DNA from: Bacteroidota bacterium
Lineage (GTDB): Bacteria > Bacteroidota > Bacteroidia > AKYH767-A > OLB10
Reading direction: 5' to 3'
DNA: 64,000 nucleotides
Assembly: GCA_046052065.1 (NCBI GenBank)
Contig: JBJOND010000004.1
Coordinates: forward strand, 5,007-69,006
Positions within the stretch are counted from its first letter, which is position 1. The number at the start of each line of letters is the position of its first letter. Under the pieces are notes generated by a model. That model saw only the letters and a list, made by a program, of their open reading frames with translations. It was not told where the DNA came from and did not search any database. Shown piece by piece: positions 1-64,000 of this stretch. Made by a program: the position numbers and the translations under genes.

Positions 1-419
1 CAATGTTGATGGCATCAGTAATTGTCATTTCCGAAATAACCTTAACAAATATGTCCTTTGCTGATGAACCAGCATCTTCAGCAGCACGATTAACCGATAA
101 AATCACATCGTCACATTCTTTGCTTAAACCAATGCTTCGTAATTTATCTTCAATCTTCTTCGCATCAGGTGGAAAAGGAATTTTGATTTTGGGATTACCA
201 AAGTAGCCATCAAGTTTAGAAACAGTTGCAGAGCCATTAACAGCTCCTTTACTTAATGCTTCTTTCAACGCTTTACCGGCTTCTTCCTCCGAAAATCCTT
301 TAGGTGTTTGCGGCAACGTCATCTTTTTCTCTGCTTTCTTTTTTAAATCGTTGAAGTTTTGTGCAGAGGCGGTTAATGCTAAAAATGCTAGCGAGATGGA
401 TAAAATTATTGATTTCATA
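1..419 (-). CDS. DUF4197-like secreted protein (N-terminal part; gene runs off the left window edge)
   Basis: My own translation of the minus strand from ATG at 419-417 gives MKSIILSISLAFLALTASAQNFNDLKKKAEKK...LDGYFGNPKIKIPFPPDAKKIEDKLRSIGLSKECDDV. It has a clean signal peptide and stays open to position 1. It is absent from the ORF track only because no stop lies in the window. The family name is by recall of the GNPxIKIP motif. Confidence 0.6.
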
Positions 420-504
420 TTTTGAATTTAATACCTAACGTAAGTTTTGCAATATTAATATATTGATGGATAAATATTCTAATTTTCATTAGATAATTCT
501 AACC

Positions 505-529
505 ATAAAAAAAGGGACTTTCGTCCCTT
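505..529 (-). terminator. Rho-independent terminator downstream of rpoD
   Basis: Stem AAGGGAC (512-518) pairs with GTCCCTT (523-529) around loop TTTC. Read on the minus strand, the hairpin is followed by a T-run (plus-strand A-run 507-511). It sits 7 nt after the rpoD stop codon. Confidence 0.7.
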
Positions 530-536
530 GGTAATC

Positions 537-1397
537 TTATAAATAAGATTTTAAAAATTTATTACTTCTATTGCTTTTTAATTTTCGAAGTGCCCCCTCC
601 TTAATCTGACGAACGCGTTCGCGGGTTAAATGAATATTCAGACTTATCTCATCCAATGACATATTATGTGTATGCCCAATACCAAAAAACATTTTAACAA
701 TTTGAACTTCCTTTGCTGATAGTACACTTAAGTATCTATTAATATCCTCTGACATTGACTCCTGTATCATACTCGTATCAGTATTTACGGTGTCGTTTTC
801 TAAAATATCCAAGAGTGTACTACTGTCCTCGCTACTATCTAATGGTGCATCAATAGAAACTGGCCTTGCAGAAACACGCATTACATCAGTAATATGATTG
901 GTAGAATAATTTAAAACTTCAGCTAGTTCTTCCGCGCTTGGCTCACGTTGAAAATCCTGTTCTAATTTTGAAAACGACTTACGAACTTTATTTAGTGTTC
1001 CGATTTGATTTAATGGTAAACGAACTAATCGAGATTGCTCAGCTATTGATTGTAAAATACTCTGACGAATCCACCAAACAGCATAGGAAATAAACTTAAA
1101 TCCTTTGGTTTCATCAAATCGTTGTGCAGCCTTTATCAAACCTAAATTGCCTTCATTAATTAAGTCGGGTAACCCCAACCCTTGATTTTGATATTGCTTT
1201 GCTACAGAAACGACAAATCGTAAATTAGCTCTCGTCAAGCGATTAAGTGCATCGGCATCTCCATTTCTTATTTTCTGAGCAAGTTCCACCTCTTCTTGAG
1301 GGGTTACCATTTTCTCCTTGCTGATGTCATGAAGATACTTTTCTAAACTTGCACTCTCCCTGTTAGTGATTGATTGGGTAATTTTTAGTTGTCTCAT
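537..1397 (-). CDS. rpoD: RNA polymerase primary sigma factor (sigma-70 family)
   Basis: 286 aa. Sigma-70 regions 2-4 are recognisable: LRFVVSVAKQYQNQGL, DLINEGNLGLIKAAQRFD, YAVWWIRQSI, LTRERVRQIKEGALRKL. The size is typical of the short Bacteroidota housekeeping sigma. Confidence 0.9.
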   Translation of the reverse strand: MRQLKITQSITNRESASLEKYLHDISKEKMVTPQEEVELAQKIRNGDADALNRLTRANLRFVVSVAKQYQNQGLGLPDLINEGNLGLIKAAQRFDETKGFKFISYAVWWIRQSILQSIAEQSRLVRLPLNQIGTLNKVRKSFSKLEQDFQREPSAEELAEVLNYSTNHITDVMRVSARPVSIDAPLDSSEDSSTLLDILENDTVNTDTSMIQESMSEDINRYLSVLSAKEVQIVKMFFGIGHTHNMSLDEISLNIHLTRERVRQIKEGALRKLKSNRSNKFLKSYL

Positions 1398-1636
1398 GGT
1401 GTTGTATGTTTTAGGTTAAAAAAAATGAAATTCAGAAGAACTATTACAAAGCAACTCGCGAATAATAGTTAGTGTTTTAACAAACTAAAAAGTTGCATCT
1501 ACACTACTATCGGATTAGATAAAATAATATTTTAAAGGTAACGGCCTGATAAATTTTAAACTGCAATTAAAATCACCCCAATAAATGACATATCTCAGCG
1601 TTATGTAATTGAGATAATTTGAATACCTTCGTTGTA

Positions 1637-2296
1637 ATGAAAAAATACACCTTTTACTTACTTTTTCTGATGGCCATCCCTCTCTTAGGAATAGCTCAAA
1701 AAAAGGCAGAACAAAAAAATTCGCTTATTCAGTTTTCGGGAGTTGTTGTAAGTAGTGATTCTCTACAGCCAATTCCTTACGCGGCTGTGACAATTCATAA
1801 ATCAGGCAGAGGCACAATTACAGATTTTTATGGCTTCTTTTCTTTTGTTGCAAAAAAAGGTGACACTATCGACTTTCATTATATCGGTTATAAGCCTATT
1901 TTATTTATCATTCCTGATACTTTAAAAGAAGATCGTTATTCACTGATTCAGGTTATGAATCGCGATACCATTTTATTAAAAGAAGCTGTTGTTTATCCTT
2001 GGCCTTCAAAAGAAGAATTTAAAAGAGCTTTCTTAGAACTTAAAATCCCAGATGATGATTTAAAGAGAGCTGAAAAGAATTTACAGCTTGCTGAAATCAA
2101 AGCGATACAGGAAACTGTAGTCTATGATGGTGCAATAAATTATCAATATCAATTGCAACAACGACAATCTAAGCTATACAGCGCCGGACAATATCCTCAA
2201 AATAACTTATTCAACCCTATTGCATGGGCAGCCTTCATCAAAGCTTGGAAAGATGGAAGTCTGAAGAAGAAAGAAGAACCAAAGATTGATGATTAA
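1637..2296 (+). CDS. Secreted carboxypeptidase-regulatory-like domain protein
   Basis: The track start at 1619 is TTG. ATG at 1637 gives the signal peptide MKKYTFYLLFLMAIPLLGIAQ. It is followed by a CarboxypepD_reg-like motif, GVVVSSDSLQPIPYAAVTIHKSGRGTITDFYGFFSF. It overlaps the next gene by 11 nt. Confidence 0.7.
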   Translation: MKKYTFYLLFLMAIPLLGIAQKKAEQKNSLIQFSGVVVSSDSLQPIPYAAVTIHKSGRGTITDFYGFFSFVAKKGDTIDFHYIGYKPILFIIPDTLKEDRYSLIQVMNRDTILLKEAVVYPWPSKEEFKRAFLELKIPDDDLKRAEKNLQLAEIKAIQETVVYDGAINYQYQLQQRQSKLYSAGQYPQNNLFNPIAWAAFIKAWKDGSLKKKEEPKIDD

Positions 2297-4832
2297 AAGA
2301 ATGCTTCGCCAATTATCTTTTTTCAAAGTAATATTAATTAGCTGCCTGACATTTTTAACGACGAATGTTATGGGGCAAGATGGTATTATAAAAGGTATTG
2401 TCAACGACTCCCTACGCAAACCAATTGAGGCATGTAACGTTTCCATCCAAGGTGAATCCAACGGAACAATTACAGATAGCCGTGGCCGTTATGAATTAAA
2501 AATCACACCTTATAAAGAACTAATTGTTGTTTATAGTTTCTTAGGGTATGCGCCTCAAAAATTTACAATAAAACTAACTCCAGGAGAAATAAAAGAACTT
2601 AATGTTCAATTACAATCGACAGTGAAGATGCTCGGACCTGTAAATATATCAGGCGAGAAAAGCAGAGATTTATTAATGACTCCTATTCAACCAAAAACAC
2701 TAGAGCTTATGCCAAGTGCCAGCGGTAATTTTGAGGGTACATTAAAAACATTTCCAGGAGTTGTTTCGAACAATGAATTATCATCTACTTACTCAGTTCG
2801 TGGTGGATCATTTGATGAAAACCTCGTTTATGTAAATGATGTTGAAATTTACAGACCTTTCCTTACGCGAAGCGGTCAACAAGAAGGGTTAAGTTTTATC
2901 AACTCTGACTTAATTGCGAATATCAATTTTAGCTCTGGTGGATTTAATGCGACTTATAGCGACAAGCTTTCTTCTGTACTAGATATCGAATACCGCAAGC
3001 CAGAAAGTTTTGCGGGTACAGCTTATGTAAGTTTTTTAGGAGCAGGATTTCATTTGGAAGGCATATCAAAAAATGAAAAATTTACTTGGCTCTCAGGCTT
3101 CCGCCAGAAGTCGAACCAGTTTTTGCTAAACAACTTAGATACGCGTGGTGAATACCGACCTACTTTCACCGATTTACAATCTTTATTCAACTATCAGTTT
3201 ACAGAGCGCACCTCTTTATCCTTCCTAGGCAATTTATCCATCAACGACTATCGAGTTATTCCAACTTCACGAGAAACAGAATTTGGAAATATTAATGAAG
3301 CCTTGAAGTTTACCGTTTATTTTGGAGGTCAAGAGCAAAATGCCTACTCTACTTCTCAAAGTGCAATAACGTTGAATCATCGTGTGAATGACCGTTTGAA
3401 TTTAAAGTTTATTGGTGCAGGATTTATCACGAAGGAAAAGGAGAACTTTGATATTCTCGGTGAATATTTCATTGATGAGTTAGATAAAGACCTTGGATCT
3501 TCCAATTTTGGAAATGTAGCTTCTAATCGTGGAATAGGCGCTTTTTTAGATCATGCAAGAAATGAGTTACAAGCAAGTGTAACAAGCTTTGAACATAAAG
3601 GAACTTATGTTCAATCGAAATATAATTTTAAGTGGGGAGTAAAAGCACAACACGAAGAAATTGTTGACAATCTTGATGAATGGCAATACCGTGACTCTGC
3701 CGATTTTTCCATTGTCCACCCACCTGACAATCCTGGCGACTCCGTTGATTTTACACAGCAGATTGTATTGAACAATGTTGTAAAAAATAAAATCAATTTA
3801 AACTCTAATCGCTTTAGCAGTTTTTTAAATAGCACATGGCAATTAGGTAGAACTTTAACTTTGTTAGCTGGTGTTCGTGCTACCTATTGGGATTTTAATC
3901 AAGAATTAAATATTAGTCCGAGAGCATCGATTGAATACCGACCTAAAAGCAATAAGTATTTAAAACTAAGAGCTGCTACAGGAGTGTATTATCAACCTCC
4001 TTTCTATAGAGAACTAAGAGGGTTGGATGGAAAAATCAATCCTGATGTTAAGGCGCAGCAATCCATTCATTTTATTGTAGGTGGAGATTACCAATTTTTA
4101 TCATGGGGAAGAGAATTCAAACTAACTGCCGAAGCTTATTACAAAAAAATGAGCAACTTAAATCCGTATAAATTGGAGAATACGCGATTACGTTATCTGG
4201 CAAAAAACAATGCTGACGGATACGCGACAGGGTTAGACTTAAGAGTAAACGGAGAATTTGTTAGTGGAATTGAAAGCTGGGCATCTTTATCATTTTTAAA
4301 AACAGCAGAAGATTTAAATGATGATGGATATTTCAATTATTATAATTCAGAAGGCGATTTAATTATACCGGGATATACTTTCAATAACACGCCTGTTGAT
4401 AGTCAGTTTGTATCACCAGGGAATATTCCGCGTCCTACGGATCAGCGTGTAACATTTAGTTTGTTTTTCCAGGATTATCTTCCTAAATCACCGAGTGTTC
4501 GTATGCACATGACGTTAGTATTCGGAACAGGATTACCATTTGGCCCTCCGGGAAACGATCGTTATAAAGATATTTTAAGAGCTCCGTCCTATCGACGAGT
4601 AGATATTGGGTTTTCGAAAATTCTTATTGATGAAGACAAACCAAATACAAGTCGCTTAAAGGTCATCAGTAAATTAAAATCACTCTCCTTAAGTTTGGAA
4701 GTATTCAACTTATTGCAAGTAAGTAATACCATTTCTTATACATGGATTACCGATGTTACAGGTCGTCAATATGGAATTCCGAATTACTTAACATCCCGCT
4801 TACTAAACTTAAGACTTCAAGCTAAATTTTAA
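2286..4832 (+). CDS. TonB-dependent outer membrane receptor with N-terminal carboxypeptidase-regulatory-like domain
   Basis: 848 aa. It has an N-terminal beta-sandwich ([35 protein letters not shown]) and a plug region ([34 protein letters not shown]). A long barrel ends in an aromatic residue (...LRLQAKF). Confidence 0.85.
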
Positions 4833-4837
4833 ATTGT

Positions 4838-5176
4838 ATGTCGAATAAGAATAAAGGCAAATCAGGATTAGTGTATTCAACCAATCCGAATTTTCAATAT
4901 CAGGAAGAAGATAACAATCAGGAAACCTTACCACCTCAACAGCAATCGTTGAAGATTTGGTTGGAAAGAAAAGGTGGTGGAAAAATGGTGACAGCTGTAA
5001 AAGGATTTATCGGTAGCGATGATGATTTAGAAGCGTTAGGAAAAATGCTAAAAAGCAAATGTGGTGTTGGAGGAACAGCCAAAGATGGTGAAGTTTTAAT
5101 TCAAGGAGATCACAGAGAAAAAGTACTAGCCTTACTTATCCAAAATGGCTATCAGGCAAAAAAAGCGGGTGGTTAA
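4838..5176 (+). CDS. yciH: Translation initiation factor SUI1/YciH family protein
   Basis: 112 aa. SUI1-type core: [15 protein letters not shown]...[27 protein letters not shown]. Confidence 0.85.
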
Positions 5177-6007
5177 TTATTTAAGAATTATCTCGTAAAA
5201 GTTTTCTTGTTCTATTCCATCAAAAAATTTTATAGAGGAAAAACAAAAAGACTTTTTAGAAACCCAAGCAAGATTTTCGATTCGCTGTCTTTTTAGATTA
5301 GCGATTGCAAATAAGTTAAGGCAATATTTTTCACACTTGTCTTCTATTTTAATTATTGAAACTTCTGCTTCTTCTTCAAAAATCGAATTAGAATAACTAA
5401 CGATGTAGTCATTTGATTTATTTGGTAAATATTCAATTGTTCCATTGTCACATGAAGATAAATCCGGAATTATTTTTCCTGAATTAAGATCAATTAAATT
5501 AGCAGTAGCATAAGCATCATTTAAATCGACACAACTTATAACTACAATATTTAAATCAGGAATCATTCCCCAGCAAGTAGGCAATACGCCATAAACAAAT
5601 TGAGTATCTTTATTAATGATTTTGTCATCATCTTTTTCAAATTTGGAGGTATACAGATAATGAATATCCTTTGCGTTTACAACTAACTGAGAGTCGGAAA
5701 TTTCATTTACAAATTGATTATTAATTATAGTATCTAAACAATATATTGCTGACTGCATCAACCAAACATAACGCAGTGAGTCTATTGATAAAATTGTAAA
5801 CGATTTATTATTTGCTTCAATTGTCTCATCGTGATCAATATCCAAATCGATTAAAATAGGATTGTTATTATAAATACAATTAGTGTCAAGACTACTATTT
5901 GATTTATTTTTTCGTTGAGCAATAGCCCCCGAACTGATAAGGATAATAATTAAAAAAGCAAAATTACTTTTTCGAAGCATTAATAATTTGCTGATAGTAA
6001 TTTTCAT
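5177..6007 (-). CDS. Hypothetical secreted Cys-containing protein (no family recognised)
   Basis: 276-aa ORF with an N-terminal hydrophobic signal (FAFLIIILISSGAIAQ) and very AT-rich codons. The start is uncertain; the alternative Met at 5980 reduces the overlap with the bshA stop. The gene abuts the yciH stop with zero gap. Confidence 0.55.
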   Translation of the reverse strand: MKITISKLLMLRKSNFAFLIIILISSGAIAQRKNKSNSSLDTNCIYNNNPILIDLDIDHDETIEANNKSFTILSIDSLRYVWLMQSAIYCLDTIINNQFVNEISDSQLVVNAKDIHYLYTSKFEKDDDKIINKDTQFVYGVLPTCWGMIPDLNIVVISCVDLNDAYATANLIDLNSGKIIPDLSSCDNGTIEYLPNKSNDYIVSYSNSIFEEEAEVSIIKIEDKCEKYCLNLFAIANLKRQRIENLAWVSKKSFCFSSIKFFDGIEQENFYEIILK

Positions 6008-7097
6008 AAACCGGCATGATGTGATGAATATCGAATGCCTTTGCTTGCTTCAACGCAGCCTGACGAAATTCAGCAAGCCTTTTATCATCCGTTAAAATCG
6101 CAAGTGCATTCTTAGCCATATCATCTACATCACCAACATTACTCATAAAACCAGTAACACCATTGATGTTTAGTTCTGGCATACCACCAGAGTTCGATGA
6201 AATAACAGGAACCTGACACGCCATTGCTTCAAGTGCTGCTAATCCAAAACTTTCCGTTTCAGAAGGCATCACAAACAAATCAGCAATCGATAAAACCTCT
6301 TCTACCATTTCTTGCTTTCCTAAAAAACGAACTTCATTATAAAATCCTTTTTCACGAGTTAGCTCTTCAATTTTATGTCGCTCCGGTCCATCACCAATCA
6401 TAATCAGTTTGGCAGGAATCTTTGCACGCACACGTTCAAATACGTCAACCACATCTTGCACTCTTTTTACTTTTCGGAAGTTAGAAGTGTGAACAATGAG
6501 TTTTTCATTATCAGGCGTTATCGCTTTTCTAAAATGATCTTTTCGCGATTTAGCAAATCGTTTTAAATCGATGAAGTTGGGAATTACCTCAATCTCTTTA
6601 GTGATTTTAAAATTTGCATAAGTATCTTTTTTCAAGCTTTCTGAAACAGCAGTTACACCATCGGAATGATTGATAGCAAACGTTACTACAGGCTCATAAC
6701 TGGAATCCTTCCCAACAAGCGTTATATCTGTACCATGAAGTGTAGTAACAATTGGAAGATAAAGTCCGTGTGTTTTTAAAATCTGCTGCGCCATATAAGC
6801 CACCGATGCATGAGGGATAGCATAATGTACATGAAGAATGTCTAGCTTTTCATGCAACGCCACATCAACGAGTTTACTTGTTAAGGCAGACTCATAGGGT
6901 ATATAATCAAAAAGTGCATAAGGAGTTGCTGTTACTTCGTGATAGAAAATATTCTCTTTAAATCCATCTAAACGAACAGGCTGGCTATACGTAATAAAAT
7001 GAATCTGATGACCTTTTTCTGCAAGAGCTTTCCCCAATTCGGTAGCCACTACTCCACTACCACCAAATGTTGGATAACAAACAATGCCTATATTCAT
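5964..7097 (-). CDS. bshA: GT4 glycosyltransferase, BshA-type N-acetyl-alpha-D-glucosaminyl L-malate synthase
   Basis: 377 aa. The N-terminus MNIGIVCYPTFGGSGVVATELGKALAEKGHQIHFITY and the GT-B C-terminal motif FVMPSETESFGLAALEAMACQVPVISSNSGGMPE match BshA as I recall it. Confidence 0.75.
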   Translation of the reverse strand: MNIGIVCYPTFGGSGVVATELGKALAEKGHQIHFITYSQPVRLDGFKENIFYHEVTATPYALFDYIPYESALTSKLVDVALHEKLDILHVHYAIPHASVAYMAQQILKTHGLYLPIVTTLHGTDITLVGKDSSYEPVVTFAINHSDGVTAVSESLKKDTYANFKITKEIEVIPNFIDLKRFAKSRKDHFRKAITPDNEKLIVHTSNFRKVKRVQDVVDVFERVRAKIPAKLIMIGDGPERHKIEELTREKGFYNEVRFLGKQEMVEEVLSIADLFVMPSETESFGLAALEAMACQVPVISSNSGGMPELNINGVTGFMSNVGDVDDMAKNALAILTDDKRLAEFRQAALKQAKAFDIHHIMPVYENYYQQIINASKK

Positions 7098-7160
7098 ATA
7101 ACAAAGTTAAGTATTTAAGCGAGAAAAAGTTTAACAACAAAAAGCTGTAAAAGTTTAAGC

Positions 7161-10097
7161 TTATTTTGTAAATGCCTTGTAAAACAACTCCATGATATCC
7201 GTTCGGATATTCTTCTTTGCCAACATGGTATTTTCAGCATCAGGATATACTCGGTTCGATAAAAAAACAAATAAGAAATCATTCTTTGGATCGGCCCATA
7301 CACATGTACCTGTAAAACCTGTATGTCCGAATGTAAACTCTGACGCACTTCTTGCAGCTGGACTCGATTTCTCTTTATTCATCTCTGATTTATCGAAAAT
7401 CAATCCTCTACGGCTACTCGAATTGGGTGCAGCTTTCGTGGTAAATAATTGGATTGTTTCTTTTTTCAGGTAACGCTTTCCATCATACGATCCACCACTC
7501 ATTAACATTTTAAAAATAATCGCTAATGATTCTGCATTAGAAAAAAGTCCAGCATGGCCAGCTACACCACCCATCATGGCTGCTGTAGGATCGTGCACAG
7601 TACCGCGAACTACGCATTTGCGAAATACTTTATCATCTTCAGTTGGTGCTATGGTATTGATATCTGCTTTATCGTATGGATTAAACTGCATTTTCCATAA
7701 TCCCATTGGCTTATAAAAATTATTCGCAACATATTCATCAATTGGCTGTCCGCTGATATGTTCTATAACTTTCTGTAAAATAATCATGCTTAGATCAGAA
7801 TACACCATTGTGCCCGGTGTCTTTACTTCTGATTCAATAATTTGTTTCCAAATCTCTGCTTTGTAACTATCGCTTATAAACAAGCTATCAGCCACTTTAG
7901 TTGAAAAACCTTCTGTCTTTTCTTTTTTGTAGATGCAAGAATCAAGTCCATATTCTCGCTCTGTATTTCGCCAGAAAGCAATGAATGGCTGCAAACCTGC
8001 TTCATGCATCATCAATTGTCGAATAGTAATATCTTTCTTATTAGTATTTCTTAAATCCGATAGATACTTACTTGCTTTTGCATCGAGATCGAGTTTGTTT
8101 TTTTCATACAAATGCATGGCGCATAAACCAGTTGATGCCACCTTGGTTATGGAAGCAATATCGTATAAATCACTATTAGAAACTGCATGCAAACTATCAT
8201 AAGTAAAATATCCATACGATTTATCAAACACCACTTTGTTTCCTACTGCAAATAAAATCTGACAACCAGGAGTAATTTTATTTTGTATTGCATTATTAAT
8301 GATTGAATCAACCGCATCAAACTTAGATGAACTTACATTCAATGCTTCTGGATAAGTAAAACTGTAAACATCGTTAGTAGATGATTTAATTCCATCTCCT
8401 ATACAAACATTATCAGCAATTGAAACAGAAAGATGTCCAGTAAACGACGATGCACCAAATATTTTTTGAGCAGTTAACTTAACTGGGTAATAAGTATCTT
8501 CAAATCCTTCGATAAGCACTTTAACGTGGCTTGTCTTTTTTAACTTAGATAACACATAGGCATTACCGAAAACACATAAAATTGTATTATGCTGACTATT
8601 CAACTTCTCTATTGCTTCCAGCACATCTGATGATAAATTGTAATTTTTAGGCGCATGAATAGTGGTGTTATGCACGCTTACAATTACACGATCATAGTTT
8701 TTTAAACTTGCGATTAACTTGTCTAAATCACGTGCTGAAACATTACGTTGAAAAGCATAACAATCTACTTTTGCATATTTCAATAATTCACTTTGAAATA
8801 CATTATTGATAGAATCATTAAATACAATTGAGGCAATTTTTTTATTCTCATGCACACGAATTGGAATAATGTGATTATCATTTTTCAAAAGTGTAATCGA
8901 TTTGTCGTAAAGGGAGTAAGAAGTATATTCAGAATTTGGATTGTTTAATTCATCAGTTAAATCAGTGAGATCTACGGGTGAATAATTATTCAATCCGACC
9001 CAATATTTTGCCATTAGAATTTTACGAACACGGTTATTTAAATCGACTTCAGCAATAGTACTATCTTCCACTGCGTGAATAATTCTATCTATCCCCTTCT
9101 CGATATTATCCGAATACAATAAAATATCATTACCTGCCTGAAACGCTTTTAACTCCAATTCGCCGGGTTCAAAAAAATCAGAAACGCCCTTCATATTCAA
9201 GGCATCTGTAAAGACTAATCCATTAAATCCTTCTTTCCCTTTTAATAAGCTGTCTACTACTAATGGCGATAGACTACAAGCTTTCTTTCCTGTAGAATCA
9301 AGAGCAGGGACATATAAGTGAGCAACCATTACAGAGGCTACACCTTTTCTTATAAGCTGACGAAAAGGATAAAGCTCTACTGAATCCAATTGCAAAGAGT
9401 CTGCCGTGACCACTGGTAATTCATAATGAGAATCAGTGCTAGTATTACCATGTCCTGGAAAATGCTTTGCGCAGGCTAACACATGTTCTGATTGCATCCC
9501 TAACATGTATTCCATTCCAAATTGCGTTACCTCTTCGCGACGCTCACCAAAAGAACGATTACAAATAATAGGATTAGCAGGATTTGTATTTATATCAACA
9601 GCCGGAGCAAAATTTATATGTATGCCTAATCGCTTACAATTTTGAGCAATTGATTTGCCCATCACATTAGCCAAATTTGGACTACCAGATGCCGCTAGAG
9701 TCATTTGTCGCGGGTATCTAACGGTACTGTCTAACCGCATTTGCAATCCCCACTCCCCATCAATTCCAATCATTAGTGGAATCCTCGATTTAGCTTGCAA
9801 GTCGTTTGTAAGTATAGCCTGACGAAATGGAGTACCTTTAAAGAAAATGATACCTCCCAATTTATACTTGTTCACTTTCTCTGCAATTTCTCGCTCGTAG
9901 TATGCTTCGCGATTTGAAAAAACATTAATCATAAAAAGCTGACCCACTTTTTCATCGATAGACATTGTGTTTAACAATGAATCTGCCCATCGGGCACCAT
10001 CAACAGAATAATAAGCAGGTGTATATTTAATGTTTTGTGCAACAATAGTTTTAACTGAACAAATCAGAAAAAACAAAATACAATAGGCAATCCTCAA
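7161..10097 (-). CDS. Fusion protein: glycoside hydrolase family 3 (NagZ-like beta-N-acetylhexosaminidase) N-terminal half + serine hydrolase/beta-lactamase-fold C-terminal half
   Basis: 978 aa with a signal peptide. It carries the GH3 motif AKHFPGHGNTSTDSH and the class C/PBP-like SxxK motif LYDIASITKVAS. HEAGL and GHTGFTG lie further downstream. Confidence 0.85.
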   Translation of the reverse strand: MRIAYCILFFLICSVKTIVAQNIKYTPAYYSVDGARWADSLLNTMSIDEKVGQLFMINVFSNREAYYEREIAEKVNKYKLGGIIFFKGTPFRQAILTNDLQAKSRIPLMIGIDGEWGLQMRLDSTVRYPRQMTLAASGSPNLANVMGKSIAQNCKRLGIHINFAPAVDINTNPANPIICNRSFGERREEVTQFGMEYMLGMQSEHVLACAKHFPGHGNTSTDSHYELPVVTADSLQLDSVELYPFRQLIRKGVASVMVAHLYVPALDSTGKKACSLSPLVVDSLLKGKEGFNGLVFTDALNMKGVSDFFEPGELELKAFQAGNDILLYSDNIEKGIDRIIHAVEDSTIAEVDLNNRVRKILMAKYWVGLNNYSPVDLTDLTDELNNPNSEYTSYSLYDKSITLLKNDNHIIPIRVHENKKIASIVFNDSINNVFQSELLKYAKVDCYAFQRNVSARDLDKLIASLKNYDRVIVSVHNTTIHAPKNYNLSSDVLEAIEKLNSQHNTILCVFGNAYVLSKLKKTSHVKVLIEGFEDTYYPVKLTAQKIFGASSFTGHLSVSIADNVCIGDGIKSSTNDVYSFTYPEALNVSSSKFDAVDSIINNAIQNKITPGCQILFAVGNKVVFDKSYGYFTYDSLHAVSNSDLYDIASITKVASTGLCAMHLYEKNKLDLDAKASKYLSDLRNTNKKDITIRQLMMHEAGLQPFIAFWRNTEREYGLDSCIYKKEKTEGFSTKVADSLFISDSYKAEIWKQIIESEVKTPGTMVYSDLSMIILQKVIEHISGQPIDEYVANNFYKPMGLWKMQFNPYDKADINTIAPTEDDKVFRKCVVRGTVHDPTAAMMGGVAGHAGLFSNAESLAIIFKMLMSGGSYDGKRYLKKETIQLFTTKAAPNSSSRRGLIFDKSEMNKEKSSPAARSASEFTFGHTGFTGTCVWADPKNDFLFVFLSNRVYPDAENTMLAKKNIRTDIMELFYKAFTK

Positions 10098-10151
10098 TTT
10101 AAGGCGTATTAACTAATTAACTACTAAAATGTAAACTTATTTCACTAACTA

Positions 10152-10880
10152 TTATTGCACTCCTTCCAATTGTTGTTTTGAACGAAGTTGCTTATACTCT
10201 TCTCTGCAATTCTTACAATAGAACCAATCGCTTGTAAAAGTCGTTGCTTCTTCGCATCCGCAGCTATCGCACTTACGCATAGATTCAGTACGTTGGTAGT
10301 GAAGTTTATTGATATGGTCATCGAGGTGGATAGGCGCATAATCAAAAAGATTATTTTCTTCTAACAAACGTGGATGAACAGGATAAAATCCATTGTTACC
10401 TTTAACATTTACCAAGACCACACGCTTACCCATTGCACGAAGCTGCTTAATAAGTGGTTGATAATCGATATCACCAGCGAGAATACATGCTACATCAAAT
10501 GATGAATTTTGATAAGCTATTGACAATGCAGTGGTGGCAAGGCCAACCTCTAGGCAATTTTCCCTTCTTGCTGCTACTTCTTTATTTTTAAAATCGTACT
10601 CGTAAATTTCCGTATTGTAATTACATCGCTTTGCAAGCATTTCATAAAACTGACGCTCGCGCAAATTATCATGACCAGGTTTATTAATCGCAATTGTTCC
10701 GAAGTAATAGGTGCGAACCATATCAACTTGCATATCAGCAGCGAGTCCTAGTTGTTCTTTCACAAGCTTTGGAAGTGCGCGATAATCTAATTCGAAATCA
10801 GTGCCTTCGCACAAGCTCAAAAGATAAGGACGCACATGGTACAACCAACCACCATCAATAAATAACATTGCTTTCATCAT
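10152..10880 (-). CDS. NYN/LabA-like domain protein with C-terminal Cys4 zinc ribbon
   Basis: 242 aa. It has a PIN-like NYN N-terminus (MLFIDGGWLY) and a later acidic cluster (ILAGDIDYQPLI). The C-terminus is CDSCGC...FYCKNC. Confidence 0.7.
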   Translation of the reverse strand: MMKAMLFIDGGWLYHVRPYLLSLCEGTDFELDYRALPKLVKEQLGLAADMQVDMVRTYYFGTIAINKPGHDNLRERQFYEMLAKRCNYNTEIYEYDFKNKEVAARRENCLEVGLATTALSIAYQNSSFDVACILAGDIDYQPLIKQLRAMGKRVVLVNVKGNNGFYPVHPRLLEENNLFDYAPIHLDDHINKLHYQRTESMRKCDSCGCEEATTFTSDWFYCKNCREEYKQLRSKQQLEGVQ

Positions 10881-10953
10881 AAGTGTAAAAATAGAAACAG
10901 ATTAAATAATTAATTTGAAAATAAACTATTAAAGTTCAACAGGTTTTTAAACA

Positions 10954-11769
10954 TTAAACCGCAACCTGAAAATCTCTCAATGCATCATTCAAAGAAGTTT
11001 TCTGATCAGTGCTTTCTTTGCGTTTGCCAATAATCAGTGCACATGGCACTTGATATTCGCCAGCAGGAAATTGTTTTGTATATGAACCAGGGATAACCAC
11101 TGAACGAGAAGGAACAACACCTTTGTATTCGATTGGTGATGCACCTGTGACATCAATAATTTTTGTTGACATTGTAAGCACAACATTGGCCCCAAGTACA
11201 GCTTCCTTCTCTACACGCACCCCTTCAACAACTATCGATCGTGATCCAAGGAAACATCCATCTTCAATAATTACCGGCGCTGCCTGAACAGGCTCTAACA
11301 CTCCGCCTATACCCACACCACCACTAAGGTGAACATTCTTTCCTATCTGCGCACACGAACCAACGGTCGCCCACGTGTCGACCATCGTACCTGCATCCAC
11401 ATAAGCACCAATGTTCACGTAAGAAGGCATCATGATTACACCTGGCGATAAATAACTTCCATAACGGGCAATAGCATGAGGCACAACTCGTACTCCAAGA
11501 GCTGCATAATTATTTTTAAGAGGAATTTTATCGTGAAATTCAAAAGGCCCTACTTCCATTGTTTCCATCTTCATGATTGGGAAATACATGATAACGGCTT
11601 TCTTAATCCAATCGTTTACCTGCCATCCATCCTGAAAAGGTTCTGCCACGCGTATTTTTCCATCGTTCAAAAGGGCAATCACACTTTTAACTGCATCTTG
11701 TGTATCTTGTTGCTGAAGCAGTTCACGGTTATCCCATGTATTCTCAATTATAGCTTGTAATTCTTTCAT
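10954..11769 (-). CDS. dapD: 2,3,4,5-tetrahydropyridine-2,6-dicarboxylate N-succinyltransferase
   Basis: 271 aa. It has left-handed beta-helix hexapeptide repeats (GAYVDAGTMVDTWATVGSCAQIGKNVHLSGGVGIGGVLEP). The N-terminal helical domain is typical of short DapD. Confidence 0.85.
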   Translation of the reverse strand: MKELQAIIENTWDNRELLQQQDTQDAVKSVIALLNDGKIRVAEPFQDGWQVNDWIKKAVIMYFPIMKMETMEVGPFEFHDKIPLKNNYAALGVRVVPHAIARYGSYLSPGVIMMPSYVNIGAYVDAGTMVDTWATVGSCAQIGKNVHLSGGVGIGGVLEPVQAAPVIIEDGCFLGSRSIVVEGVRVEKEAVLGANVVLTMSTKIIDVTGASPIEYKGVVPSRSVVIPGSYTKQFPAGEYQVPCALIIGKRKESTDQKTSLNDALRDFQVAV

Positions 11770-11820
11770 TTCTCTTGATTAGTAAAGTGGCGCAAAGTTA
11801 TAAATAAGAACAGAACTTAT

Positions 11821-11828
11821 TACCTTTG
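11821..11828 (+). promoter_or_regulatory. Candidate Bacteroidota -7 promoter box (TACCTTTG) upstream of ruvX
   Basis: Exact match to the TAnnTTTG consensus, only 4 nt before the ruvX ATG at 11833. No convincing -33 TTTG was seen. If it is real, the mRNA would be near-leaderless. Confidence 0.3.
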
Positions 11829-11832
11829 CAAC

Positions 11833-12246
11833 ATGGGAAGAATTATGGCCATTGATTATGGAACCAAAAGAACAGGATTGGCTGTAACAGACCCCCTCAA
11901 AATTGTAGCAGGTCCGTTGGATACGATTGCGACTCATTTGCTAGTAGACTTTCTAAAAGGCTATTTGGCAAAGGAAGAAGTAGAAAGTATTGTAATTGGC
12001 GATCCTCGTCGATTGAACGGAGAAATGTCGGAGACTACCCACCTGACCAACCAGTTTGTAAACAAATTAAAAAAAGAAATTCCTACCATTAAAATAGTAC
12101 GAATGGATGAACGCTTTACTTCTAAAATAGCAGAGAAAAGTGTTTTAACAATGGGACTACCTAAAATGAAACGACAAGATAAGTCGTTGATTGACAAAGT
12201 AAGTGCTACGATTATTTTACAGGATTATTTAAATACAATAGCTTAA
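11833..12246 (+). CDS. ruvX: Holliday junction resolvase-like protein RuvX/YqgF
   Basis: 137 aa with the N-terminal motif IMAIDYGTKRTGLAVTDP. Length is typical of YqgF. Confidence 0.85.
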   Translation: MGRIMAIDYGTKRTGLAVTDPLKIVAGPLDTIATHLLVDFLKGYLAKEEVESIVIGDPRRLNGEMSETTHLTNQFVNKLKKEIPTIKIVRMDERFTSKIAEKSVLTMGLPKMKRQDKSLIDKVSATIILQDYLNTIA

Positions 12247-12257
12247 TTACCCCATTT

Positions 12258-12815
12258 ATGATTTACCCTATCGTTGCCTACGGAGACCCGATTTTAAGAA
12301 AAGTGGCAGAGCCTATTTCAGCCGATTATCCAAAGCTTACCGAGATTATTCAAAATATGTTTGATACTATGCATCGCAGTAATGGTATTGGACTGGCAGC
12401 ACCTCAAATAGGACTTTCAATTCGCCTTTTTGTAGTGGATGCAACACCTTATGAAAATGATGAGCGTGAATTAGACGGATTTAGAAAAGTTTTTATTAAT
12501 GCTCAGATACTAGAAGAAGAAGGTAAAAAATGGAAGTGTTCTGAAGGTTGCTTGAGCATTCCTGGTATACGTGAAGATGTAGACAGAAATCCGAATATAA
12601 CGGTAAGGTATATGGATGAAAACTTTGTAGAGCATACTGAATCGTATACAGGTATGCGTGCAAGAATTATCCAGCATGAATATGATCATATTGAAGGTAT
12701 TCTGATGACAGACCATCTGACACCGATTAAAAAGCAATTATTGAAAGGCCGTTTGAATGATATTATGAAAGGCCGTATAGACGCTGATTACAAAATGCGT
12801 TTTTATAAGAAATAA
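12258..12815 (+). CDS. def: Peptide deformylase
   Basis: All three canonical motifs are present: GIGLAAPQIG, EGCLSIPG and HEYDHIEG. Confidence 0.95.
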   Translation: MIYPIVAYGDPILRKVAEPISADYPKLTEIIQNMFDTMHRSNGIGLAAPQIGLSIRLFVVDATPYENDERELDGFRKVFINAQILEEEGKKWKCSEGCLSIPGIREDVDRNPNITVRYMDENFVEHTESYTGMRARIIQHEYDHIEGILMTDHLTPIKKQLLKGRLNDIMKGRIDADYKMRFYKK

Positions 12816-12820
12816 GCAGC

Positions 12821-13336
12821 ATGCAATCGTCGGTTATTTACTTAATTGGATTTTCAACCTCTGGAAAATCAACGCTTGGAAAAATAATCGCAGAAAAACT
12901 AAACTATCAATTCATAGACTTAGATGAAGCCATAACTCAACAGCAAGGAAAGTCGATTAATGCGTTGTTTGATGAGTTTGGTGAAGAAGGATTTCGAAAA
13001 ACCGAAAGACAGTTATTGGTTAATACAATTTTTCTAACAGAAACAGTTATTGCATGCGGTGGTGGAACTCCTTGTTATTCTGATAATATGGATTTCTTAC
13101 TTAGAAATGGGATAACAATTTATCTTGAGGTGGATGAATCAGTCCTTCTTGAACGCATGTTAAATAATACAGCTGAAAGACCTTTATTCAAAGGGAAATC
13201 AAAAGAGGAAATATCATCGCATATTAATGAGCTTCTTACCGCGCGAAAAGTATTTTATGAAAGAGCCAATTACACGGTAAATAATAATAGCAATGAAGAA
13301 TTAGCTATTATTAGTATTTTAAAAATTCTTGAGTAA
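12821..13336 (+). CDS. aroK: Shikimate kinase
   Basis: 171 aa. Walker A GFSTSGKSTLGK, followed by FIDLDEAI and FRKTERQ. Confidence 0.85.
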   Translation: MQSSVIYLIGFSTSGKSTLGKIIAEKLNYQFIDLDEAITQQQGKSINALFDEFGEEGFRKTERQLLVNTIFLTETVIACGGGTPCYSDNMDFLLRNGITIYLEVDESVLLERMLNNTAERPLFKGKSKEEISSHINELLTARKVFYERANYTVNNNSNEELAIISILKILE

Positions 13337-14047
13337 TTACCAGTCCTTTTCAGGATTACCCCCTGCCGCATCAAACTTCTTAGGATTTTTCTTTTGAAGC
13401 TTTTGTTCCTGATTCTTTAAAGCCTGCAACATGCGTTCAGCTTCTTCTTTAGAAATTTTCGGTTTCGATGCCTGTTGCTTTTGTTGTTGTTGTTGCTGTT
13501 GTTGTTGTTGTTGATCTTTTTTCTGATCCTGATTTTTATTTTGTTGTTGCTGTTGTTGCTGTTGTTGTTGCTGCTGATTTTTATTTTGCTTGTTCTTATC
13601 CTGCTGATTATTCTTTTGCTGCTGAGCTTTTAATTTAGTCAATGCATAAGCAAGGTTATAACGCGCATCTTCATCTTTAGGATTTTGACGTAAAGCCATT
13701 TTATAAGCATCGACACTCTCCTGATATTTTTCTTGCTTTAAATACGTATTACCTAGGTTGTAATAGGCTTTTGATTGCTCAACCGCATCTTTAGTAGTAC
13801 CTGCAGATTGCATGTACTGCTTGCCTGCTTCTTCCAAATTTTCTTGCTTATAATAAGCATTCCCTAAATTGTAATTACCAGCAAAACTTTTAGCATCCTT
13901 GGTTACTGCCGATTTATAATCAATCTCAGCATCCTTGAACTTTTTATTATTGTAGGCATCATTCCCTCTGCGTATAGTAGAATTTGCATTTTGCGAATTC
14001 GCCAACAAATGCATCGAAACGAAAATCAAACTTAAAATTATTCTCAT
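13337..14047 (-). CDS. batC: TPR-repeat protein, BatC-like, with long poly-Gln/Lys/Asn linker
   Basis: Signal peptide, then TPR units (AGNYNLGNAYYKQENLEEAGKQY; AYYNLGNTYLKQEKYQESVDAYKMALRQNPKDEDARYNLAYAL). It is the last gene of the moxR-VWA operon and has a 4-nt start/stop overlap with batB. Confidence 0.7.
   Translation of the reverse strand: MRIILSLIFVSMHLLANSQNANSTIRRGNDAYNNKKFKDAEIDYKSAVTKDAKSFAGNYNLGNAYYKQENLEEAGKQYMQSAGTTKDAVEQSKAYYNLGNTYLKQEKYQESVDAYKMALRQNPKDEDARYNLAYALTKLKAQQQKNNQQDKNKQNKNQQQQQQQQQQQQNKNQDQKKDQQQQQQQQQQQKQQASKPKISKEEAERMLQALKNQEQKLQKKNPKKFDAAGGNPEKDW
13474..13576 (-). repeat. In-frame CAA/CAG trinucleotide tracts encoding Q12 and Q11 runs in BatC-like protein
   Basis: The plus strand reads (TTG/CTG)n at about 13474-13513 and 13541-13576. 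The translated region is NQQQQQQQQQQQQNKNQDQKKDQQQQQQQQQQQKQQ. Confidence 0.9.
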
Positions 14048-15093
14048 ACGTCCTGATTTTTATTTTCACCAAATAAATTCCATCGTGCAACCACTTTGCT
14101 TTTGTTCTCACCGATTATAAAATCAATAATAAATAATAACAAAGCAATAGCAAGGAAAAACTGAAATTGGTTTTCAAAACTTGTATACATTTTTGCTTTG
14201 AATTCTTTTTTATCCAAAGCACTTAATTCTTTTAACACAATCGACAATCCATCGTCGCTATTGGTAGCATGAATAAACTTACCCTTACCTGCTTCAGCAA
14301 TATCTTCGAGCATCACACTGTTTAATTTGGTCATGATAGTTTGTCCTGAGCGATCTTGACGATATCCCACCTTAGCCCCATTACTATAAACTGGAATTGG
14401 CGTACCTTGCTCCGACCCCATTCCAATGGTAAATACTTTTATTCCTTGTTCACTCGCTGTTTTAGCTGCATCAATTGCATCATCTTCGTGATTTTCTCCA
14501 TCGGTAATAATAACTATGGCGCTGTTCTTTTTGATTGTATCGGTGAAGGATGTTGATGCAAGGTCAATTGCTGCACCAATCGCTGTACCTTGTTTAGGAA
14601 CGATATCAGTAGTGATTTGTGATAAAAACAATTTGGCTGCTGCATAATCTGTTGTAATTGGCAACTGCGTATAAGCATCGCCGGCAAATACAATTACTCC
14701 TATACGATCTCCTTCTAATTTATCTACCAAACGACTAATGGCTTGCTTAGCACGCTCTAAACGATTAGGCATTAAGTCTTCAGCAAGCATACTATTTGAA
14801 ACATCCAAACAAATAATAATATCAGACCCTTTACGCTTTACTTCTTCGAGTTTGGAACCAATTAAGGGTCCGCATAAACCAATTATCAAACAAATAAACG
14901 CTATCCATCTAATCCAGAATTTCAATGTTGGTCGTGTTTGGCTAACCTCTGGAAATAGTTGATTGATGATTTCCATTTTACCAAAACACAGCAACGCTTT
15001 TTTCTTCCAGCGAATGAATAGCCAAAACAACACTACTAACAGCAGTGCCGTAACGAAAAGGTAAATCATCTCAGGGTTTTGAAATCGAAACAT
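14044..15093 (-). CDS. batB: Membrane-anchored von Willebrand factor A domain protein, BatB-like
   Basis: 349 aa with N- and C-terminal TM helices. VWA MIDAS motif ICLDVSNSM; ITDGENHEDD follows. Confidence 0.75.
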   Translation of the reverse strand: MFRFQNPEMIYLFVTALLLVVLFWLFIRWKKKALLCFGKMEIINQLFPEVSQTRPTLKFWIRWIAFICLIIGLCGPLIGSKLEEVKRKGSDIIICLDVSNSMLAEDLMPNRLERAKQAISRLVDKLEGDRIGVIVFAGDAYTQLPITTDYAAAKLFLSQITTDIVPKQGTAIGAAIDLASTSFTDTIKKNSAIVIITDGENHEDDAIDAAKTASEQGIKVFTIGMGSEQGTPIPVYSNGAKVGYRQDRSGQTIMTKLNSVMLEDIAEAGKGKFIHATNSDDGLSIVLKELSALDKKEFKAKMYTSFENQFQFFLAIALLLFIIDFIIGENKSKVVARWNLFGENKNQDV

Positions 15094-15095
15094 GG

Positions 15096-16103
15096 CTATG
15101 GCAAACTTTTCAAGATGGTATAACGAAGCATCAATTCACAGAAGATTAAAGCAAATGCAATTAAGGCAAATGGCAAATATTCTTCGGTATAACGATTAAA
15201 CTCTGTAACTTCTATTTTTGATTTTTCAAGACGATCTATTTCACGAAAAACATTTTCGAGTGCTTTATTACCTGTCGCTCTGAAATATTTCCCGTCAGTA
15301 TTCTGCGCTACCTGACTTAATAAGGCTTCATCAATTTGCACTTCCATGTTTTGATACTGAATACCAAATGGCGTTTTAAATGGATAAGGTGCCATACCTT
15401 TTGTCCCAACACCAATTGAATACACTCGCACATCAAACGCTTTAGCAATTTCACCTGCTGTTGATGGAGGAATAGCTCCTGAATTATTTACACCATCTGT
15501 AATTAGTACAACGACTTTGCTTTTTGTCTTAGCATCCTTCACACGACTAATAGCAGTAGACAACCCTTCTCCTATTGCTGTTCCATCAATGAGCATTCCA
15601 GGTTGAACATCTTTTAATACATTACGAAGAACAGAATGATCAGAAGTAATTGGACATTGCGTAAAGCTTTCTCCAGAAAAAATTACTAATCCAATTAAAT
15701 CATTTGGGCGTCCATCGATAAATTGCTGCGCTACTTTTTTTGCTGATTCAATACGATTAGGTTTAAAATCTTCAGCTAACATACTCGCAGAAATATCCAA
15801 TGCAATTACAATTGAAATCCCTTCGGTAGTAACGTTTGAAGAGCTTGAAGTTGATTGCGGGCGAGCCAAAGCAATTATTAAAAACACAACTGCCAATAGT
15901 CTACAAAACAAAGGCACATTAATAATTCTACTTTTCCAGGAAGGAGGAATTCTAGAGAATGAATCCGTACTACTGATTTGAATAGTTGGTGCTTTAAAAC
16001 GTTTAAATTTCCAAAAGTAAAATGCCAAAATTGGAACTATCAATAAAAACCAGAACCATTCAGGATTTTTAAACTGATAGAAATGCTCTTGAAACCAGGT
16101 CAT
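15096..16103 (-). CDS. batA: Membrane-anchored von Willebrand factor A domain protein, BatA-like
   Basis: 335 aa with TM helices at both ends. MIDAS motif IALDISASM; LITDGVNNSG follows. Confidence 0.75.
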   Translation of the reverse strand: MTWFQEHFYQFKNPEWFWFLLIVPILAFYFWKFKRFKAPTIQISSTDSFSRIPPSWKSRIINVPLFCRLLAVVFLIIALARPQSTSSSSNVTTEGISIVIALDISASMLAEDFKPNRIESAKKVAQQFIDGRPNDLIGLVIFSGESFTQCPITSDHSVLRNVLKDVQPGMLIDGTAIGEGLSTAISRVKDAKTKSKVVVLITDGVNNSGAIPPSTAGEIAKAFDVRVYSIGVGTKGMAPYPFKTPFGIQYQNMEVQIDEALLSQVAQNTDGKYFRATGNKALENVFREIDRLEKSKIEVTEFNRYTEEYLPFALIAFALIFCELMLRYTILKSLP

Positions 16104-17065
16104 GCCTCCCCTCCTTTTTGATTAAGCATTTCTTTTTCAGTTGCAGGAGTTGTCGCCTCAACAAACTGAATTGCGTTAGCAAAACTTAATTCATGTTCGG
16201 AAACATGCGGAATGGCTTTAGCGAATTTTACTAAATCGGCTAGACGTAATAGGTAAACAAGCTTTTCATTTTCTGCTGCATCTATTTGTTTGATAAATGC
16301 ATGTTCTAAAATTTCATCAGAGGTAAATTCCAAGGCAGGAATCAACCAGCGGTTTTGAATATAGGCACGAACAATTTCTGTTAACTCAGAATAATATTTC
16401 TTTACATCACCCTGCTGCCATATTTCTTCTTTCTTTAATCGCTCGAAACTAATTATGGCAATTTCATAAGCTGATTGCCTTGGCACCTCAATAACTTTAG
16501 CCGCATCATCGCGTTGCTTTGCTTTCTTTAGATAACGTATCACTAACCAAACAATCACAGCTAATACTAATACGCCTAATGCTATCAATCCAATTAACAT
16601 CCAATCATAAGGTACATCTTGAATTGGATGAATATCTTTAATCGCCTTAGTAGTATCAACTAGCATTAAAAAAACTTTCAACGATAACGGATCAGTATAC
16701 ACTTTTGCATTTGTATTTCTGACTTTATAGTCGATTGTAAAACCAGGAATAACAAAGAACCCTGTATCAAAAGCCATCATCGTTACTTTCTGCGTTCGCA
16801 TTAGCATCGTATTATCTTCAACAGGAATAGTATCCAGTCCTTCATTCTTAACCACTTCTAACAACCCGATGCTATCTGAAATATAAGGCCAGTCAATTTT
16901 TACATCTTTAGGTTGAGTGATTGAAAGTTCAAGTGTAAAAGGCTGACCCACTACAACAATATTCGTATCCAATTTTGCAGTAGCAACTACACCTTGCGCA
17001 TAGGTCCCATAACAGCAGAACATCATGCAAACAATCAAGAAGAACTTTTTTATATGGTGCTTCAT
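16100..17065 (-). CDS. Single-pass membrane protein of the Bat operon (BatD-N-terminal-like ectodomain + TM + cytoplasmic helical tail)
   Basis: 321 aa. It has a signal peptide, a beta-rich region (AKLDTNIVVVGQPFTLELSITQP), one TM helix (LIGLIALGVLVLAVIVWLVI) and a basic stop-transfer segment. It has ATGA-type 4-nt overlaps with both neighbouring genes. The domain naming is by recall only. Confidence 0.55.
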   Translation of the reverse strand: MKHHIKKFFLIVCMMFCCYGTYAQGVVATAKLDTNIVVVGQPFTLELSITQPKDVKIDWPYISDSIGLLEVVKNEGLDTIPVEDNTMLMRTQKVTMMAFDTGFFVIPGFTIDYKVRNTNAKVYTDPLSLKVFLMLVDTTKAIKDIHPIQDVPYDWMLIGLIALGVLVLAVIVWLVIRYLKKAKQRDDAAKVIEVPRQSAYEIAIISFERLKKEEIWQQGDVKKYYSELTEIVRAYIQNRWLIPALEFTSDEILEHAFIKQIDAAENEKLVYLLRLADLVKFAKAIPHVSEHELSFANAIQFVEATTPATEKEMLNQKGGEA

Positions 17066-17925
17066 CGCTGCTTAAATAAATTCATTAATGGTTTTACATA
17101 CGATTGATCGGTACGAATAGCCACATTGTCAACACCTGACTTATTTAATAACTCACTGGTTAATCGTGCAGATTGCTGAAAGTACAAACGATAATTATTT
17201 CTAACGTTTGCATCTGAAGTATCCATCACCGAAACAAAACCGGTTTCTGCATCTTTAAATCGCACCAAACCAACATCGGGCATTTCTTCCTCTCGCGGAT
17301 CAACAATACGAAGTGCTGCAAGGTCGTGCTTTTTAGAAGATACTTTAATTGCATCATCAAATCCTGAATCCATAAAATCCGAAATCACAAAAGCAATACA
17401 ACGCTTTTTAATCATGTTATTAAGATACTTTAGTGCAAGACTAATATCTGTTCCTTTTGATGCAGGTTTGAAGTTAATCAGCTCGCGAATAATTCTTAAA
17501 ATATGTGACTTGCCTTTTTTGGGAGGAATGTATAATTCAATTTTATCAGAGAAGAATATAACTCCTGCCTTATCATTATTCTGAATTGCAGAGAATGCAA
17601 TTGTTGCCGTTAACTCCGTTATCAATTCACGCTTGAGCATGGCAGTACTACCAAACATTCCTGATTCACTCACATCCACTAATAACATTACAGTAAGCTC
17701 ACGTTCTTCTTCAAACACTTTTACATAGGGATTTCCGAAGCGAGCTGTTACATTCCAATCAATGTTTCGCACATCATCACCTTCAACATATTCGCGCACT
17801 TCGCTAAACGCCATACCACGACCTTTAAACGCAGAGTGATATTCTCCAGAAAAAATCTGAGAGGACAACCCTTTGGTTTTAATTTCGATTTTACGAACGC
17901 GTTTTAAAAGCTCAGCTGAATCCAT
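17062..17925 (-). CDS. DUF58 domain protein (MoxR-associated, VWA-like fold)
   Basis: 287 aa. DVRNIDWNVTARFGNPYVKVFEEERELTVMLLVDVSESG is the typical DUF58 core. The gene lies directly downstream of moxR. Confidence 0.8.
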   Translation of the reverse strand: MDSAELLKRVRKIEIKTKGLSSQIFSGEYHSAFKGRGMAFSEVREYVEGDDVRNIDWNVTARFGNPYVKVFEEERELTVMLLVDVSESGMFGSTAMLKRELITELTATIAFSAIQNNDKAGVIFFSDKIELYIPPKKGKSHILRIIRELINFKPASKGTDISLALKYLNNMIKKRCIAFVISDFMDSGFDDAIKVSSKKHDLAALRIVDPREEEMPDVGLVRFKDAETGFVSVMDTSDANVRNNYRLYFQQSARLTSELLNKSGVDNVAIRTDQSYVKPLMNLFKQR

Positions 17926-17936
17926 TGATAAATTGA

Positions 17937-18920
17937 CTAAGGAACTTCAACAATATTTAATACTTCATTGATAACATCATCAGTAGAGATGTTTTCTGCT
18001 TCGGCTTCGTAGGTTAATCCGATACGGTGACGCATTACATCATGACAGATTGCACGAACATCTTCTGGAATCACATACCCTCTGCGCTTAATAAATGCAT
18101 ATGCCTTTGCTGCTAATGCTAAGTTTATACTTGCACGAGGAGAACCTCCGTAGCTAATCATACTTTCAAGCTTTCTCAAATTGCTTTCCTTCGGGAAACG
18201 CGTTGCGAAAACAATATCCAGAATATACTTCTCAATCTTTTCATCCATATACACATCACGAACTGCACTGCGGGCTTTCACAATTGTTTCTGCCTCAATA
18301 ATCGGATTGATTTTAGGAAACTCCTGAGCGATATTCTGACGAATGATTAATTTCTCTTCTTCTTTTGTAGGATATTTAATTACCACTTTCAACATAAAAC
18401 GATCTAACTGCGCTTCTGGCAAAGGGTAAGTTCCTTCTTGCTCAATCGGATTTTGTGTTGCCAATACTAAAAATGGTTCTGGCAATTTAAACGTTTCATC
18501 ACCAATGGTAACTTGTCGCTCTTGCATTGCCTCCAATAACGCACTTTGCACTTTAGCTGGAGCACGATTAATTTCATCGGCCAAAATAAAGTTTGCAAAC
18601 AAAGGTCCTTTACGAACCGTAAACTGCTCTTGCTTCTGATTATAAATCATGGTCCCTACTAAATCGGCCGGTAACAAATCAGGAGTAAATTGCAAACGAC
18701 TAAACTTTGCATGTATCGCAGAAGAAAGCGATTTAATAGCTAACGTTTTTGCAAGACCTGGAACCCCTTCCAATAGTAAATGTCCATTAGAAAGTAACCC
18801 AATTAAAAGGCGATCGAGCATGTATTTTTGCCCTACGATTACTTTACCTAACTCTAAATTCAACAACTCGATGAATGCACTCTCTTGTTGAATTCTTTCG
18901 TTAATCTCACGAATATCCAT
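17937..18920 (-). CDS. moxR: MoxR-family AAA+ ATPase
   Basis: 327 aa. Walker A GVPGLAKT and Walker B ILADEINRAPAKVQSALLEAMQE, with the MoxR-typical C-terminal lid. Confidence 0.9.
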   Translation of the reverse strand: MDIREINERIQQESAFIELLNLELGKVIVGQKYMLDRLLIGLLSNGHLLLEGVPGLAKTLAIKSLSSAIHAKFSRLQFTPDLLPADLVGTMIYNQKQEQFTVRKGPLFANFILADEINRAPAKVQSALLEAMQERQVTIGDETFKLPEPFLVLATQNPIEQEGTYPLPEAQLDRFMLKVVIKYPTKEEEKLIIRQNIAQEFPKINPIIEAETIVKARSAVRDVYMDEKIEKYILDIVFATRFPKESNLRKLESMISYGGSPRASINLALAAKAYAFIKRRGYVIPEDVRAICHDVMRHRIGLTYEAEAENISTDDVINEVLNIVEVP

Positions 18921-19024
18921 AAATTTCTTAGTTAAAATTTCGAATCACAATATTAACCCATTCTGCTATGAAAAATCAATAGTCAAAAACGAGTTATGCG
19001 TTAATTTGATGTTAAAAACTTAAA

Positions 19025-20101
19025 CTACTCCACCCTAACACGCGGATCTAAAAAAGCATAGAGTAAATCGACCATCCAATTTATCAAAACAAAGAAAACA
19101 GAAACCATAATTACGGCTCCCATTACTACAGGAAAATCATAGTGTTCTAATGCATCAACAGTCACTTTGCCTACCCCCTTCCAGCCGAAAATATATTCAA
19201 TAAAAACTGCACCTGCGAGCAACGATCCGAACCATCCGGAGATAGCAGTAATAACGGGATTCAATGCATTGCGTAAAGCATGTTTATATAAAACAGTTTG
19301 GTAGGACAATCCCTTTGCTTTAGCAGTTCGTACATAGTCTGTACTAATTGCATCTAGCATTGAACTTCTTGTAAGCTGAACAATAACTGCAAGCGGACGA
19401 ATTCCTAACGTAAGTGCAGGTAAGATGATGTTTTTCAGATTTAAAATCTCTCCACTAAAAGGATCGATTTCATACATGCTTCCTGTCATACTTAATCCTG
19501 TCCAATCACTCAATACAAATCCAAAAAACCACGCAATTAATATCCCTGCAAAAAATGAGGGCACTGACATTCCAAGAATGCTAATCATTAAATTTAAATA
19601 GTCTGGCCATTGCTGGTATCGAGTTGCTGACCAAACTCCTAAAATAATTCCAATGCAGGCAGCTAAAAACAATGCTACAACAGATAACACAATAGTTCCT
19701 GGCAATGCATCCATCAAGATTACACTAACAAGTTCCTGCGATTGATAAGAACGATTCAGATAAGGCTTTTTTAGGATTAAGGATTTTTGTCCTAATGGCA
19801 ATACTTTTACAAACTCACCATACTTCTCTAGGCTGGCATATACCCTACTTGTGGAATCATTTAAGTTATTAAGTGAAACGGGAGAAATATCATTCAAGTA
19901 AAGCAAGTATCGCTTGGATACAGGTAAATCTAAACCCAATTGTTTATTAATTGCTTCGAGTGAAGCGACATCCGAACGTTGACCTAACATCAAACGACCT
20001 GGATCTGCAGGGAGAATATTAAACAAAAAGAAAACTACGGTTACTACTCCGAATATTATCAGGAGGCCACTCGTAGTTCTCTTTAGAATTAATTTAATCA
20101 C
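19025..20101 (-). CDS. ABC transporter permease, DppB/OppB-like (binding-protein-dependent family)
   Basis: 358 aa and multi-TM, with the EAA-loop region DYVRTAKAKGLSYQTVLYKHALRNAL. No partner permease, ATPase or binding protein is adjacent. Confidence 0.8.
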   Translation of the reverse strand: MIKLILKRTTSGLLIIFGVVTVVFFLFNILPADPGRLMLGQRSDVASLEAINKQLGLDLPVSKRYLLYLNDISPVSLNNLNDSTSRVYASLEKYGEFVKVLPLGQKSLILKKPYLNRSYQSQELVSVILMDALPGTIVLSVVALFLAACIGIILGVWSATRYQQWPDYLNLMISILGMSVPSFFAGILIAWFFGFVLSDWTGLSMTGSMYEIDPFSGEILNLKNIILPALTLGIRPLAVIVQLTRSSMLDAISTDYVRTAKAKGLSYQTVLYKHALRNALNPVITAISGWFGSLLAGAVFIEYIFGWKGVGKVTVDALEHYDFPVVMGAVIMVSVFFVLINWMVDLLYAFLDPRVRVE

Positions 20102-20107
20102 GAAGTG

Positions 20108-21190
20108 CTATTTCTTATTTAACACTTGAAGTAATTCTTTCTCCTTAAATTCTTTTTCAGCCGTCCCAACCCAGTTCTTCACAATATTTCCATTCCACAT
20201 ATAGAATACACCTGGCGTAGAACCTCCATCACCTAACACTGTCCAAAAAGTTGGAATGTCTAATACACGATAAGGCAACTGCGCACCTGCATATTGGAAA
20301 AACTCAGGAATTTTAAATGTTTCTTCATCCATGAAGAAGATATACACTTTAGGAAATCCAGGATTCTTAGACAACTTAACTAAAGTCTTAGCTGCATTCT
20401 GACAATGATCGCATCCAGCAGCAAAGAAGCAAACGATTTTCTTTCCATTGTCGATGTTAACTTTTTTATCGCCAAAAACAGCATAATCGCTAAAACGTGA
20501 CTTTACCTTTGCAGGACCTGCATCCACTACCACAGAATCTTTTTTAGTTGTATCGATTACTGTTTTACCTGTATCATTTGGCAAAGCACCTAACACATCT
20601 TTTCCTGTTTCAGTAATTGAAGATGCGTCATCCATTGCTTCTTCTACTTCCACTTGTGGCAACGGATTAGTTGTTGCTTTTGCGCAAGGACAAAAGGGAA
20701 ATACTACATACATTAATAACGTTGAAAACAACCAAATTATAAGCAAAACACTAAAGCGATTTTTTGATTTATTATCTTCTGAAGTGTTTTTATAAACGAA
20801 CATTAATAAAATAATTGTCACCACATTTTTAATGAATGCTTCTAACGGTGTCATAGGCAATAACTGCCCAAAACAACCACAGTTCCCATTCATTGCACCA
20901 TGCCTAACCATTTCGATGATAAGGTGGGCACAAAACGCAACCAACAATCCGATGGTAGCAGGAATAACAATACGCTTTAAATAATGCGGCTGAATAATCA
21001 TGATTCCTAAGGCAAGTTCTAAAGCGATTAAAGCTCTCGAAAAATAAGGTGCCATGCACCACGACATCAATCCAAGGTCTACTAATTGCTTTTCAAATGC
21101 CCAGATAGGAAACATCTTCGCAACAGCAGAAAAAACAAATAATACAAAAATTAAAAATCGAATTCCAAGAGAAATGTTTTGCTTATTCAT
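20108..21190 (-). CDS. Fusion of MauE/DoxX-like membrane domain with a thioredoxin-fold CxxC domain
   Basis: 360 aa. The N-terminal half has about 5 TM helices with the motifs NGNCGCFG and FPFCPCAKA. The C-terminal soluble half has FFAAGCDHCQNAAKTL (CxxC) and a cis-Pro-like GSTPGVFYMWNG. Confidence 0.7.
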   Translation of the reverse strand: MNKQNISLGIRFLIFVLFVFSAVAKMFPIWAFEKQLVDLGLMSWCMAPYFSRALIALELALGIMIIQPHYLKRIVIPATIGLLVAFCAHLIIEMVRHGAMNGNCGCFGQLLPMTPLEAFIKNVVTIILLMFVYKNTSEDNKSKNRFSVLLIIWLFSTLLMYVVFPFCPCAKATTNPLPQVEVEEAMDDASSITETGKDVLGALPNDTGKTVIDTTKKDSVVVDAGPAKVKSRFSDYAVFGDKKVNIDNGKKIVCFFAAGCDHCQNAAKTLVKLSKNPGFPKVYIFFMDEETFKIPEFFQYAGAQLPYRVLDIPTFWTVLGDGGSTPGVFYMWNGNIVKNWVGTAEKEFKEKELLQVLNKK

Positions 21191-21207
21191 AAGTATAAAA
21201 TTTTAGC

Positions 21208-21753
21208 TTATTTTGATTCATCCAGTTTAATCAATGCAAAAACGGCGTAGTTAATTATATCCTGATAGTTGGCATCAACACCTTCACTCATTAATGTTGC
21301 ACCGTGATTATCCTCTATTTGCTTAATACGCTTTAATTTCATCAGAATTAAATCAGTCATAGAACTTACACGCATTTCTCTCCAAGCCTCACCATAATCG
21401 TGATTCTTATTCAACATTAAGTCCTTTACTTCAGTAATTTTGGAATCGTACAAACCAACAGCTTTCTGATATTCTAGTTCTGTTGTATCATCAGTACCAA
21501 GCTCAATTTGAATTAAAGCCATTAACGAATAATTAATAATTCCGATAAACTCACTATCAACACCCTCCATTACTTTTTGTTCTCCTTTCTGCTCGATGCT
21601 TCGGATTCTGTTGGCTTTGATTTGAATCTGATCCGTTAATGAAGTAGGGCGCAAAATTCTCCAGGCACTTCCATAGTCCTTCATTTTAGCAATATAAATA
21701 TCTTTACAGCGAGAAATAGCTTTGTCGTATTGCAGGGATGTTAATTCAGACAT
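21208..21753 (-). CDS. DUF1599-like protein made of two tandem homologous halves
   Basis: 181 aa. The internal duplication is visible: DYGSAWRILRPTSLTDQIQIKANRIRSIE...EGVDSEFIGIINYSLMALIQ versus DYGEAWREMRVSSMTDLILMKLKRIKQIE...EGVDANYQDIINYAVFALIK. The family name is by recall. Confidence 0.7.
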   Translation of the reverse strand: MSELTSLQYDKAISRCKDIYIAKMKDYGSAWRILRPTSLTDQIQIKANRIRSIEQKGEQKVMEGVDSEFIGIINYSLMALIQIELGTDDTTELEYQKAVGLYDSKITEVKDLMLNKNHDYGEAWREMRVSSMTDLILMKLKRIKQIEDNHGATLMSEGVDANYQDIINYAVFALIKLDESK

Positions 21754-21804
21754 AATTCTTTAATTCTATACAAATATCAATAATCAGTAGTTAATACAAA
21801 TCAC

Positions 21805-22656
21805 ATGAAGGGGAATCTTGCTAACAGCATTAATTGTGGAAACAAACTTATCAGTTTAGAGCATCCAATAGCGATGGGCATTCTGAATACTACTCCCGAC
21901 TCCTTCTATGACGGTGGCAAATTTAATGAAGAATTGGCCTTTATCAAACGGTTTGAGCAAATGTTAGATGAAGGTGCAATGATTATTGATATAGGTGGTG
22001 CATCATCACGGCCAGGGGCAGCAACTCTTACTACTGATGAAGAAATATCGCGAACAGTACCCTTTATCAAGAGTGCGATTAAACAATTTCCAGATGCTGT
22101 TATATCAATCGATACTTACAATTCTACTGTAGCTAAAGAAGCTGTCTATGCAGGTGCAAGTATTATAAATGATATATCTGGGGGAACACTCGATGATAAA
22201 ATGTTTGATACGGTTGCTGAATTAAAAGTTCCTTATATTCTGATGCATATGAAAGGAAGTCCTGAAAACATGAAAGACCTAGTGACCTACGACAATCTGA
22301 CGCTCGAAATATATCAATATTTTCAAAGTAAAATAATTGCATTGCAAAATCTTGGAGTTAAGGATATCATTCTCGATCCCGGATTTGGATTCGCTAAGAA
22401 TATTGAGCAGAATTTTATACTTTTAAAAAACTTAAACATTTTCAAAAATCTTCGTTTACCTATACTAGCTGGACTATCCAGAAAATCGATGATTTATAAA
22501 TCGCTTGGCATCACAGCAGCAGAATCATTAAACGGTACAACCGCATTAAACATGATTAGCTTAATGAATGGAGCCAACATCTTAAGAGTGCATGATGTAA
22601 AAGAAGCAGTTCAAACAATTCAATTGTATAAACGATATAATGGCCTTACTAACTAA
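21805..22656 (+). CDS. folP: Dihydropteroate synthase
   Basis: 283 aa. Pterin-binding motifs GILNTTPDSFYDGG, IIDIGGASSRPG, LDPGFGFAK and LRVHDV. Confidence 0.95.
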   Translation: MKGNLANSINCGNKLISLEHPIAMGILNTTPDSFYDGGKFNEELAFIKRFEQMLDEGAMIIDIGGASSRPGAATLTTDEEISRTVPFIKSAIKQFPDAVISIDTYNSTVAKEAVYAGASIINDISGGTLDDKMFDTVAELKVPYILMHMKGSPENMKDLVTYDNLTLEIYQYFQSKIIALQNLGVKDIILDPGFGFAKNIEQNFILLKNLNIFKNLRLPILAGLSRKSMIYKSLGITAAESLNGTTALNMISLMNGANILRVHDVKEAVQTIQLYKRYNGLTN

Positions 22657-23350
22657 ATCAACTTTTTTGAAAGGGCATCAATGTCATAAGTATATTTACC
22701 TCGACAAGTATTACAAAAAAGAAAAAGACCCTCTTTCAGAGGAGCAACGAAAAAAATTTGAAGGTGGACATCTTGTTGGTTCGATGGCTCAACAGCTTTT
22801 TGTTGGAGGGCTTGATGTCAGTTTGATTTCTAGAAGTCGTGATGTGCTTTTAGAAGAAACGAAAAAACTAATTGAACAAGGACATACAATACTCTATGAA
22901 GCAACATTTGAGTATAACAATGTTCTTGTTATGGCTGATATTATTTTGAAAGATGGTGATGAATGGAAGATTTACGAAATCAAATCAAGTCAGAAAATTT
23001 CAGACACCAATCGTATTGACGCAGCACTGCAATACTATGTGATAAAGGGAAGCGGACTACCTATTAAAGAGTTTCATTTATCCTGCTTGAATTACCCAAG
23101 AACTGAAGTAATTGAAATGAAAATGGAAGATGTACCTACAGATTTATTTCAGTTTGAAGATGTGACAACTTTTTGCAAAGAGCAGTTAATAAGTACAGAA
23201 GAAAAAATAAAGGAGCTAAAAACAACGTTAGCTTTTCCAAGTATTCCAAACATCACGACTGGCGAACATTGTAATTATCCATACACTTGCGAATTCAAAG
23301 GATTTTGCAACAAACCACAAGAAGAAATTAACGAAGGATTGTTTTCATGA
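22640..23350 (+). CDS. PD-(D/E)XK nuclease with Cas4/AddB-like Cys cluster (short DUF2779-like)
   Basis: 236 aa. It has an N-terminal Cys (GHQCHKY) and a nuclease core (LVMADIIL ... WKIYEIKSSQK; D...ExK). The C-terminus has CNYPYTCEFKGFC. It overlaps folP by 17 nt and the next gene by 4 nt. Confidence 0.6.
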   Translation: MALLTKSTFLKGHQCHKYIYLDKYYKKEKDPLSEEQRKKFEGGHLVGSMAQQLFVGGLDVSLISRSRDVLLEETKKLIEQGHTILYEATFEYNNVLVMADIILKDGDEWKIYEIKSSQKISDTNRIDAALQYYVIKGSGLPIKEFHLSCLNYPRTEVIEMKMEDVPTDLFQFEDVTTFCKEQLISTEEKIKELKTTLAFPSIPNITTGEHCNYPYTCEFKGFCNKPQEEINEGLFS

Positions 23351-25197
23351 ACAGATTAACGATTAAAAATATTTTCAACTCCTATCCTGTTCGACTAATT
23401 CTGTTCCTCGAACTGACATTTATTTTATTTCGATTATTGTTTGTGGCACTTGTCTTTCTGAAAGATAAATCAATCGATATAATTGAATTTCCTTACTTAT
23501 TTATTTATGCACTGCGCCTTGATATAGCAGCCATCAGTTATATAGCGGCATTACCTATTTTAATCTGGATTATTTATCAATACTCCAATTCATCATTTCT
23601 TCAAAAAATAAAAAACGCAATTATTGTTTTGGTTTTACCTATCGTAGCAATCATTTTGTTTTCAAATCTGATTATTTATTTTGCATGGGGCACCATCATC
23701 AATGCACGAGCACTATCTTTTCTGAGTAGCCCTAAAGAAGCAATAGCCTCTCTCAACAGTTTGCAGCTAATTCTTTTTATAGTATTAGTAGCAGGATTAA
23801 GCATTGGAATTATTTCTATTTATAAAAGAAAAATCAAAGCAAACTTTGAACAATCACTGCATTATAAAAAGCATTTAATTCTATTATGGTTAGTTGTATT
23901 GCCTATTAGTATTCGAGGCGGTTTTCAACAAATACCTATCAACGAAAGCGTTTGTATGTTTTCGAAAAATGAGAATACCAACCTGGCAACAGTCAATCCG
24001 TTTTGGTATTTGATTAACAGTATTTACAAATCGCAAAACATCAATAGCAATGCCTATCATTTTATCGATGATAATGAAGCAAAAAAAAATACTTGGCAAT
24101 TATACTCAATACCAAATGAAAGTATAATTCAAATAATATCGATTAAAAAACCCAATATTGTTACCATCATTTTAGAAAGCTGGACAGCTGATGTTATTGA
24201 ATCGATGGGAGGAGAAAAAGGAACGACTCCATTTTTTAATTCTTTAGAAAAAGAAGGTTTGTTATTTGACAATATTTATGCAGCAGGTAAACGTACTGAC
24301 TTAATGTTTCCTTCTTTATTTTCAGGATTTCCAGCAATGCCTAATTTGAGTGTAATTAAATATTCTGATAAGTCCGCACACCTTCCTTTTATAACACATA
24401 CGATAAAAAACAAAGGTTACCAAACCTCCTTCAACTATGGTGGCGAAGTTGAATTTGCGAATATGAAATCGTATTTAACGCAAGCAAAGTTTGATGTAAT
24501 ACAAGGCAAAGAATCATTTCCAATAGAACAATGGACAAGCAAGTGGGGAGTTTACGATGAAGTGTTATTTGAAAAATCGATTGCTACCATCAACTCACTT
24601 TCGCCTCCGTTTTATTCAGCTATCTTAACTCAAAGTACACACGAGCCATTTGCAATTCCTATTCGACCAAAATTTGAAGGCAATAGTGAATCTGTTAAAT
24701 TTAAAAATGCAGCTTATTATACCGATTATTGTTTGAAGAAATTCTTCGAAAAAGTAAAAAATGAAAAATGGTACAACAACACTATTTTTATTTTAGTGGC
24801 TGACCACGGACATATACTTCCACGTAACAACGATTATAGTTCGCCTGCAGCATTCAGAATTCCATTTTTAATTGTTGGGCCAGGATTAAATGCTACATTT
24901 AAAAACAAAAGAATTAGCAATATTGGCAATCAGCAGGATTACGCTGCAACGATTAAGAGCATTTTAAGTCTCGATATTGACTTGCCTTTCAGTAACAACT
25001 TGCTTAATCTTAGAAGAAACGATTTCTGTTACATGAATTACGATGATGGATTTGTATGGAAGAATAACCAGGCAACCTTCAAACTGAATTATAGCAATAA
25101 ATCGGTAACGATAATAGATGGTCAGCCCGATAGCACGAGCGTTTTACAAGGGAAATCATTTATTCAAACAGCATATCAATATTTTGTGAATCTTTAA
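23347..25197 (+). CDS. LTA-synthase/sulfatase-family membrane phosphotransferase
   Basis: 616 aa. An N-terminal region of about 5 TM helices is followed by an alkaline-phosphatase-superfamily domain (VTIILESWTADV, ILVADHGH). Confidence 0.75.
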   Translation: MNRLTIKNIFNSYPVRLILFLELTFILFRLLFVALVFLKDKSIDIIEFPYLFIYALRLDIAAISYIAALPILIWIIYQYSNSSFLQKIKNAIIVLVLPIVAIILFSNLIIYFAWGTIINARALSFLSSPKEAIASLNSLQLILFIVLVAGLSIGIISIYKRKIKANFEQSLHYKKHLILLWLVVLPISIRGGFQQIPINESVCMFSKNENTNLATVNPFWYLINSIYKSQNINSNAYHFIDDNEAKKNTWQLYSIPNESIIQIISIKKPNIVTIILESWTADVIESMGGEKGTTPFFNSLEKEGLLFDNIYAAGKRTDLMFPSLFSGFPAMPNLSVIKYSDKSAHLPFITHTIKNKGYQTSFNYGGEVEFANMKSYLTQAKFDVIQGKESFPIEQWTSKWGVYDEVLFEKSIATINSLSPPFYSAILTQSTHEPFAIPIRPKFEGNSESVKFKNAAYYTDYCLKKFFEKVKNEKWYNNTIFILVADHGHILPRNNDYSSPAAFRIPFLIVGPGLNATFKNKRISNIGNQQDYAATIKSILSLDIDLPFSNNLLNLRRNDFCYMNYDDGFVWKNNQATFKLNYSNKSVTIIDGQPDSTSVLQGKSFIQTAYQYFVNL

Positions 25198-25219
25198 CCA
25201 AAATAAATATCTTTGAAGT

Positions 25220-25717
25220 ATGAATTTTAAAGAGCGATTACAAAAAGTAAAGTGTTTTGTTTTTGATATTGATGGCGTCTTAACAGATGGTCAATTACAC
25301 ATTTTACAAGATGGCACTATGCTTCGCAATATGAATATTAAAGATGGCTATGCTCTGCGACAAGCATTTTTAAAGAACTATCCCATTTTTGTTATTAGTG
25401 GTAGCAACGCAGAAGGTGTTAAACAACGTTTGAAGAATTTAGGAATAGAAGAAGTATATTTAAACTGCAAAGACAAGTTAGATCAGCTATCGTTGTTATT
25501 AGTTAAGCATAACCTTACTTACGAAGATGTATTATACATGGGTGATGATATTCCAGATTTAGAGGTAATGCAAAAATGTGGCGTTGCTACTTGTCCGAAT
25601 GATGCAGTTCATCAAATAAAGAATATTTCCGTTTACATATCGGATTATTGTGGTGGCAAAGGAGCTGTGAGAGACGTTATTGAACAAACACTAAGATTAC
25701 ATGGTCACTTCGAATAA
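25220..25717 (+). CDS. kdsC: 3-deoxy-D-manno-octulosonate 8-phosphate phosphatase (HAD family)
   Basis: 165 aa. HAD motif I FVFDIDGVLTDG, MGDDIPDLEV, and C-terminal GGKGAVRDVIE. Confidence 0.85.
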   Translation: MNFKERLQKVKCFVFDIDGVLTDGQLHILQDGTMLRNMNIKDGYALRQAFLKNYPIFVISGSNAEGVKQRLKNLGIEEVYLNCKDKLDQLSLLLVKHNLTYEDVLYMGDDIPDLEVMQKCGVATCPNDAVHQIKNISVYISDYCGGKGAVRDVIEQTLRLHGHFE

Positions 25718-26669
25718 TTTTACATTGATGCATTTTTTAAAATTAGTCCGATGGCCTAATTTATTAATGCTATTTATTGTTCAATACGCCCTGCGTTATT
25801 TCTATATACTTCCACGATTGGAGGCATCCGAAATGACCATTTCAGTAAATCACTTTCATTTCTTTCTTATTTCATTATCTACCGTATTGATTGCAGCAGG
25901 AGGTTATATCATTAACGATATTGAAGATGTAGCAAGTGATAGCATCAATAAAAAGGAAAAACGAATTGTTGGTGTTTACATTCATGAAAAAACAGCAAAT
26001 AATTTATATACGCTTGTTACCTTTCTAGGAGTAATCATAGGCTTCATTCTTACGATGCTATACGATATAAGATTGATTGGATTCATTAATGTATTTACTG
26101 CTGGACTACTTTATTTTTATTCAAACACTTATAAATGCGTAGCACTGTTAGGTAACATTGTAATAAGTATTTTGACGGGTATGAGCATGATTGTGCTGTT
26201 GATTATTGAACCTGCAGCATTAGCTAACAATGATATAAAGGTTTTTATAACAGGGTATGCAGTATTCGCAGCATCGTTCACGCTAATCAGAGAAATTATT
26301 AAAGATATTGAAGATATGAAGGGCGACTCTGTTGTAGGTTGCAAAACACTTCCTATTATGCTTGGCAGCACACCTACTAAGTGGATTGTGGTTGTGTTAT
26401 CAGGATTTTTATTTTGCTTGTTATTGTTTGCTCAATACTCTTGGTACGAAACAGCAAATTACCTAGCTCAAGGAAATCTCCAAAACGGATTTTATGTTGT
26501 ATTTAGTTATCTGCTCGTATTCATCACAATTCCCGTTGCTTATTTAACTTACTTATTGATTAAAGCGGACGAAAAACCATCATTCACCTATTGCTCCCAA
26601 ATGGCCAAACTAATTATGGCTGCAGGTATATTTTCCATTCTTGTATTTTATTGTTCTCAATTTATTTAA
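25701..26669 (+). CDS. UbiA-family membrane prenyltransferase (DGGGP-synthase-like)
   Basis: 322 aa with about 8-9 TM helices. There are two Asp-rich motifs: YIINDIEDVASD (NDxxDxxxD) and IKDIEDMKGD. Confidence 0.75.
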   Translation: MVTSNNFTLMHFLKLVRWPNLLMLFIVQYALRYFYILPRLEASEMTISVNHFHFFLISLSTVLIAAGGYIINDIEDVASDSINKKEKRIVGVYIHEKTANNLYTLVTFLGVIIGFILTMLYDIRLIGFINVFTAGLLYFYSNTYKCVALLGNIVISILTGMSMIVLLIIEPAALANNDIKVFITGYAVFAASFTLIREIIKDIEDMKGDSVVGCKTLPIMLGSTPTKWIVVVLSGFLFCLLLFAQYSWYETANYLAQGNLQNGFYVVFSYLLVFITIPVAYLTYLLIKADEKPSFTYCSQMAKLIMAAGIFSILVFYCSQFI

Positions 26670-26671
26670 AA

Positions 26672-27259
26672 ATGAATCCACTATCAGAAAAATTCAATGG
26701 ATTAAAAGTAATCCTAGGCTCTAATTCTCCACGCAGAAAACAATTATTCTCAGAATTGGGAATCGACTTCGAAGTAATTGTAAAAGATGTTGACGAAAAC
26801 GTTAGCATGCCAATGCGTCCCGAGGACTTAGTGATGTTTCTTGCACGAAAAAAAGGGATGGCCTTTAAAAATGAAACTAAGGAAGGCGCAATTGTAATCA
26901 CAGCAGATACTATAGTAGCACTTGGAGATAAAGTAATCGGTAAGCCATCGTCGTTAGAAGAGGCAGCCGAAATGTTAAATTTATTATCGGGTAAAAAACA
27001 TCAAGTGATAACAGGTGTTGCTATTATGTCTGATAAAAAAGCAGAATCGTTTTTTGTAAGAACAGAAGTATGCTTCAAACCACTTCGACCGGAAGAAATT
27101 GAATACTATACTCATCAATTTAAGCCTCTCGACAAAGCAGGAGCTTATGGAATTCAGGAATGGATTGGCATGATTGGAATTGAATATATTCAAGGATCTT
27201 ATTACAATGTAATGGGACTTCCAGTAAAAGAACTTTACGAGCAACTGCTGAAGTTTTAA
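26672..27259 (+). CDS. maf: Maf-like nucleoside triphosphate pyrophosphatase
   Basis: The track ORF starts at TTG 26591, inside the UbiA gene. ATG at 26672 gives MNPLSEKFNGLKVILGSNSPRRKQLFSELGI, a typical Maf N-terminus, and GAYGIQE appears later. Confidence 0.85.
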   Translation: MNPLSEKFNGLKVILGSNSPRRKQLFSELGIDFEVIVKDVDENVSMPMRPEDLVMFLARKKGMAFKNETKEGAIVITADTIVALGDKVIGKPSSLEEAAEMLNLLSGKKHQVITGVAIMSDKKAESFFVRTEVCFKPLRPEEIEYYTHQFKPLDKAGAYGIQEWIGMIGIEYIQGSYYNVMGLPVKELYEQLLKF

Positions 27260-27261
27260 GA

Positions 27262-28167
27262 ATGAGAAAGGCCTATCTGCAATTACACCTTGCTATTTTG
27301 CTTTGGGGCTTTACTGCAATACTTGGCAAATTAATTTTGCTAGATGAAGGCCTACTTGTTTGGTACAGAATGGGCATTAGTAGTATTTCTACCCTACTAT
27401 TTGTCTTGATATCCAAATCATCATTAAAAATCAGCAAACAAGAATTTATTCGTCTTGTAGGAATCAGTTTTTTAATCACCCTACATTGGATCACATTTTA
27501 CGGAGCAATTAAAGCTTCAAATGTTTCTATTGCGATAAGCTGCTTTTCTTCGATTGCATTATTCACGGCCTTAATAAATCCTATCATCAACAAAGTAAAA
27601 GTTAATAAAATCGAAATAGTATTAGGGCTTGGAGTCATTGCAGGAATAGGAATCATTTTTAGTATACATCAATTGTATTGGAAAGGGATTTTACTTTCGA
27701 TAATAAGCGCATTCTTAGGAGCATTTTTTACGGTATTAAATAAAAACGTTTCAGAAAAAATAGCCCCTGCTACAATCACCTTTTACGAGTTATTCTTCGG
27801 ATTTATACTACTAACATTTGCATTGCCATTGTGGTTCGGAATTAATCATACTGGACTTGTTATACCTTCTAATATCGATTGGATTTATTTAATCATCTTG
27901 GCTGTCCTTTGCACAACAGTTCCGTTTACCTTATCGATGCATGCGATAAAAAAGCTAGATGCATTTACAATGAATTTATCACTTAATCTCGAACCCGTTT
28001 ACAGTATCATTTTAGCAATCTTTCTTTTTCATGAGAACGAAGCTGTTGGCTATAGTTTTTATATTGGTACAGGTATAATTCTCTTAACTGTGATGTGGCA
28101 TGCCTATACAAAGTCGGCAGCTGCAATTGATAAAAAACTAGAGAAAGAAAAATACAATTACGAATAA
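27262..28167 (+). CDS. EamA/DMT-family transporter
   Basis: 301 aa with 10 predicted TM helices in two EamA-like halves. It starts 2 nt after the maf stop. Confidence 0.8.
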   Translation: MRKAYLQLHLAILLWGFTAILGKLILLDEGLLVWYRMGISSISTLLFVLISKSSLKISKQEFIRLVGISFLITLHWITFYGAIKASNVSIAISCFSSIALFTALINPIINKVKVNKIEIVLGLGVIAGIGIIFSIHQLYWKGILLSIISAFLGAFFTVLNKNVSEKIAPATITFYELFFGFILLTFALPLWFGINHTGLVIPSNIDWIYLIILAVLCTTVPFTLSMHAIKKLDAFTMNLSLNLEPVYSIILAIFLFHENEAVGYSFYIGTGIILLTVMWHAYTKSAAAIDKKLEKEKYNYE

Positions 28168-28170
28168 AAA

Positions 28171-28192
28171 AAGGGTGCTTTGCAACACCCTT
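28171..28192. terminator. Hairpin terminator between convergent genes
   Basis: Stem AAGGGTG (28171-28177) pairs with CACCCTT (28186-28192). An A-run lies upstream and T-rich sequence downstream. It sits between the stops at 28167 (+) and 28204 (-). Confidence 0.65.
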
Positions 28193-28203
28193 GATCTTAG
28201 ATT

Positions 28204-28737
28204 TTAATTAACTCTTTTTCCTTTGGCAACTTTCTCTGTCTGCTGAATATCTTTTAATGATTTCTTTTTGAAGAGCAGTACAGCACCGCCACCTGAGTAT
28301 AAATAATATTCCTGATTATTATAACTGATTTTGTATCTGCCTCCATCTTGAATAGCAGCCAAACGATAATAGCCATTTTTATCTCCTTTACTCATGAATA
28401 CAATTCCTTTATTCATTCCGTCTTCAAATGCTACTTTCACCGTTGTCAAATCAACTGTTTCATCAACAGTACCAGGAGTTTTAGATTTTATAACTACCAA
28501 CTCATCACTTTTGCTTGTCTTAATAATTAGCTTCCCATCTTCTACGGCTTTGTCTACTTCTGTTGGTGTTCCATTTTTCAAAGTCACTTCATCGGAAATA
28601 TAAAACTGCAATTTCGATAATTCTTGATTAGTCAATTTGTATTTTTCTCTGACAGCTTGTGTAAATGGAATTTTAGGAGAGCATGAAGTAAGTAAGACAA
28701 CTGCTAATACTCCTAATTGAGCTTTGATGTTTTTCAT
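28204..28737 (-). CDS. Hypothetical lipoprotein
   Basis: 177 aa. Lipobox-like signal MKNIKAQLGVLAVVLLTSC. No family recognised. Confidence 0.65.
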   Translation of the reverse strand: MKNIKAQLGVLAVVLLTSCSPKIPFTQAVREKYKLTNQELSKLQFYISDEVTLKNGTPTEVDKAVEDGKLIIKTSKSDELVVIKSKTPGTVDETVDLTTVKVAFEDGMNKGIVFMSKGDKNGYYRLAAIQDGGRYKISYNNQEYYLYSGGGAVLLFKKKSLKDIQQTEKVAKGKRVN

Positions 28738-28814
28738 AGTGCTATTTTTTTAGTCGCGCGCCGTTGGCAAATATTATTCCAAAGAATGGAACACAAAATT
28801 GATGATGTTAATCG

Positions 28815-28896
28815 TGACCAGAACGAGATTCGAACTCGTACGCCTCGCAGCGCCACCCCCTCAAAGTGGTGCGTCTACCAATTTCGCCACCTGGCC
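28815..28896 (-). tRNA. tRNA-Leu (anticodon GAG), type II with long variable arm
   Basis: The reverse complement folds by hand. Acceptor GGCCAGG/TCTGGTC, D-arm GCG-AAATTGGTAGA-CGC, anticodon stem CCACT/GGTGG with loop TTGAGGG. It also has the variable arm CGC-TGCGAG-GCG and T-arm ACGAG-TTCGAAT-CTCGT. No CCA is encoded. Confidence 0.9.
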
Positions 28897-28915
28897 ATAA
28901 CTTTATTAGGGATTG

Positions 28916-28945
28916 CAAATATATTAAGTTTGCAGGTACCACAAA
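28916..28945 (-). promoter_or_regulatory. Bacteroidota-type promoter for tRNA-Leu (-33 TTTG / -7 TATATTTG)
   Basis: The minus strand reads TTTG (28945-28942), an 18-nt spacer, then TATATTTG (28923-28916). This ends 19 nt upstream of the mature tRNA 5' end and matches the TTTG...TAnnTTTG consensus. Confidence 0.5.
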
Positions 28946-28952
28946 AGTACTT

Positions 28953-30071
28953 TTAGTTTTTCAGCCAATTCAGTGACGCAGTTCCTAATTCACCTCGTAC
29001 AGTAATGGTATAATAGCCGTCAGCCATATCATTTAACTCATCCAATGCTATTCTTCCCTGAACTGCATTTTTAGAAATGCTTTTCAAAAAGGTTCCATTA
29101 ATCGCATAAACCCCTATTTCACATTGTCCATTTTTAAAATTACTCAACTCCATCGTTACATTTTCTCCATTTGATGGATTTGGAAATATTCGTGCATCAA
29201 TAGGTTGAGGATTATTAGTTAAGCCAACCGTTAAATCACGATAAATATCCTTGTAACGAATTGATGTTACCGTTTCATTTGGTCCGTTGACGGTCACATT
29301 AATTTGCAAAACCGGTACTTTTCCATTAGTCGTAAGCCATTTGTATTCTCTTGTTATTGCTCTCGGAAATGATAATCCCAATCCAACTGAACTTATAAAG
29401 ACCGAATCTTCTCCAGTTAATTCAGAAACCACGCGCAACGTATTGAACGTGCCAAAAGGTGTAATTAATGTACCCCAACCGTCAACATTATTCACTCGGC
29501 GCTGTTGACCAACAGCAGAACCTTGACTAGGTATTGAGATCGAATAATCTGAATCGGAGGAATCTATGTTTCCAAAATTACATGGGAAAGAGTAAATAAT
29601 ATCTTTATTACCATATGGTATAGGAGTAGTAACCCCAGAAATATTAGCCCCAAATCCTACTTGCTTGTAATTACTATTAGAGTTATAAAAATAATTATAC
29701 ACATCGGTAATTGGAACGGCGCCGCCACCACCTGCTAAATTAGCACCTTTCGCTGCTATGTTCGCTCTGTTAGAATTGAAGGGTAGATTTGCAAAAAATA
29801 TGGCGTAAGTTATACCTGTTGAGGTTACTGCTAAAGAAGTATCGACTTCCTGACTATTGGGAACTAATCCACTGTAATCCCATAAAGCATTAGCACCATT
29901 AGTTGCCAAGGATGTATTTGCAGGAACTGTATTAGTTACACTTAATCGAACAGTGTCGCCAGCAGCAGCAAAATCACCAGTGCCAATAGTTATTTGACTA
30001 AATGAATAACCTGAAAATGTTAAGCAAAATACGAGCGTAATTATTTTTTTCATATTTGAAAGTTTTCTCAA
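28953..30071 (-). CDS. Secreted protein with T9SS C-terminal sorting domain
   Basis: 372 aa with a signal peptide. The C-terminal ~80 aa (IFPNPSNGENVTMELSNF...GVYAINGTFL...DGYYTITVRG) is a typical type A Por secretion tail. Confidence 0.8.
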   Translation of the reverse strand: MRKLSNMKKIITLVFCLTFSGYSFSQITIGTGDFAAAGDTVRLSVTNTVPANTSLATNGANALWDYSGLVPNSQEVDTSLAVTSTGITYAIFFANLPFNSNRANIAAKGANLAGGGGAVPITDVYNYFYNSNSNYKQVGFGANISGVTTPIPYGNKDIIYSFPCNFGNIDSSDSDYSISIPSQGSAVGQQRRVNNVDGWGTLITPFGTFNTLRVVSELTGEDSVFISSVGLGLSFPRAITREYKWLTTNGKVPVLQINVTVNGPNETVTSIRYKDIYRDLTVGLTNNPQPIDARIFPNPSNGENVTMELSNFKNGQCEIGVYAINGTFLKSISKNAVQGRIALDELNDMADGYYTITVRGELGTASLNWLKN

Positions 30072-30082
30072 ATATAAAAAAC

Positions 30083-30108
30083 AATAAAAAAGGAGGGTTA
30101 CCCCTCCT
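30083..30108 (-). terminator. Rho-independent terminator downstream of the peroxiredoxin gene
   Basis: Stem AGGAGGG (30091-30097) pairs with CCCTCCT (30102-30108) around loop TTAC. On the minus strand the hairpin is followed by a T-run (plus-strand A-run 30085-30090). Confidence 0.7.
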
Positions 30109-30130
30109 CTACTTTTATCAAATTATTTTT

Positions 30131-30598
30131 TTAAAGTGCTTCGATAGCTTTTGCGATTGCCTCGAAATTAGGAATATCACCTGCGCTTTCTAATACTTCA
30201 GCATACTGAATAACACCATCTTTATCTGCTAAAAATGCTGAACGTTTTGCAGTTCCTTTCATCCCTAGGACAAAATCATCGTATTGAGATCCGAAATCTG
30301 CACATACTGTTTTATTGTAATCAGATGCAAGCGTAAAGTTAAGTGCTTGCTCTTCTTTGTACTTTGCTAATGTAAAAAGTGTATCTGTTGAAACACCAAT
30401 CACATTTACAGATGCGTTGTTATAACGCGCAATGTCGTCTCTAACTGAACAAAGTTCTTTTGTACATACGCCTGTAAAAGCCGCTGGAAAGAACAAAAAC
30501 AATGTCGCTTTTCCGCTGATTGTTTCATTTGTAATTTCCTGTTTGTCGGAATCAAACATTTTGAATTCCGGTAATTTTGATCCTACTGTTAATTGCAT
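30131..30598 (-). CDS. Peroxiredoxin (AhpC/TSA-redoxin family)
   Basis: 155 aa. The peroxidatic Cys context is FFPAAFTGVCTKE. Confidence 0.85.
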   Translation of the reverse strand: MQLTVGSKLPEFKMFDSDKQEITNETISGKATLFLFFPAAFTGVCTKELCSVRDDIARYNNASVNVIGVSTDTLFTLAKYKEEQALNFTLASDYNKTVCADFGSQYDDFVLGMKGTAKRSAFLADKDGVIQYAEVLESAGDIPNFEAIAKAIEAL

Positions 30599-30647
30599 TT
30601 GATTTATGTTTTTTAATTTGATTAAATTAATTGATTAGTCAACAAAA

Positions 30648-31427
30648 CTAAAGTCCTTTTTGTTTTGCCTCGTTCCAGAATACATCCATTTCATTTAATG
30701 ATAAATGATCAAAGGAAAGATTGTTTTCTTTAATCTTCTCCTCCATAAACTGAAATCGTCGGATGAATTTTCTATTGGTTCTTTCCAAAGCTTCCTCTGG
30801 ATTGATATTTTTAAATCGTGCGTAATTTACTAGTGCGAACAATAAGTCACCAAACTCATCTTCTGCCTTTTGTTGTTCACCATTCTCCACTTCAATTTTA
30901 AATTCACGCAATTCTTCTTCTACTTTCTCAAAAACCTGCTCTTCCTTTTCCCAGTCAAAACCAACAGCACGCGCCTTTTCCTGAATACGCATCGATTTAA
31001 TTAATGCAGGTAATGATGTTGGAACTCCACCTAAAACTGACTTATTTCCTTCTTTCAACTTTAGCTTCTCCCAATTCTGACTCACTTCTGTAGCATCATG
31101 TACTTTAACGTCGCCATAAATATGCGGGTGACGATGAATTAACTTTTCACAGATACTATTAAGCACATCTGCAATATCAAACTCATTTGTTTCAGATGCA
31201 ATTTTAGCATAAAACACCATATGCAAGATAATATCGCCTAGCTCTTTTTTTACCTCCTGAATATCATTCTCCATGATTGCATCCGTCAATTCATAAACTT
31301 CCTCAATTGTAAGGTGACGTAGCGTTTGCATAGTCTGCTTCTTATCCCATGGGCACTGCGAACGGAGGTCGTCCATAATAGTTAACAACCTTTCAAAAGC
31401 CGCCTTTTTATCTTCCACTGTATGCAT
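30648..31427 (-). CDS. mazG: Nucleoside triphosphate pyrophosphohydrolase MazG
   Basis: 259 aa with two tandem MazG domains (EEVYELTDAI...ELGDIILHMVFYA and EEELREF...EFGDLLFALVNYA). Confidence 0.9.
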   Translation of the reverse strand: MHTVEDKKAAFERLLTIMDDLRSQCPWDKKQTMQTLRHLTIEEVYELTDAIMENDIQEVKKELGDIILHMVFYAKIASETNEFDIADVLNSICEKLIHRHPHIYGDVKVHDATEVSQNWEKLKLKEGNKSVLGGVPTSLPALIKSMRIQEKARAVGFDWEKEEQVFEKVEEELREFKIEVENGEQQKAEDEFGDLLFALVNYARFKNINPEEALERTNRKFIRRFQFMEEKIKENNLSFDHLSLNEMDVFWNEAKQKGL

Positions 31428-31478
31428 TGGGCAAAGGTAATAATTAACTGAATAGTTGTAATTTCGTTAGCTGATTCT

Positions 31479-32555
31479 ATGAAACGATTTTTATTGTTTT
31501 TATCCCTGCTCCTAATATCCTTTTTCAGTTTTGGTCAATCGTTAAAAAATTGGTCTGCCACTGCTAAATTGGGAAACGGATTTATTGTAGCTCATCGTCC
31601 TTCGGTGGTACATGTTTTACAAAAGCATTGTCGCAGCGCTGAAGTAAACTTTACCAAATCGACAGAAAAAAAAGGTGGATGGGAAGAACTTTATAATTTT
31701 CCTGAGATTGGCTTCGGATATCAGTATTTTAATCTCGGAAATCCGCAGGAGTTAGGAAGTGCTCAAGGATTATTTGGCCTGATTAAATTGAAGTTATTCA
31801 AATTTAAAACAAGCTATTTTAAAACACATTTAGGATTAGGAGTTGGATATGTATCCAAACCATTCGACATAAACGATAACTACAAAAACCTGTTAGTTGG
31901 TTCCAAAATAAACGCGACTATTACAACTGGAATTGAATATCAAATCAAGCTTAGCAAGAAATCTGAATTTAAAAGTGGTATAAACCTAACTCATTATAGT
32001 AATGGAGGAAGCAACGTGCCAAATATGGGGATTAACCTTGCAATGTTAAATATTGGATTAGTCTATCATCTAAGTGATTTGAATCAATTAAAAAAGGACA
32101 CTTTGAATATTGAAAGAACTGAAGCATTTGAAATATTACTTGCTGGCGGTATCAAGCAAATTTACCCTCCTAATAGTTCGAAATATGGTATTGGAATTAT
32201 AACGGCTGATTATTTATGGCCAATAAAAAATAAATCCATATTCACTATTGGCGCAGACGCCTTTCTTGATAAATCGCACAAGGCATTTCTATTACAAGAT
32301 TCGATTATAACTGACGGAGTCGATGGCTTTTTGAGAGGAGGAATACATGTTGGATACGGATTAAGAGTAGGAAAATGCACCGGAATTTTACAAACAGGAT
32401 ATTACTTATTCAATCCGAATAAAATTGACGCTAGCATCTACAATACACTATCGTTTAGATACCATATAAACGAACACTGGTTCGTTTGTTTTAATTTAAA
32501 ATCACATTATGCGCGAGCAGACTATTTTCAATATGGAATTGGCTACCACCTATAG
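31479..32555 (+). CDS. Acyloxyacyl hydrolase / PagL-like lipid A deacylase family outer membrane protein
   Basis: 358 aa with a signal peptide. It has beta-barrel-like alternating patterns and an HxSNG catalytic-type motif (LTHYSNGGSNVPNMG). Confidence 0.6.
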   Translation: MKRFLLFLSLLLISFFSFGQSLKNWSATAKLGNGFIVAHRPSVVHVLQKHCRSAEVNFTKSTEKKGGWEELYNFPEIGFGYQYFNLGNPQELGSAQGLFGLIKLKLFKFKTSYFKTHLGLGVGYVSKPFDINDNYKNLLVGSKINATITTGIEYQIKLSKKSEFKSGINLTHYSNGGSNVPNMGINLAMLNIGLVYHLSDLNQLKKDTLNIERTEAFEILLAGGIKQIYPPNSSKYGIGIITADYLWPIKNKSIFTIGADAFLDKSHKAFLLQDSIITDGVDGFLRGGIHVGYGLRVGKCTGILQTGYYLFNPNKIDASIYNTLSFRYHINEHWFVCFNLKSHYARADYFQYGIGYHL

Positions 32556-33282
32556 AAATCGATTATTAATTTTCCTGCTTGCATTATTGTCATTTACAAG
32601 CTGTGAGAAAGTATGCGACTGTGCAAAAGGCACAGGCGCAATTACATCTGAATTCAGATTAACCAATGCTATTCAAAAAATAGAACTTTATAATAATATT
32701 GATCTTGTCATTCACATCGACAGTAATTCTAAAATAAAAATCACCGCTGGCGAAAATTTAATCTCAGAAATAACTACCGAAAACGATAATGGTATTTTAA
32801 AAATCAAGAATAAAAACAACTGTAATTGGGTTAGAAAATTCAATCCTAAGATTATTGTAGAAGTATGGACGCCCAACTTAACTAATCTACTAGCCCAAGA
32901 TGCGACAGGTGATATTTATTTTGAAGATAGCTTAGATTGCAATGAATTTTATTTTGACAGCTATAGCAGTACAGGGAAATTTAATTTCAAGTTAAAAGGT
33001 TCAGAAGCACACTTGAATATCAATAGTGGACCAGCAGATATCAAAGCAATTGGCGCTGTAACCAACTTTTATTTGTACGGCGTAGGCTATGGCAAGCTAG
33101 ATTGTGTAAATTTGCACTCCGATTACGTTTTCGTTACTAATAAAGGCACCAATGATTTTTTAGTAAATGCTCAACAACTAATCGAGGCGAACATATACGG
33201 AGTTGGAAATATTTATTATCAGGGGAATCCAACTTCGATATTAAAAAAAGAATTAGGACAAGGAAAATTAATCTCATTATAG
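32533..33282 (+). CDS. DUF2807 (head GIN domain) lipoprotein
   Basis: The internal Met at 32533 gives the lipoprotein signal MELATTYRNRLLIFLLALLSFTSC. Repeated beta-helix-like units follow (GDIYFEDSL..., GKFNFKLKG..., ADIKAIG...). Confidence 0.65.
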   Translation: MELATTYRNRLLIFLLALLSFTSCEKVCDCAKGTGAITSEFRLTNAIQKIELYNNIDLVIHIDSNSKIKITAGENLISEITTENDNGILKIKNKNNCNWVRKFNPKIIVEVWTPNLTNLLAQDATGDIYFEDSLDCNEFYFDSYSSTGKFNFKLKGSEAHLNINSGPADIKAIGAVTNFYLYGVGYGKLDCVNLHSDYVFVTNKGTNDFLVNAQQLIEANIYGVGNIYYQGNPTSILKKELGQGKLISL

Positions 33283-33286
33283 CAAG

Positions 33287-35206
33287 GTGTTAGTACTTCA
33301 AAATATTTTATTCGAATTTGGTTCACGCGTTTTATACAGCGATTTAAATTGGCATATTAAACCCAATGAAAAAATTGGACTTATCGGCGCAAACGGTACA
33401 GGTAAATCTACCCTACTACGAGTTATAAGTGGTGAGTATAGTCCATCAGGAGGAACTATCTCAAAAAGGAATGACCTTGTACTTGGTTTTCTAAACCAGG
33501 ATTTATTAAGTTACCTATCAGAAAAATCAATTTTAGATGTTGCAATGGAAGCGTTTGAAAGAGCAAACGAACTTCATCTTGAAATTGAAGAATGTTTGAA
33601 AGAATTGGAACATGACTATTCCGATGGCATTCTAGATCGCCTACACAAAGCACAAGTAGAGTATGATAATTTAGATGGATATTCTTTACAACACAAAGCA
33701 GAATCAATTTTAGAAGGGCTAGGATTTTCTACTGCTGATTTATCACGACCTCTAAAAGAATTCTCAGGAGGTTGGAGAATGCGCGTGATGCTGGCAAAGA
33801 CGTTATTGAGAAAGCCTAATTTGCTTCTGCTGGATGAGCCTACCAATCACCTCGACTTACCCTCAATTCAATGGCTAGAAGAATACTTAATGCAGTATGA
33901 AGGAACAGTAGTAATTGTATCTCATGATAGATATTTCCTAGATAAAATTGTTAATCGAATTGTAGAAATTGAGCATCAAAAAATCACCATCTACACAGGT
34001 GATTATACTAACTACCTCGAAGAAAAAGCTGAAAGGCAAGAATTGCAAGCTAATCAGTTTAAAAACCAGGAAAAATACATTAAAGAACAAGAGCGATTTA
34101 TTGAACGATTTAAAGCCAAAGCATCTAAAGCAAGTGCGGCTCAATCAAGAATGAAAGCACTTGAAAAATTAGAAAGAGTTGAAGCTGTTGAAGGCCCATC
34201 AGCTGCCATCAGAGTCCGATTTGCAGTAGATAAAAACCCAGGCAGAGTTTTACAGAAACTTGAAATAGAAGATAAACGTTACGGCAACCAAGTAATATTT
34301 CATCATGCGCAAGCCGAAGTCACGCGAGGAGATAAAATCGCTTTTGTTGGTGCGAACGGAAAAGGAAAATCGACTTTACTAAGAATGTTATTTGGTTCTG
34401 AACAATTTGAAGGAAAATCCGAACCAGGCTATAACGTTGTTACTTCATTTTACGCGCAGCATCAGTTAGAGTCGTTAAATAAAGAATCTTCTGCACTCGA
34501 AGAGTTACAAATTTTCGCACCAGAAGAATCAGATACTTATTTAAGATCATTACTTGGCGCCTTTTTATTAAAGGGTGACGAAGTATTTAAAAAAATCAAA
34601 GTATTATCAGGAGGAGAACGTGCACGTGTTGCATTAGCAAAAACAATTCTTGCAAAAGCGAATTTCTTATTGCTTGATGAGCCTACCAATCACCTCGACA
34701 TGCAAAGTGTGAACGTTTTGGTGGATGTCCTTAACCGTTATGAAGGCTCCTACGTTGTAGTATCTCATGATCGATATTTCTTATCTCGTATTGCCAACAA
34801 AATCTGGTATATTGAAGACCATTTGCTGAAAGAATATCCTGGAACCTATGTTGAATTCGATCAGTATATGGAATTAAAAAAGGTCAAAGAAAAGGAAAAC
34901 GAGAAAAGTAAAAATGCTTCGATTAAATTAGAAAAGAAAGAAGTAAAAGAAGAGCAGCCTGTTGCTACATCCAACAAAAAAGAAAAACAAAAGCTTGAGC
35001 AAAAGGCTAAGAAAATTGAAGAGCAAATCAATTCCTTAAAGAAAAAAATCGAAGAGCTGAATTTACAAATGAGTCAGCCCGATGTTTTAAAAAACACTAA
35101 CTCTGTTAAAGAATTGCAAGCAAAAACCGGATTGGTTGAAAACGAAGTAAAATCATTAACATCTGAATGGGAATCCATCTACGAGCAACTGCTTTCAGAA
35201 GATTAA
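33287..35206 (+). CDS. ABC-F family ATPase (two ABC domains, no TM domain)
   Basis: 639 aa. Two Walker A sites (GANGTGKST, GANGKGKST), two signature motifs (FSGGWRMR, LSGGERAR), and a Lys/Glu-rich coiled-coil C-terminus. Confidence 0.9.
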   Translation: MLVLQNILFEFGSRVLYSDLNWHIKPNEKIGLIGANGTGKSTLLRVISGEYSPSGGTISKRNDLVLGFLNQDLLSYLSEKSILDVAMEAFERANELHLEIEECLKELEHDYSDGILDRLHKAQVEYDNLDGYSLQHKAESILEGLGFSTADLSRPLKEFSGGWRMRVMLAKTLLRKPNLLLLDEPTNHLDLPSIQWLEEYLMQYEGTVVIVSHDRYFLDKIVNRIVEIEHQKITIYTGDYTNYLEEKAERQELQANQFKNQEKYIKEQERFIERFKAKASKASAAQSRMKALEKLERVEAVEGPSAAIRVRFAVDKNPGRVLQKLEIEDKRYGNQVIFHHAQAEVTRGDKIAFVGANGKGKSTLLRMLFGSEQFEGKSEPGYNVVTSFYAQHQLESLNKESSALEELQIFAPEESDTYLRSLLGAFLLKGDEVFKKIKVLSGGERARVALAKTILAKANFLLLDEPTNHLDMQSVNVLVDVLNRYEGSYVVVSHDRYFLSRIANKIWYIEDHLLKEYPGTYVEFDQYMELKKVKEKENEKSKNASIKLEKKEVKEEQPVATSNKKEKQKLEQKAKKIEEQINSLKKKIEELNLQMSQPDVLKNTNSVKELQAKTGLVENEVKSLTSEWESIYEQLLSED

Positions 35207-36474
35207 TTTCAACACTGCTTTTAAGTTTTCTTCTGTGTACTAATTTATGTGGGCAAGTAATCACGTCTGATTCATTGTTATTTGAAAATAAAATTTTTGA
35301 TGAATCCTTCAAGACTATCATCTTTTCAAAACTAAATAATAATTTAAGTGAACCCGTTTTAGCATTAAACTCGAATGAAAAACTAAAATTTCAATTTGAT
35401 GATTTAAGTGAGGAGCCGAAAGATTTGAGTTTTACATTTATTCATTTCGATCGTGATGGAAAAAGAAGTATACTTACCGAAAGTGACTATATCAATGGAT
35501 TTAACTTCGACCATCTAGCTAATTTCAAGAATTCTTTTAATACTAATCAGAATTATTTTCATTACGAACTTACTATTCCGAATGAAAACATCCAGCCTAT
35601 TATTTCAGGCAATTACCTTTTAGTTGTTTTTGACAATGCCAATCCCGAAAAAATTTATTTAACCCAACGGTTTTGGATTACCGAAAATACCGCTACACTA
35701 AATGCAAAAATCCAAAGGGCCAATGACATCGAAATCAGAAATACCCATCAGGAAATAGATGTGAAAGTGAATATTGGTACTACAAAAATTAACAATCCAT
35801 ACGACGACAGCAAATTGATTATTGTACAAAACAATAATTTCAAAAGTGCGATAACTGACTTAAAGCCCGTATTTATTGTGGATAAAGAATGGGATTACAA
35901 CTACGACTTAGAGAATACCTTTTGGGGCGGAAATGAATTTAGGAATTTTGATGTTCGAAGTGTAAAATTTCTAACTCAATACATTGAACGCATTCAAATC
36001 GATTCGTTGAATAAATTAACGAGTGTGTATTTGAAAAAGGAAGAGAAAAAAAACACGCAACGATATGCAATTGCTGACGATGTTAATGGTCGTTTTTTAA
36101 TCAAGGTTTATGAAGGACAAAACGATGCACTGGAAGCAGATTATGTGTATGTGAATTTCAATTTGCCTGTAATGGAAAAGTTTGATAGTGCTGAAGTTTA
36201 TCTATTCGGACAATTATCCAATTGGGAATTTAGTCCTGCTTTTGCCATGAACTACAACGAAGATGATGGCTGTTATAACAAAACCTTATTGGTTAAACAA
36301 GGCTACTACAATTACTTATATTTTGTGAATGAGAAATCGTTGGGCATCCCCTCACCTCTTTTAATTGAAGGCTCACATTTCGAAACCAGAAACAATTACC
36401 AGCTTTTTTTCTACTCGAGAGATATTGGGAGTCGTTATGACCGACTTTCAGGATATGCACTAATTGAGAATTAA
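35167..36474 (+). CDS. Secreted beta-rich protein, possibly DUF5103 / T9SS plug-like (family by recall only)
   Basis: 435 aa. The signal region is RRLISTLLLSFLLCTNLCGQ. The only ATG start, at 35167, overlaps the ABC-F gene by 40 nt. Confidence 0.55.
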   Translation: MGIHLRATAFRRLISTLLLSFLLCTNLCGQVITSDSLLFENKIFDESFKTIIFSKLNNNLSEPVLALNSNEKLKFQFDDLSEEPKDLSFTFIHFDRDGKRSILTESDYINGFNFDHLANFKNSFNTNQNYFHYELTIPNENIQPIISGNYLLVVFDNANPEKIYLTQRFWITENTATLNAKIQRANDIEIRNTHQEIDVKVNIGTTKINNPYDDSKLIIVQNNNFKSAITDLKPVFIVDKEWDYNYDLENTFWGGNEFRNFDVRSVKFLTQYIERIQIDSLNKLTSVYLKKEEKKNTQRYAIADDVNGRFLIKVYEGQNDALEADYVYVNFNLPVMEKFDSAEVYLFGQLSNWEFSPAFAMNYNEDDGCYNKTLLVKQGYYNYLYFVNEKSLGIPSPLLIEGSHFETRNNYQLFFYSRDIGSRYDRLSGYALIEN

Positions 36475-36589
36475 TTTTCACCCATCGTAAAGGTCATTAA
36501 CCTCCATTTTAATGCGCTTTGTCAAATTTTGAAATGAGTAATTCAATTCCGCTATATTTTTGAAAAACCTAAAAAGCCATTCATCCAAC

Positions 36590-36982
36590 ATGAATATATT
36601 TACAGAAGTTACAGCAGGGATAAAAGTAAGTGTAGAGACGTTTTATCAACCAACACATAGCACTCCAGGATTCAGTCAATTTGTTTTTGCTTACCGCATT
36701 AGCATAACCAACGATAGTGATTACATGGTGCAACTAAAAAAACGCCATTGGCACATCATCGGATCTGATAATACTCACAGAGAAGTAGAAGGCGAAGGTG
36801 TTGTTGGCGAGCAACCATTCATTGCACAAGGTGAGACATATCGATATGTTTCTGGCTGTAATCTAAATACCGAAATAGGAAAAATGTACGGAACCTATCT
36901 CATGGAAAGAGTAACAGACAACAAACTCTTTTTTGTTAAAATTCCTGAGTTTAAAATGGTAGTACCATCACGATTAAACTGA
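36590..36982 (+). CDS. apaG: ApaG protein
   Basis: The track start at 36560 is TTG. ATG at 36590 gives MNIFTEVTAGIKVSVETFYQPTHSTPGFSQFVFAYRISITN, a typical ApaG N-terminus, and GEGVVGEQP appears later. Confidence 0.85.
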   Translation: MNIFTEVTAGIKVSVETFYQPTHSTPGFSQFVFAYRISITNDSDYMVQLKKRHWHIIGSDNTHREVEGEGVVGEQPFIAQGETYRYVSGCNLNTEIGKMYGTYLMERVTDNKLFFVKIPEFKMVVPSRLN

Positions 36983-37004
36983 CATCAACAAGCAGTTAAC
37001 CAAG

Positions 37005-37036
37005 ACCCCTGAAGTAACTCTCAGGGGTTATTTTTT
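37005..37036 (+). terminator. Rho-independent terminator of apaG, overlapping the trmH-family stop codon
   Basis: An 8-bp stem, ACCCCTGA (37005-37012) with TCAGGGGT (37021-37028), has an 8-nt loop and is followed by TATTTTTT. The 3' arm contains the TGA stop (37021-37023, minus strand) of the convergent gene. Confidence 0.7.
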
Positions 37037-37782
37037 CTACAGTATTCGCTGCAAACAATTCCAGCAGCAACCGCCACATTCAACGACTCGGCCTTACTTG
37101 ATTTATTAGCAGGGCGAGGTATATGAACCCCTTGAGTGATAAATGCATTAAGCACAGGATTTACTCCACGGCTTTCGTTTCCTAAAATCACAAAACAAGA
37201 GTTATCCATTTCTGAATTGTAAATATTCTCACCTGATAAAAGAGTAGCATAAACAGGCCATTTATTTCCATCGGCATTTTTTAGTAAAACGTCGGCTAAA
37301 GAGCTATAATGAATCTTCACATTAAATACGCTTCCCATCGAAGCTTGTATTACTTTAGGATTAAATACATCAGCCGTATCGGGCGAACAAATGACAGAAG
37401 TAACTCCAAACCAATCAGCAATACGAATAATTGTCCCAAGGTTCCCGGGATCTTGAATTTGATCTAATAACAGATGTAATCCCTGTGATAGTTGATTAAC
37501 AGGTCCTTCTAAAGCAGGCATCTCTACCACAGCAAGCACTTTATTCGGGGTTTGAAGTCCGCTTACCCTTTCCATTTCTGCCTCTGTGATAATCTCTAGC
37601 GGCAACGATGTATGCTGATCAGGTACCCAGCTACTGGTTGCATAAAGTTGACTGACTTTAAAATCAGACTTCAATACTTCGGACACCATTTTAGGTCCTT
37701 CTACAATGAATAATCCTTCTTCATTTCTGAATTTCTTTTGTTGAAGAGAACGTAAAAAACTAATCGTTGATTTAGAAGCCAT
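37021..37782 (-). CDS. TrmH/SpoU-family RNA 2'-O-methyltransferase
   Basis: 253 aa. SpoU motifs DQIQDPGNLGTIIRIADWFG, FVILGNESRGV and ESLNVAVAAGI. Confidence 0.85.
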   Translation of the reverse strand: MASKSTISFLRSLQQKKFRNEEGLFIVEGPKMVSEVLKSDFKVSQLYATSSWVPDQHTSLPLEIITEAEMERVSGLQTPNKVLAVVEMPALEGPVNQLSQGLHLLLDQIQDPGNLGTIIRIADWFGVTSVICSPDTADVFNPKVIQASMGSVFNVKIHYSSLADVLLKNADGNKWPVYATLLSGENIYNSEMDNSCFVILGNESRGVNPVLNAFITQGVHIPRPANKSSKAESLNVAVAAGIVCSEYCRKNNP

Positions 37783-37825
37783 TGAAATTTAATATTCGTT
37801 TAATATTGTATTTTTACAGCTGAAA

Positions 37826-40153
37826 ATGAAAAGCCATAAAGACAATATTCGCTTAGTTGTCATTTTATCTTTTTTATCGATTGTATTCCTTTCGGGATGC
37901 TCAGCCACTAAAAGTGTTCCTGATGGAAAACACTTGCTTTGTAAAAATACAATTAAAACGGACAGACCCGAATTAAAAGAAAATTTTAATGCCGTTATAA
38001 AGCAAAAGCCCAACAGAAAAATTTTCGGGTTCATACGCTTTCACTTAAGCGTTTACAATTTTGCGTATGGCGCTAAAGAATCGAAGTTCAATAATTGGTT
38101 AAAAACCACTGTTGGCGAAGAACCTATATTAGTTGATACGTCAAAAGTCCGTAAGTCGAGTGAGCAATTACTTACCTTACTTCAGAACAATGGATTTTTC
38201 AATGCGGTGGTAACTGACTCTGTTGAGTACTGGAAGAAAAAAGCATTTGTATTTTATAACTTGCAAGGAAATACTCCTTACACTTTTTTAAAACTTAAAT
38301 ATGACATACAAGATTCGTTAGTGAGCCAAGTTGTTATGCAAATGGATTCACTTACGTTTATTCATAAAGGCGATAACTACTCAGCGAGTACATTACAGAA
38401 AGAAAGAGACCGCATCACAGCACTATTACGAAACAAGGGGTTTGCCGCATTCAACTCACAATACATACGATTTGTTGTCGACACTGGATTTAAATCGAAT
38501 CAGGCAGAGGTGACCATGCTGATTTCAAATCCTAATCCAACAGAAGAGCAACTAAAAAACAATATCACACCCAAACATCTTTTAGGAGTAAATAAAAGCA
38601 TCAGTGTTGATATGGATTATGAACCTATCGATATAAATCGTGTAGCTATTACTGATAGTTCTGTTTTTCACGATTACGTATTCTATCCTAATCGAGATAC
38701 CATCTTTCTCTACAAGTTCAATCGCCTGACCGATCACATCTACATCCAACCGAATTCACTTTACTCGCAAGAGAATATCGACTTAACCTACCAGCGTTTA
38801 GCAGATCTTGGTGTATTCCGATTTGTAAATATTAAATACGAACAAGTAGATGGTCTTGATAGCCTCGGAAGAAATCAGTATCAATGTAAGATTATGCTGT
38901 CACCACAATTTCGACAGTCGTACAAGTTCGAATCTGAAGGCACCAATAGTGGTGGTAACTTAGGAATATCAGGGAGTTTCGTGTATCGTAACAAGAATGT
39001 TTTTCGAGGAGCAGAATTATTGGAATTTAGAATCAGAGGTGGATTAGAAATACAGCGAGCACTAACAACAGAAGAAACCCAATCTTATAAATTCGGTCTA
39101 TTCAACACCTTTGAATTTGGACCTGAATTAAGCTTAAGTTTTCCAAGAGCACTTTGGCCTTTCACAATTAAAAACTCAAGAAAAGTAAGTAATCCGATTA
39201 CCTCTGTTTCGATTGGTTATAACGTACAAAGCCGTCCAGAATATTTCAGACGAATAGCAAATCTTTCTTACTACTATACTAAGCGCACTTCAAAATACAA
39301 TCGTTTTTATTTTTATCCTGCAGAGATTAATTACTTGAAAGTAGATTTAGATTCTGTATTCAACGAACAGTTATTATCTTTTAATAATATCAACTTAATC
39401 AATTCCTATACTGATCAGTTGATTATAAACGGAAGGTTTAGTTATTTATACAATAACCAGATTGTTGGCAAGGCTGGTAATTTCACATTCTTCCGATTCA
39501 ATATTGAGTTTGCTGGAAACACACTATCATTATTACCTAACAGCACTTATAAAGTTTCAGAATCAAATAGTCGCTTGATAGGCAATGTACGATATGCGCA
39601 ATATATACGACCCGATTTTGATTTCAGATATTATTTCAACTTCAATAAAACATCTTCGTTGGCAACGCGATTAGTTTCAGGTGTTGGATATGCTTATGGA
39701 AATTCAAACATCGTCCCTTTTGAAAAAGCGTTTTATGCTGGAGGACCAAACGATATCAGAGCATGGAGAACTAGATCACTCGGGCCTGGTTCAACTGTAA
39801 CAACCGATTTATTCCAGCAATTTGGTGAATTTAAAATCACTGGCAATGTTGAATATCGATTTAACCTATACAAATTTTTAAAAGGAGCTGTTTTTACTGA
39901 TTTTGGTAATATATGGTTGTTAAATGATGCTGAAGACAAGCAAGGATCTGGTGTCAGAATAAAAACAATCGGAGACGAAATAGCTATCGGCTCAGGAATT
40001 GGTATTCGAAGCGATTTTACTTTCTTTATTTTCCGATTAGATGCAGCGGTAAAAATGAAAGATCCAGCTAAACCAGTTGGTAGTCGGTGGATAGCAGGCG
40101 CTAATAACCTATCAGATGTTACCTTTAACTTCGGAATTGGTTATCCATTTTAA
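37826..40153 (+). CDS. BamA/TamA (Omp85) family outer membrane protein
   Basis: 775 aa with a lipoprotein-like signal (FLSGCSATKS) and POTRA-like N-terminal repeats. A C-terminal bacterial surface antigen barrel ends in ...FGIGYPF. Confidence 0.8.
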   Translation: MKSHKDNIRLVVILSFLSIVFLSGCSATKSVPDGKHLLCKNTIKTDRPELKENFNAVIKQKPNRKIFGFIRFHLSVYNFAYGAKESKFNNWLKTTVGEEPILVDTSKVRKSSEQLLTLLQNNGFFNAVVTDSVEYWKKKAFVFYNLQGNTPYTFLKLKYDIQDSLVSQVVMQMDSLTFIHKGDNYSASTLQKERDRITALLRNKGFAAFNSQYIRFVVDTGFKSNQAEVTMLISNPNPTEEQLKNNITPKHLLGVNKSISVDMDYEPIDINRVAITDSSVFHDYVFYPNRDTIFLYKFNRLTDHIYIQPNSLYSQENIDLTYQRLADLGVFRFVNIKYEQVDGLDSLGRNQYQCKIMLSPQFRQSYKFESEGTNSGGNLGISGSFVYRNKNVFRGAELLEFRIRGGLEIQRALTTEETQSYKFGLFNTFEFGPELSLSFPRALWPFTIKNSRKVSNPITSVSIGYNVQSRPEYFRRIANLSYYYTKRTSKYNRFYFYPAEINYLKVDLDSVFNEQLLSFNNINLINSYTDQLIINGRFSYLYNNQIVGKAGNFTFFRFNIEFAGNTLSLLPNSTYKVSESNSRLIGNVRYAQYIRPDFDFRYYFNFNKTSSLATRLVSGVGYAYGNSNIVPFEKAFYAGGPNDIRAWRTRSLGPGSTVTTDLFQQFGEFKITGNVEYRFNLYKFLKGAVFTDFGNIWLLNDAEDKQGSGVRIKTIGDEIAIGSGIGIRSDFTFFIFRLDAAVKMKDPAKPVGSRWIAGANNLSDVTFNFGIGYPF

Positions 40154-40407
40154 TTTTATTGCATAAGCCTGATTGATATTTTTGATTATATCACTAGAAA
40201 CCTTACAGTAATTTTTAGTGCATAATAATTCCAATATAAGAGTGAAATAAACAAAAGCAACTACAATTTCTTTGCAACTTCTTTTTAAATCTTACATTTT
40301 TCAAACCACCAAATTGCTTCAAAACATCACAATGTAAGAATCCAATCATATTTTAAAATTCGTGCTTTCAGGCAAGGGTATTTTTACTGCATCAAATATT
40401 CAAACCA

Positions 40408-41553
40408 ATGCATAAAATTTTACTTGTTGACGATCGCCCTGAAAATCTGTACTCGCTTGAAAATATACTCGCGACTGGAAATAGGATAATATTAAAAGCT
40501 TCATCAGGAGAAGAAGCCTTAAAAATCGCATTTAGCGAAGATTTAGCATTAATATTACTTGATGTGCAAATGCCAGTGATGGATGGATTCGAAGTTGCTC
40601 ATATGCTAAAGCAAACAAACAGGACCAAGAAAACACCGATTCTCTTTGTGACTGCAATCAGTAAAGAAAAGAAATACATGCTAAAAGGATATCAAGAAGG
40701 TTGTATAGATTATTTATTCAAACCGCTTGATGTAGATATCACGCAAGCTAAAGTAAATACCTTATTAAAATTACACGACCAACAACGCGAACTTGAAATT
40801 AAAAATGCTGAGCTTGCAAAATTAAATCAGGAGAAAAACTATTTCCTTGGCGTTGCTTCGCATGATTTAAGAAATCCAATTGGCAATATTATTTCGCTCG
40901 TAAATATTATTGAAGATGAACTAGGAGATACTTTATCACTTGAGATGAAAGAAATGCTTAAGATGATGCATGATTCGGGAAGAGATATGCTTGAATTATT
41001 AAGTAACTTATTAGACGTTTCTAAAATCGAATCTGGCAGAATGAATCTTAATTTAAAAAGCGATTCGATTGCAGGCATCATTCAAAAATCAATTAATGAC
41101 AATATCCGAACTGCCAATGCAAAATCAATCGTACTTGATTACAACATTGCAGATAATATTCCGCAAGTAGCGTTTGATAAAATTCATCTACAACAAGTAC
41201 TAAATAATTTAATTTCAAATGCCATTAAATTCTCATTTGGAAATACGCATGTAGAAATCAATGTTTCACCAAAAGATCACGATGTAATTATTTCAGTAAA
41301 AGATCAGGGCCAAGGAATTCCATCGAATGATATTCACAGAGTATTTCTACCTTTTGCAAGAACAAGTGTTTCGAGTACGAACGGTGAAAAAAGCACAGGA
41401 CTTGGATTAACCATTGCAAAGCGAATTGTAGAAGCACATGGAGGAAACATCTGGCTCAGCAGCGAAGTTGGAAAAGGAACTACGTTCTTCTTTAGTCTGC
41501 CAATACATGAAGATAAACGAGAGTTAATTCCTCTCGAATTTATAAAAAGATAG
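40408..41553 (+). CDS. Hybrid response-regulator receiver + histidine kinase (REC-HisKA-HATPase_c), cytoplasmic
   Basis: 381 aa. REC domain (LLVDDRPENL, ILLDVQMPVMDGFE, FVTAISK), H-box (ASHDLRNPI), and N/G boxes (LNNLISNAIKF, DQGQGI, GLGLTIAKRIVEAHGG). There is no TM or sensor domain. Confidence 0.9.
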   Translation: MHKILLVDDRPENLYSLENILATGNRIILKASSGEEALKIAFSEDLALILLDVQMPVMDGFEVAHMLKQTNRTKKTPILFVTAISKEKKYMLKGYQEGCIDYLFKPLDVDITQAKVNTLLKLHDQQRELEIKNAELAKLNQEKNYFLGVASHDLRNPIGNIISLVNIIEDELGDTLSLEMKEMLKMMHDSGRDMLELLSNLLDVSKIESGRMNLNLKSDSIAGIIQKSINDNIRTANAKSIVLDYNIADNIPQVAFDKIHLQQVLNNLISNAIKFSFGNTHVEINVSPKDHDVIISVKDQGQGIPSNDIHRVFLPFARTSVSSTNGEKSTGLGLTIAKRIVEAHGGNIWLSSEVGKGTTFFFSLPIHEDKRELIPLEFIKR

Positions 41554-41571
41554 CTGTTTAATTTGAAATCA

Positions 41572-41599
41572 GGGCACCTCAAAAGGGTGCTCTTTTTTT
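41572..41599. terminator. Hairpin terminator between convergent kinase and thiolase genes
   Basis: Stem GGGCACC (41572-41578) pairs with GGTGCTC (41586-41592), with one G-U pair, and is followed by T7. The T-run abuts the thiolase stop codon at 41598-41600. Confidence 0.7.
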
Positions 41600-42806
41600 A
41601 TGCACGCTCCAGAATCATTGCATACCCCTGCCCTACACCAATACACATTGTTACCATTGCGTATTTTTTATTCCCTTCTGCTAATTGATGCGATGCAGAT
41701 AATGCAATTCTTGCTCCACTCATTCCTAATGGATGTCCTAACGCTATCGCACCTCCGTTCGGATTAATACGACTATCATTATCAGCTATTCCCCAACTAC
41801 GAATACATGCTAAACTTTGAGCAGCAAAGGCCTCGTTCAGCTCTATAATATCCATATCATCCCAGGTAAGTCCTGCATTTTTGAGTGCTTTATTCGCAGC
41901 TTCTACAGGACCAATACCCATAATATGTGGCTCAATACCAGCAATACCTATTGATACAATTCGACTTAAAGCTTTAAGATTATTTTTCTTCAAACCTTCT
42001 TCGGAAGCTAATAAAACGGCAGCAGCACCATCATTCAATCCACTTGCATTTCCAGCAGTAACGGTACCGTCTTTACGAAAACTTGGTTTTAACTTAGTCA
42101 ACCCTTCTATTGATGTTGATGGTTTTATAAACTCATCTGCAGTAAACAATATTGGATCTCCTTTACGTTGAGGAATTTCAACTGCTACTATTTCATTTTC
42201 GAATTTACCTGCCTTTTGAGCAGCAGTTGCTTTCTGTTGTGACCATAAAGCAAACTGATCTTGATCCTCACGAGAAATACTATCACGTACAGCAAGATTT
42301 TCTGCTGTTTCGCCCATTGCATCCACACCAAATTTTTCTTTCATTAACGGATTAATAAATCTCCATCCAAAACTCGAATCAAACATTTGCGCATCACGTC
42401 CATAGGGAGTTGAAGTTTTAGAAATCACCCATGGTCCACGTGTCATATGTTCAACACCACCTGCAATCATTAAGTCGGCTTCGCCTAACATTAACGAACG
42501 TCCCGCAGAAGCAATAGCTGATAATCCTGATGCACACAAACGATTGACTGTTTCCCCAGGAATAGATACTGGTAATCCTGCAAGTAAAGTGGCCATACGT
42601 GCAATGTTTCGATTGTCTTCACCAGCCTGATTAGCGCACCCCATAATCACATCGCCTACAGCTGAAAAATCAACACTATTATTTTTTTCAGCAAGCTTTC
42701 TTAATACTAAAGCAGCTAAATCATCTGCGCGAACAGGCGATAATGTTCCACCAAAATTACCGATAGGTGTTCTAACACCATTAACAATGTATGCGTTCTT
42801 AATCAT
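41598..42806 (-). CDS. paaJ: Acetyl-CoA C-acyltransferase (3-oxoadipyl-CoA thiolase, PaaJ-like)
   Basis: The start was moved to the Met at 42806 (MIKNAYIVNGVRTPIG); the track's longer ORF runs into paaI. Thiolase motifs NRLCASGL, GNASGLNDGAAA and CIGVGQG are present. Confidence 0.9.
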   Translation of the reverse strand: MIKNAYIVNGVRTPIGNFGGTLSPVRADDLAALVLRKLAEKNNSVDFSAVGDVIMGCANQAGEDNRNIARMATLLAGLPVSIPGETVNRLCASGLSAIASAGRSLMLGEADLMIAGGVEHMTRGPWVISKTSTPYGRDAQMFDSSFGWRFINPLMKEKFGVDAMGETAENLAVRDSISREDQDQFALWSQQKATAAQKAGKFENEIVAVEIPQRKGDPILFTADEFIKPSTSIEGLTKLKPSFRKDGTVTAGNASGLNDGAAAVLLASEEGLKKNNLKALSRIVSIGIAGIEPHIMGIGPVEAANKALKNAGLTWDDMDIIELNEAFAAQSLACIRSWGIADNDSRINPNGGAIALGHPLGMSGARIALSASHQLAEGNKKYAMVTMCIGVGQGYAMILERA

Positions 42807-42807
42807 T

Positions 42808-43236
42808 TTATTTTTCTTGAGGGAACCACTCCTTCGATGTTCTGTAAACGACACCCTTGAATAAGGCAACTGTTTGTCCTTGTGCATTCGTTACAGTAAT
42901 CGAATAAATTCCAATTTTATTAGTTAAACTTTTTTCTTCTGAAATAGCATAAATCACATCGTCTTCTTTCAAAGAGACTGTATGCGATATCGATGTTTCA
43001 ACGGAGACACTCTGGCGACCATGCGAATTGGAGGCGAATGCTAAGGCACTATCTGCAAGCGAATAGGTTATTCCACCGTGAGCAATACCAAATCCATTGA
43101 GCATTTCTTTTCTGATTTTCATTTTCAACTTACAAAAACCAGGAGTTACTTCAAGCACTTCAATACCTAGCCACTGACTAAACCAATCTTGGTCGTACAT
43201 TTTGGCAACAATTTTATTCGCTTGATTGGTATCCAT
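42808..43236 (-). CDS. paaI: Hotdog-fold hydroxyphenylacetyl-CoA thioesterase PaaI
   Basis: 142 aa with GIAHGGITYSLADSALAFA. It sits between paaH and the thiolase. Confidence 0.8.
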   Translation of the reverse strand: MDTNQANKIVAKMYDQDWFSQWLGIEVLEVTPGFCKLKMKIRKEMLNGFGIAHGGITYSLADSALAFASNSHGRQSVSVETSISHTVSLKEDDVIYAISEEKSLTNKIGIYSITVTNAQGQTVALFKGVVYRTSKEWFPQEK

Positions 43237-43248
43237 AAATGCTTCGAT

Positions 43249-44421
43249 TTAATTAAAAAACGATTTGTTTGCTCTTGCCATCTGACGCAAAAGTACAGAT
43301 GCGCGATAACGATCATCGTGATATTCTACATAAAGCGAATCCAAAATCGATAACACTTTCTCTACTCCTATTTCATCTGCCCACTTGAGTAATCCCTTGG
43401 GATAGTTCACCCCTTTCGTCATAGATAAATCGATGTCTTCTGCTGTAGCAATTTGATAATAAAGTGCATCAGCTGCTTCATTGATGAGCATTGCTAAAAC
43501 ACGAATTACAATTTCACTTGATAAGTCATCATCTGATTTTACTTCTGGCTTAACAGCATTTTCACTGTAATCGTAATACCCCATTCCTGTTTTTCTTCCG
43601 AGTCTTCCTGACTCAACCATCTTCTTTTGAATTAATGAAGGACGAAAACGAGCATCGAAATAAAACTGTTTCCATACAGTTTCAGTCACGGTGTAATTGA
43701 TATCATTCCCAATTAAATCCATCAATTCAAATGGCCCCATTTTAAATCCTCCTTTCTCTCGCATAGCAGCATCAACAGTCGCCATATCAGCAATTCCTTC
43801 TTCAACAATCTTTAGCGATTCACCATAATAAGGACGAGCAACACGATTTACAATAAACCCTGGAGTATCTTTAGCAATAACAGGAACTTTTTTCCAAGCC
43901 TGCATTAATGATTTACAATCTTCGGCTAAACCATCTTTCGTTTGAAGCGCTGGAATAACTTCTACCAAAGGCATTAATGGAGCTGGATTAAAAAAATGCA
44001 ATCCGATTACACGTTCTGGATGATTACAAGCTGCAGCAACAGATGTAACAGATAATGAAGAAGTATTAGAGGCAAGAATACAATTAGGGTTGACTACTTT
44101 TTCTATAGCAGAGAAAATTTCTTTTTTTACTTCTAGAATTTCAACTACTGCTTCAATAATTAAATCAGCGGAAGAAAATCCATTTAACGCATCTATAACG
44201 GTAATGCGTTTACACAAAGCCGTCATATCATCTGACGAAATTTTTCCTTTCTCCACAAGTTTAGCTAATGAAGCTTCTGTTTTTTTCAAAGCATTACTAG
44301 CAGATCCTTCTTTCGCATCAAATAAAAAAACCTGATGACCGGCAGCGGCAGCCACTTGTGCAATTCCACTACCCATAGCGCCAGCACCTATAACACCAAC
44401 AATTGATTTTTCTGATAACAT
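43249..44421 (-). CDS. paaH: 3-hydroxyacyl-CoA dehydrogenase (PaaH-like)
   Basis: The start was moved to the Met at 44421 (MLSEKSIVGVIGAGAMGSGIAQV, Rossmann GxGxxG), 1 nt after the upstream stop. The 3HCDH N- and C-domains are recognisable. Confidence 0.85.
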   Translation of the reverse strand: MLSEKSIVGVIGAGAMGSGIAQVAAAAGHQVFLFDAKEGSASNALKKTEASLAKLVEKGKISSDDMTALCKRITVIDALNGFSSADLIIEAVVEILEVKKEIFSAIEKVVNPNCILASNTSSLSVTSVAAACNHPERVIGLHFFNPAPLMPLVEVIPALQTKDGLAEDCKSLMQAWKKVPVIAKDTPGFIVNRVARPYYGESLKIVEEGIADMATVDAAMREKGGFKMGPFELMDLIGNDINYTVTETVWKQFYFDARFRPSLIQKKMVESGRLGRKTGMGYYDYSENAVKPEVKSDDDLSSEIVIRVLAMLINEAADALYYQIATAEDIDLSMTKGVNYPKGLLKWADEIGVEKVLSILDSLYVEYHDDRYRASVLLRQMARANKSFFN

Positions 44422-44422
44422 A

Positions 44423-45199
44423 TTATTCTCCTTTAAACACAGGCAATCGTTTTTCAAGAAAGGCGTTAACTCCTTCTTTATGATCGTAAGTTTGTCCCGC
44501 TTGCGCCTGATATACTTCTTCTAACTTAAGTTGTTGCTTTAAATCGGATGTTGCAGATTGATTCAAAAGCATTTTCGTTAAAGCGATACCTTTAGTAGGC
44601 ATATTCGCCAGCTGATTACAAATTTTTTCTACTTCCGCTTTAAGCGAAGCATCTTCAAAACACTTATAAACCATTCCCATCTCTGCTGCTTCTTTTCCTC
44701 CAACTTTATCTGCAAGCATCATTAATCCTGCTGCACGTTGAGAACCTATCAATCTTGGTAGAAAAAACGTCCCGCCGCTATCCGGAATTAATCCGATTTT
44801 ACTAAAGGCCTGAATAAATGATGCAGACTCACCCGCAAGTATGATATCACATGCTAACGCGATATTTGCTCCTGCACCAGCAGCTACACCATGCACAACT
44901 GCAACAACAGGCTTTAGTGCTTCACGGATTTTAATGATAATTGGATTATAATGCTCATCAACTATTTTCTGAATTCCTGGACCATCTGGAGCAATTGCTT
45001 CAGCTAAATCCTGACCTGCACAAAATGCTTTTCCTTCCGCTTCAATCAAGATACAGCGAACACTATTATCAGACGAAAAAGTATCAAGTGCGGCTTGCAT
45101 TTGCAAAGCCATTTCGCGATTAAAACTATTAAACTTTTCTGGACGGTTAAGCTTGATGCGGCCTACCCCATTTTCAATCGTAGCAGTAATTAAACTCAT
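44423..45199 (-). CDS. paaG: Enoyl-CoA hydratase/isomerase (crotonase fold; PaaG or PaaF type)
   Basis: 258 aa. Crotonase motifs GKAFCAGQDL and VHGVAAGAGANIALACD. I cannot separate PaaG from PaaF by eye. Confidence 0.75.
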   Translation of the reverse strand: MSLITATIENGVGRIKLNRPEKFNSFNREMALQMQAALDTFSSDNSVRCILIEAEGKAFCAGQDLAEAIAPDGPGIQKIVDEHYNPIIIKIREALKPVVAVVHGVAAGAGANIALACDIILAGESASFIQAFSKIGLIPDSGGTFFLPRLIGSQRAAGLMMLADKVGGKEAAEMGMVYKCFEDASLKAEVEKICNQLANMPTKGIALTKMLLNQSATSDLKQQLKLEEVYQAQAGQTYDHKEGVNAFLEKRLPVFKGE

Positions 45200-45266
45200 C
45201 TTAATAATTCTTACTACAAAGAAAACTAAAAAAGGCTTTCGTTATGTGATAATTGTGAATGAAGTA

Positions 45267-45761
45267 TCAGTGACATTTGAACTGCTCAAACGGCTGACAA
45301 CATGCATTACAAAAGTGCAAAGCTTTACAGGCTGTAGAACCAAATCGGCTAGTAAGAGAAGTATTGGTTGAACTACAAAAAGGACATGCGACAGGTCCTT
45401 TATCGTTATTGGCAAAAGGATGTAAATTTTCGAAAGAAATCTTCTCAGGTGGAGCGATACCATAGGCACGTAACTTCTCCTTTGTTTCGTCCGACATCCA
45501 GTCGGTTGTCCAAGCTGGTTTGTAAATCGTTTTAATTAATGGAGTTAAGCCGACCAATAAAAGTTTAGCTCTGATTTGCTCTTCCATATTTTTCAAAGCT
45601 GGACAACCAGAATAAGTCGGAGTAATATCCACTTGAACATTAGAATAAGTTAAACGAACATCGCGTACTACACCTAATTCAACAATACTGATTGCTGGAA
45701 CTTCGGGATCAGGAATGGAGTTCAGCAAGTCCCAGATTTCACGAACATCAAGTGTTACCAT
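45267..45761 (-). CDS. paaD: Phenylacetate-CoA oxygenase subunit PaaD (PaaJ in alternative nomenclature)
   Basis: 164 aa. An N-terminal Fe-S-assembly-like domain (IPDPEVPAISIVELGVV) is followed by a C-terminal Cys4 ribbon (CPFCSS...CNACCQPF). Confidence 0.85.
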   Translation of the reverse strand: MVTLDVREIWDLLNSIPDPEVPAISIVELGVVRDVRLTYSNVQVDITPTYSGCPALKNMEEQIRAKLLLVGLTPLIKTIYKPAWTTDWMSDETKEKLRAYGIAPPEKISFENLHPFANNDKGPVACPFCSSTNTSLTSRFGSTACKALHFCNACCQPFEQFKCH

Positions 45762-46525
45762 ACTGCATCGGGATACATTCGAGGCAAGTATTGCATTTCA
45801 GCCAGTAAAAACCCAAAATGTTCTGAATGCACACCTTTCAATCCGCCAGAAGCAAAATAGTTGGTGTTTTCAGGAATAGACAAAGTAGCTTTAGCGAAAA
45901 TTTCGGTTACCATTTTTGTCCATTCATCACGAACATTCTCTTTATCGAATGTAATTCCATTACTGATTAATAATGTATCGATGCTATCTTGCTCGAAAAG
46001 TTCATTAGTAAACGACCATAATTCGTTCAATGAATTTTGAATACGCTGATGACTTTCAGCAGTACCATCTCCAAGACGAACAACCCATTCACCTGAATGA
46101 CGTACATGATACGTTACTTCTTTTATCGATTTAGCTGCAAGTCCTGAAATTGTTTCATCAGTACTCTTCATTAAATCGCGAAACATTAGGTAATCGAAAC
46201 AACCATTTAAAAACAATTTCATCATCGTAAATCCGAAATCTTTATTGTCAGGTTGCTCTACCATTAATTTATTTCTAAACTCTCTTTCTCCTCTGTGAAA
46301 TGCGTAAACATCTTCTGTTTTCCCATTACCTTCTAGTTGTGCGGCATAGGTATAAAAACCACGTGCCTGCCCAATAAGATCTAGCGCTACATTACTCATT
46401 GCAATATCTTCTTCGAGAATTGGTCCATGGCCTGTCCATTCAGAAATTCGTTGCGCATGAATCAATGAATTATCGGCAATACGAAGACAAAATTCAACCA
46501 ATGCTTTATTTAAATCCGTCATCAT
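45755..46525 (-). CDS. paaC: Phenylacetate-CoA oxygenase subunit PaaC
   Basis: 256 aa, helical ferritin-like. Position and size match PaaC. It overlaps paaD by 7 nt and paaB by 4 nt. Confidence 0.8.
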   Translation of the reverse strand: MMTDLNKALVEFCLRIADNSLIHAQRISEWTGHGPILEEDIAMSNVALDLIGQARGFYTYAAQLEGNGKTEDVYAFHRGEREFRNKLMVEQPDNKDFGFTMMKLFLNGCFDYLMFRDLMKSTDETISGLAAKSIKEVTYHVRHSGEWVVRLGDGTAESHQRIQNSLNELWSFTNELFEQDSIDTLLISNGITFDKENVRDEWTKMVTEIFAKATLSIPENTNYFASGGLKGVHSEHFGFLLAEMQYLPRMYPDAVW

Positions 46526-46812
46526 ATTTGTTTTAAACCGTCAGCTGTCTTAAAAAAGTTAGGAGAGCGATACATTTTATCATTTGCAGGATCGAAGAAT
46601 GAACCCGAATCTTCTGGAGAGGAAGCAATGATTGCAGCACTTGGAACTACCCAAATATTAATGCCTTCTTGTCTTCTGCTATATACATCTCTTGCATTTA
46701 AAAGTGCAATTTCCCCATCAGGAGCGTGAACGCTACCTGCATGCTCATGAGCAGCACCTTGTTTTTTTTGAGTGAATACTTCCCACGTAGGCCATTGATG
46801 ATTGGAATCCAT
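46522..46812 (-). CDS. paaB: Phenylacetate-CoA oxygenase subunit PaaB
   Basis: 96 aa. WPTWEVFTQKKQGAAHEHAGSVHAPD is the typical PaaB N-terminus. Confidence 0.9.
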   Translation of the reverse strand: MDSNHQWPTWEVFTQKKQGAAHEHAGSVHAPDGEIALLNARDVYSRRQEGINIWVVPSAAIIASSPEDSGSFFDPANDKMYRSPNFFKTADGLKQI

Positions 46813-46831
46813 TTTATTGAAACTTAATTTA

Positions 46832-47782
46832 TTAATTCACTTTTTTCTTTTCAGCATATGCTTTAGCAGCATCGCGCACCCATTGTCCGTTGGAATGCGC
46901 ATCATTACGTTGCTTCAAACGCAACTTATTACAAGGACCATTACCATTAATTACCTGAAAAAATTCATCCCAGTTAATTTCACCAAAATCATAATGGCGA
47001 GTTTCTTCATTCCACTTCAATTTATCATCAGGAACAGTTAGTCCAATAGCCTTAGCCTGTTCAACTGTTCTATCGATGAATCGCTGACGTAAATCGTCGT
47101 TAGTATACAACTTCACCTTCCATTTCATAAGATCGGCACTGTTTGGCGACTCCTTATCAGACGGACCAAACATCATTAGAGATGGCCACCACCAACGGTT
47201 CATAGCATCCTGAGCCATTTCCTTTTGCTCTTGAGTACCTCTCATCAGATAGGCTAAAATCTGATAACCTTGTTTGTTATGAAAATTCTCTTCTCTGCAA
47301 ATACGTAACATCGCGCGAGAATATGGTCCGTAAGAACACTTGGCCAATACCGTTTGATTTACGATTGCGGCACCATCTACTAACCAACCAATTGCACCGA
47401 TATCGGCCCAAGTTAAAGTTGGATAATTGAAAATGGAAGAATATTTTGCTTTCCCTGCCAATAACTGATCAATCATTTCGGAGCGATCCATGCCTAATGT
47501 TTCAGCAGCACTGTAAATGTATAAACCATGACCGGCCTCATCTTGAACCTTTGCGATTAGGATTGCTTTTCGTGCTAAAGAAGGTGCTCGCGTTATCCAA
47601 TTCCCTTCAGGCAGCATTCCAACAACTTCTGAATGAGCATGTTGCGACATCATTCTTAACAATTGTTTACGATACTTCTCAGGCATCCAATCTTTGGGCT
47701 CGATTACTTTACCGGCTTGAATACTATCGTTGAATGCATTTTCCATTTCGGATAAATCATCCGTTTTAACATTTATGTCCAT
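46832..47782 (-). CDS. paaA: Phenylacetate-CoA oxygenase catalytic subunit PaaA
   Basis: The start was moved to the Met at 47782 (MDINVKTDD...). It is a di-iron ferritin-like protein with HAHSEVVG and QDEAGHGLY. About 316 aa, as expected for PaaA. Confidence 0.9.
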
Positions 47783-47947
47783 CGATTTAAATAGTCTTAT
47801 TAACTTTGCTAAAATAATAGTTACGACTAACCTACGCAAATGAGATTCGTCAGATTAAAATAACATTTTTTTGAACTTAAAGTTTACACGAAGATGTTAA
47901 GATTTTGTGTAACATCGTAGAAAATTTGCTGTAGCACTTCAACACTA

Positions 47948-48763
47948 ATGAGAATAGCCTTTAACAAACGAAACAGATTTATGATAAAGATTCAACAATC
48001 TTTTATTGCATTGACCTTATTATTTCTTTTAGGGTCTTGTAGAAATGTATTGGAGGTGACTTATTTTCAGCAATCTAAGGACACCGCGGTAGTAAGCAAA
48101 CAAAAATTTATTGAAGAACATTATGTCACAGTAATACAACCTTACGATATTTTATCCATTTATGTTAGCAGTTTAAATCCGGAGGCTACAGCATTCTTTA
48201 ACGTGTTTAACAAATCAGAAGGACCAACAGTTGGAGACAGCTACTCTACTCGACCCAATGTTGGCTATTTAGTGGATGCCGAAGGAAATATTGATATGCC
48301 ATTGGTTGGAAAAATTAAATTAGTAGGCTTATCGACAATCCAAGCAAAGGACTATATCCAAAAGCAATTGGAAAAATACTTGCAACAGCCAAGCGTAAGA
48401 ATTTACTTTGAAAACTTCAAAGTAACTTTACTTGGGGAGGTTACGAACCCTGGAGTTTATACAGTTACCAATGAAAAACTCACATTACCCGAGGCAATTG
48501 GATTAGCTGGCGACTTATCTATTTATGGAAATAGAAAAGATGTAATGCTTATTCGCGAAGTAAAAGGAGAAAAGATTTACATCCCTATTGACTTAACCAG
48601 AAGAGATTTGTTTTATTCGCCATATTACTACTTGCATTCAAATGATATTTTATACATTCCTCCAGTGAAAGGAAAAGTATCTCAGTCAGACAACTTCTAT
48701 AGAGTAGCTCCTTTACTTATTAGCTTAGCAACGTTAGGCGCATTTGTGTTATTTCGCAGATAA
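47948..48763 (+). CDS. wza: Polysaccharide export outer membrane protein (Wza family)
   Basis: 271 aa with a lipobox LLGSC; the alternative start at 47981 gives MIKIQQSF... It has a Poly_export motif (YDILSIYV ... GNIDMPLVGKIKLVGLSTIQAKDYIQKQL) and an SLBB-like segment. Confidence 0.85.
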   Translation: MRIAFNKRNRFMIKIQQSFIALTLLFLLGSCRNVLEVTYFQQSKDTAVVSKQKFIEEHYVTVIQPYDILSIYVSSLNPEATAFFNVFNKSEGPTVGDSYSTRPNVGYLVDAEGNIDMPLVGKIKLVGLSTIQAKDYIQKQLEKYLQQPSVRIYFENFKVTLLGEVTNPGVYTVTNEKLTLPEAIGLAGDLSIYGNRKDVMLIREVKGEKIYIPIDLTRRDLFYSPYYYLHSNDILYIPPVKGKVSQSDNFYRVAPLLISLATLGAFVLFRR

Positions 48764-48792
48764 CATTATTAAATACAAAATCAACCATTACG

Positions 48793-51267
48793 ATGAACCA
48801 GGAGAATCCAAACGTGCACGATTACAAAATAAACAACCCCAATAACGAACAACAGAATGAAGGCGAAAACACCATTAATATTTCGCAAATAATTAATAAG
48901 TATTTTTTACGCTACTGGTACCTTTACATCTACACATTAAGTATTGCTTTAGTTTCTGCTTACTTTTATAATTGGTACGCAGACAAAGTCTATTTTTCTT
49001 CTTGCACTGTATTAATTAAAGATGAAAAGAAGAATGTTAACAGTAGTGATCTATTAACTCAACTAGGTGCTTTTAACAATGAAGGTGGAATTGAAAATGA
49101 AATCGGCATCATACGTTCAAGAATGCTTATTTCAAAAACAATTGAAGACTTACAATTATATAAAAGCTATTATTTAATTGGAGATTTAAAAACATCAGAA
49201 GTTTTTGCATTAAAACCATTTGATCTAAAAGAAGACACATTATATAGTCTGGCCTACAATGCTACTATTAATCTTGAAATATTAAGTAGTAACAAATACA
49301 AACTCTCTTATCAAAAAGGAAATGTAGAGCATATTGGATACTACCTGTTCAATCGAAAAATCAGCAATGATTTAGGAATATTTTCAATTGATAAGACTTC
49401 AGATTTTAGCCGACAACCTTACGATTCGAAAAACTTTTCGAAGCGAAAATTTATCATTCGTTTAGCTGACAAAAACATGCTAACCGATATTTATCAAACT
49501 GCCTTAAAAGCTGAACCTATCAGTAAGCAAGCATCGATGCTTCAGATTTCTATTCAAGGAGCCACGCCATCAAAGAATGAAGCTTTCTTAAATAAGCTTT
49601 GCGAGCTTTATGTTATGAAAGGAATTGAAGTAAAGAATGAATACGCGGTAAACACACTTAATTTCATTGAGCAACAATTAGGCGCATTAACGGGAGAAAT
49701 AAATGAGAATGAAGTTAACGTAGAAAAATTCAGAGTATCTAGAGGAATTACTGATTTATCAATTGAAGCAAATGCCTATTTAGAAAGTGTAAAAAACTTC
49801 AATGGTCAAATTTCACAATTGGCAGTACAGAGCAGTTTCTTAGACTATCTAGGAGATTATGTAAAAACAGATAGCAAAAATTTAACTGGAAATATATCAC
49901 CAGGAAGTATTTTAGTTAACGACCCGCTTTTACAAAGTTTGGTTCTTAAGCTTAATGAACTAGAGAATAAGAAAAAATCTCAGTCCAACCTATCCAAAGA
50001 AGATAACCCTTTGATGGTAAGTTTGAATACAGAGATTGCAACCACCAAAGCAGCATTATCAGAAAATATTAAATCGTTAAAAAGTGGAATCACCGCCTCG
50101 CTTAATGAATCTAAAACTCAAAGAAGTGAAGTTGAAGATAAATTAAGAAGGTTACCTACTGCTCAGCGCGAGTTGCAAGGAATGTTAAGAGGATCCAACA
50201 TTAAAGAACAACTTTATTCTTACTTACTACAGAAAAAAGCAGAAACAGCAATTTTATTGGCCTCAACAACTGCCGATAATCGTGTGATTGATAACGCAAG
50301 AACATTCATAAAACCACTCAAGCCAATAAAGAGTTTAAGCTATACTATTGCTGTTTTATTCGGATTAATTCTACCTGCATTATTCATCTACATCAGAACA
50401 GCTTTTAATGATCGTATTATCGACCGTAACGACTTGGATGCAAGAACGAATATTCCGGTAATTGGCATGATAGGATTAAGCGCATCGAAATCAAGTTTGG
50501 TCGTAACTGAAAAACCTAATTCCCATATCTCTGAAGCATTCAGAACCATCCGTACCAACTTACAATACTTCAATCAAGGAAATCAAAAAGCGACTATTCT
50601 AGTAACATCGTCTATTTCTTCGGAAGGAAAAAGTTTTACATCCGTAAACCTTGCTTGCATGATGGCAATGTCGGGACGTAAAACAATTCTTGTAGGTTGC
50701 GACTTACGTAAGCCGAAAATTACAATTGGCTTTGACTTCGTTTCTGAAATTGGTTTAAGTAACTATTTGATTGGATTAAATTCTGAAAAAGAAATTATTC
50801 AAAACTCGGGTACAATTCCTAATCTGGATATTATCTTGTCAGGGCCTAAGCCTCCTAACCCATCTGAATTAATCATATCACCTAAGATGGATGAGTTATT
50901 TGTTTATCTGAAAGCAAACTACGACTACATTATTTTAGATACTCCGCCAATTGGATTAATTACCGATGCCATGGTATTATCGAAATATGTGGATGTAAAT
51001 ATTTATTTAGTTCGTCAGCGTGTAACTAGAAAGCAACACTTGGGCTTTATTAACAAACTATACAACGAAGGCAAACTGAAGAATGTATGCATTGTACTTA
51101 ATGCAATTAAATCTTCCAGCAGCACTTATGGCTATGGTTATGGTTATGGTTATGGTTACGGATATGGCTACGGGTATGGTTACGGGTATTACGAAGAAGA
51201 TAAGGAAAAGAGAAATTTAAAATCTACTATTAAAAAGCTTTTTAAACGAAAGAGTTCCAAAGCCTAA
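48793..51267 (+). CDS. wzc: Wzc-type chain-length determinant / BY-tyrosine kinase fusion
   Basis: 824 aa. It has a Wzz-like periplasmic region between two TM helices and a kinase domain. The kinase carries Walker A SSISSEGKSFTS, Walker A' VGCDLRKP and Walker B YIILDTPP. The C-terminal Tyr cluster is (YG)10YY. Confidence 0.9.
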   Translation: MNQENPNVHDYKINNPNNEQQNEGENTINISQIINKYFLRYWYLYIYTLSIALVSAYFYNWYADKVYFSSCTVLIKDEKKNVNSSDLLTQLGAFNNEGGIENEIGIIRSRMLISKTIEDLQLYKSYYLIGDLKTSEVFALKPFDLKEDTLYSLAYNATINLEILSSNKYKLSYQKGNVEHIGYYLFNRKISNDLGIFSIDKTSDFSRQPYDSKNFSKRKFIIRLADKNMLTDIYQTALKAEPISKQASMLQISIQGATPSKNEAFLNKLCELYVMKGIEVKNEYAVNTLNFIEQQLGALTGEINENEVNVEKFRVSRGITDLSIEANAYLESVKNFNGQISQLAVQSSFLDYLGDYVKTDSKNLTGNISPGSILVNDPLLQSLVLKLNELENKKKSQSNLSKEDNPLMVSLNTEIATTKAALSENIKSLKSGITASLNESKTQRSEVEDKLRRLPTAQRELQGMLRGSNIKEQLYSYLLQKKAETAILLASTTADNRVIDNARTFIKPLKPIKSLSYTIAVLFGLILPALFIYIRTAFNDRIIDRNDLDARTNIPVIGMIGLSASKSSLVVTEKPNSHISEAFRTIRTNLQYFNQGNQKATILVTSSISSEGKSFTSVNLACMMAMSGRKTILVGCDLRKPKITIGFDFVSEIGLSNYLIGLNSEKEIIQNSGTIPNLDIILSGPKPPNPSELIISPKMDELFVYLKANYDYIILDTPPIGLITDAMVLSKYVDVNIYLVRQRVTRKQHLGFINKLYNEGKLKNVCIVLNAIKSSSSTYGYGYGYGYGYGYGYGYGYGYYEEDKEKRNLKSTIKKLFKRKSSKA
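51127..51192 (+). repeat. In-frame TAYGGN hexanucleotide repeat encoding (YG)10-YY tail of Wzc
   Basis: The reading is tat ggc tat ggt tat ggt tat ggt tat ggt tac gga tat ggc tac ggg tat ggt tac ggg tat tac, read directly from the sequence. Confidence 0.95.
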
Positions 51268-51283
51268 CTTTACAAAGTAGACA

Positions 51284-52633
51284 ATGAAACAAATTCGTGC
51301 TAAACTAAAATCTGTTTTAGACGGAGAAACACAAACACTTTTCAAAAACAGTTCGTGGGTATTTGTATCTAATGCATATGGTGTATTGCTCGCGTTCCTG
51401 CGTTCAATTGTTATTGCTCGCGGTTTAGGTGCCGAAATGCTAGGGATCTACTCAGTGATAATTGCTTTCGTTCTAACAATACAAGAAGTAATTAAATTGA
51501 ACGTTCCTTTAGGAATTATAAAATTCGGAGCTCAATTTATTTCCCATAAGTCGCCAGAAAAAGTTGTTAGCCTACTAAAAAGAGGTGTTACCTATAGCAT
51601 GCTTTCGGCATTGTTATCGGTAATAGTTATTGCTATAATCACACACTTTTTATATCCACACTTTTTTGATATTGAAGGATTACAAAAATTCATCATACTG
51701 TATGCAATAGTAAATGGTATTTGCTTTTTGGATAATATAGGCAGAGCGATATTGAAAATTTATTACCGATTTAAAGTGAATTCAATTGTTCAAATGGTAA
51801 TGGATACAGTAGAGTTTACTGCAATAACATTCTCAATCTATTATTTCCCAAACAATCTTGATTATTTCTTCTATACTGTACTTGCAACCAAATTATTGAA
51901 CTCAGTAATTTGTAATTTATCCGTGCTAATAGAATTAAGAAAAGATTTATTACCCTATTTTAAAACCCCTGTTAATGCCATTGAAAGTCATTATACTGAA
52001 ATCAAACATTTTATTTTTGGACATTCATTTGGAAACACCTTGAAAACACTATTAAACCAAGGTGATGTTTTATTGCTGAATATTTGGGGTAGTCATGCAG
52101 CAGTTGGATTGTATATCGTTTCAAAAAAATTAGCCTATGCAATTTTAGCAGTTACAGATCCATTAGTAACTTCGGTATATCCACAATTTGCGCATCTTGT
52201 TTCTCAGAAAAAATTCTCGGAATTAAAACTCATGATTAACAAAATAACTAAGCTTGCTTTAATACCTGTTACTTTTTTCTTAGCATTTGTTTTTATCTTT
52301 AAAGGACATATTATCACGTTGATTTATGGAGAAGAATTTCGGGCTGCGGCAAGTACATTCTTTATTCATTTCATTGGAGCTGCGCAAGGATCTTTGTTTT
52401 TTTGGTGCTTACCAATGATTCAGGGATTAGGCCTTACCTACCTTCGTTTAAAAAGTTATGTTATTGCAATCATAATTGACCTGATATTAGCTTGGACATT
52501 AACACCTCAATTTGGAGCCAATGGGGTTGCAATAGGATTATTAGCCGCTAACTTAACTACAACTGCCTATTTCGTATATTACACCAATAAAAAGATTAAT
52601 TCGGAAATCAACTTATCGCTTTCCACAACTTAA
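51284..52633 (+). CDS. wzx: Wzx-type oligosaccharide flippase (MOP superfamily polysaccharide biosynthesis protein)
   Basis: 449 aa with about 12-14 TM helices. Its position directly after wza-wzc fits a flippase. Confidence 0.75.
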   Translation: MKQIRAKLKSVLDGETQTLFKNSSWVFVSNAYGVLLAFLRSIVIARGLGAEMLGIYSVIIAFVLTIQEVIKLNVPLGIIKFGAQFISHKSPEKVVSLLKRGVTYSMLSALLSVIVIAIITHFLYPHFFDIEGLQKFIILYAIVNGICFLDNIGRAILKIYYRFKVNSIVQMVMDTVEFTAITFSIYYFPNNLDYFFYTVLATKLLNSVICNLSVLIELRKDLLPYFKTPVNAIESHYTEIKHFIFGHSFGNTLKTLLNQGDVLLLNIWGSHAAVGLYIVSKKLAYAILAVTDPLVTSVYPQFAHLVSQKKFSELKLMINKITKLALIPVTFFLAFVFIFKGHIITLIYGEEFRAAASTFFIHFIGAAQGSLFFWCLPMIQGLGLTYLRLKSYVIAIIIDLILAWTLTPQFGANGVAIGLLAANLTTTAYFVYYTNKKINSEINLSLSTT

Positions 52634-52639
52634 TTCAAT

Positions 52640-53383
52640 ATGACTATTAAAAACGCAAGTACGATGTTAGCAGCATTAAAAAACCCAATAGCTGCTATAA
52701 AATTTAAACTCGGAAATAAGTCTGCAATGCATGATGCTGTTATATTGGACAGCGTAAAACATTTATGGGGCCCAAATGCAGATTTAACACCTTGGAAAAA
52801 CGCATTGAAAGAACTTAAGAATAACGATTTAATAGCCCCTAATAAAAACATACATCAAACCATAGTTGGCAATAATTTAAATACCACATTTGGAAAATGG
52901 ATTTATTGCTGCATAAGAGTTACTAAACCCAATACAGTTATAGAAACAGGTGTTGCACACGGTTACTCTTCATGGATTATTTTGAATGCGCTTAACAAAA
53001 ACAATAAAGGTGTCTTGTATAGCATCGACCTTCCTAACAACGATACAAATAGCGATTATAATTTTAAAGAACAACCAACCACTGGATGGCTTGTCCCTGA
53101 TACATTAAAAGATCGTTGGAAGCTTAATTTAGGTGATGCTAAAGTTTTACTGCCTGAAATACTAAACGAAATAAAAGATCTCGATATCTTTTTTCATGAT
53201 AGCGATCACAGTTACGAACACATGAAATATGAATTTGAAACCTCATATCCATTTATTGTAAACGGAGGACTCTTATTAAGCGATGATGTGCATAAAAATG
53301 TAGCATTTTCAGAATATGTAGCTACTAATAATTTAAAAGCACTTCAGTTTAATAAAGGTGGAGCTGCTATAATTAAAAAATAA
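52640..53383 (+). CDS. Class I SAM-dependent methyltransferase (TylF/Methyltransf_24-like)
   Basis: 247 aa. Motif I VIETGVAHGYSS, a metal/acid cluster FFHDSDHSYEH, and LLLSDDV. Confidence 0.7.
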   Translation: MTIKNASTMLAALKNPIAAIKFKLGNKSAMHDAVILDSVKHLWGPNADLTPWKNALKELKNNDLIAPNKNIHQTIVGNNLNTTFGKWIYCCIRVTKPNTVIETGVAHGYSSWIILNALNKNNKGVLYSIDLPNNDTNSDYNFKEQPTTGWLVPDTLKDRWKLNLGDAKVLLPEILNEIKDLDIFFHDSDHSYEHMKYEFETSYPFIVNGGLLLSDDVHKNVAFSEYVATNNLKALQFNKGGAAIIKK

Positions 53384-54553
53384 GTGAATACAGTTTACAT
53401 CTACATATCACCTTACGACATTCTTCGACCTAGAACAAACCAGGTAAGCGATGTTCGTTTTTGTGATGGATTTTTGCAGAATGGCAGAGTCATTCATCTA
53501 GTTGTTCCTTTCGTTAAGCGAGAAGACAATATTTCAAAAGAGGAAGTCCCCCAAATCTATGGTGTATCAGATAAACTAAATATTCATTATTTAAAAACTG
53601 ATTTTAAGTCAGATGTAAGCGGCAAAATAAACTTATTTAAAATTATCATTCTAAATTATCTTCAGATAAGAAAACTTACAAGAGATAAAAAATGTAATTA
53701 TGTAGTTATTTCAAGAAGTATTGCCATTCTATTTCCGTTCTTAATAACAAAAGCTTTTAACAGAAAAAAATTGAAATTCACCTATTGGGCTCATGACTTT
53801 AGCAAGAAAAAACTATTCCGTTGGGCTTATGGACTATGTGATAATATCATTGGAACTAATTCATCAATTATCAACTCGATTAATAAATCAACTAACTATC
53901 CAATAAACAGAACAATCATTTCTTCGAATCCAATTACGCAAAATCAGGCGGATGATTATATGGAGAAAATAGCGGCAAGAACTATTCTTAAAATTGATTC
54001 TAAAAAACCAGTTGTTGTTTATACCGGTAAACTTGCAATTGATTACAATCTAGAAATAGAATATATACTTAAGGCTGCTAAAAAACTACCAGACTATACA
54101 TTTATTTTCACTGGAGGAAAACCAATCGCAGTAGATTATTGGAAAGGATGGTGCAATGAAAAAGGGATTAGCAATGCAAAATTCACAGGTTACATTAACG
54201 ACTATCAAAAAATCAAGTATTATCAGTTTGCTGCAGATGTTCTTGTTTCCTACTATACAAAACAAGGACACGATGTAAGCTATAACTTCCCAAACAAAAT
54301 TTGTGAATATATGTTAACGGGCAATCCGATTATAACTCCCAACTACCCTGCAACACAAGATATATTAAATGAACATAACTGCTATTTTACAGCACCAGAA
54401 AACGAAACTGAATTAGCCAAGACAATAAAAATAGCGATTGAAGATAAAGAAAAGTCGACGGCCATTGCTAATCAAGCAAGGTTTGATGTTAAACAAAACA
54501 CTTTCAAGATCAGAGTCTCAAGCATCATTAATTTTTTAGAAAGCAATGAATAA
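53384..54553 (+). CDS. GT-B fold glycosyltransferase (GT4/GT1-like)
   Basis: 389 aa with a GTG start. The C-terminal half carries a GT-B type acceptor/donor motif (FPNKICEYMLTGNPIITPNYPATQDIL). Confidence 0.6.
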   Translation: MNTVYIYISPYDILRPRTNQVSDVRFCDGFLQNGRVIHLVVPFVKREDNISKEEVPQIYGVSDKLNIHYLKTDFKSDVSGKINLFKIIILNYLQIRKLTRDKKCNYVVISRSIAILFPFLITKAFNRKKLKFTYWAHDFSKKKLFRWAYGLCDNIIGTNSSIINSINKSTNYPINRTIISSNPITQNQADDYMEKIAARTILKIDSKKPVVVYTGKLAIDYNLEIEYILKAAKKLPDYTFIFTGGKPIAVDYWKGWCNEKGISNAKFTGYINDYQKIKYYQFAADVLVSYYTKQGHDVSYNFPNKICEYMLTGNPIITPNYPATQDILNEHNCYFTAPENETELAKTIKIAIEDKEKSTAIANQARFDVKQNTFKIRVSSIINFLESNE

Positions 54554-55472
54554 ACTTTCAAAATATTTGAGTTATGGTTATAACACTAAAGTAGGTAAAT
54601 TAGCTAGCCTTATTTTACCCGAAAATATTTCTATTTACTTCAACGATTTAACTAATGACACAGCATCAAATCATATCTCAAATGATTTAATTAGTTTAAA
54701 TCAGATTAAATCTAATAATTACTGTGTTAATCAAATAAAAGACATTTGTCAAAATTCAAATTTGGAAGGTGTTTTTAGTTGTTATGTTTTTGGAAGCATA
54801 GCAAGCAATGATACAAACTCATACAGCGATTTTGATGGGATTTTAATCTACGACGAGCATAAATTAAATAGCAACAAGCAAATCTTTCAGCTGCGACGAC
54901 TAATCAAAAAAATCAATTTATATTCACATCTACAAGATAGTTTACAGCATCACGGAATTTTAGTTATTGGAACAAATGAATTGGCAAACAAAAATGATGA
55001 ACTAATTTTCAATCTACTAAAAGAAGCATTGTTAATATACGGTGGGCCAGCTCAGAGTAAACCGCAAGAAAACAGAAACTGTTACACTGGTCCATTTATT
55101 AAACTTAAAAAAAGTATTCTTCATAAATTAAACAATGAAGAGAAATGGGACAACCAATACTACTTTAAAAATATGCTCAGCGAATTATTACTATACCCCT
55201 GTTCATATTTGCAATTTAAAAACCAGAAATACATTTCTAAAAAAGATAGTTTTGAAATGATTAAAGACATCTTCAACAAGCAAGATGTTCAAACAATAAA
55301 TCAATTAGAACAAATCAGGCTAAATTGGAAACAGGAAAAATTGAACGAGTCGTCAATTAATCAACGTACCATTGCCTCCTTTAAAAAAACACAAAAGACC
55401 TCAATAAAAGATATTGATACGATGAAATCAATCAAGTTAAGACTGATTGAATTACTAAACAGTAAAGGATGA
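54546..55472 (+). CDS. Divergent nucleotidyltransferase-fold (Pol-beta/ANT-like) protein, paralogue 1
   Basis: 308 aa. The NTase signature is YVFGS(84)IASNDTNSYS-D95-F-D97-GILIY, followed by SLQHHGILVIG and LLIYGGP. It overlaps the upstream GT by 8 nt. Confidence 0.6.
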   Translation: MNKLSKYLSYGYNTKVGKLASLILPENISIYFNDLTNDTASNHISNDLISLNQIKSNNYCVNQIKDICQNSNLEGVFSCYVFGSIASNDTNSYSDFDGILIYDEHKLNSNKQIFQLRRLIKKINLYSHLQDSLQHHGILVIGTNELANKNDELIFNLLKEALLIYGGPAQSKPQENRNCYTGPFIKLKKSILHKLNNEEKWDNQYYFKNMLSELLLYPCSYLQFKNQKYISKKDSFEMIKDIFNKQDVQTINQLEQIRLNWKQEKLNESSINQRTIASFKKTQKTSIKDIDTMKSIKLRLIELLNSKG

Positions 55473-56869
55473 TTAAAATAGCATTTATAGTCGATAAAGG
55501 GTTTATGCAATCAATCGTAGAGAGATGCAGAAAACAACTATTATCTGATTTTAATTGCAGCATTGATAGTATTCAGTGGAACCATGATTTACGAAAAAAC
55601 TTTCCAAAAGCGAAAGTGTATGATTATGTAATTAATTTCACCACCCATACGTTTTTTAAAAAAGAGTATGATCTTGACAACTTAATTCAAATCCCAATTA
55701 TTTCTAATTTAAGAGCAGGTGTTTCTCGTGAACTTTATCAAGGTATAATTAATAATAGCGAGAGTTTCTTAATCAACACAATAAAATCATACGCAGGCAA
55801 ACAATCTATTCAAATTCATGAACATCATTATTTAATCATTCATCATTCCTATAATCGTTCATTTAAGTTTATTAGTGATAAAATACCTGCATTATTGGTT
55901 GAATCTATCAAGCGATACAAAAATACCAATCAAATAATCTGGCAAGATAACCATCCTAAATCGATACCAACAAGACAATACAACTTTGCAATTTTTCTAA
56001 ACAAAATAAAGCACTATCTGAAAACATATTTTACCTACCACTATTGGAAAACAGGTATTATTGATAGTACTATTTCAGAAGTAATAAAGAATAAAACACT
56101 TTTAAAGCAACCAAAGTGGATTTATACAGAAAACAAACGAGACTTTATCGCTGACCCATTTGGATTCACAACGAGCAATGGTGATTATATTATCTATGAA
56201 AAATTTAATTCAATAACTAGAAAAGGACATATTGAAGTTGCAGATAGAATAACACATAAAGTTGTTTTTAAGTTAAAAGCAAACTTTCATTTCAGCTATC
56301 CTTTTGTATTTGAAGATAAAAATGAGATTTACATTATTCCTGAAGTACATCAAACCAATTCTATTGATTTGTATAAATGGAATGACGATAAACAAGAAAT
56401 GATATTGGTTAAGACCATGATTGATGATTTTCCTGGTGTAGATAATTCCATATTGAAGCACAATAATAAATACTGGCTGTTTTGCACAACATCAAAACAT
56501 AAAATGTCGGATCATCAGTTAAACCTTTTTTATGCAGATGAACTTACAGGAGATTGGACACCGCATCCACTCAACCCTATTATCACATCTATTGTAAGTG
56601 CACGACCTGCTGGTAGTTTTATAAAATCAGGAGATAAAATAATTCGACCATCACAAAACAGCGGATTAACTTACGGAAATAAAATAGTATTGAATGAAAT
56701 AACTGAACTAACTGAAACAACCTATTCAGAAAAAAGAGTTGAAGTAATTGCACCAGAAGATTTCAAAAATAAAAATATTGTTGGAGTACATACCATTAGT
56801 ACCATAGGCAATTATACTTTAGTAGATGCTAAGTTCACAGGATTTAAAATTGGAAAACTTCATTTTTAA
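55469..56869 (+). CDS. Two-domain protein: unassigned N-terminal alpha/beta domain + C-terminal beta-propeller-like domain (GH43/DUF377/GINT1-like by recall)
   Basis: 466 aa with an ATGA overlap with the upstream gene. C-terminal blade-like motifs: FIADPFGF, HFSYPFVFEDKNEIYIIPE, NNKYWLFCT, GDWTPHPLNPI and RPAGSFIKSGDKIIRPSQ. Confidence 0.5.
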   Translation: MIKIAFIVDKGFMQSIVERCRKQLLSDFNCSIDSIQWNHDLRKNFPKAKVYDYVINFTTHTFFKKEYDLDNLIQIPIISNLRAGVSRELYQGIINNSESFLINTIKSYAGKQSIQIHEHHYLIIHHSYNRSFKFISDKIPALLVESIKRYKNTNQIIWQDNHPKSIPTRQYNFAIFLNKIKHYLKTYFTYHYWKTGIIDSTISEVIKNKTLLKQPKWIYTENKRDFIADPFGFTTSNGDYIIYEKFNSITRKGHIEVADRITHKVVFKLKANFHFSYPFVFEDKNEIYIIPEVHQTNSIDLYKWNDDKQEMILVKTMIDDFPGVDNSILKHNNKYWLFCTTSKHKMSDHQLNLFYADELTGDWTPHPLNPIITSIVSARPAGSFIKSGDKIIRPSQNSGLTYGNKIVLNEITELTETTYSEKRVEVIAPEDFKNKNIVGVHTISTIGNYTLVDAKFTGFKIGKLHF

Positions 56870-56870
56870 T

Positions 56871-57848
56871 ATGCAGATTATCAACTATCCTTTAACTGGT
56901 TATCAAAAAGAAGATTATTTTGATTTGTATGATCATGTTGTTGATTCGTTGAAGAACAATGCTGAAGTTAAGTGCATTTGTACTTTTGGTGGTGTTAATC
57001 AGCCTGGCATTTCAGATATCGACCTACTGATTGTATTTAAAAATGGGAGCTCTTTTAGTGGTGATATCATATCAGATTTAAGTGCTAAAGAACAATCATT
57101 ATTTACGCATGGCATCATGGCCTTATCAGAGCAGCATTGGTTTCAGAATAAAGCATTTGCTATGTGGGATAATCAGAAATTATTAGTTGGAGAAGAACCT
57201 TTAGGAGAAGAAATTTATGTTAATGAAACTGAATTAACCATACTTAAAAAACAAACTGCATTAGAGTTTTTGTTTACGAATTATATCGACTTGACTTTAC
57301 AAAACGAATATGGAATTATTAAATTAAGAGATTTATTACAACATACCAAAGGAATTATCTACGATCTAAATTATCTGCACTTAACTAATACACCAATACA
57401 TAAGTTTATTACGCAAGCAACAGAATGGATTACTAACTGGCATTTGCAACAACCAAGAGATGAAGAATTGATAAAATGGTTTAAAGCATTTTACAAAGCT
57501 TACTCTGAATTTATCCAATCCATATTTGATTCAAACAAAATTTATTTGCCAATATTTGTTAAAAGAAATTTTTCTAAGAACATTGCTTTAAAAGAAGCCA
57601 CAGTTATAAAATATACACGAAGTGGAATACTTTTACCCTCCGTTGTTGCGCCAATAGGGCAAAAAAAAGTACTGAAGTTACTGAACAAGTTAAACAAGTT
57701 TGAGTTTTCAATACCCAGTACGGATATTGCTGAAAATAGTATCTTAGAAAAGCGAATTCAGTTCTTCAAAGAAATGAAAATGTATAATCAACTACATTTT
57801 CCAAAACTTGGATTACTTACTACCAGTTTAATGTCAAAATTAGTTTAA
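56871..57848 (+). CDS. Divergent nucleotidyltransferase-fold (Pol-beta/ANT-like) protein, paralogue 2
   Basis: ATG at 56871 lies 1 nt after the upstream stop; the track's earlier start at 56826 lies inside the previous gene. The NTase signature is CTFGG(41)VNQPGIS-D49-I-D51-LLIVF, followed by SLFTHGIMALS and LLVGEEP. It is collinear with paralogue 1. Confidence 0.6.
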   Translation: MQIINYPLTGYQKEDYFDLYDHVVDSLKNNAEVKCICTFGGVNQPGISDIDLLIVFKNGSSFSGDIISDLSAKEQSLFTHGIMALSEQHWFQNKAFAMWDNQKLLVGEEPLGEEIYVNETELTILKKQTALEFLFTNYIDLTLQNEYGIIKLRDLLQHTKGIIYDLNYLHLTNTPIHKFITQATEWITNWHLQQPRDEELIKWFKAFYKAYSEFIQSIFDSNKIYLPIFVKRNFSKNIALKEATVIKYTRSGILLPSVVAPIGQKKVLKLLNKLNKFEFSIPSTDIAENSILEKRIQFFKEMKMYNQLHFPKLGLLTTSLMSKLV

Positions 57849-57850
57849 CA

Positions 57851-58567
57851 ATGGAATTTAAAAACCCTGGTGCATTAATTGAAAATAATTGGAGATACGA
57901 TTTCTTAAAAGACTATTTTAAGAATAATCCATTTAATGAAGCGACTCTTCTTGATTTAGGATGTGGTCCACGCCCCTACTATTCTATTTATAAAAACTAT
58001 TTCGACAAATCAATTGGTGCAGAAATGGCGGATATGCCTTTTCCGCAAAAAGCTATCGACATTTATTGCTCTGCCACTGATGTACCGTTGCCTGATGAAA
58101 GTATAGATTGTATTTTGTGTACAGAAGTAATGCAGGATATGAAAGAACCATCCGAATTAATTAATGAATGTTATCGTTTATTAAAAAAAGGCGGGACCTT
58201 AATTCTTACAACACCCTACCTTGTCCCTATTGCTGATGGTGAATGGGATAATTATCGTTTCACACAGTACGGTTTAAAATACACAATTGAAAAAGGAGGA
58301 TTTAACGATTTAGTTGTTTATCCTGTAAGTGATGTAGTTGGTGCAGGAATTACACTTCTTGTTAAACCAATCTTGCGCCTCTGGAATATATTAGCCAAGG
58401 CAACACGTATTAATTTCTTGCGCCAGTGGTATAATCCATTGCTGTTTATTACCGTAATGATTCCTCAATTACTTTACATGGCCATACGACCATTACCTAT
58501 TTTCAAATCAATACTTAAAAAATTCAGCTACGGACCAATAGGTTATATTACGGTATCAAAAAAATAA
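57851..58567 (+). CDS. Class I SAM-dependent methyltransferase (Methyltransf_11-like) with hydrophobic C-terminal segments
   Basis: 238 aa. Motif I LLDLGCGPRPYY, post-I/II IDCILCTEVMQDM, and LLKKGGTLILTTP. The C-terminus contains the hydrophobic stretches VVGAGITLLVKPIL and LLFITVMIPQLLYMAI. Confidence 0.75.
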   Translation: MEFKNPGALIENNWRYDFLKDYFKNNPFNEATLLDLGCGPRPYYSIYKNYFDKSIGAEMADMPFPQKAIDIYCSATDVPLPDESIDCILCTEVMQDMKEPSELINECYRLLKKGGTLILTTPYLVPIADGEWDNYRFTQYGLKYTIEKGGFNDLVVYPVSDVVGAGITLLVKPILRLWNILAKATRINFLRQWYNPLLFITVMIPQLLYMAIRPLPIFKSILKKFSYGPIGYITVSKK

Positions 58568-58568
58568 G

Positions 58569-59645
58569 ATGAAGGTTTTACATATCATTTGGTCGTCGAA
58601 TATTGGTGGGATAGAAAGTGTTGTGCTTAATTTAGCTATAGCACAACAAAAGAATGGTAATGTAGAACCAACCATTTTCGCTGCAAAATCAGAAGGCCCT
58701 TTAATTGAAAAAGCGAAAGAGAAAAACATAGAAATTATAAGTGGAGACTTCAAAAAAGGGAATAACAATTTTTCAAAATTAAATATGTGTGTCAATTTAT
58801 TTGCAAAGTTTGACATACTCCACCTTCATTCATTTAATCCCATTATTGCATTAGCTGCTATTCAATCAAAAAAGAAAATTGTTTATACTGAACATGGTAA
58901 CTTTGCTTTCGAAAGAAAGCAAGGATTAGCAGAGCTGATCTCTAAAAAGCTACAGTACTATTTCTTAAATAAATTCACGCATCACATAACATTTAACTCC
59001 AACTTTTCGAAAGGTACCGCTATAGAAAGATATCAACTGACAAAAAAATCGTTAAGTGTGGTTTATAACGGTGTCGACTTACCTTCTTCGCTTCCAAATG
59101 AAAAACAAATTTCGGATATAATTCGAATTGGATTTGTAGGCCGACTAGTAGAGGTAAAACGAATTGACCGACTTCTTGAAACAATTGCAGCCATCAAAGA
59201 TAAATCAACCATTAAAGTAGAACTAGTTGGTGATGGTCCCTTGAAGAATAAAATCTTACAACAAATTACTGCTACTAATTTAAACGATACTATTCAACTA
59301 TTAGGTTTCAAAAACGACTTATCTACATATTACAATCAATGGGATTTGTTGATTGCCCCTTCTTCGAATGAGGCTTTCGGACTGGTAGCCATTGAGGCTT
59401 ATTCGCATGGTTGTGCAGTTGCTGTTTTTAACGATGGTGGTGGATTAGCAGAATTAGTAAGTCAATGTGAACCTGAAATGGTTTTTAATACTACTAATGA
59501 ACTAACCTTTTTTATTGAATCACTTATCAATAAAACAATCAACGTGAATGAAATCAACCTGATTAATAATCGCAGAGCTTTCGCGAAGAAATTCTCAATA
59601 GAACAAATGGAAGCTGGCATTAAACAAGTTTACTTATCTTTATAA
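58569..59645 (+). CDS. GT4-family glycosyltransferase
   Basis: 358 aa. N-terminus MKVLHIIWSSNIGGIESVVLNLA and C-terminal motif PSSNEAFGLVAIEAYSHGCAVAVFNDGGGLAELV. Confidence 0.85.
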   Translation: MKVLHIIWSSNIGGIESVVLNLAIAQQKNGNVEPTIFAAKSEGPLIEKAKEKNIEIISGDFKKGNNNFSKLNMCVNLFAKFDILHLHSFNPIIALAAIQSKKKIVYTEHGNFAFERKQGLAELISKKLQYYFLNKFTHHITFNSNFSKGTAIERYQLTKKSLSVVYNGVDLPSSLPNEKQISDIIRIGFVGRLVEVKRIDRLLETIAAIKDKSTIKVELVGDGPLKNKILQQITATNLNDTIQLLGFKNDLSTYYNQWDLLIAPSSNEAFGLVAIEAYSHGCAVAVFNDGGGLAELVSQCEPEMVFNTTNELTFFIESLINKTINVNEINLINNRRAFAKKFSIEQMEAGIKQVYLSL

Positions 59646-59646
59646 C

Positions 59647-61545
59647 ATGTGTGGAATTAACGGATTTATGATGCTTGGAAATAACTTGCCAGTAGAGGCA
59701 AGTGAACACCTCGTAAAAATGAATCAACGAATTCAGCACCGAGGTCCGGATGATCAGGGGACTTATATCAATACAGATAAAGGCCTTGCACTTGGTCATT
59801 TACGACTAAGCATTATTGATTTGTCGGATGCAGGTCATCAGCCAATGTTTGATGAGCGAGGAAACTGCATTGTTTTCAATGGTGAAATTTATAATTATCA
59901 AACTATAAAAAAGGATATCTCCGATTATACTTTTAAATCGGACAGTGATACAGAAGTTTTATTACACCTTTATCAGAAAGAAGGACATACTGCATTGCAT
60001 AAACTAAATGGAATGTTTGCATTTGCCTATTTCGATAATAAAAATAATGTATTGAAATTAGCAAGAGACAGAGCCGGAAAGAAACCTCTCTACTACTCTA
60101 CTATGGGAGGTGTATTCTCCTTTTCATCTGAAATTAAAGCATTACTTGAATTACCTTGGATAAAAAAAGAACTTGACGAAGAGGCGCTTTATCATTTTTT
60201 AACTTTCAATCATATTGATTCACCATCCACATTTTTCAAAGGAATTAAAAAGCTTGGTGCGGGTGAATACATGACCGTTAGTGCAAATGGAATTGTAGAA
60301 AAGAGTTCTTTCTACGATATAAACTATCAAAATTTAACCCATACCTCCGAACAAACGATTGAACATACCTTGTTTGAAAAATTAAACAAGTCTGTTGACT
60401 TAAGAATGGTATCTGATGTACCAGTTGGCGCATTCTTAAGCGGCGGTGTAGATTCGAGTGCCGTGGTAGCGATGATGAGAGCAAGAACTGAGGGAACAAT
60501 CAAAACATTTTCTGTAGGATTTGAAGGACAACCAGATTATGACGAACGCATTTATGCGCAGAAGATATCTAAACAATTCAACACCGATCATTACGAAAAA
60601 ATAGTTGGGAAAGAAGATATTGAAAACTTTTTACCTTCTATTGTTTCAATTTTTGATGAACCAATGGCTGATGCAACTTGCATTCCTGTATATTTCATTT
60701 CTGAATTAGCAAGAAAGCATAATACGATTGTTGTACAAACTGGTGATGGTGCGGATGAATTGCTGGCAGGCTATAATAGCTGGCAAAAATATGAGCAAAT
60801 TTACCCTTATTACAATCTACTAAATAATATTCCTAAGAGTTTATTAAAACTTGCTTCCAATAGCATAGGTTATGATGATAACAAAACAGGGATTAAAGAA
60901 ATAATTTACCGCGCAGCTAACGGACAAGAATTATTTTGGGGCGGAGCAAAAGCATTTAAAGAAAGTACCAAAAAGCAAATTCTATCTGCTGAATTTTTAA
61001 GTCATAATGGCTCGTTGGATTCGTATTCGGTAATTAAAAAACATTTAACCGCATTTGAAAAAATTCGCGACCAGCATATTTGGTTAAGTGATAAAGACTG
61101 GATGTGTTACCTCGGCTACAAGTATTTAATTCCTGCTAAATACCTCTATCGCATGGACCGAATTGGCATGGCTCATAGCATAGAAATAAGAAATCCCTTT
61201 TTAGATTACGAATTTGTAGACTACGCGCTATCGATTCCGTATTCATTAAAATCTAAAAACAAAATACCCAAGTACATTTTAAAAAAATCGTTAGAGGGTA
61301 CTCTCCCAAACGATATCCTTTACCGTAAAAAAATGGGCTTTTGTGTACCATTAAGAGAGTGGTCACAAGATATCATCATCCGAAATATTGAAAATGATTT
61401 AAGTAGCTTTTGTAAAAATGCGGGCTTCTTTAGCGAGTCGGGATTAAGAACGCAAATTAATGCCATGAAAAATGGAAAGAAAGATTATACCAATAATCTC
61501 TGGACGATTTATTTTATCATGCAATGGTTTAAAAAATGGATGTAA
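59647..61545 (+). CDS. asnB: Asparagine synthase (glutamine-hydrolysing) family amidotransferase
   Basis: 632 aa. It has the N-terminal nucleophile MCGI, the GATase-II motif HRGPDD and the PP-loop FLSGGVDSS. Confidence 0.9.
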   Translation: MCGINGFMMLGNNLPVEASEHLVKMNQRIQHRGPDDQGTYINTDKGLALGHLRLSIIDLSDAGHQPMFDERGNCIVFNGEIYNYQTIKKDISDYTFKSDSDTEVLLHLYQKEGHTALHKLNGMFAFAYFDNKNNVLKLARDRAGKKPLYYSTMGGVFSFSSEIKALLELPWIKKELDEEALYHFLTFNHIDSPSTFFKGIKKLGAGEYMTVSANGIVEKSSFYDINYQNLTHTSEQTIEHTLFEKLNKSVDLRMVSDVPVGAFLSGGVDSSAVVAMMRARTEGTIKTFSVGFEGQPDYDERIYAQKISKQFNTDHYEKIVGKEDIENFLPSIVSIFDEPMADATCIPVYFISELARKHNTIVVQTGDGADELLAGYNSWQKYEQIYPYYNLLNNIPKSLLKLASNSIGYDDNKTGIKEIIYRAANGQELFWGGAKAFKESTKKQILSAEFLSHNGSLDSYSVIKKHLTAFEKIRDQHIWLSDKDWMCYLGYKYLIPAKYLYRMDRIGMAHSIEIRNPFLDYEFVDYALSIPYSLKSKNKIPKYILKKSLEGTLPNDILYRKKMGFCVPLREWSQDIIIRNIENDLSSFCKNAGFFSESGLRTQINAMKNGKKDYTNNLWTIYFIMQWFKKWM

Positions 61546-62687
61546 TGAAGAAGGTTGTATTAATTACCAATATTCCTAACCCCTACCGTGTTCCGTTGTT
61601 TAACGAGTTATCGAAGCAATTAAAAAATGAAAATACTCATCTAAAAATAATTTTTGCTACAAAAACTTACAAAAGAAGACTCTTTCAACTAAACGAAAAT
61701 GATTTTCATTTTGATTATTGTTACTTAAATAATGAAGCCATCACTGTTGGCAACAATAGTGAAAACTCCTACTTTACCTACAAAGGACTTTTTGAGCAAT
61801 TGAAAAATGAAAAACCGGACTCTATCATCGTTTCCGGATTTTCGAGTGCAACAGTAAAAGTATTTTCATACTCGTTATTTAATCGAGTACCATACATTAT
61901 CTGGAATGGTTCAATAGCTAAAAAAGGCAGAAAAGATAGTTTCATCAGAACTTTACAAAGGAGATTTTTAACCTATTTTGCATCTGCATTTGTTGCATAT
62001 GGGACAAAAGCAAAAACATACTTAATGAGTATGGGCGCATCCGAAGAAAAGGTTTTTATTGCCACCAATACTGTCGATACAAGTTTCTTTGAAAAGGAAA
62101 CTGAAAAGCAAAGAGCTATTTTGGTTGATGATGGGATTCATCACTTTATTTATCTTGGATATTTAGTACCGAGAAAAAATGTTGGGCTTCTCATTGAGAT
62201 TGCAAAAATTCTAAAAACTCAACGTAATGATTTCTGCATCGACATTTTAGGTGATGGGGAAAGTAAGAATGCTTTAGAATCAAAGGTGAAAGAATATCAA
62301 TTATTAGATCAGATAAAGTTTCATGGATTTAAGCAGAAAGAAGAACTCCCACCCTACTTTGCCAAGGCAAAAGCGTTGTTGTTTCAAACGGACTTTGATA
62401 TTTGGGGACTCGTATTGAATGAGGCTATGGCGGCTGGGGTACCTTGCCTATCATCGGTTAATGCTGGAGCGAGTGAAGATTTAATTGTAAATGGCGATAA
62501 TGGATACATAGTAGATTATCAGGACAAGGCAGATATTATTGAAAAAATTAATTTTATTATCGAAAACCCTGAAAAAGCAAAGGAAATGGGGGCTCATGCT
62601 TCTTCATTTATTCGGAATAATGCTAATGTAATGATTTGTGCAAAAGGTTTTTTAAAAGCCATTCAATCGATAGAGAAAAATAAGTAA
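61536..62687 (+). CDS. GT4-family glycosyltransferase
   Basis: 383 aa; the alternative start at 61545 (MKKVVLITN) forms a TAATG junction with asnB. GT-B motif FDIWGLVLNEAMAAGVPCLSSVNAGASEDLIVNGDNGYIV. Confidence 0.85.
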   Translation: MDVMKKVVLITNIPNPYRVPLFNELSKQLKNENTHLKIIFATKTYKRRLFQLNENDFHFDYCYLNNEAITVGNNSENSYFTYKGLFEQLKNEKPDSIIVSGFSSATVKVFSYSLFNRVPYIIWNGSIAKKGRKDSFIRTLQRRFLTYFASAFVAYGTKAKTYLMSMGASEEKVFIATNTVDTSFFEKETEKQRAILVDDGIHHFIYLGYLVPRKNVGLLIEIAKILKTQRNDFCIDILGDGESKNALESKVKEYQLLDQIKFHGFKQKEELPPYFAKAKALLFQTDFDIWGLVLNEAMAAGVPCLSSVNAGASEDLIVNGDNGYIVDYQDKADIIEKINFIIENPEKAKEMGAHASSFIRNNANVMICAKGFLKAIQSIEKNK

Positions 62688-62762
62688 AGATTCATTAATA
62701 TTATACCCTGATAAACTACAGTATAGCACTTCTGATAGCTATGTAGTTAATTAAGTTGAATT

Positions 62763-64000
62763 ATGAATTTTAAAGCATGGATCCAGTGGTATCGATCATT
62801 AGAAATTACTCGAAAATGGTTTGTAATCCTAATTATCATTCGACCACTAATCGATAACTTTTACGAATTAAAACAAACCTCTGTATTAGCCAGTCCACTT
62901 TACATTGTTGGGGTACTTACGCCTGTTTTAATTTTAATGAGTTTTACATCTAAGAAATTTTTAAATTACAACAATGCACCTCAAGACTTCTTTTTAAAAG
63001 TTTTTGCCATATTTCTTTTTTTCAATTGTATTTACTTCTTTGTTAGTCAATTTTCAATTAACGCTCTCGGCGATTTAGTAAAATACACCACACCTGTCCT
63101 ACTTTATTTTTATGCAAGAGCTTTTATTCAATCAAAAAAAGATCTCGATGGAATCTTATTTTCATGTTTAATTGCTTGTATTTTTCCTCTTGGGATGTTG
63201 GTATATGAATCTATTTTCAACCCAATTGCAATAGAATATATCAGTACTGGCCGTGGTGGCGGTTCACGTATTCGTGGTGCTTATGCAGATATTATGAATT
63301 ATGCGGTGTACATTGTATTGTTTTTTATTATCATCAGTTATTGGTTTTTAACTAATCTTTATGTTAAATCGAAATTAAAAATCAATGGTATTCATGTAGC
63401 TGCAGTACTCATATTTGTTGTTTATGCCTTATCAAGAATTAAGCATGTATCTACGTGGACTGTAGTATTTGTTGTTTTCGTTTTACTGATGATTCACAAC
63501 TTAAAAAATGCAAGAGGATTTATTTTCGTAGTAGTGCTCTTAACAATTATTTCAGCCTTCTTTGCAGAGAGTCTTTATAATTCGCAAATTGAACCATTGA
63601 TTGGTAAAGAAATACGAGTTATTGAGGGTGAAAGTGAAACAAATTATGCATTCAATGGCCGTATGAGTAGATGGGAACGTTATTTTGAAATATGGGAGCA
63701 GATGCCAATGACGAATCACTTTATTGGAATCACCACAGCTAACTTCCCTGAGACTGATAATATGATTGGTGCAGGTATGCACTCTGACTATGTTAGATTA
63801 TTGTTTTTAACTGGATTTATTGGTGTTGGTGCTTATGTGGTTTTCATTTTGACAATAGGAGCTAAATATTCTAAATTAAAAATGGCAGAGAAATTTCTGC
63901 TATCAGCAACTGTTTGTTCGCTACTTTTATGGTCGGTTAGTACAATACCTACCTTGTATGCCCCATTAATCTATTTTACTTACCCAGTGTTTGCTTATGC
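62763..64000 (+). CDS. wzy: O-antigen polymerase/ligase family membrane protein (Wzy-like), 3'-truncated by window edge
   Basis: By my own translation, the frame from ATG 62763 stays open to the window end (MNFKAWIQWYRSLEITRKWFVILIIIRPLIDNFYELK...). It is multi-TM and has a Wzy_C-like loop: GRMSRWERYFEIWEQMPMTNHFIGI...GAGMHSDYVRLLFLTGFIGVGAYV. It is not in the ORF track because no stop occurs in the window. Confidence 0.75.
   Translation, partial: MNFKAWIQWYRSLEITRKWFVILIIIRPLIDNFYELKQTSVLASPLYIVGVLTPVLILMSFTSKKFLNYNNAPQDFFLKVFAIFLFFNCIYFFVSQFSINALGDLVKYTTPVLLYFYARAFIQSKKDLDGILFSCLIACIFPLGMLVYESIFNPIAIEYISTGRGGGSRIRGAYADIMNYAVYIVLFFIIISYWFLTNLYVKSKLKINGIHVAAVLIFVVYALSRIKHVSTWTVVFVVFVLLMIHNLKNARGFIFVVVLLTIISAFFAESLYNSQIEPLIGKEIRVIEGESETNYAFNGRMSRWERYFEIWEQMPMTNHFIGITTANFPETDNMIGAGMHSDYVRLLFLTGFIGVGAYVVFILTIGAKYSKLKMAEKFLLSATVCSLLLWSVSTIPTLYAPLIYFTYPVFAY

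Follow-up and report, generated by a model that had tools for sequence, protein, structure and literature searches.

A pair of diverged NTase-fold proteins as a standing part of Wzx/Wzy-type polysaccharide loci

Two genes encoding nucleotidyltransferase (NTase)-fold proteins, here called A and C, form a conserved pair that is a standing part of Wzx/Wzy-type polysaccharide loci, usually beside GT4 glycosyltransferases and an AsnB-type amidotransferase. They are described here in a window of 64,000 nucleotides (the whole stretch of DNA analysed) from a Bacteroidota bacterium, where a third gene, B, lies between them. A sequence-only reading of the window had taken A, B and C for a three-gene cassette. 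However, it is the pair and not the trio that is conserved: of 56 species-level loci, 54 have an A gene no more than 3.5 kb away from C, and B is one of several alternative inserts. Depending on the locus, the intervening gene is B or a sulfotransferase, or else a methyltransferase or a GT4. A and C are translated together or, in rare cases, fused. Their stop and start codons overlap in at least 15 loci, and in one case, on a contig end, the two are fused in a single chain. AsnB is found within 5 kb in 31 of 44 loci, and GT4 within 3 kb in 33 of 44.

The pair is a widespread, uncharacterised new variation on the known NTase fold. The C family alone comprises 1352 clusters at 50% identity (exhaustive HMM search). 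All database names of the proteins are "hypothetical", in agreement with the initial impression that this is not a described system. Distant archaeal homologues have non-glycan gene surroundings.

Structure of the locus

The genes of the locus considered here are the following.

52640-53383, plus strand: SAM methyltransferase (Methyltransf_24, CmcI-like; Pfam PF13578, E=4.5e-17)
53384-54553, plus strand: GT4 glycosyltransferase (Pfam Glycos_transf_1)
54546-55472, plus strand: gene A, two-domain NTase-fold protein, 308 aa (Pfam, AF2, Foldseek)
55469-56869, plus strand: gene B, 466 aa (ORF)
56871-57848, plus strand: gene C, NTase-fold protein, 325 aa (AF2, Foldseek; Pfam sub-threshold)
57851-58567, plus strand: SAM methyltransferase (Methyltransf_11; Pfam PF08241, E=3e-13) with hydrophobic C-terminal segments
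58569-59645, plus strand: GT4 glycosyltransferase (Pfam)
59647-61545, plus strand: AsnB-type glutamine amidotransferase (Pfam; TIGR03108 nearest, with a score under the cut-off)

The three central ORFs are present as had been reported, and direct reading of the junction letters bears out their coupling. The start of A overlaps the stop of the upstream GT4 gene by 8 nt, ATGAATAA; A and B share an ATGA overlap; and the junction of B and C reads TAA-T-ATG, leaving a 1-nt gap. The gap from C to the downstream methyltransferase is 2 nt. The mechanical ORF of C opens at an upstream ATG, at 56826; the start was placed at 56871 because the homologues all begin with MxIINYP. A scan of all three sequences gave neither transmembrane segments nor signal peptides in A, B and C. 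The C-terminus of the downstream methyltransferase is hydrophobic, with a hydropathy maximum of 1.68 at residue 197.

The order Wzc-Wzx-MT-GT4-A-B-C-MT-GT4-AsnB-GT4-Wzy is retained in relatives down to 36-50% identity, and a counterpart of the GT4 gene 53384-54553 is syntenic 5' of A in most Bacteroidota loci. Both genes that had been said to bracket the trio do encode SAM methyltransferases by Pfam, but the first of them is separated from A by this GT4 gene. The linkage of the CmcI-like type to the cassette is not strict, as it occurs in many, not all, B-containing loci and also in one B-less locus.

Domains and active sites of A and C

The hallmarks of the Pol-beta superfamily are hG[GS] where the second core helix begins, [DE]h[DE]h on strand 2 and h[DE]h on strand 3 (PMC2794190). 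The candidate active-site motifs of the two proteins are located as follows.

54792-54836, plus strand: A, G83-S84 ... S94-D95-F96-D97 (hG[GS] + S-D-x-D; alignments)
54936-54956, plus strand: A, D131-S-L-Q134-H135-H136-G137, directly before predicted strand beta3 (alignment, AF2)
56988-57023, plus strand: C, G40-G41 ... P45-G46-I47-S48-D49-I50-D51 (alignments)
57099-57113, plus strand: C, L77-F78-T79-H80-G81, directly before predicted strand beta3, residues 83-86 (alignment, AF2)

Protein A consists of a low-confidence N-terminal extension (residues 1 to about 55), an NTase core (about 56-172) and a C-terminal helical domain (181-306). Its assignment to the Pol-beta superfamily, proposed earlier for both proteins, follows from Pfam: Polbeta is matched with 28.3 bits (cut-off 26.9) and NTP_transf_2 with 26.2 bits (cut-off 21). 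The AF2 model (pLDDT 83, pTM 0.83) has AAD(9) 6sxj (E=2e-4), GlnE 1v4a, AadA, LinB and MNT as its top Foldseek matches. In protein C the NTase core (about 1-110) is followed by a long helical domain (119-221), and the C-terminus carries an extra alpha/beta subdomain (about 233-325). Here the assignment comes from the structure model (pLDDT 91.9, pTM 0.90), as the Pfam NTase matches are sub-threshold (E=0.012), and NTP_transf_2 is matched by 24 of 77 members of the C family, none over threshold. KNTase 1kny is the top Foldseek match of C (E=6e-4), followed by AAD(9), AadA, HalB and LinB; the Foldseek probabilities for KNTase, AadA, LinB and MNT are 0.85-1.0. For both proteins the similarity to solved enzymes is modest (E 1e-3 to 1e-4, TM 0.3-0.5).

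The hG[GS] hallmark is found in A (F82-G83-S84) and in C (F39-G40-G41). D95-F-D97-G of A opens predicted strand 97-102 and D49-I-D51-L of C opens predicted strand 52-56, thus both have the [DE]h[DE]h pattern. The motif originally given for the two proteins, hG[GS]-x(7-11)-SDxD, describes A exactly; C has both residue sets, but its spacer of 6 residues falls outside the range, and the corresponding regular expression therefore finds A only. When the 125 window ORFs were residue-shuffled, this expression matched 0.000 times per ORF set (200 shuffles).

The G/S and SDxD residues do not vary in 28 homologues of A or in 36 close homologues of C. They are kept in 66-67 of 68 A-like sequences from many phyla, and in C the residues G40, G46, S48, D49 and D51 are invariant across 77 diverse homologues; a separate count across loci gave active-site residues kept in 74 of 77 sequences from many phyla. 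The expected conservation of the SDxD acidic residues thus holds at a level of at least 95% in 68 A and 77 C sequences. Similarly, D131, Q134, H135 and H136 of A are kept in 66-68 of 68 sequences, and H80 of C is invariant in the alignments of both close and diverse homologues. The helical domain keeps the invariant basic residues K208, K232 and R258 in A and one, R153, in C.

The third carboxylate, h[DE]h, is absent from both proteins. The predicted strand beta3 of A (139-142, LVIG) has no acidic residue, and E87 of C stands after strand 83-86 and is not kept in the broad family.

Common origin of A and C

A and C had been suggested to be old paralogues. The pairwise test set beforehand did not detect homology (BLASTP E=0.44; Smith-Waterman z=0.4). 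However, hhalign comparison of cleaned broad family profiles gave a probability of 88% and E=3e-6 over 165 collinear columns. The score was 49.8, as compared to 14.8+-2.7 in column-shuffled controls, and was attained by 0 of 60 controls. The collinear stretch runs from the GS motif through a common RxNW/xxNW helix motif, and the segments SLQHHG/SLFTHG and LLIYGGP/LLVGEEP, noticed earlier by eye, are aligned together, so that QHHG of A is paired with the LFTHG motif of C. An invariant His-Gly stands directly before strand 3 in both families, and the Foldseek sets of the two models coincide (ANT/Lnu/MNT enzymes, among them AAD(9), AadA, KNTase and LinB). Judging from the profiles, the relationship is genuine, and A and C are anciently diverged paralogues whose homology is visible only via broad profiles. 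The models assign to both a Pol-beta-type NTase core and a predicted helical substrate-binding domain, as in aminoglycoside and lincosamide O-nucleotidylyltransferases (ANT/Lnu).

Gene B and its methyltransferase partner

Gene B encodes two domains.

55469-56083, plus strand: N-terminal domain, residues 1 to about 205, shortened degenerate formyltransferase-like (homologue alignment)
56084-56869, plus strand: C-terminal domain, residues about 206-466, GINT1_N / GH43-like beta-propeller (Pfam PF24793)

The propeller-like character ascribed to this protein is substantiated by its C-terminal domain, a clear member of the GINT1_N / GH43-like five-bladed propellers, named in bacteria [quoted passage not shown]. 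Residues 224-437 match GINT1_N (PF24793) with 128.9 bits (E=2.7e-37, cut-off 27), and 30 of 30 aligned homologues also match this profile. The match to GH43 (PF04616) is sub-threshold, 21 bits at a cut-off of 32.2, with a blade register to GH43 that is ambiguous in HMM alignments, and the matches in PDB (GH43, GH32) are weak. The invariant residues are D229, E244, H274, D325, R379, R393, Q396, E421, H441 and D453. The N-terminal domain aligns to the N-domains of longer homologues, where Formyl_trans_N (PF00551) was matched in 4 of 30 (best E=7.5e-8). In B of the window and its 17 closest relatives, Formyl_trans_N gave no Pfam match, and the His-containing catalytic segment WSxHHxD..RG is deleted. 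Compared to its GINT1_N relatives, the B clade has lost the formyltransferase-motif segment, and it alone lies between the two NTase genes or is fused to the pair.

The occurrence of B and of a methyltransferase of the 57851-58567 type coincides without exceptions: among 44 loci, both are present in 19 and neither in 25. The cassette had been delimited as 54546-57848, and this obligate partner of B falls outside these limits. B and the methyltransferase are an optional tailoring module that one Bacteroidota lineage has inserted into the A-C pair. Fusions of B with C, seen in six cluster representatives, tie the two physically together. The wider B family is also present in polysaccharide loci without A or C, and long bacterial relatives of B occur in Wzx/Wzy loci of Formosa, Paenibacillaceae and others.

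Comparison with nucleotidylyltransferases

AadA and AAD(9) (PDB 5g4a, 6fzb, 6sxj, 7uy4) are among the best Foldseek matches of A and C, on top or near it, and the acceptor of these known enzymes is a sugar hydroxyl. AadA binds ATP and Mg by Ser-36, Ser-46, Asp-47 and Asp-49, and Arg and Lys of its C-terminal domain touch the ATP phosphates; the substrate sits in the interdomain cleft, with Glu-87 as the catalytic base and Trp-112 and Asp-182, along with His/Asn-185, as ligands of the C-ring (PMC6065190). A and C carry the same S...S-D-x-D ligand pattern and basic residues in the helical domain, and their predicted architecture is similarly an NTase followed by a C-terminal helical domain. However, at the position corresponding to Glu-87, as judged from motif spacing and predicted secondary structure, both lack an acidic strand-3 residue, and His-Gly precedes the strand. 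Besides, C has an additional C-terminal alpha/beta subdomain, and A and C occur in glycan loci as a hetero-pair, whereas ANTs are single resistance genes. Searches with NCBIfam and PDB HMMs gave no match that would assign A or C to ANTs by sequence.

The top match of C, KNTase ANT(4') (PDB 1kny), has 11% identity to it. In 1995 Pedersen, Benning and Holden reportedly described KNTase as a homodimer with each active site built from both subunits. The window has two diverged paralogues instead, and by analogy an A-C heteromer, its two sites being non-equivalent, could be modelled on the KNTase homodimer.

Proposed role and alternatives

To judge from fold and motifs, A and C would most likely be a heteromeric sugar-hydroxyl nucleotidylyl- or phospho-transferase of the cytoplasm. 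Both would be soluble and assemble in the manner of the KNTase homodimer; we infer the heteromer from the gene coupling and the one fusion. The hG[GS] and S-D-x-D sites may hold Mg-NTP or an NDP-linked donor in the cleft that separates the NTase domain from the helical domain. The group then passed on would be nucleotidyl or phospho-linked, and its acceptor a sugar hydroxyl, either in a nucleotide-sugar or in an undecaprenyl-linked repeat unit; the sugar would thereby be decorated, or else activated for a subsequent step. In place of the third carboxylate, a role played by Glu-87 in AadA, the invariant His ahead of strand 3 may serve. B and the methyltransferase, supposedly membrane-anchored, would tailor the same intermediate, and in other lineages a sulfotransferase, a different methyltransferase or a GT4 would take the place of B. 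Taken as a whole, this explanation is the leading one, though its chances are somewhat short of even. It speaks against this explanation that the part of the locus within the window has no donor-making gene for an unusual NDP-linked compound and that the distant archaeal homologues lie outside glycan loci. With the canonical third carboxylate missing, A and/or C could be non-catalytic or use other chemistry.

One such chemistry is that of LicD and fukutin: A and C would take an alcohol or sugar linked to CDP or another NDP and pass its phospho-group to a glycan hydroxyl, maybe successively. LicD-family enzymes, Mnn4 included, are NTase-fold glycan modifiers (PMC2794190). As in LicD/fukutin/FKRP (PF04991), the NTase fold of A and C comes with an intact DxD and a place in glycan biosynthesis, and the side-by-side paralogues resemble licD1/licD2 and fukutin/FKRP, which are often adjacent or cooperating. 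Fukutin and FKRP add tandem ribitol phosphates. The nucleophile would not need to be activated alike, which could explain the absent third carboxylate. On the other hand, the LicD profile (PF04991) matched neither A nor C at E<=1 and none of 77 C-family members at E<=0.1; profile searches place neither protein in LicD or a characterised ANT family. The top 50 Foldseek matches of A and C contain no FKRP or LicD-type structure, consisting of ANT, Lnu, GlnE and MNT instead. The role suggested at first, in which a non-sugar substituent would be attached or activated, is conceivable; by structure, A and C resemble the O-nucleotidylyltransferases of sugar hydroxyls (ANT/Lnu) more closely than they do LicD/fukutin. 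The genes conserved in the locus, in the window as in the loci L001-L062, include no CDP-donor gene (kinase, cytidylyltransferase or alcohol-phosphate synthesis), although such genes may lie elsewhere in the genome. A LicD-type reaction seems unlikely.

Still less probable is a regulatory or non-catalytic pair, that is, pseudo-NTases or protein-modifying NTases that control or scaffold glycosyltransferases, Wzc or AsnB. GlnE and DrrA, which could serve as precedents, are among the structural and sequence matches of A. GlnE (PDB 1v4a, 3k7d), the second-best structural match of A, pairs two diverged NTase-plus-helical modules as A and C do, although in a single chain, with a protein tyrosine as its target and in the context of nitrogen regulation. 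Both proteins lack the canonical third carboxylate, and the pair stays while the tailoring genes between A and C swap. However, the metal and phosphate ligands (G/S, S-D-x-D) hardly vary in either family across phyla, which speaks for both proteins being catalytic, and no protein that might be their target co-varies with the pair.

Finally, it is highly improbable, and close to refuted, that A and C are unrelated to the glycan pathway, being an MNT-type antitoxin or defence NTase pair or resistance ANT genes found in the locus by chance: their best solved relatives are indeed resistance enzymes, and the NTase core weakly matches MntA, PADLOC PDC-S09 models and Hailong HalB, but the MntA score (NCBIfam NF047752) is 16.3 bits against a cut-off of 60, with no adjacent HEPN or other partner gene and with glycan genes on both sides, the PADLOC matches span about 60 residues only, with E-values no better than 1e-4, the substrate-base residue of AadA is not kept, tblastn with a proteobacterial C-like protein (L054) and a Rhizobiaceae A-like protein (L064) gave 0 matches among 72,556 plasmids, and 54 of 56 species-level loci share the same position in a polysaccharide operon, with translational coupling to glycosyltransferase genes.

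Within the preferred reading, transfer by an A-C heteromer to a sugar hydroxyl, a stricter form may be considered, although we think it rather doubtful: A and C would be an obligate heterodimeric O-nucleotidylyltransferase whose acceptor is a sugar hydroxyl, either in a lipid-linked repeat unit or in a nucleotide-sugar. NMP would serve as a leaving group, and the AsnB-type amidotransferase, the sulfo- or methyltransferases or B would finish the substitution; alternatively, NMP would stay as a nucleotide or phosphodiester decoration. If true, either outcome would mean a chemistry of glycan modification that is undescribed in bacterial polysaccharides, and the family carrying it would comprise more than 1300 protein clusters from at least six bacterial phyla.

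Results

Structure of the locus

The plus strand contains a Wzx/Wzy-type polysaccharide locus extending from approximately 47.9 kb to the end of the window. It starts with genes for a Wza-like exporter, a Wzc-like tyrosine kinase, a Wzx flippase, a Methyltransf_24 methyltransferase and a GT4, continues with the genes A, B and C, and after C encodes a Methyltransf_11 methyltransferase, a GT4, an AsnB-type amidotransferase and another GT4.

48793-51267, Wzc-like tyrosine autokinase, with a tyrosine tail at the C-terminus (~51160-51230)
54546-55472 (+), A, NTase-fold protein
55469-56869 (+), B, protein with a formyltransferase-like N-domain and a GINT1_N propeller
56871-57848 (+), C, NTase-fold protein
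57851-58567 (+), Methyltransf_11 methyltransferase

The three reading frames and the tight junctions described in the sequence-only reading are all present: an 8-nt overlap at the start of A, an ATGA overlap between A and B, and a 1-nt gap between B and C. Identical A, B and C proteins have already been deposited from a Bacteroidota MAG, each named 'hypothetical protein'. An upstream in-frame ATG at 56826-56870, within the end of B, would yield a C protein of 340 aa and is used by some database entries of homologues (P0034, P0035); the family alignment supports 56871 as the start. At 0.30, the G+C content of 54000-58000 is the minimum of the window, against 0.32-0.39 in the rest. Horizontal acquisition may be the reason, or else a relaxed composition of the variable part of the locus.

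Two other features of the region can be mentioned. The tail of the Wzc-like autokinase, STYGYGYGYGYGYGYGYGYGYY, is a near-perfect and unusually regular YG repeat. The start of the polysaccharide locus is adjoined on the minus strand (41598-47839) by genes of phenylacetate catabolism and beta-oxidation: two PaaA/PaaC-family genes, PaaD, enoyl-CoA hydratase, 3-hydroxyacyl-CoA dehydrogenase and thiolase.

Protein families

A (308 aa) is above threshold for Polbeta and NTP_transf_2 in Pfam, and its AlphaFold model (pLDDT 83) contains an NTase core and, after it, a helical domain. The best Foldseek matches of this model are AAD(9), GlnE, AadA, LinB and MNT proteins. For C (325 aa), all NTase matches in Pfam are below the threshold. 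In PDB, HMM profiles of C and of the broad C family detected no solved relative, and the A profile retrieved nothing convincing, the best match being an MNT-like core with E ~0.01. The AlphaFold model of C is confident (pLDDT 92) and matches KNTase, AAD(9), AadA, HalB and LinB, which we count as the same set as that of A. The Foldseek similarities of both proteins are modest (TM 0.3-0.5), and C has an extra alpha/beta subdomain at its C-terminus.

Residues 224-437 of B (466 aa) form a clear GINT1_N propeller (E=2.7e-37), the GH43 signal being sub-threshold. Residues 1 to ~205 align to the N-domain of longer homologues, and Formyl_trans_N is still matched by some of these; the motif-bearing segment of this formyltransferase-like domain is lost in the clade of B represented in the window. 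NCBIfam has no family for A, B or C, and no membrane or signal segments were found in these three proteins. Hydrophobic segments are present at the C-terminus of the Methyltransf_11 methyltransferase, with a hydropathy maximum of 1.68 at residue 197, suggesting that this protein is membrane-anchored; A, B, C and the other methyltransferase differ in this respect.

Paralogy of A and C

A and C had been taken for old paralogues from motif pairs noticed by eye. Pairwise comparison gives no signal (BLASTP E=0.44; Smith-Waterman z=0.4 relative to 500 shuffles). Narrow family alignments compared by hhalign produce a marginal score of 20.3 vs. 16.0±2.5, reached by 4 of 100 shuffles. A first comparison of broad profiles (E=5e-16) was discarded, since an A-C fusion protein within the C alignment had inflated the score. 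The cleaned profiles consisted of 67 A-like and 76 C-like sequences, drawn from many phyla, with the fusion removed and match columns only. With these, hhalign yields E=3e-6 and a score of 49.8 over 165 collinear columns, compared to 14.8±2.7 (maximum 22.4) in 60 column-shuffled controls. The relationship is borne out by broad profiles, not by pairwise comparison, and the motif pairs seen by eye are recovered in the alignment. The latter covers the GS/GG motif, SDxD, QHHG/FTHG, and extends up to the common RxNW/xxNW helix motif. A and C are therefore real, if very old, paralogues that have both the NTase core and the helical domain in common.

Candidate active sites

The residues of A retained across phyla are G83, S84, S94, D95, D97, D131, Q134, H135, H136, K208, K232, R258 and W261; those of C are G40, P45, G46, S48, D49, D51, H80, R153 and W190. 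The ATP and Mg ligands of AadA are Ser-36, Ser-46, Asp-47 and Asp-49 (PMC6065190), and the same S...S-D-x-D pattern is observed in A and C. The canonical NTase fold has a third carboxylate on strand 3 (PMC2794190), which is absent from both proteins. Directly before strand 3 of the models, both A and C contain an invariant His-Gly. In AadA, the region around strand 3 contains the catalytic base Glu-87 (PMC6065190), and motif spacing suggests that the His-Gly of A and C corresponds to this region.

Comparative analysis of the loci

In an exhaustive HMM search, the C family comprised 1352 clusters at 50% identity. Loci were then scanned with one genome per species and a C alignment narrower than the 77-sequence one; the resulting 80 loci were annotated with custom HMMs. 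Of the 56 loci with sufficient flanks, 54 have an A-family gene no more than 3.5 kb from the C gene. Carriers of the pair include Bacteroidota, Acidobacteriota, Aminicenantes, Planctomycetota and Gammaproteobacteria. At least 15 loci show an overlap of 3-16 nt between A and C, and one Saccharibacteria ORF, located at a contig end, encodes a single-chain A-C fusion. Of 44 loci, 31 have an AsnB-type gene at a distance of up to 5 kb, and 33 have a GT4 no more than 3 kb away. The core consists of two co-translated genes within glycan loci; their products are paralogous, ANT-like NTase-fold proteins.

The C-like half of the Saccharibacteria fusion (L082:9032-10929) has ARGG vs. the family THG, and the A-like half keeps EHHG; judging by these motifs, the conserved His may be kept at one of the two sites only.

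The interval between A and C may contain nothing, B, B with an opposite-strand sulfotransferase, a sulfotransferase, a methyltransferase, or a GT4. The trio proposed in the sequence-only reading is not the unit; the unit is the A-C pair with an accessory module of B and the methyltransferase. Co-occurrence of B and the downstream Methyltransf_11 gene is perfect, with both present in 19 loci and neither in 25. B-C fusions were found in six representatives of the C family, the domain order being the gene order in the window. Formosa and Paenibacillaceae have members of the wider B family in polysaccharide loci where neither A nor C is close by. B and the methyltransferase constitute an accessory tailoring module, physically tied to C.

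A link to sulfation was considered, as in some loci sulfotransferases lie between A and C. Only 15 loci out of 35 contain sulfotransferase-like ORFs, and the window has none; these genes thus represent variable decoration. In many B-containing relatives, a sulfotransferase on the opposite strand separates A from B and breaks an otherwise unidirectional operon:

L022:7604-8416 (-), opposite-strand sulfotransferase
L027:7621-8475 (-), opposite-strand sulfotransferase

Equivalent genes are present in the homologous loci L015, L018, L023, L024, L030, L031, L037, L051 and L059.

Archaeal A- and C-like proteins (loci L070-L081; Woesearchaeota, Methanosarcinales) are distant, ~400-500 aa long and often encoded by convergently overlapping genes. 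In one locus (L075:3593-7994) they adjoin DprA/SLOG and PRTase-like genes, not glycan genes. These homologues may be a functionally different branch, and for this reason our claims are confined to full-length bacterial loci. Three GenBank MAG records titled 'Chitinophaga pinensis', 'Bifidobacterium sp.' and 'Bifidobacterium breve' (L009, L021, L022) contain a Bacteroidota-type locus with 38-70% identity, and their organism labels look unreliable.

Discussion

KNTase, the best match of C, forms a homodimer in which the active sites are shared between the subunits. In our model, A and C would assemble into a heteromer, whose conserved S-D-x-D sites would hold the donor, either an NTP or an NDP-linked compound. 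The acceptor would be a sugar hydroxyl on a cytoplasmic intermediate, the transferred group would be nucleotidyl or phospho-linked, and His would possibly stand in for the usual third carboxylate. The products of the variable genes at the A-C interval would then decorate the same intermediate.

The main rival is LicD/fukutin-type chemistry for A and C, which suits the glycan context; however, neither profiles nor structures support it. A regulatory or pseudo-enzyme role is disfavoured, as the metal ligands are near-invariant in both families. A role in defence, toxin-antitoxin systems or resistance is essentially excluded by the glycan-locus context and low scores; in particular, a defence system was rejected because PADLOC gave only weak matches to the MNT core. 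The Campylobacter O-methyl-phosphoramidate pathway was dropped, as none of its defining enzymes are present. A tblastn search of 72,556 plasmids with proteobacterial and rhizobial A- and C-like proteins produced no match.

The initial impression that the proteins are uncharacterised holds: they have 'hypothetical' names only, and a literature search, which may have missed subscription journals, found no description of the A-C pair or of bacterial GINT1_N proteins. Polysaccharide loci are catalogued mostly as glycosyltransferases and a short list of tailoring enzymes. The A-C pair belongs to neither, and its fold is familiar from antibiotic resistance. It is widespread and unnamed, a variant of a known enzyme fold that turns up in a new biological setting. 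B, being fused to C and tightly linked to the methyltransferase, offers a first functional handle on bacterial GINT1_N proteins. Cultivable carriers of the pair exist (Hanstruepera neustonica JCM 19743 and Winogradskyella aquimaris KCTC 23502, an A-sulfotransferase-C variant), and therefore the question is directly testable and the pair is worth experimental follow-up. Should A and C modify or activate sugars through nucleotidyl or phospho-transfer, the biosynthesis of capsules and EPS would gain a new type of reaction. Such activity would also point to a housekeeping-type relative of the ANT-type resistance enzymes, from which these may have evolved.
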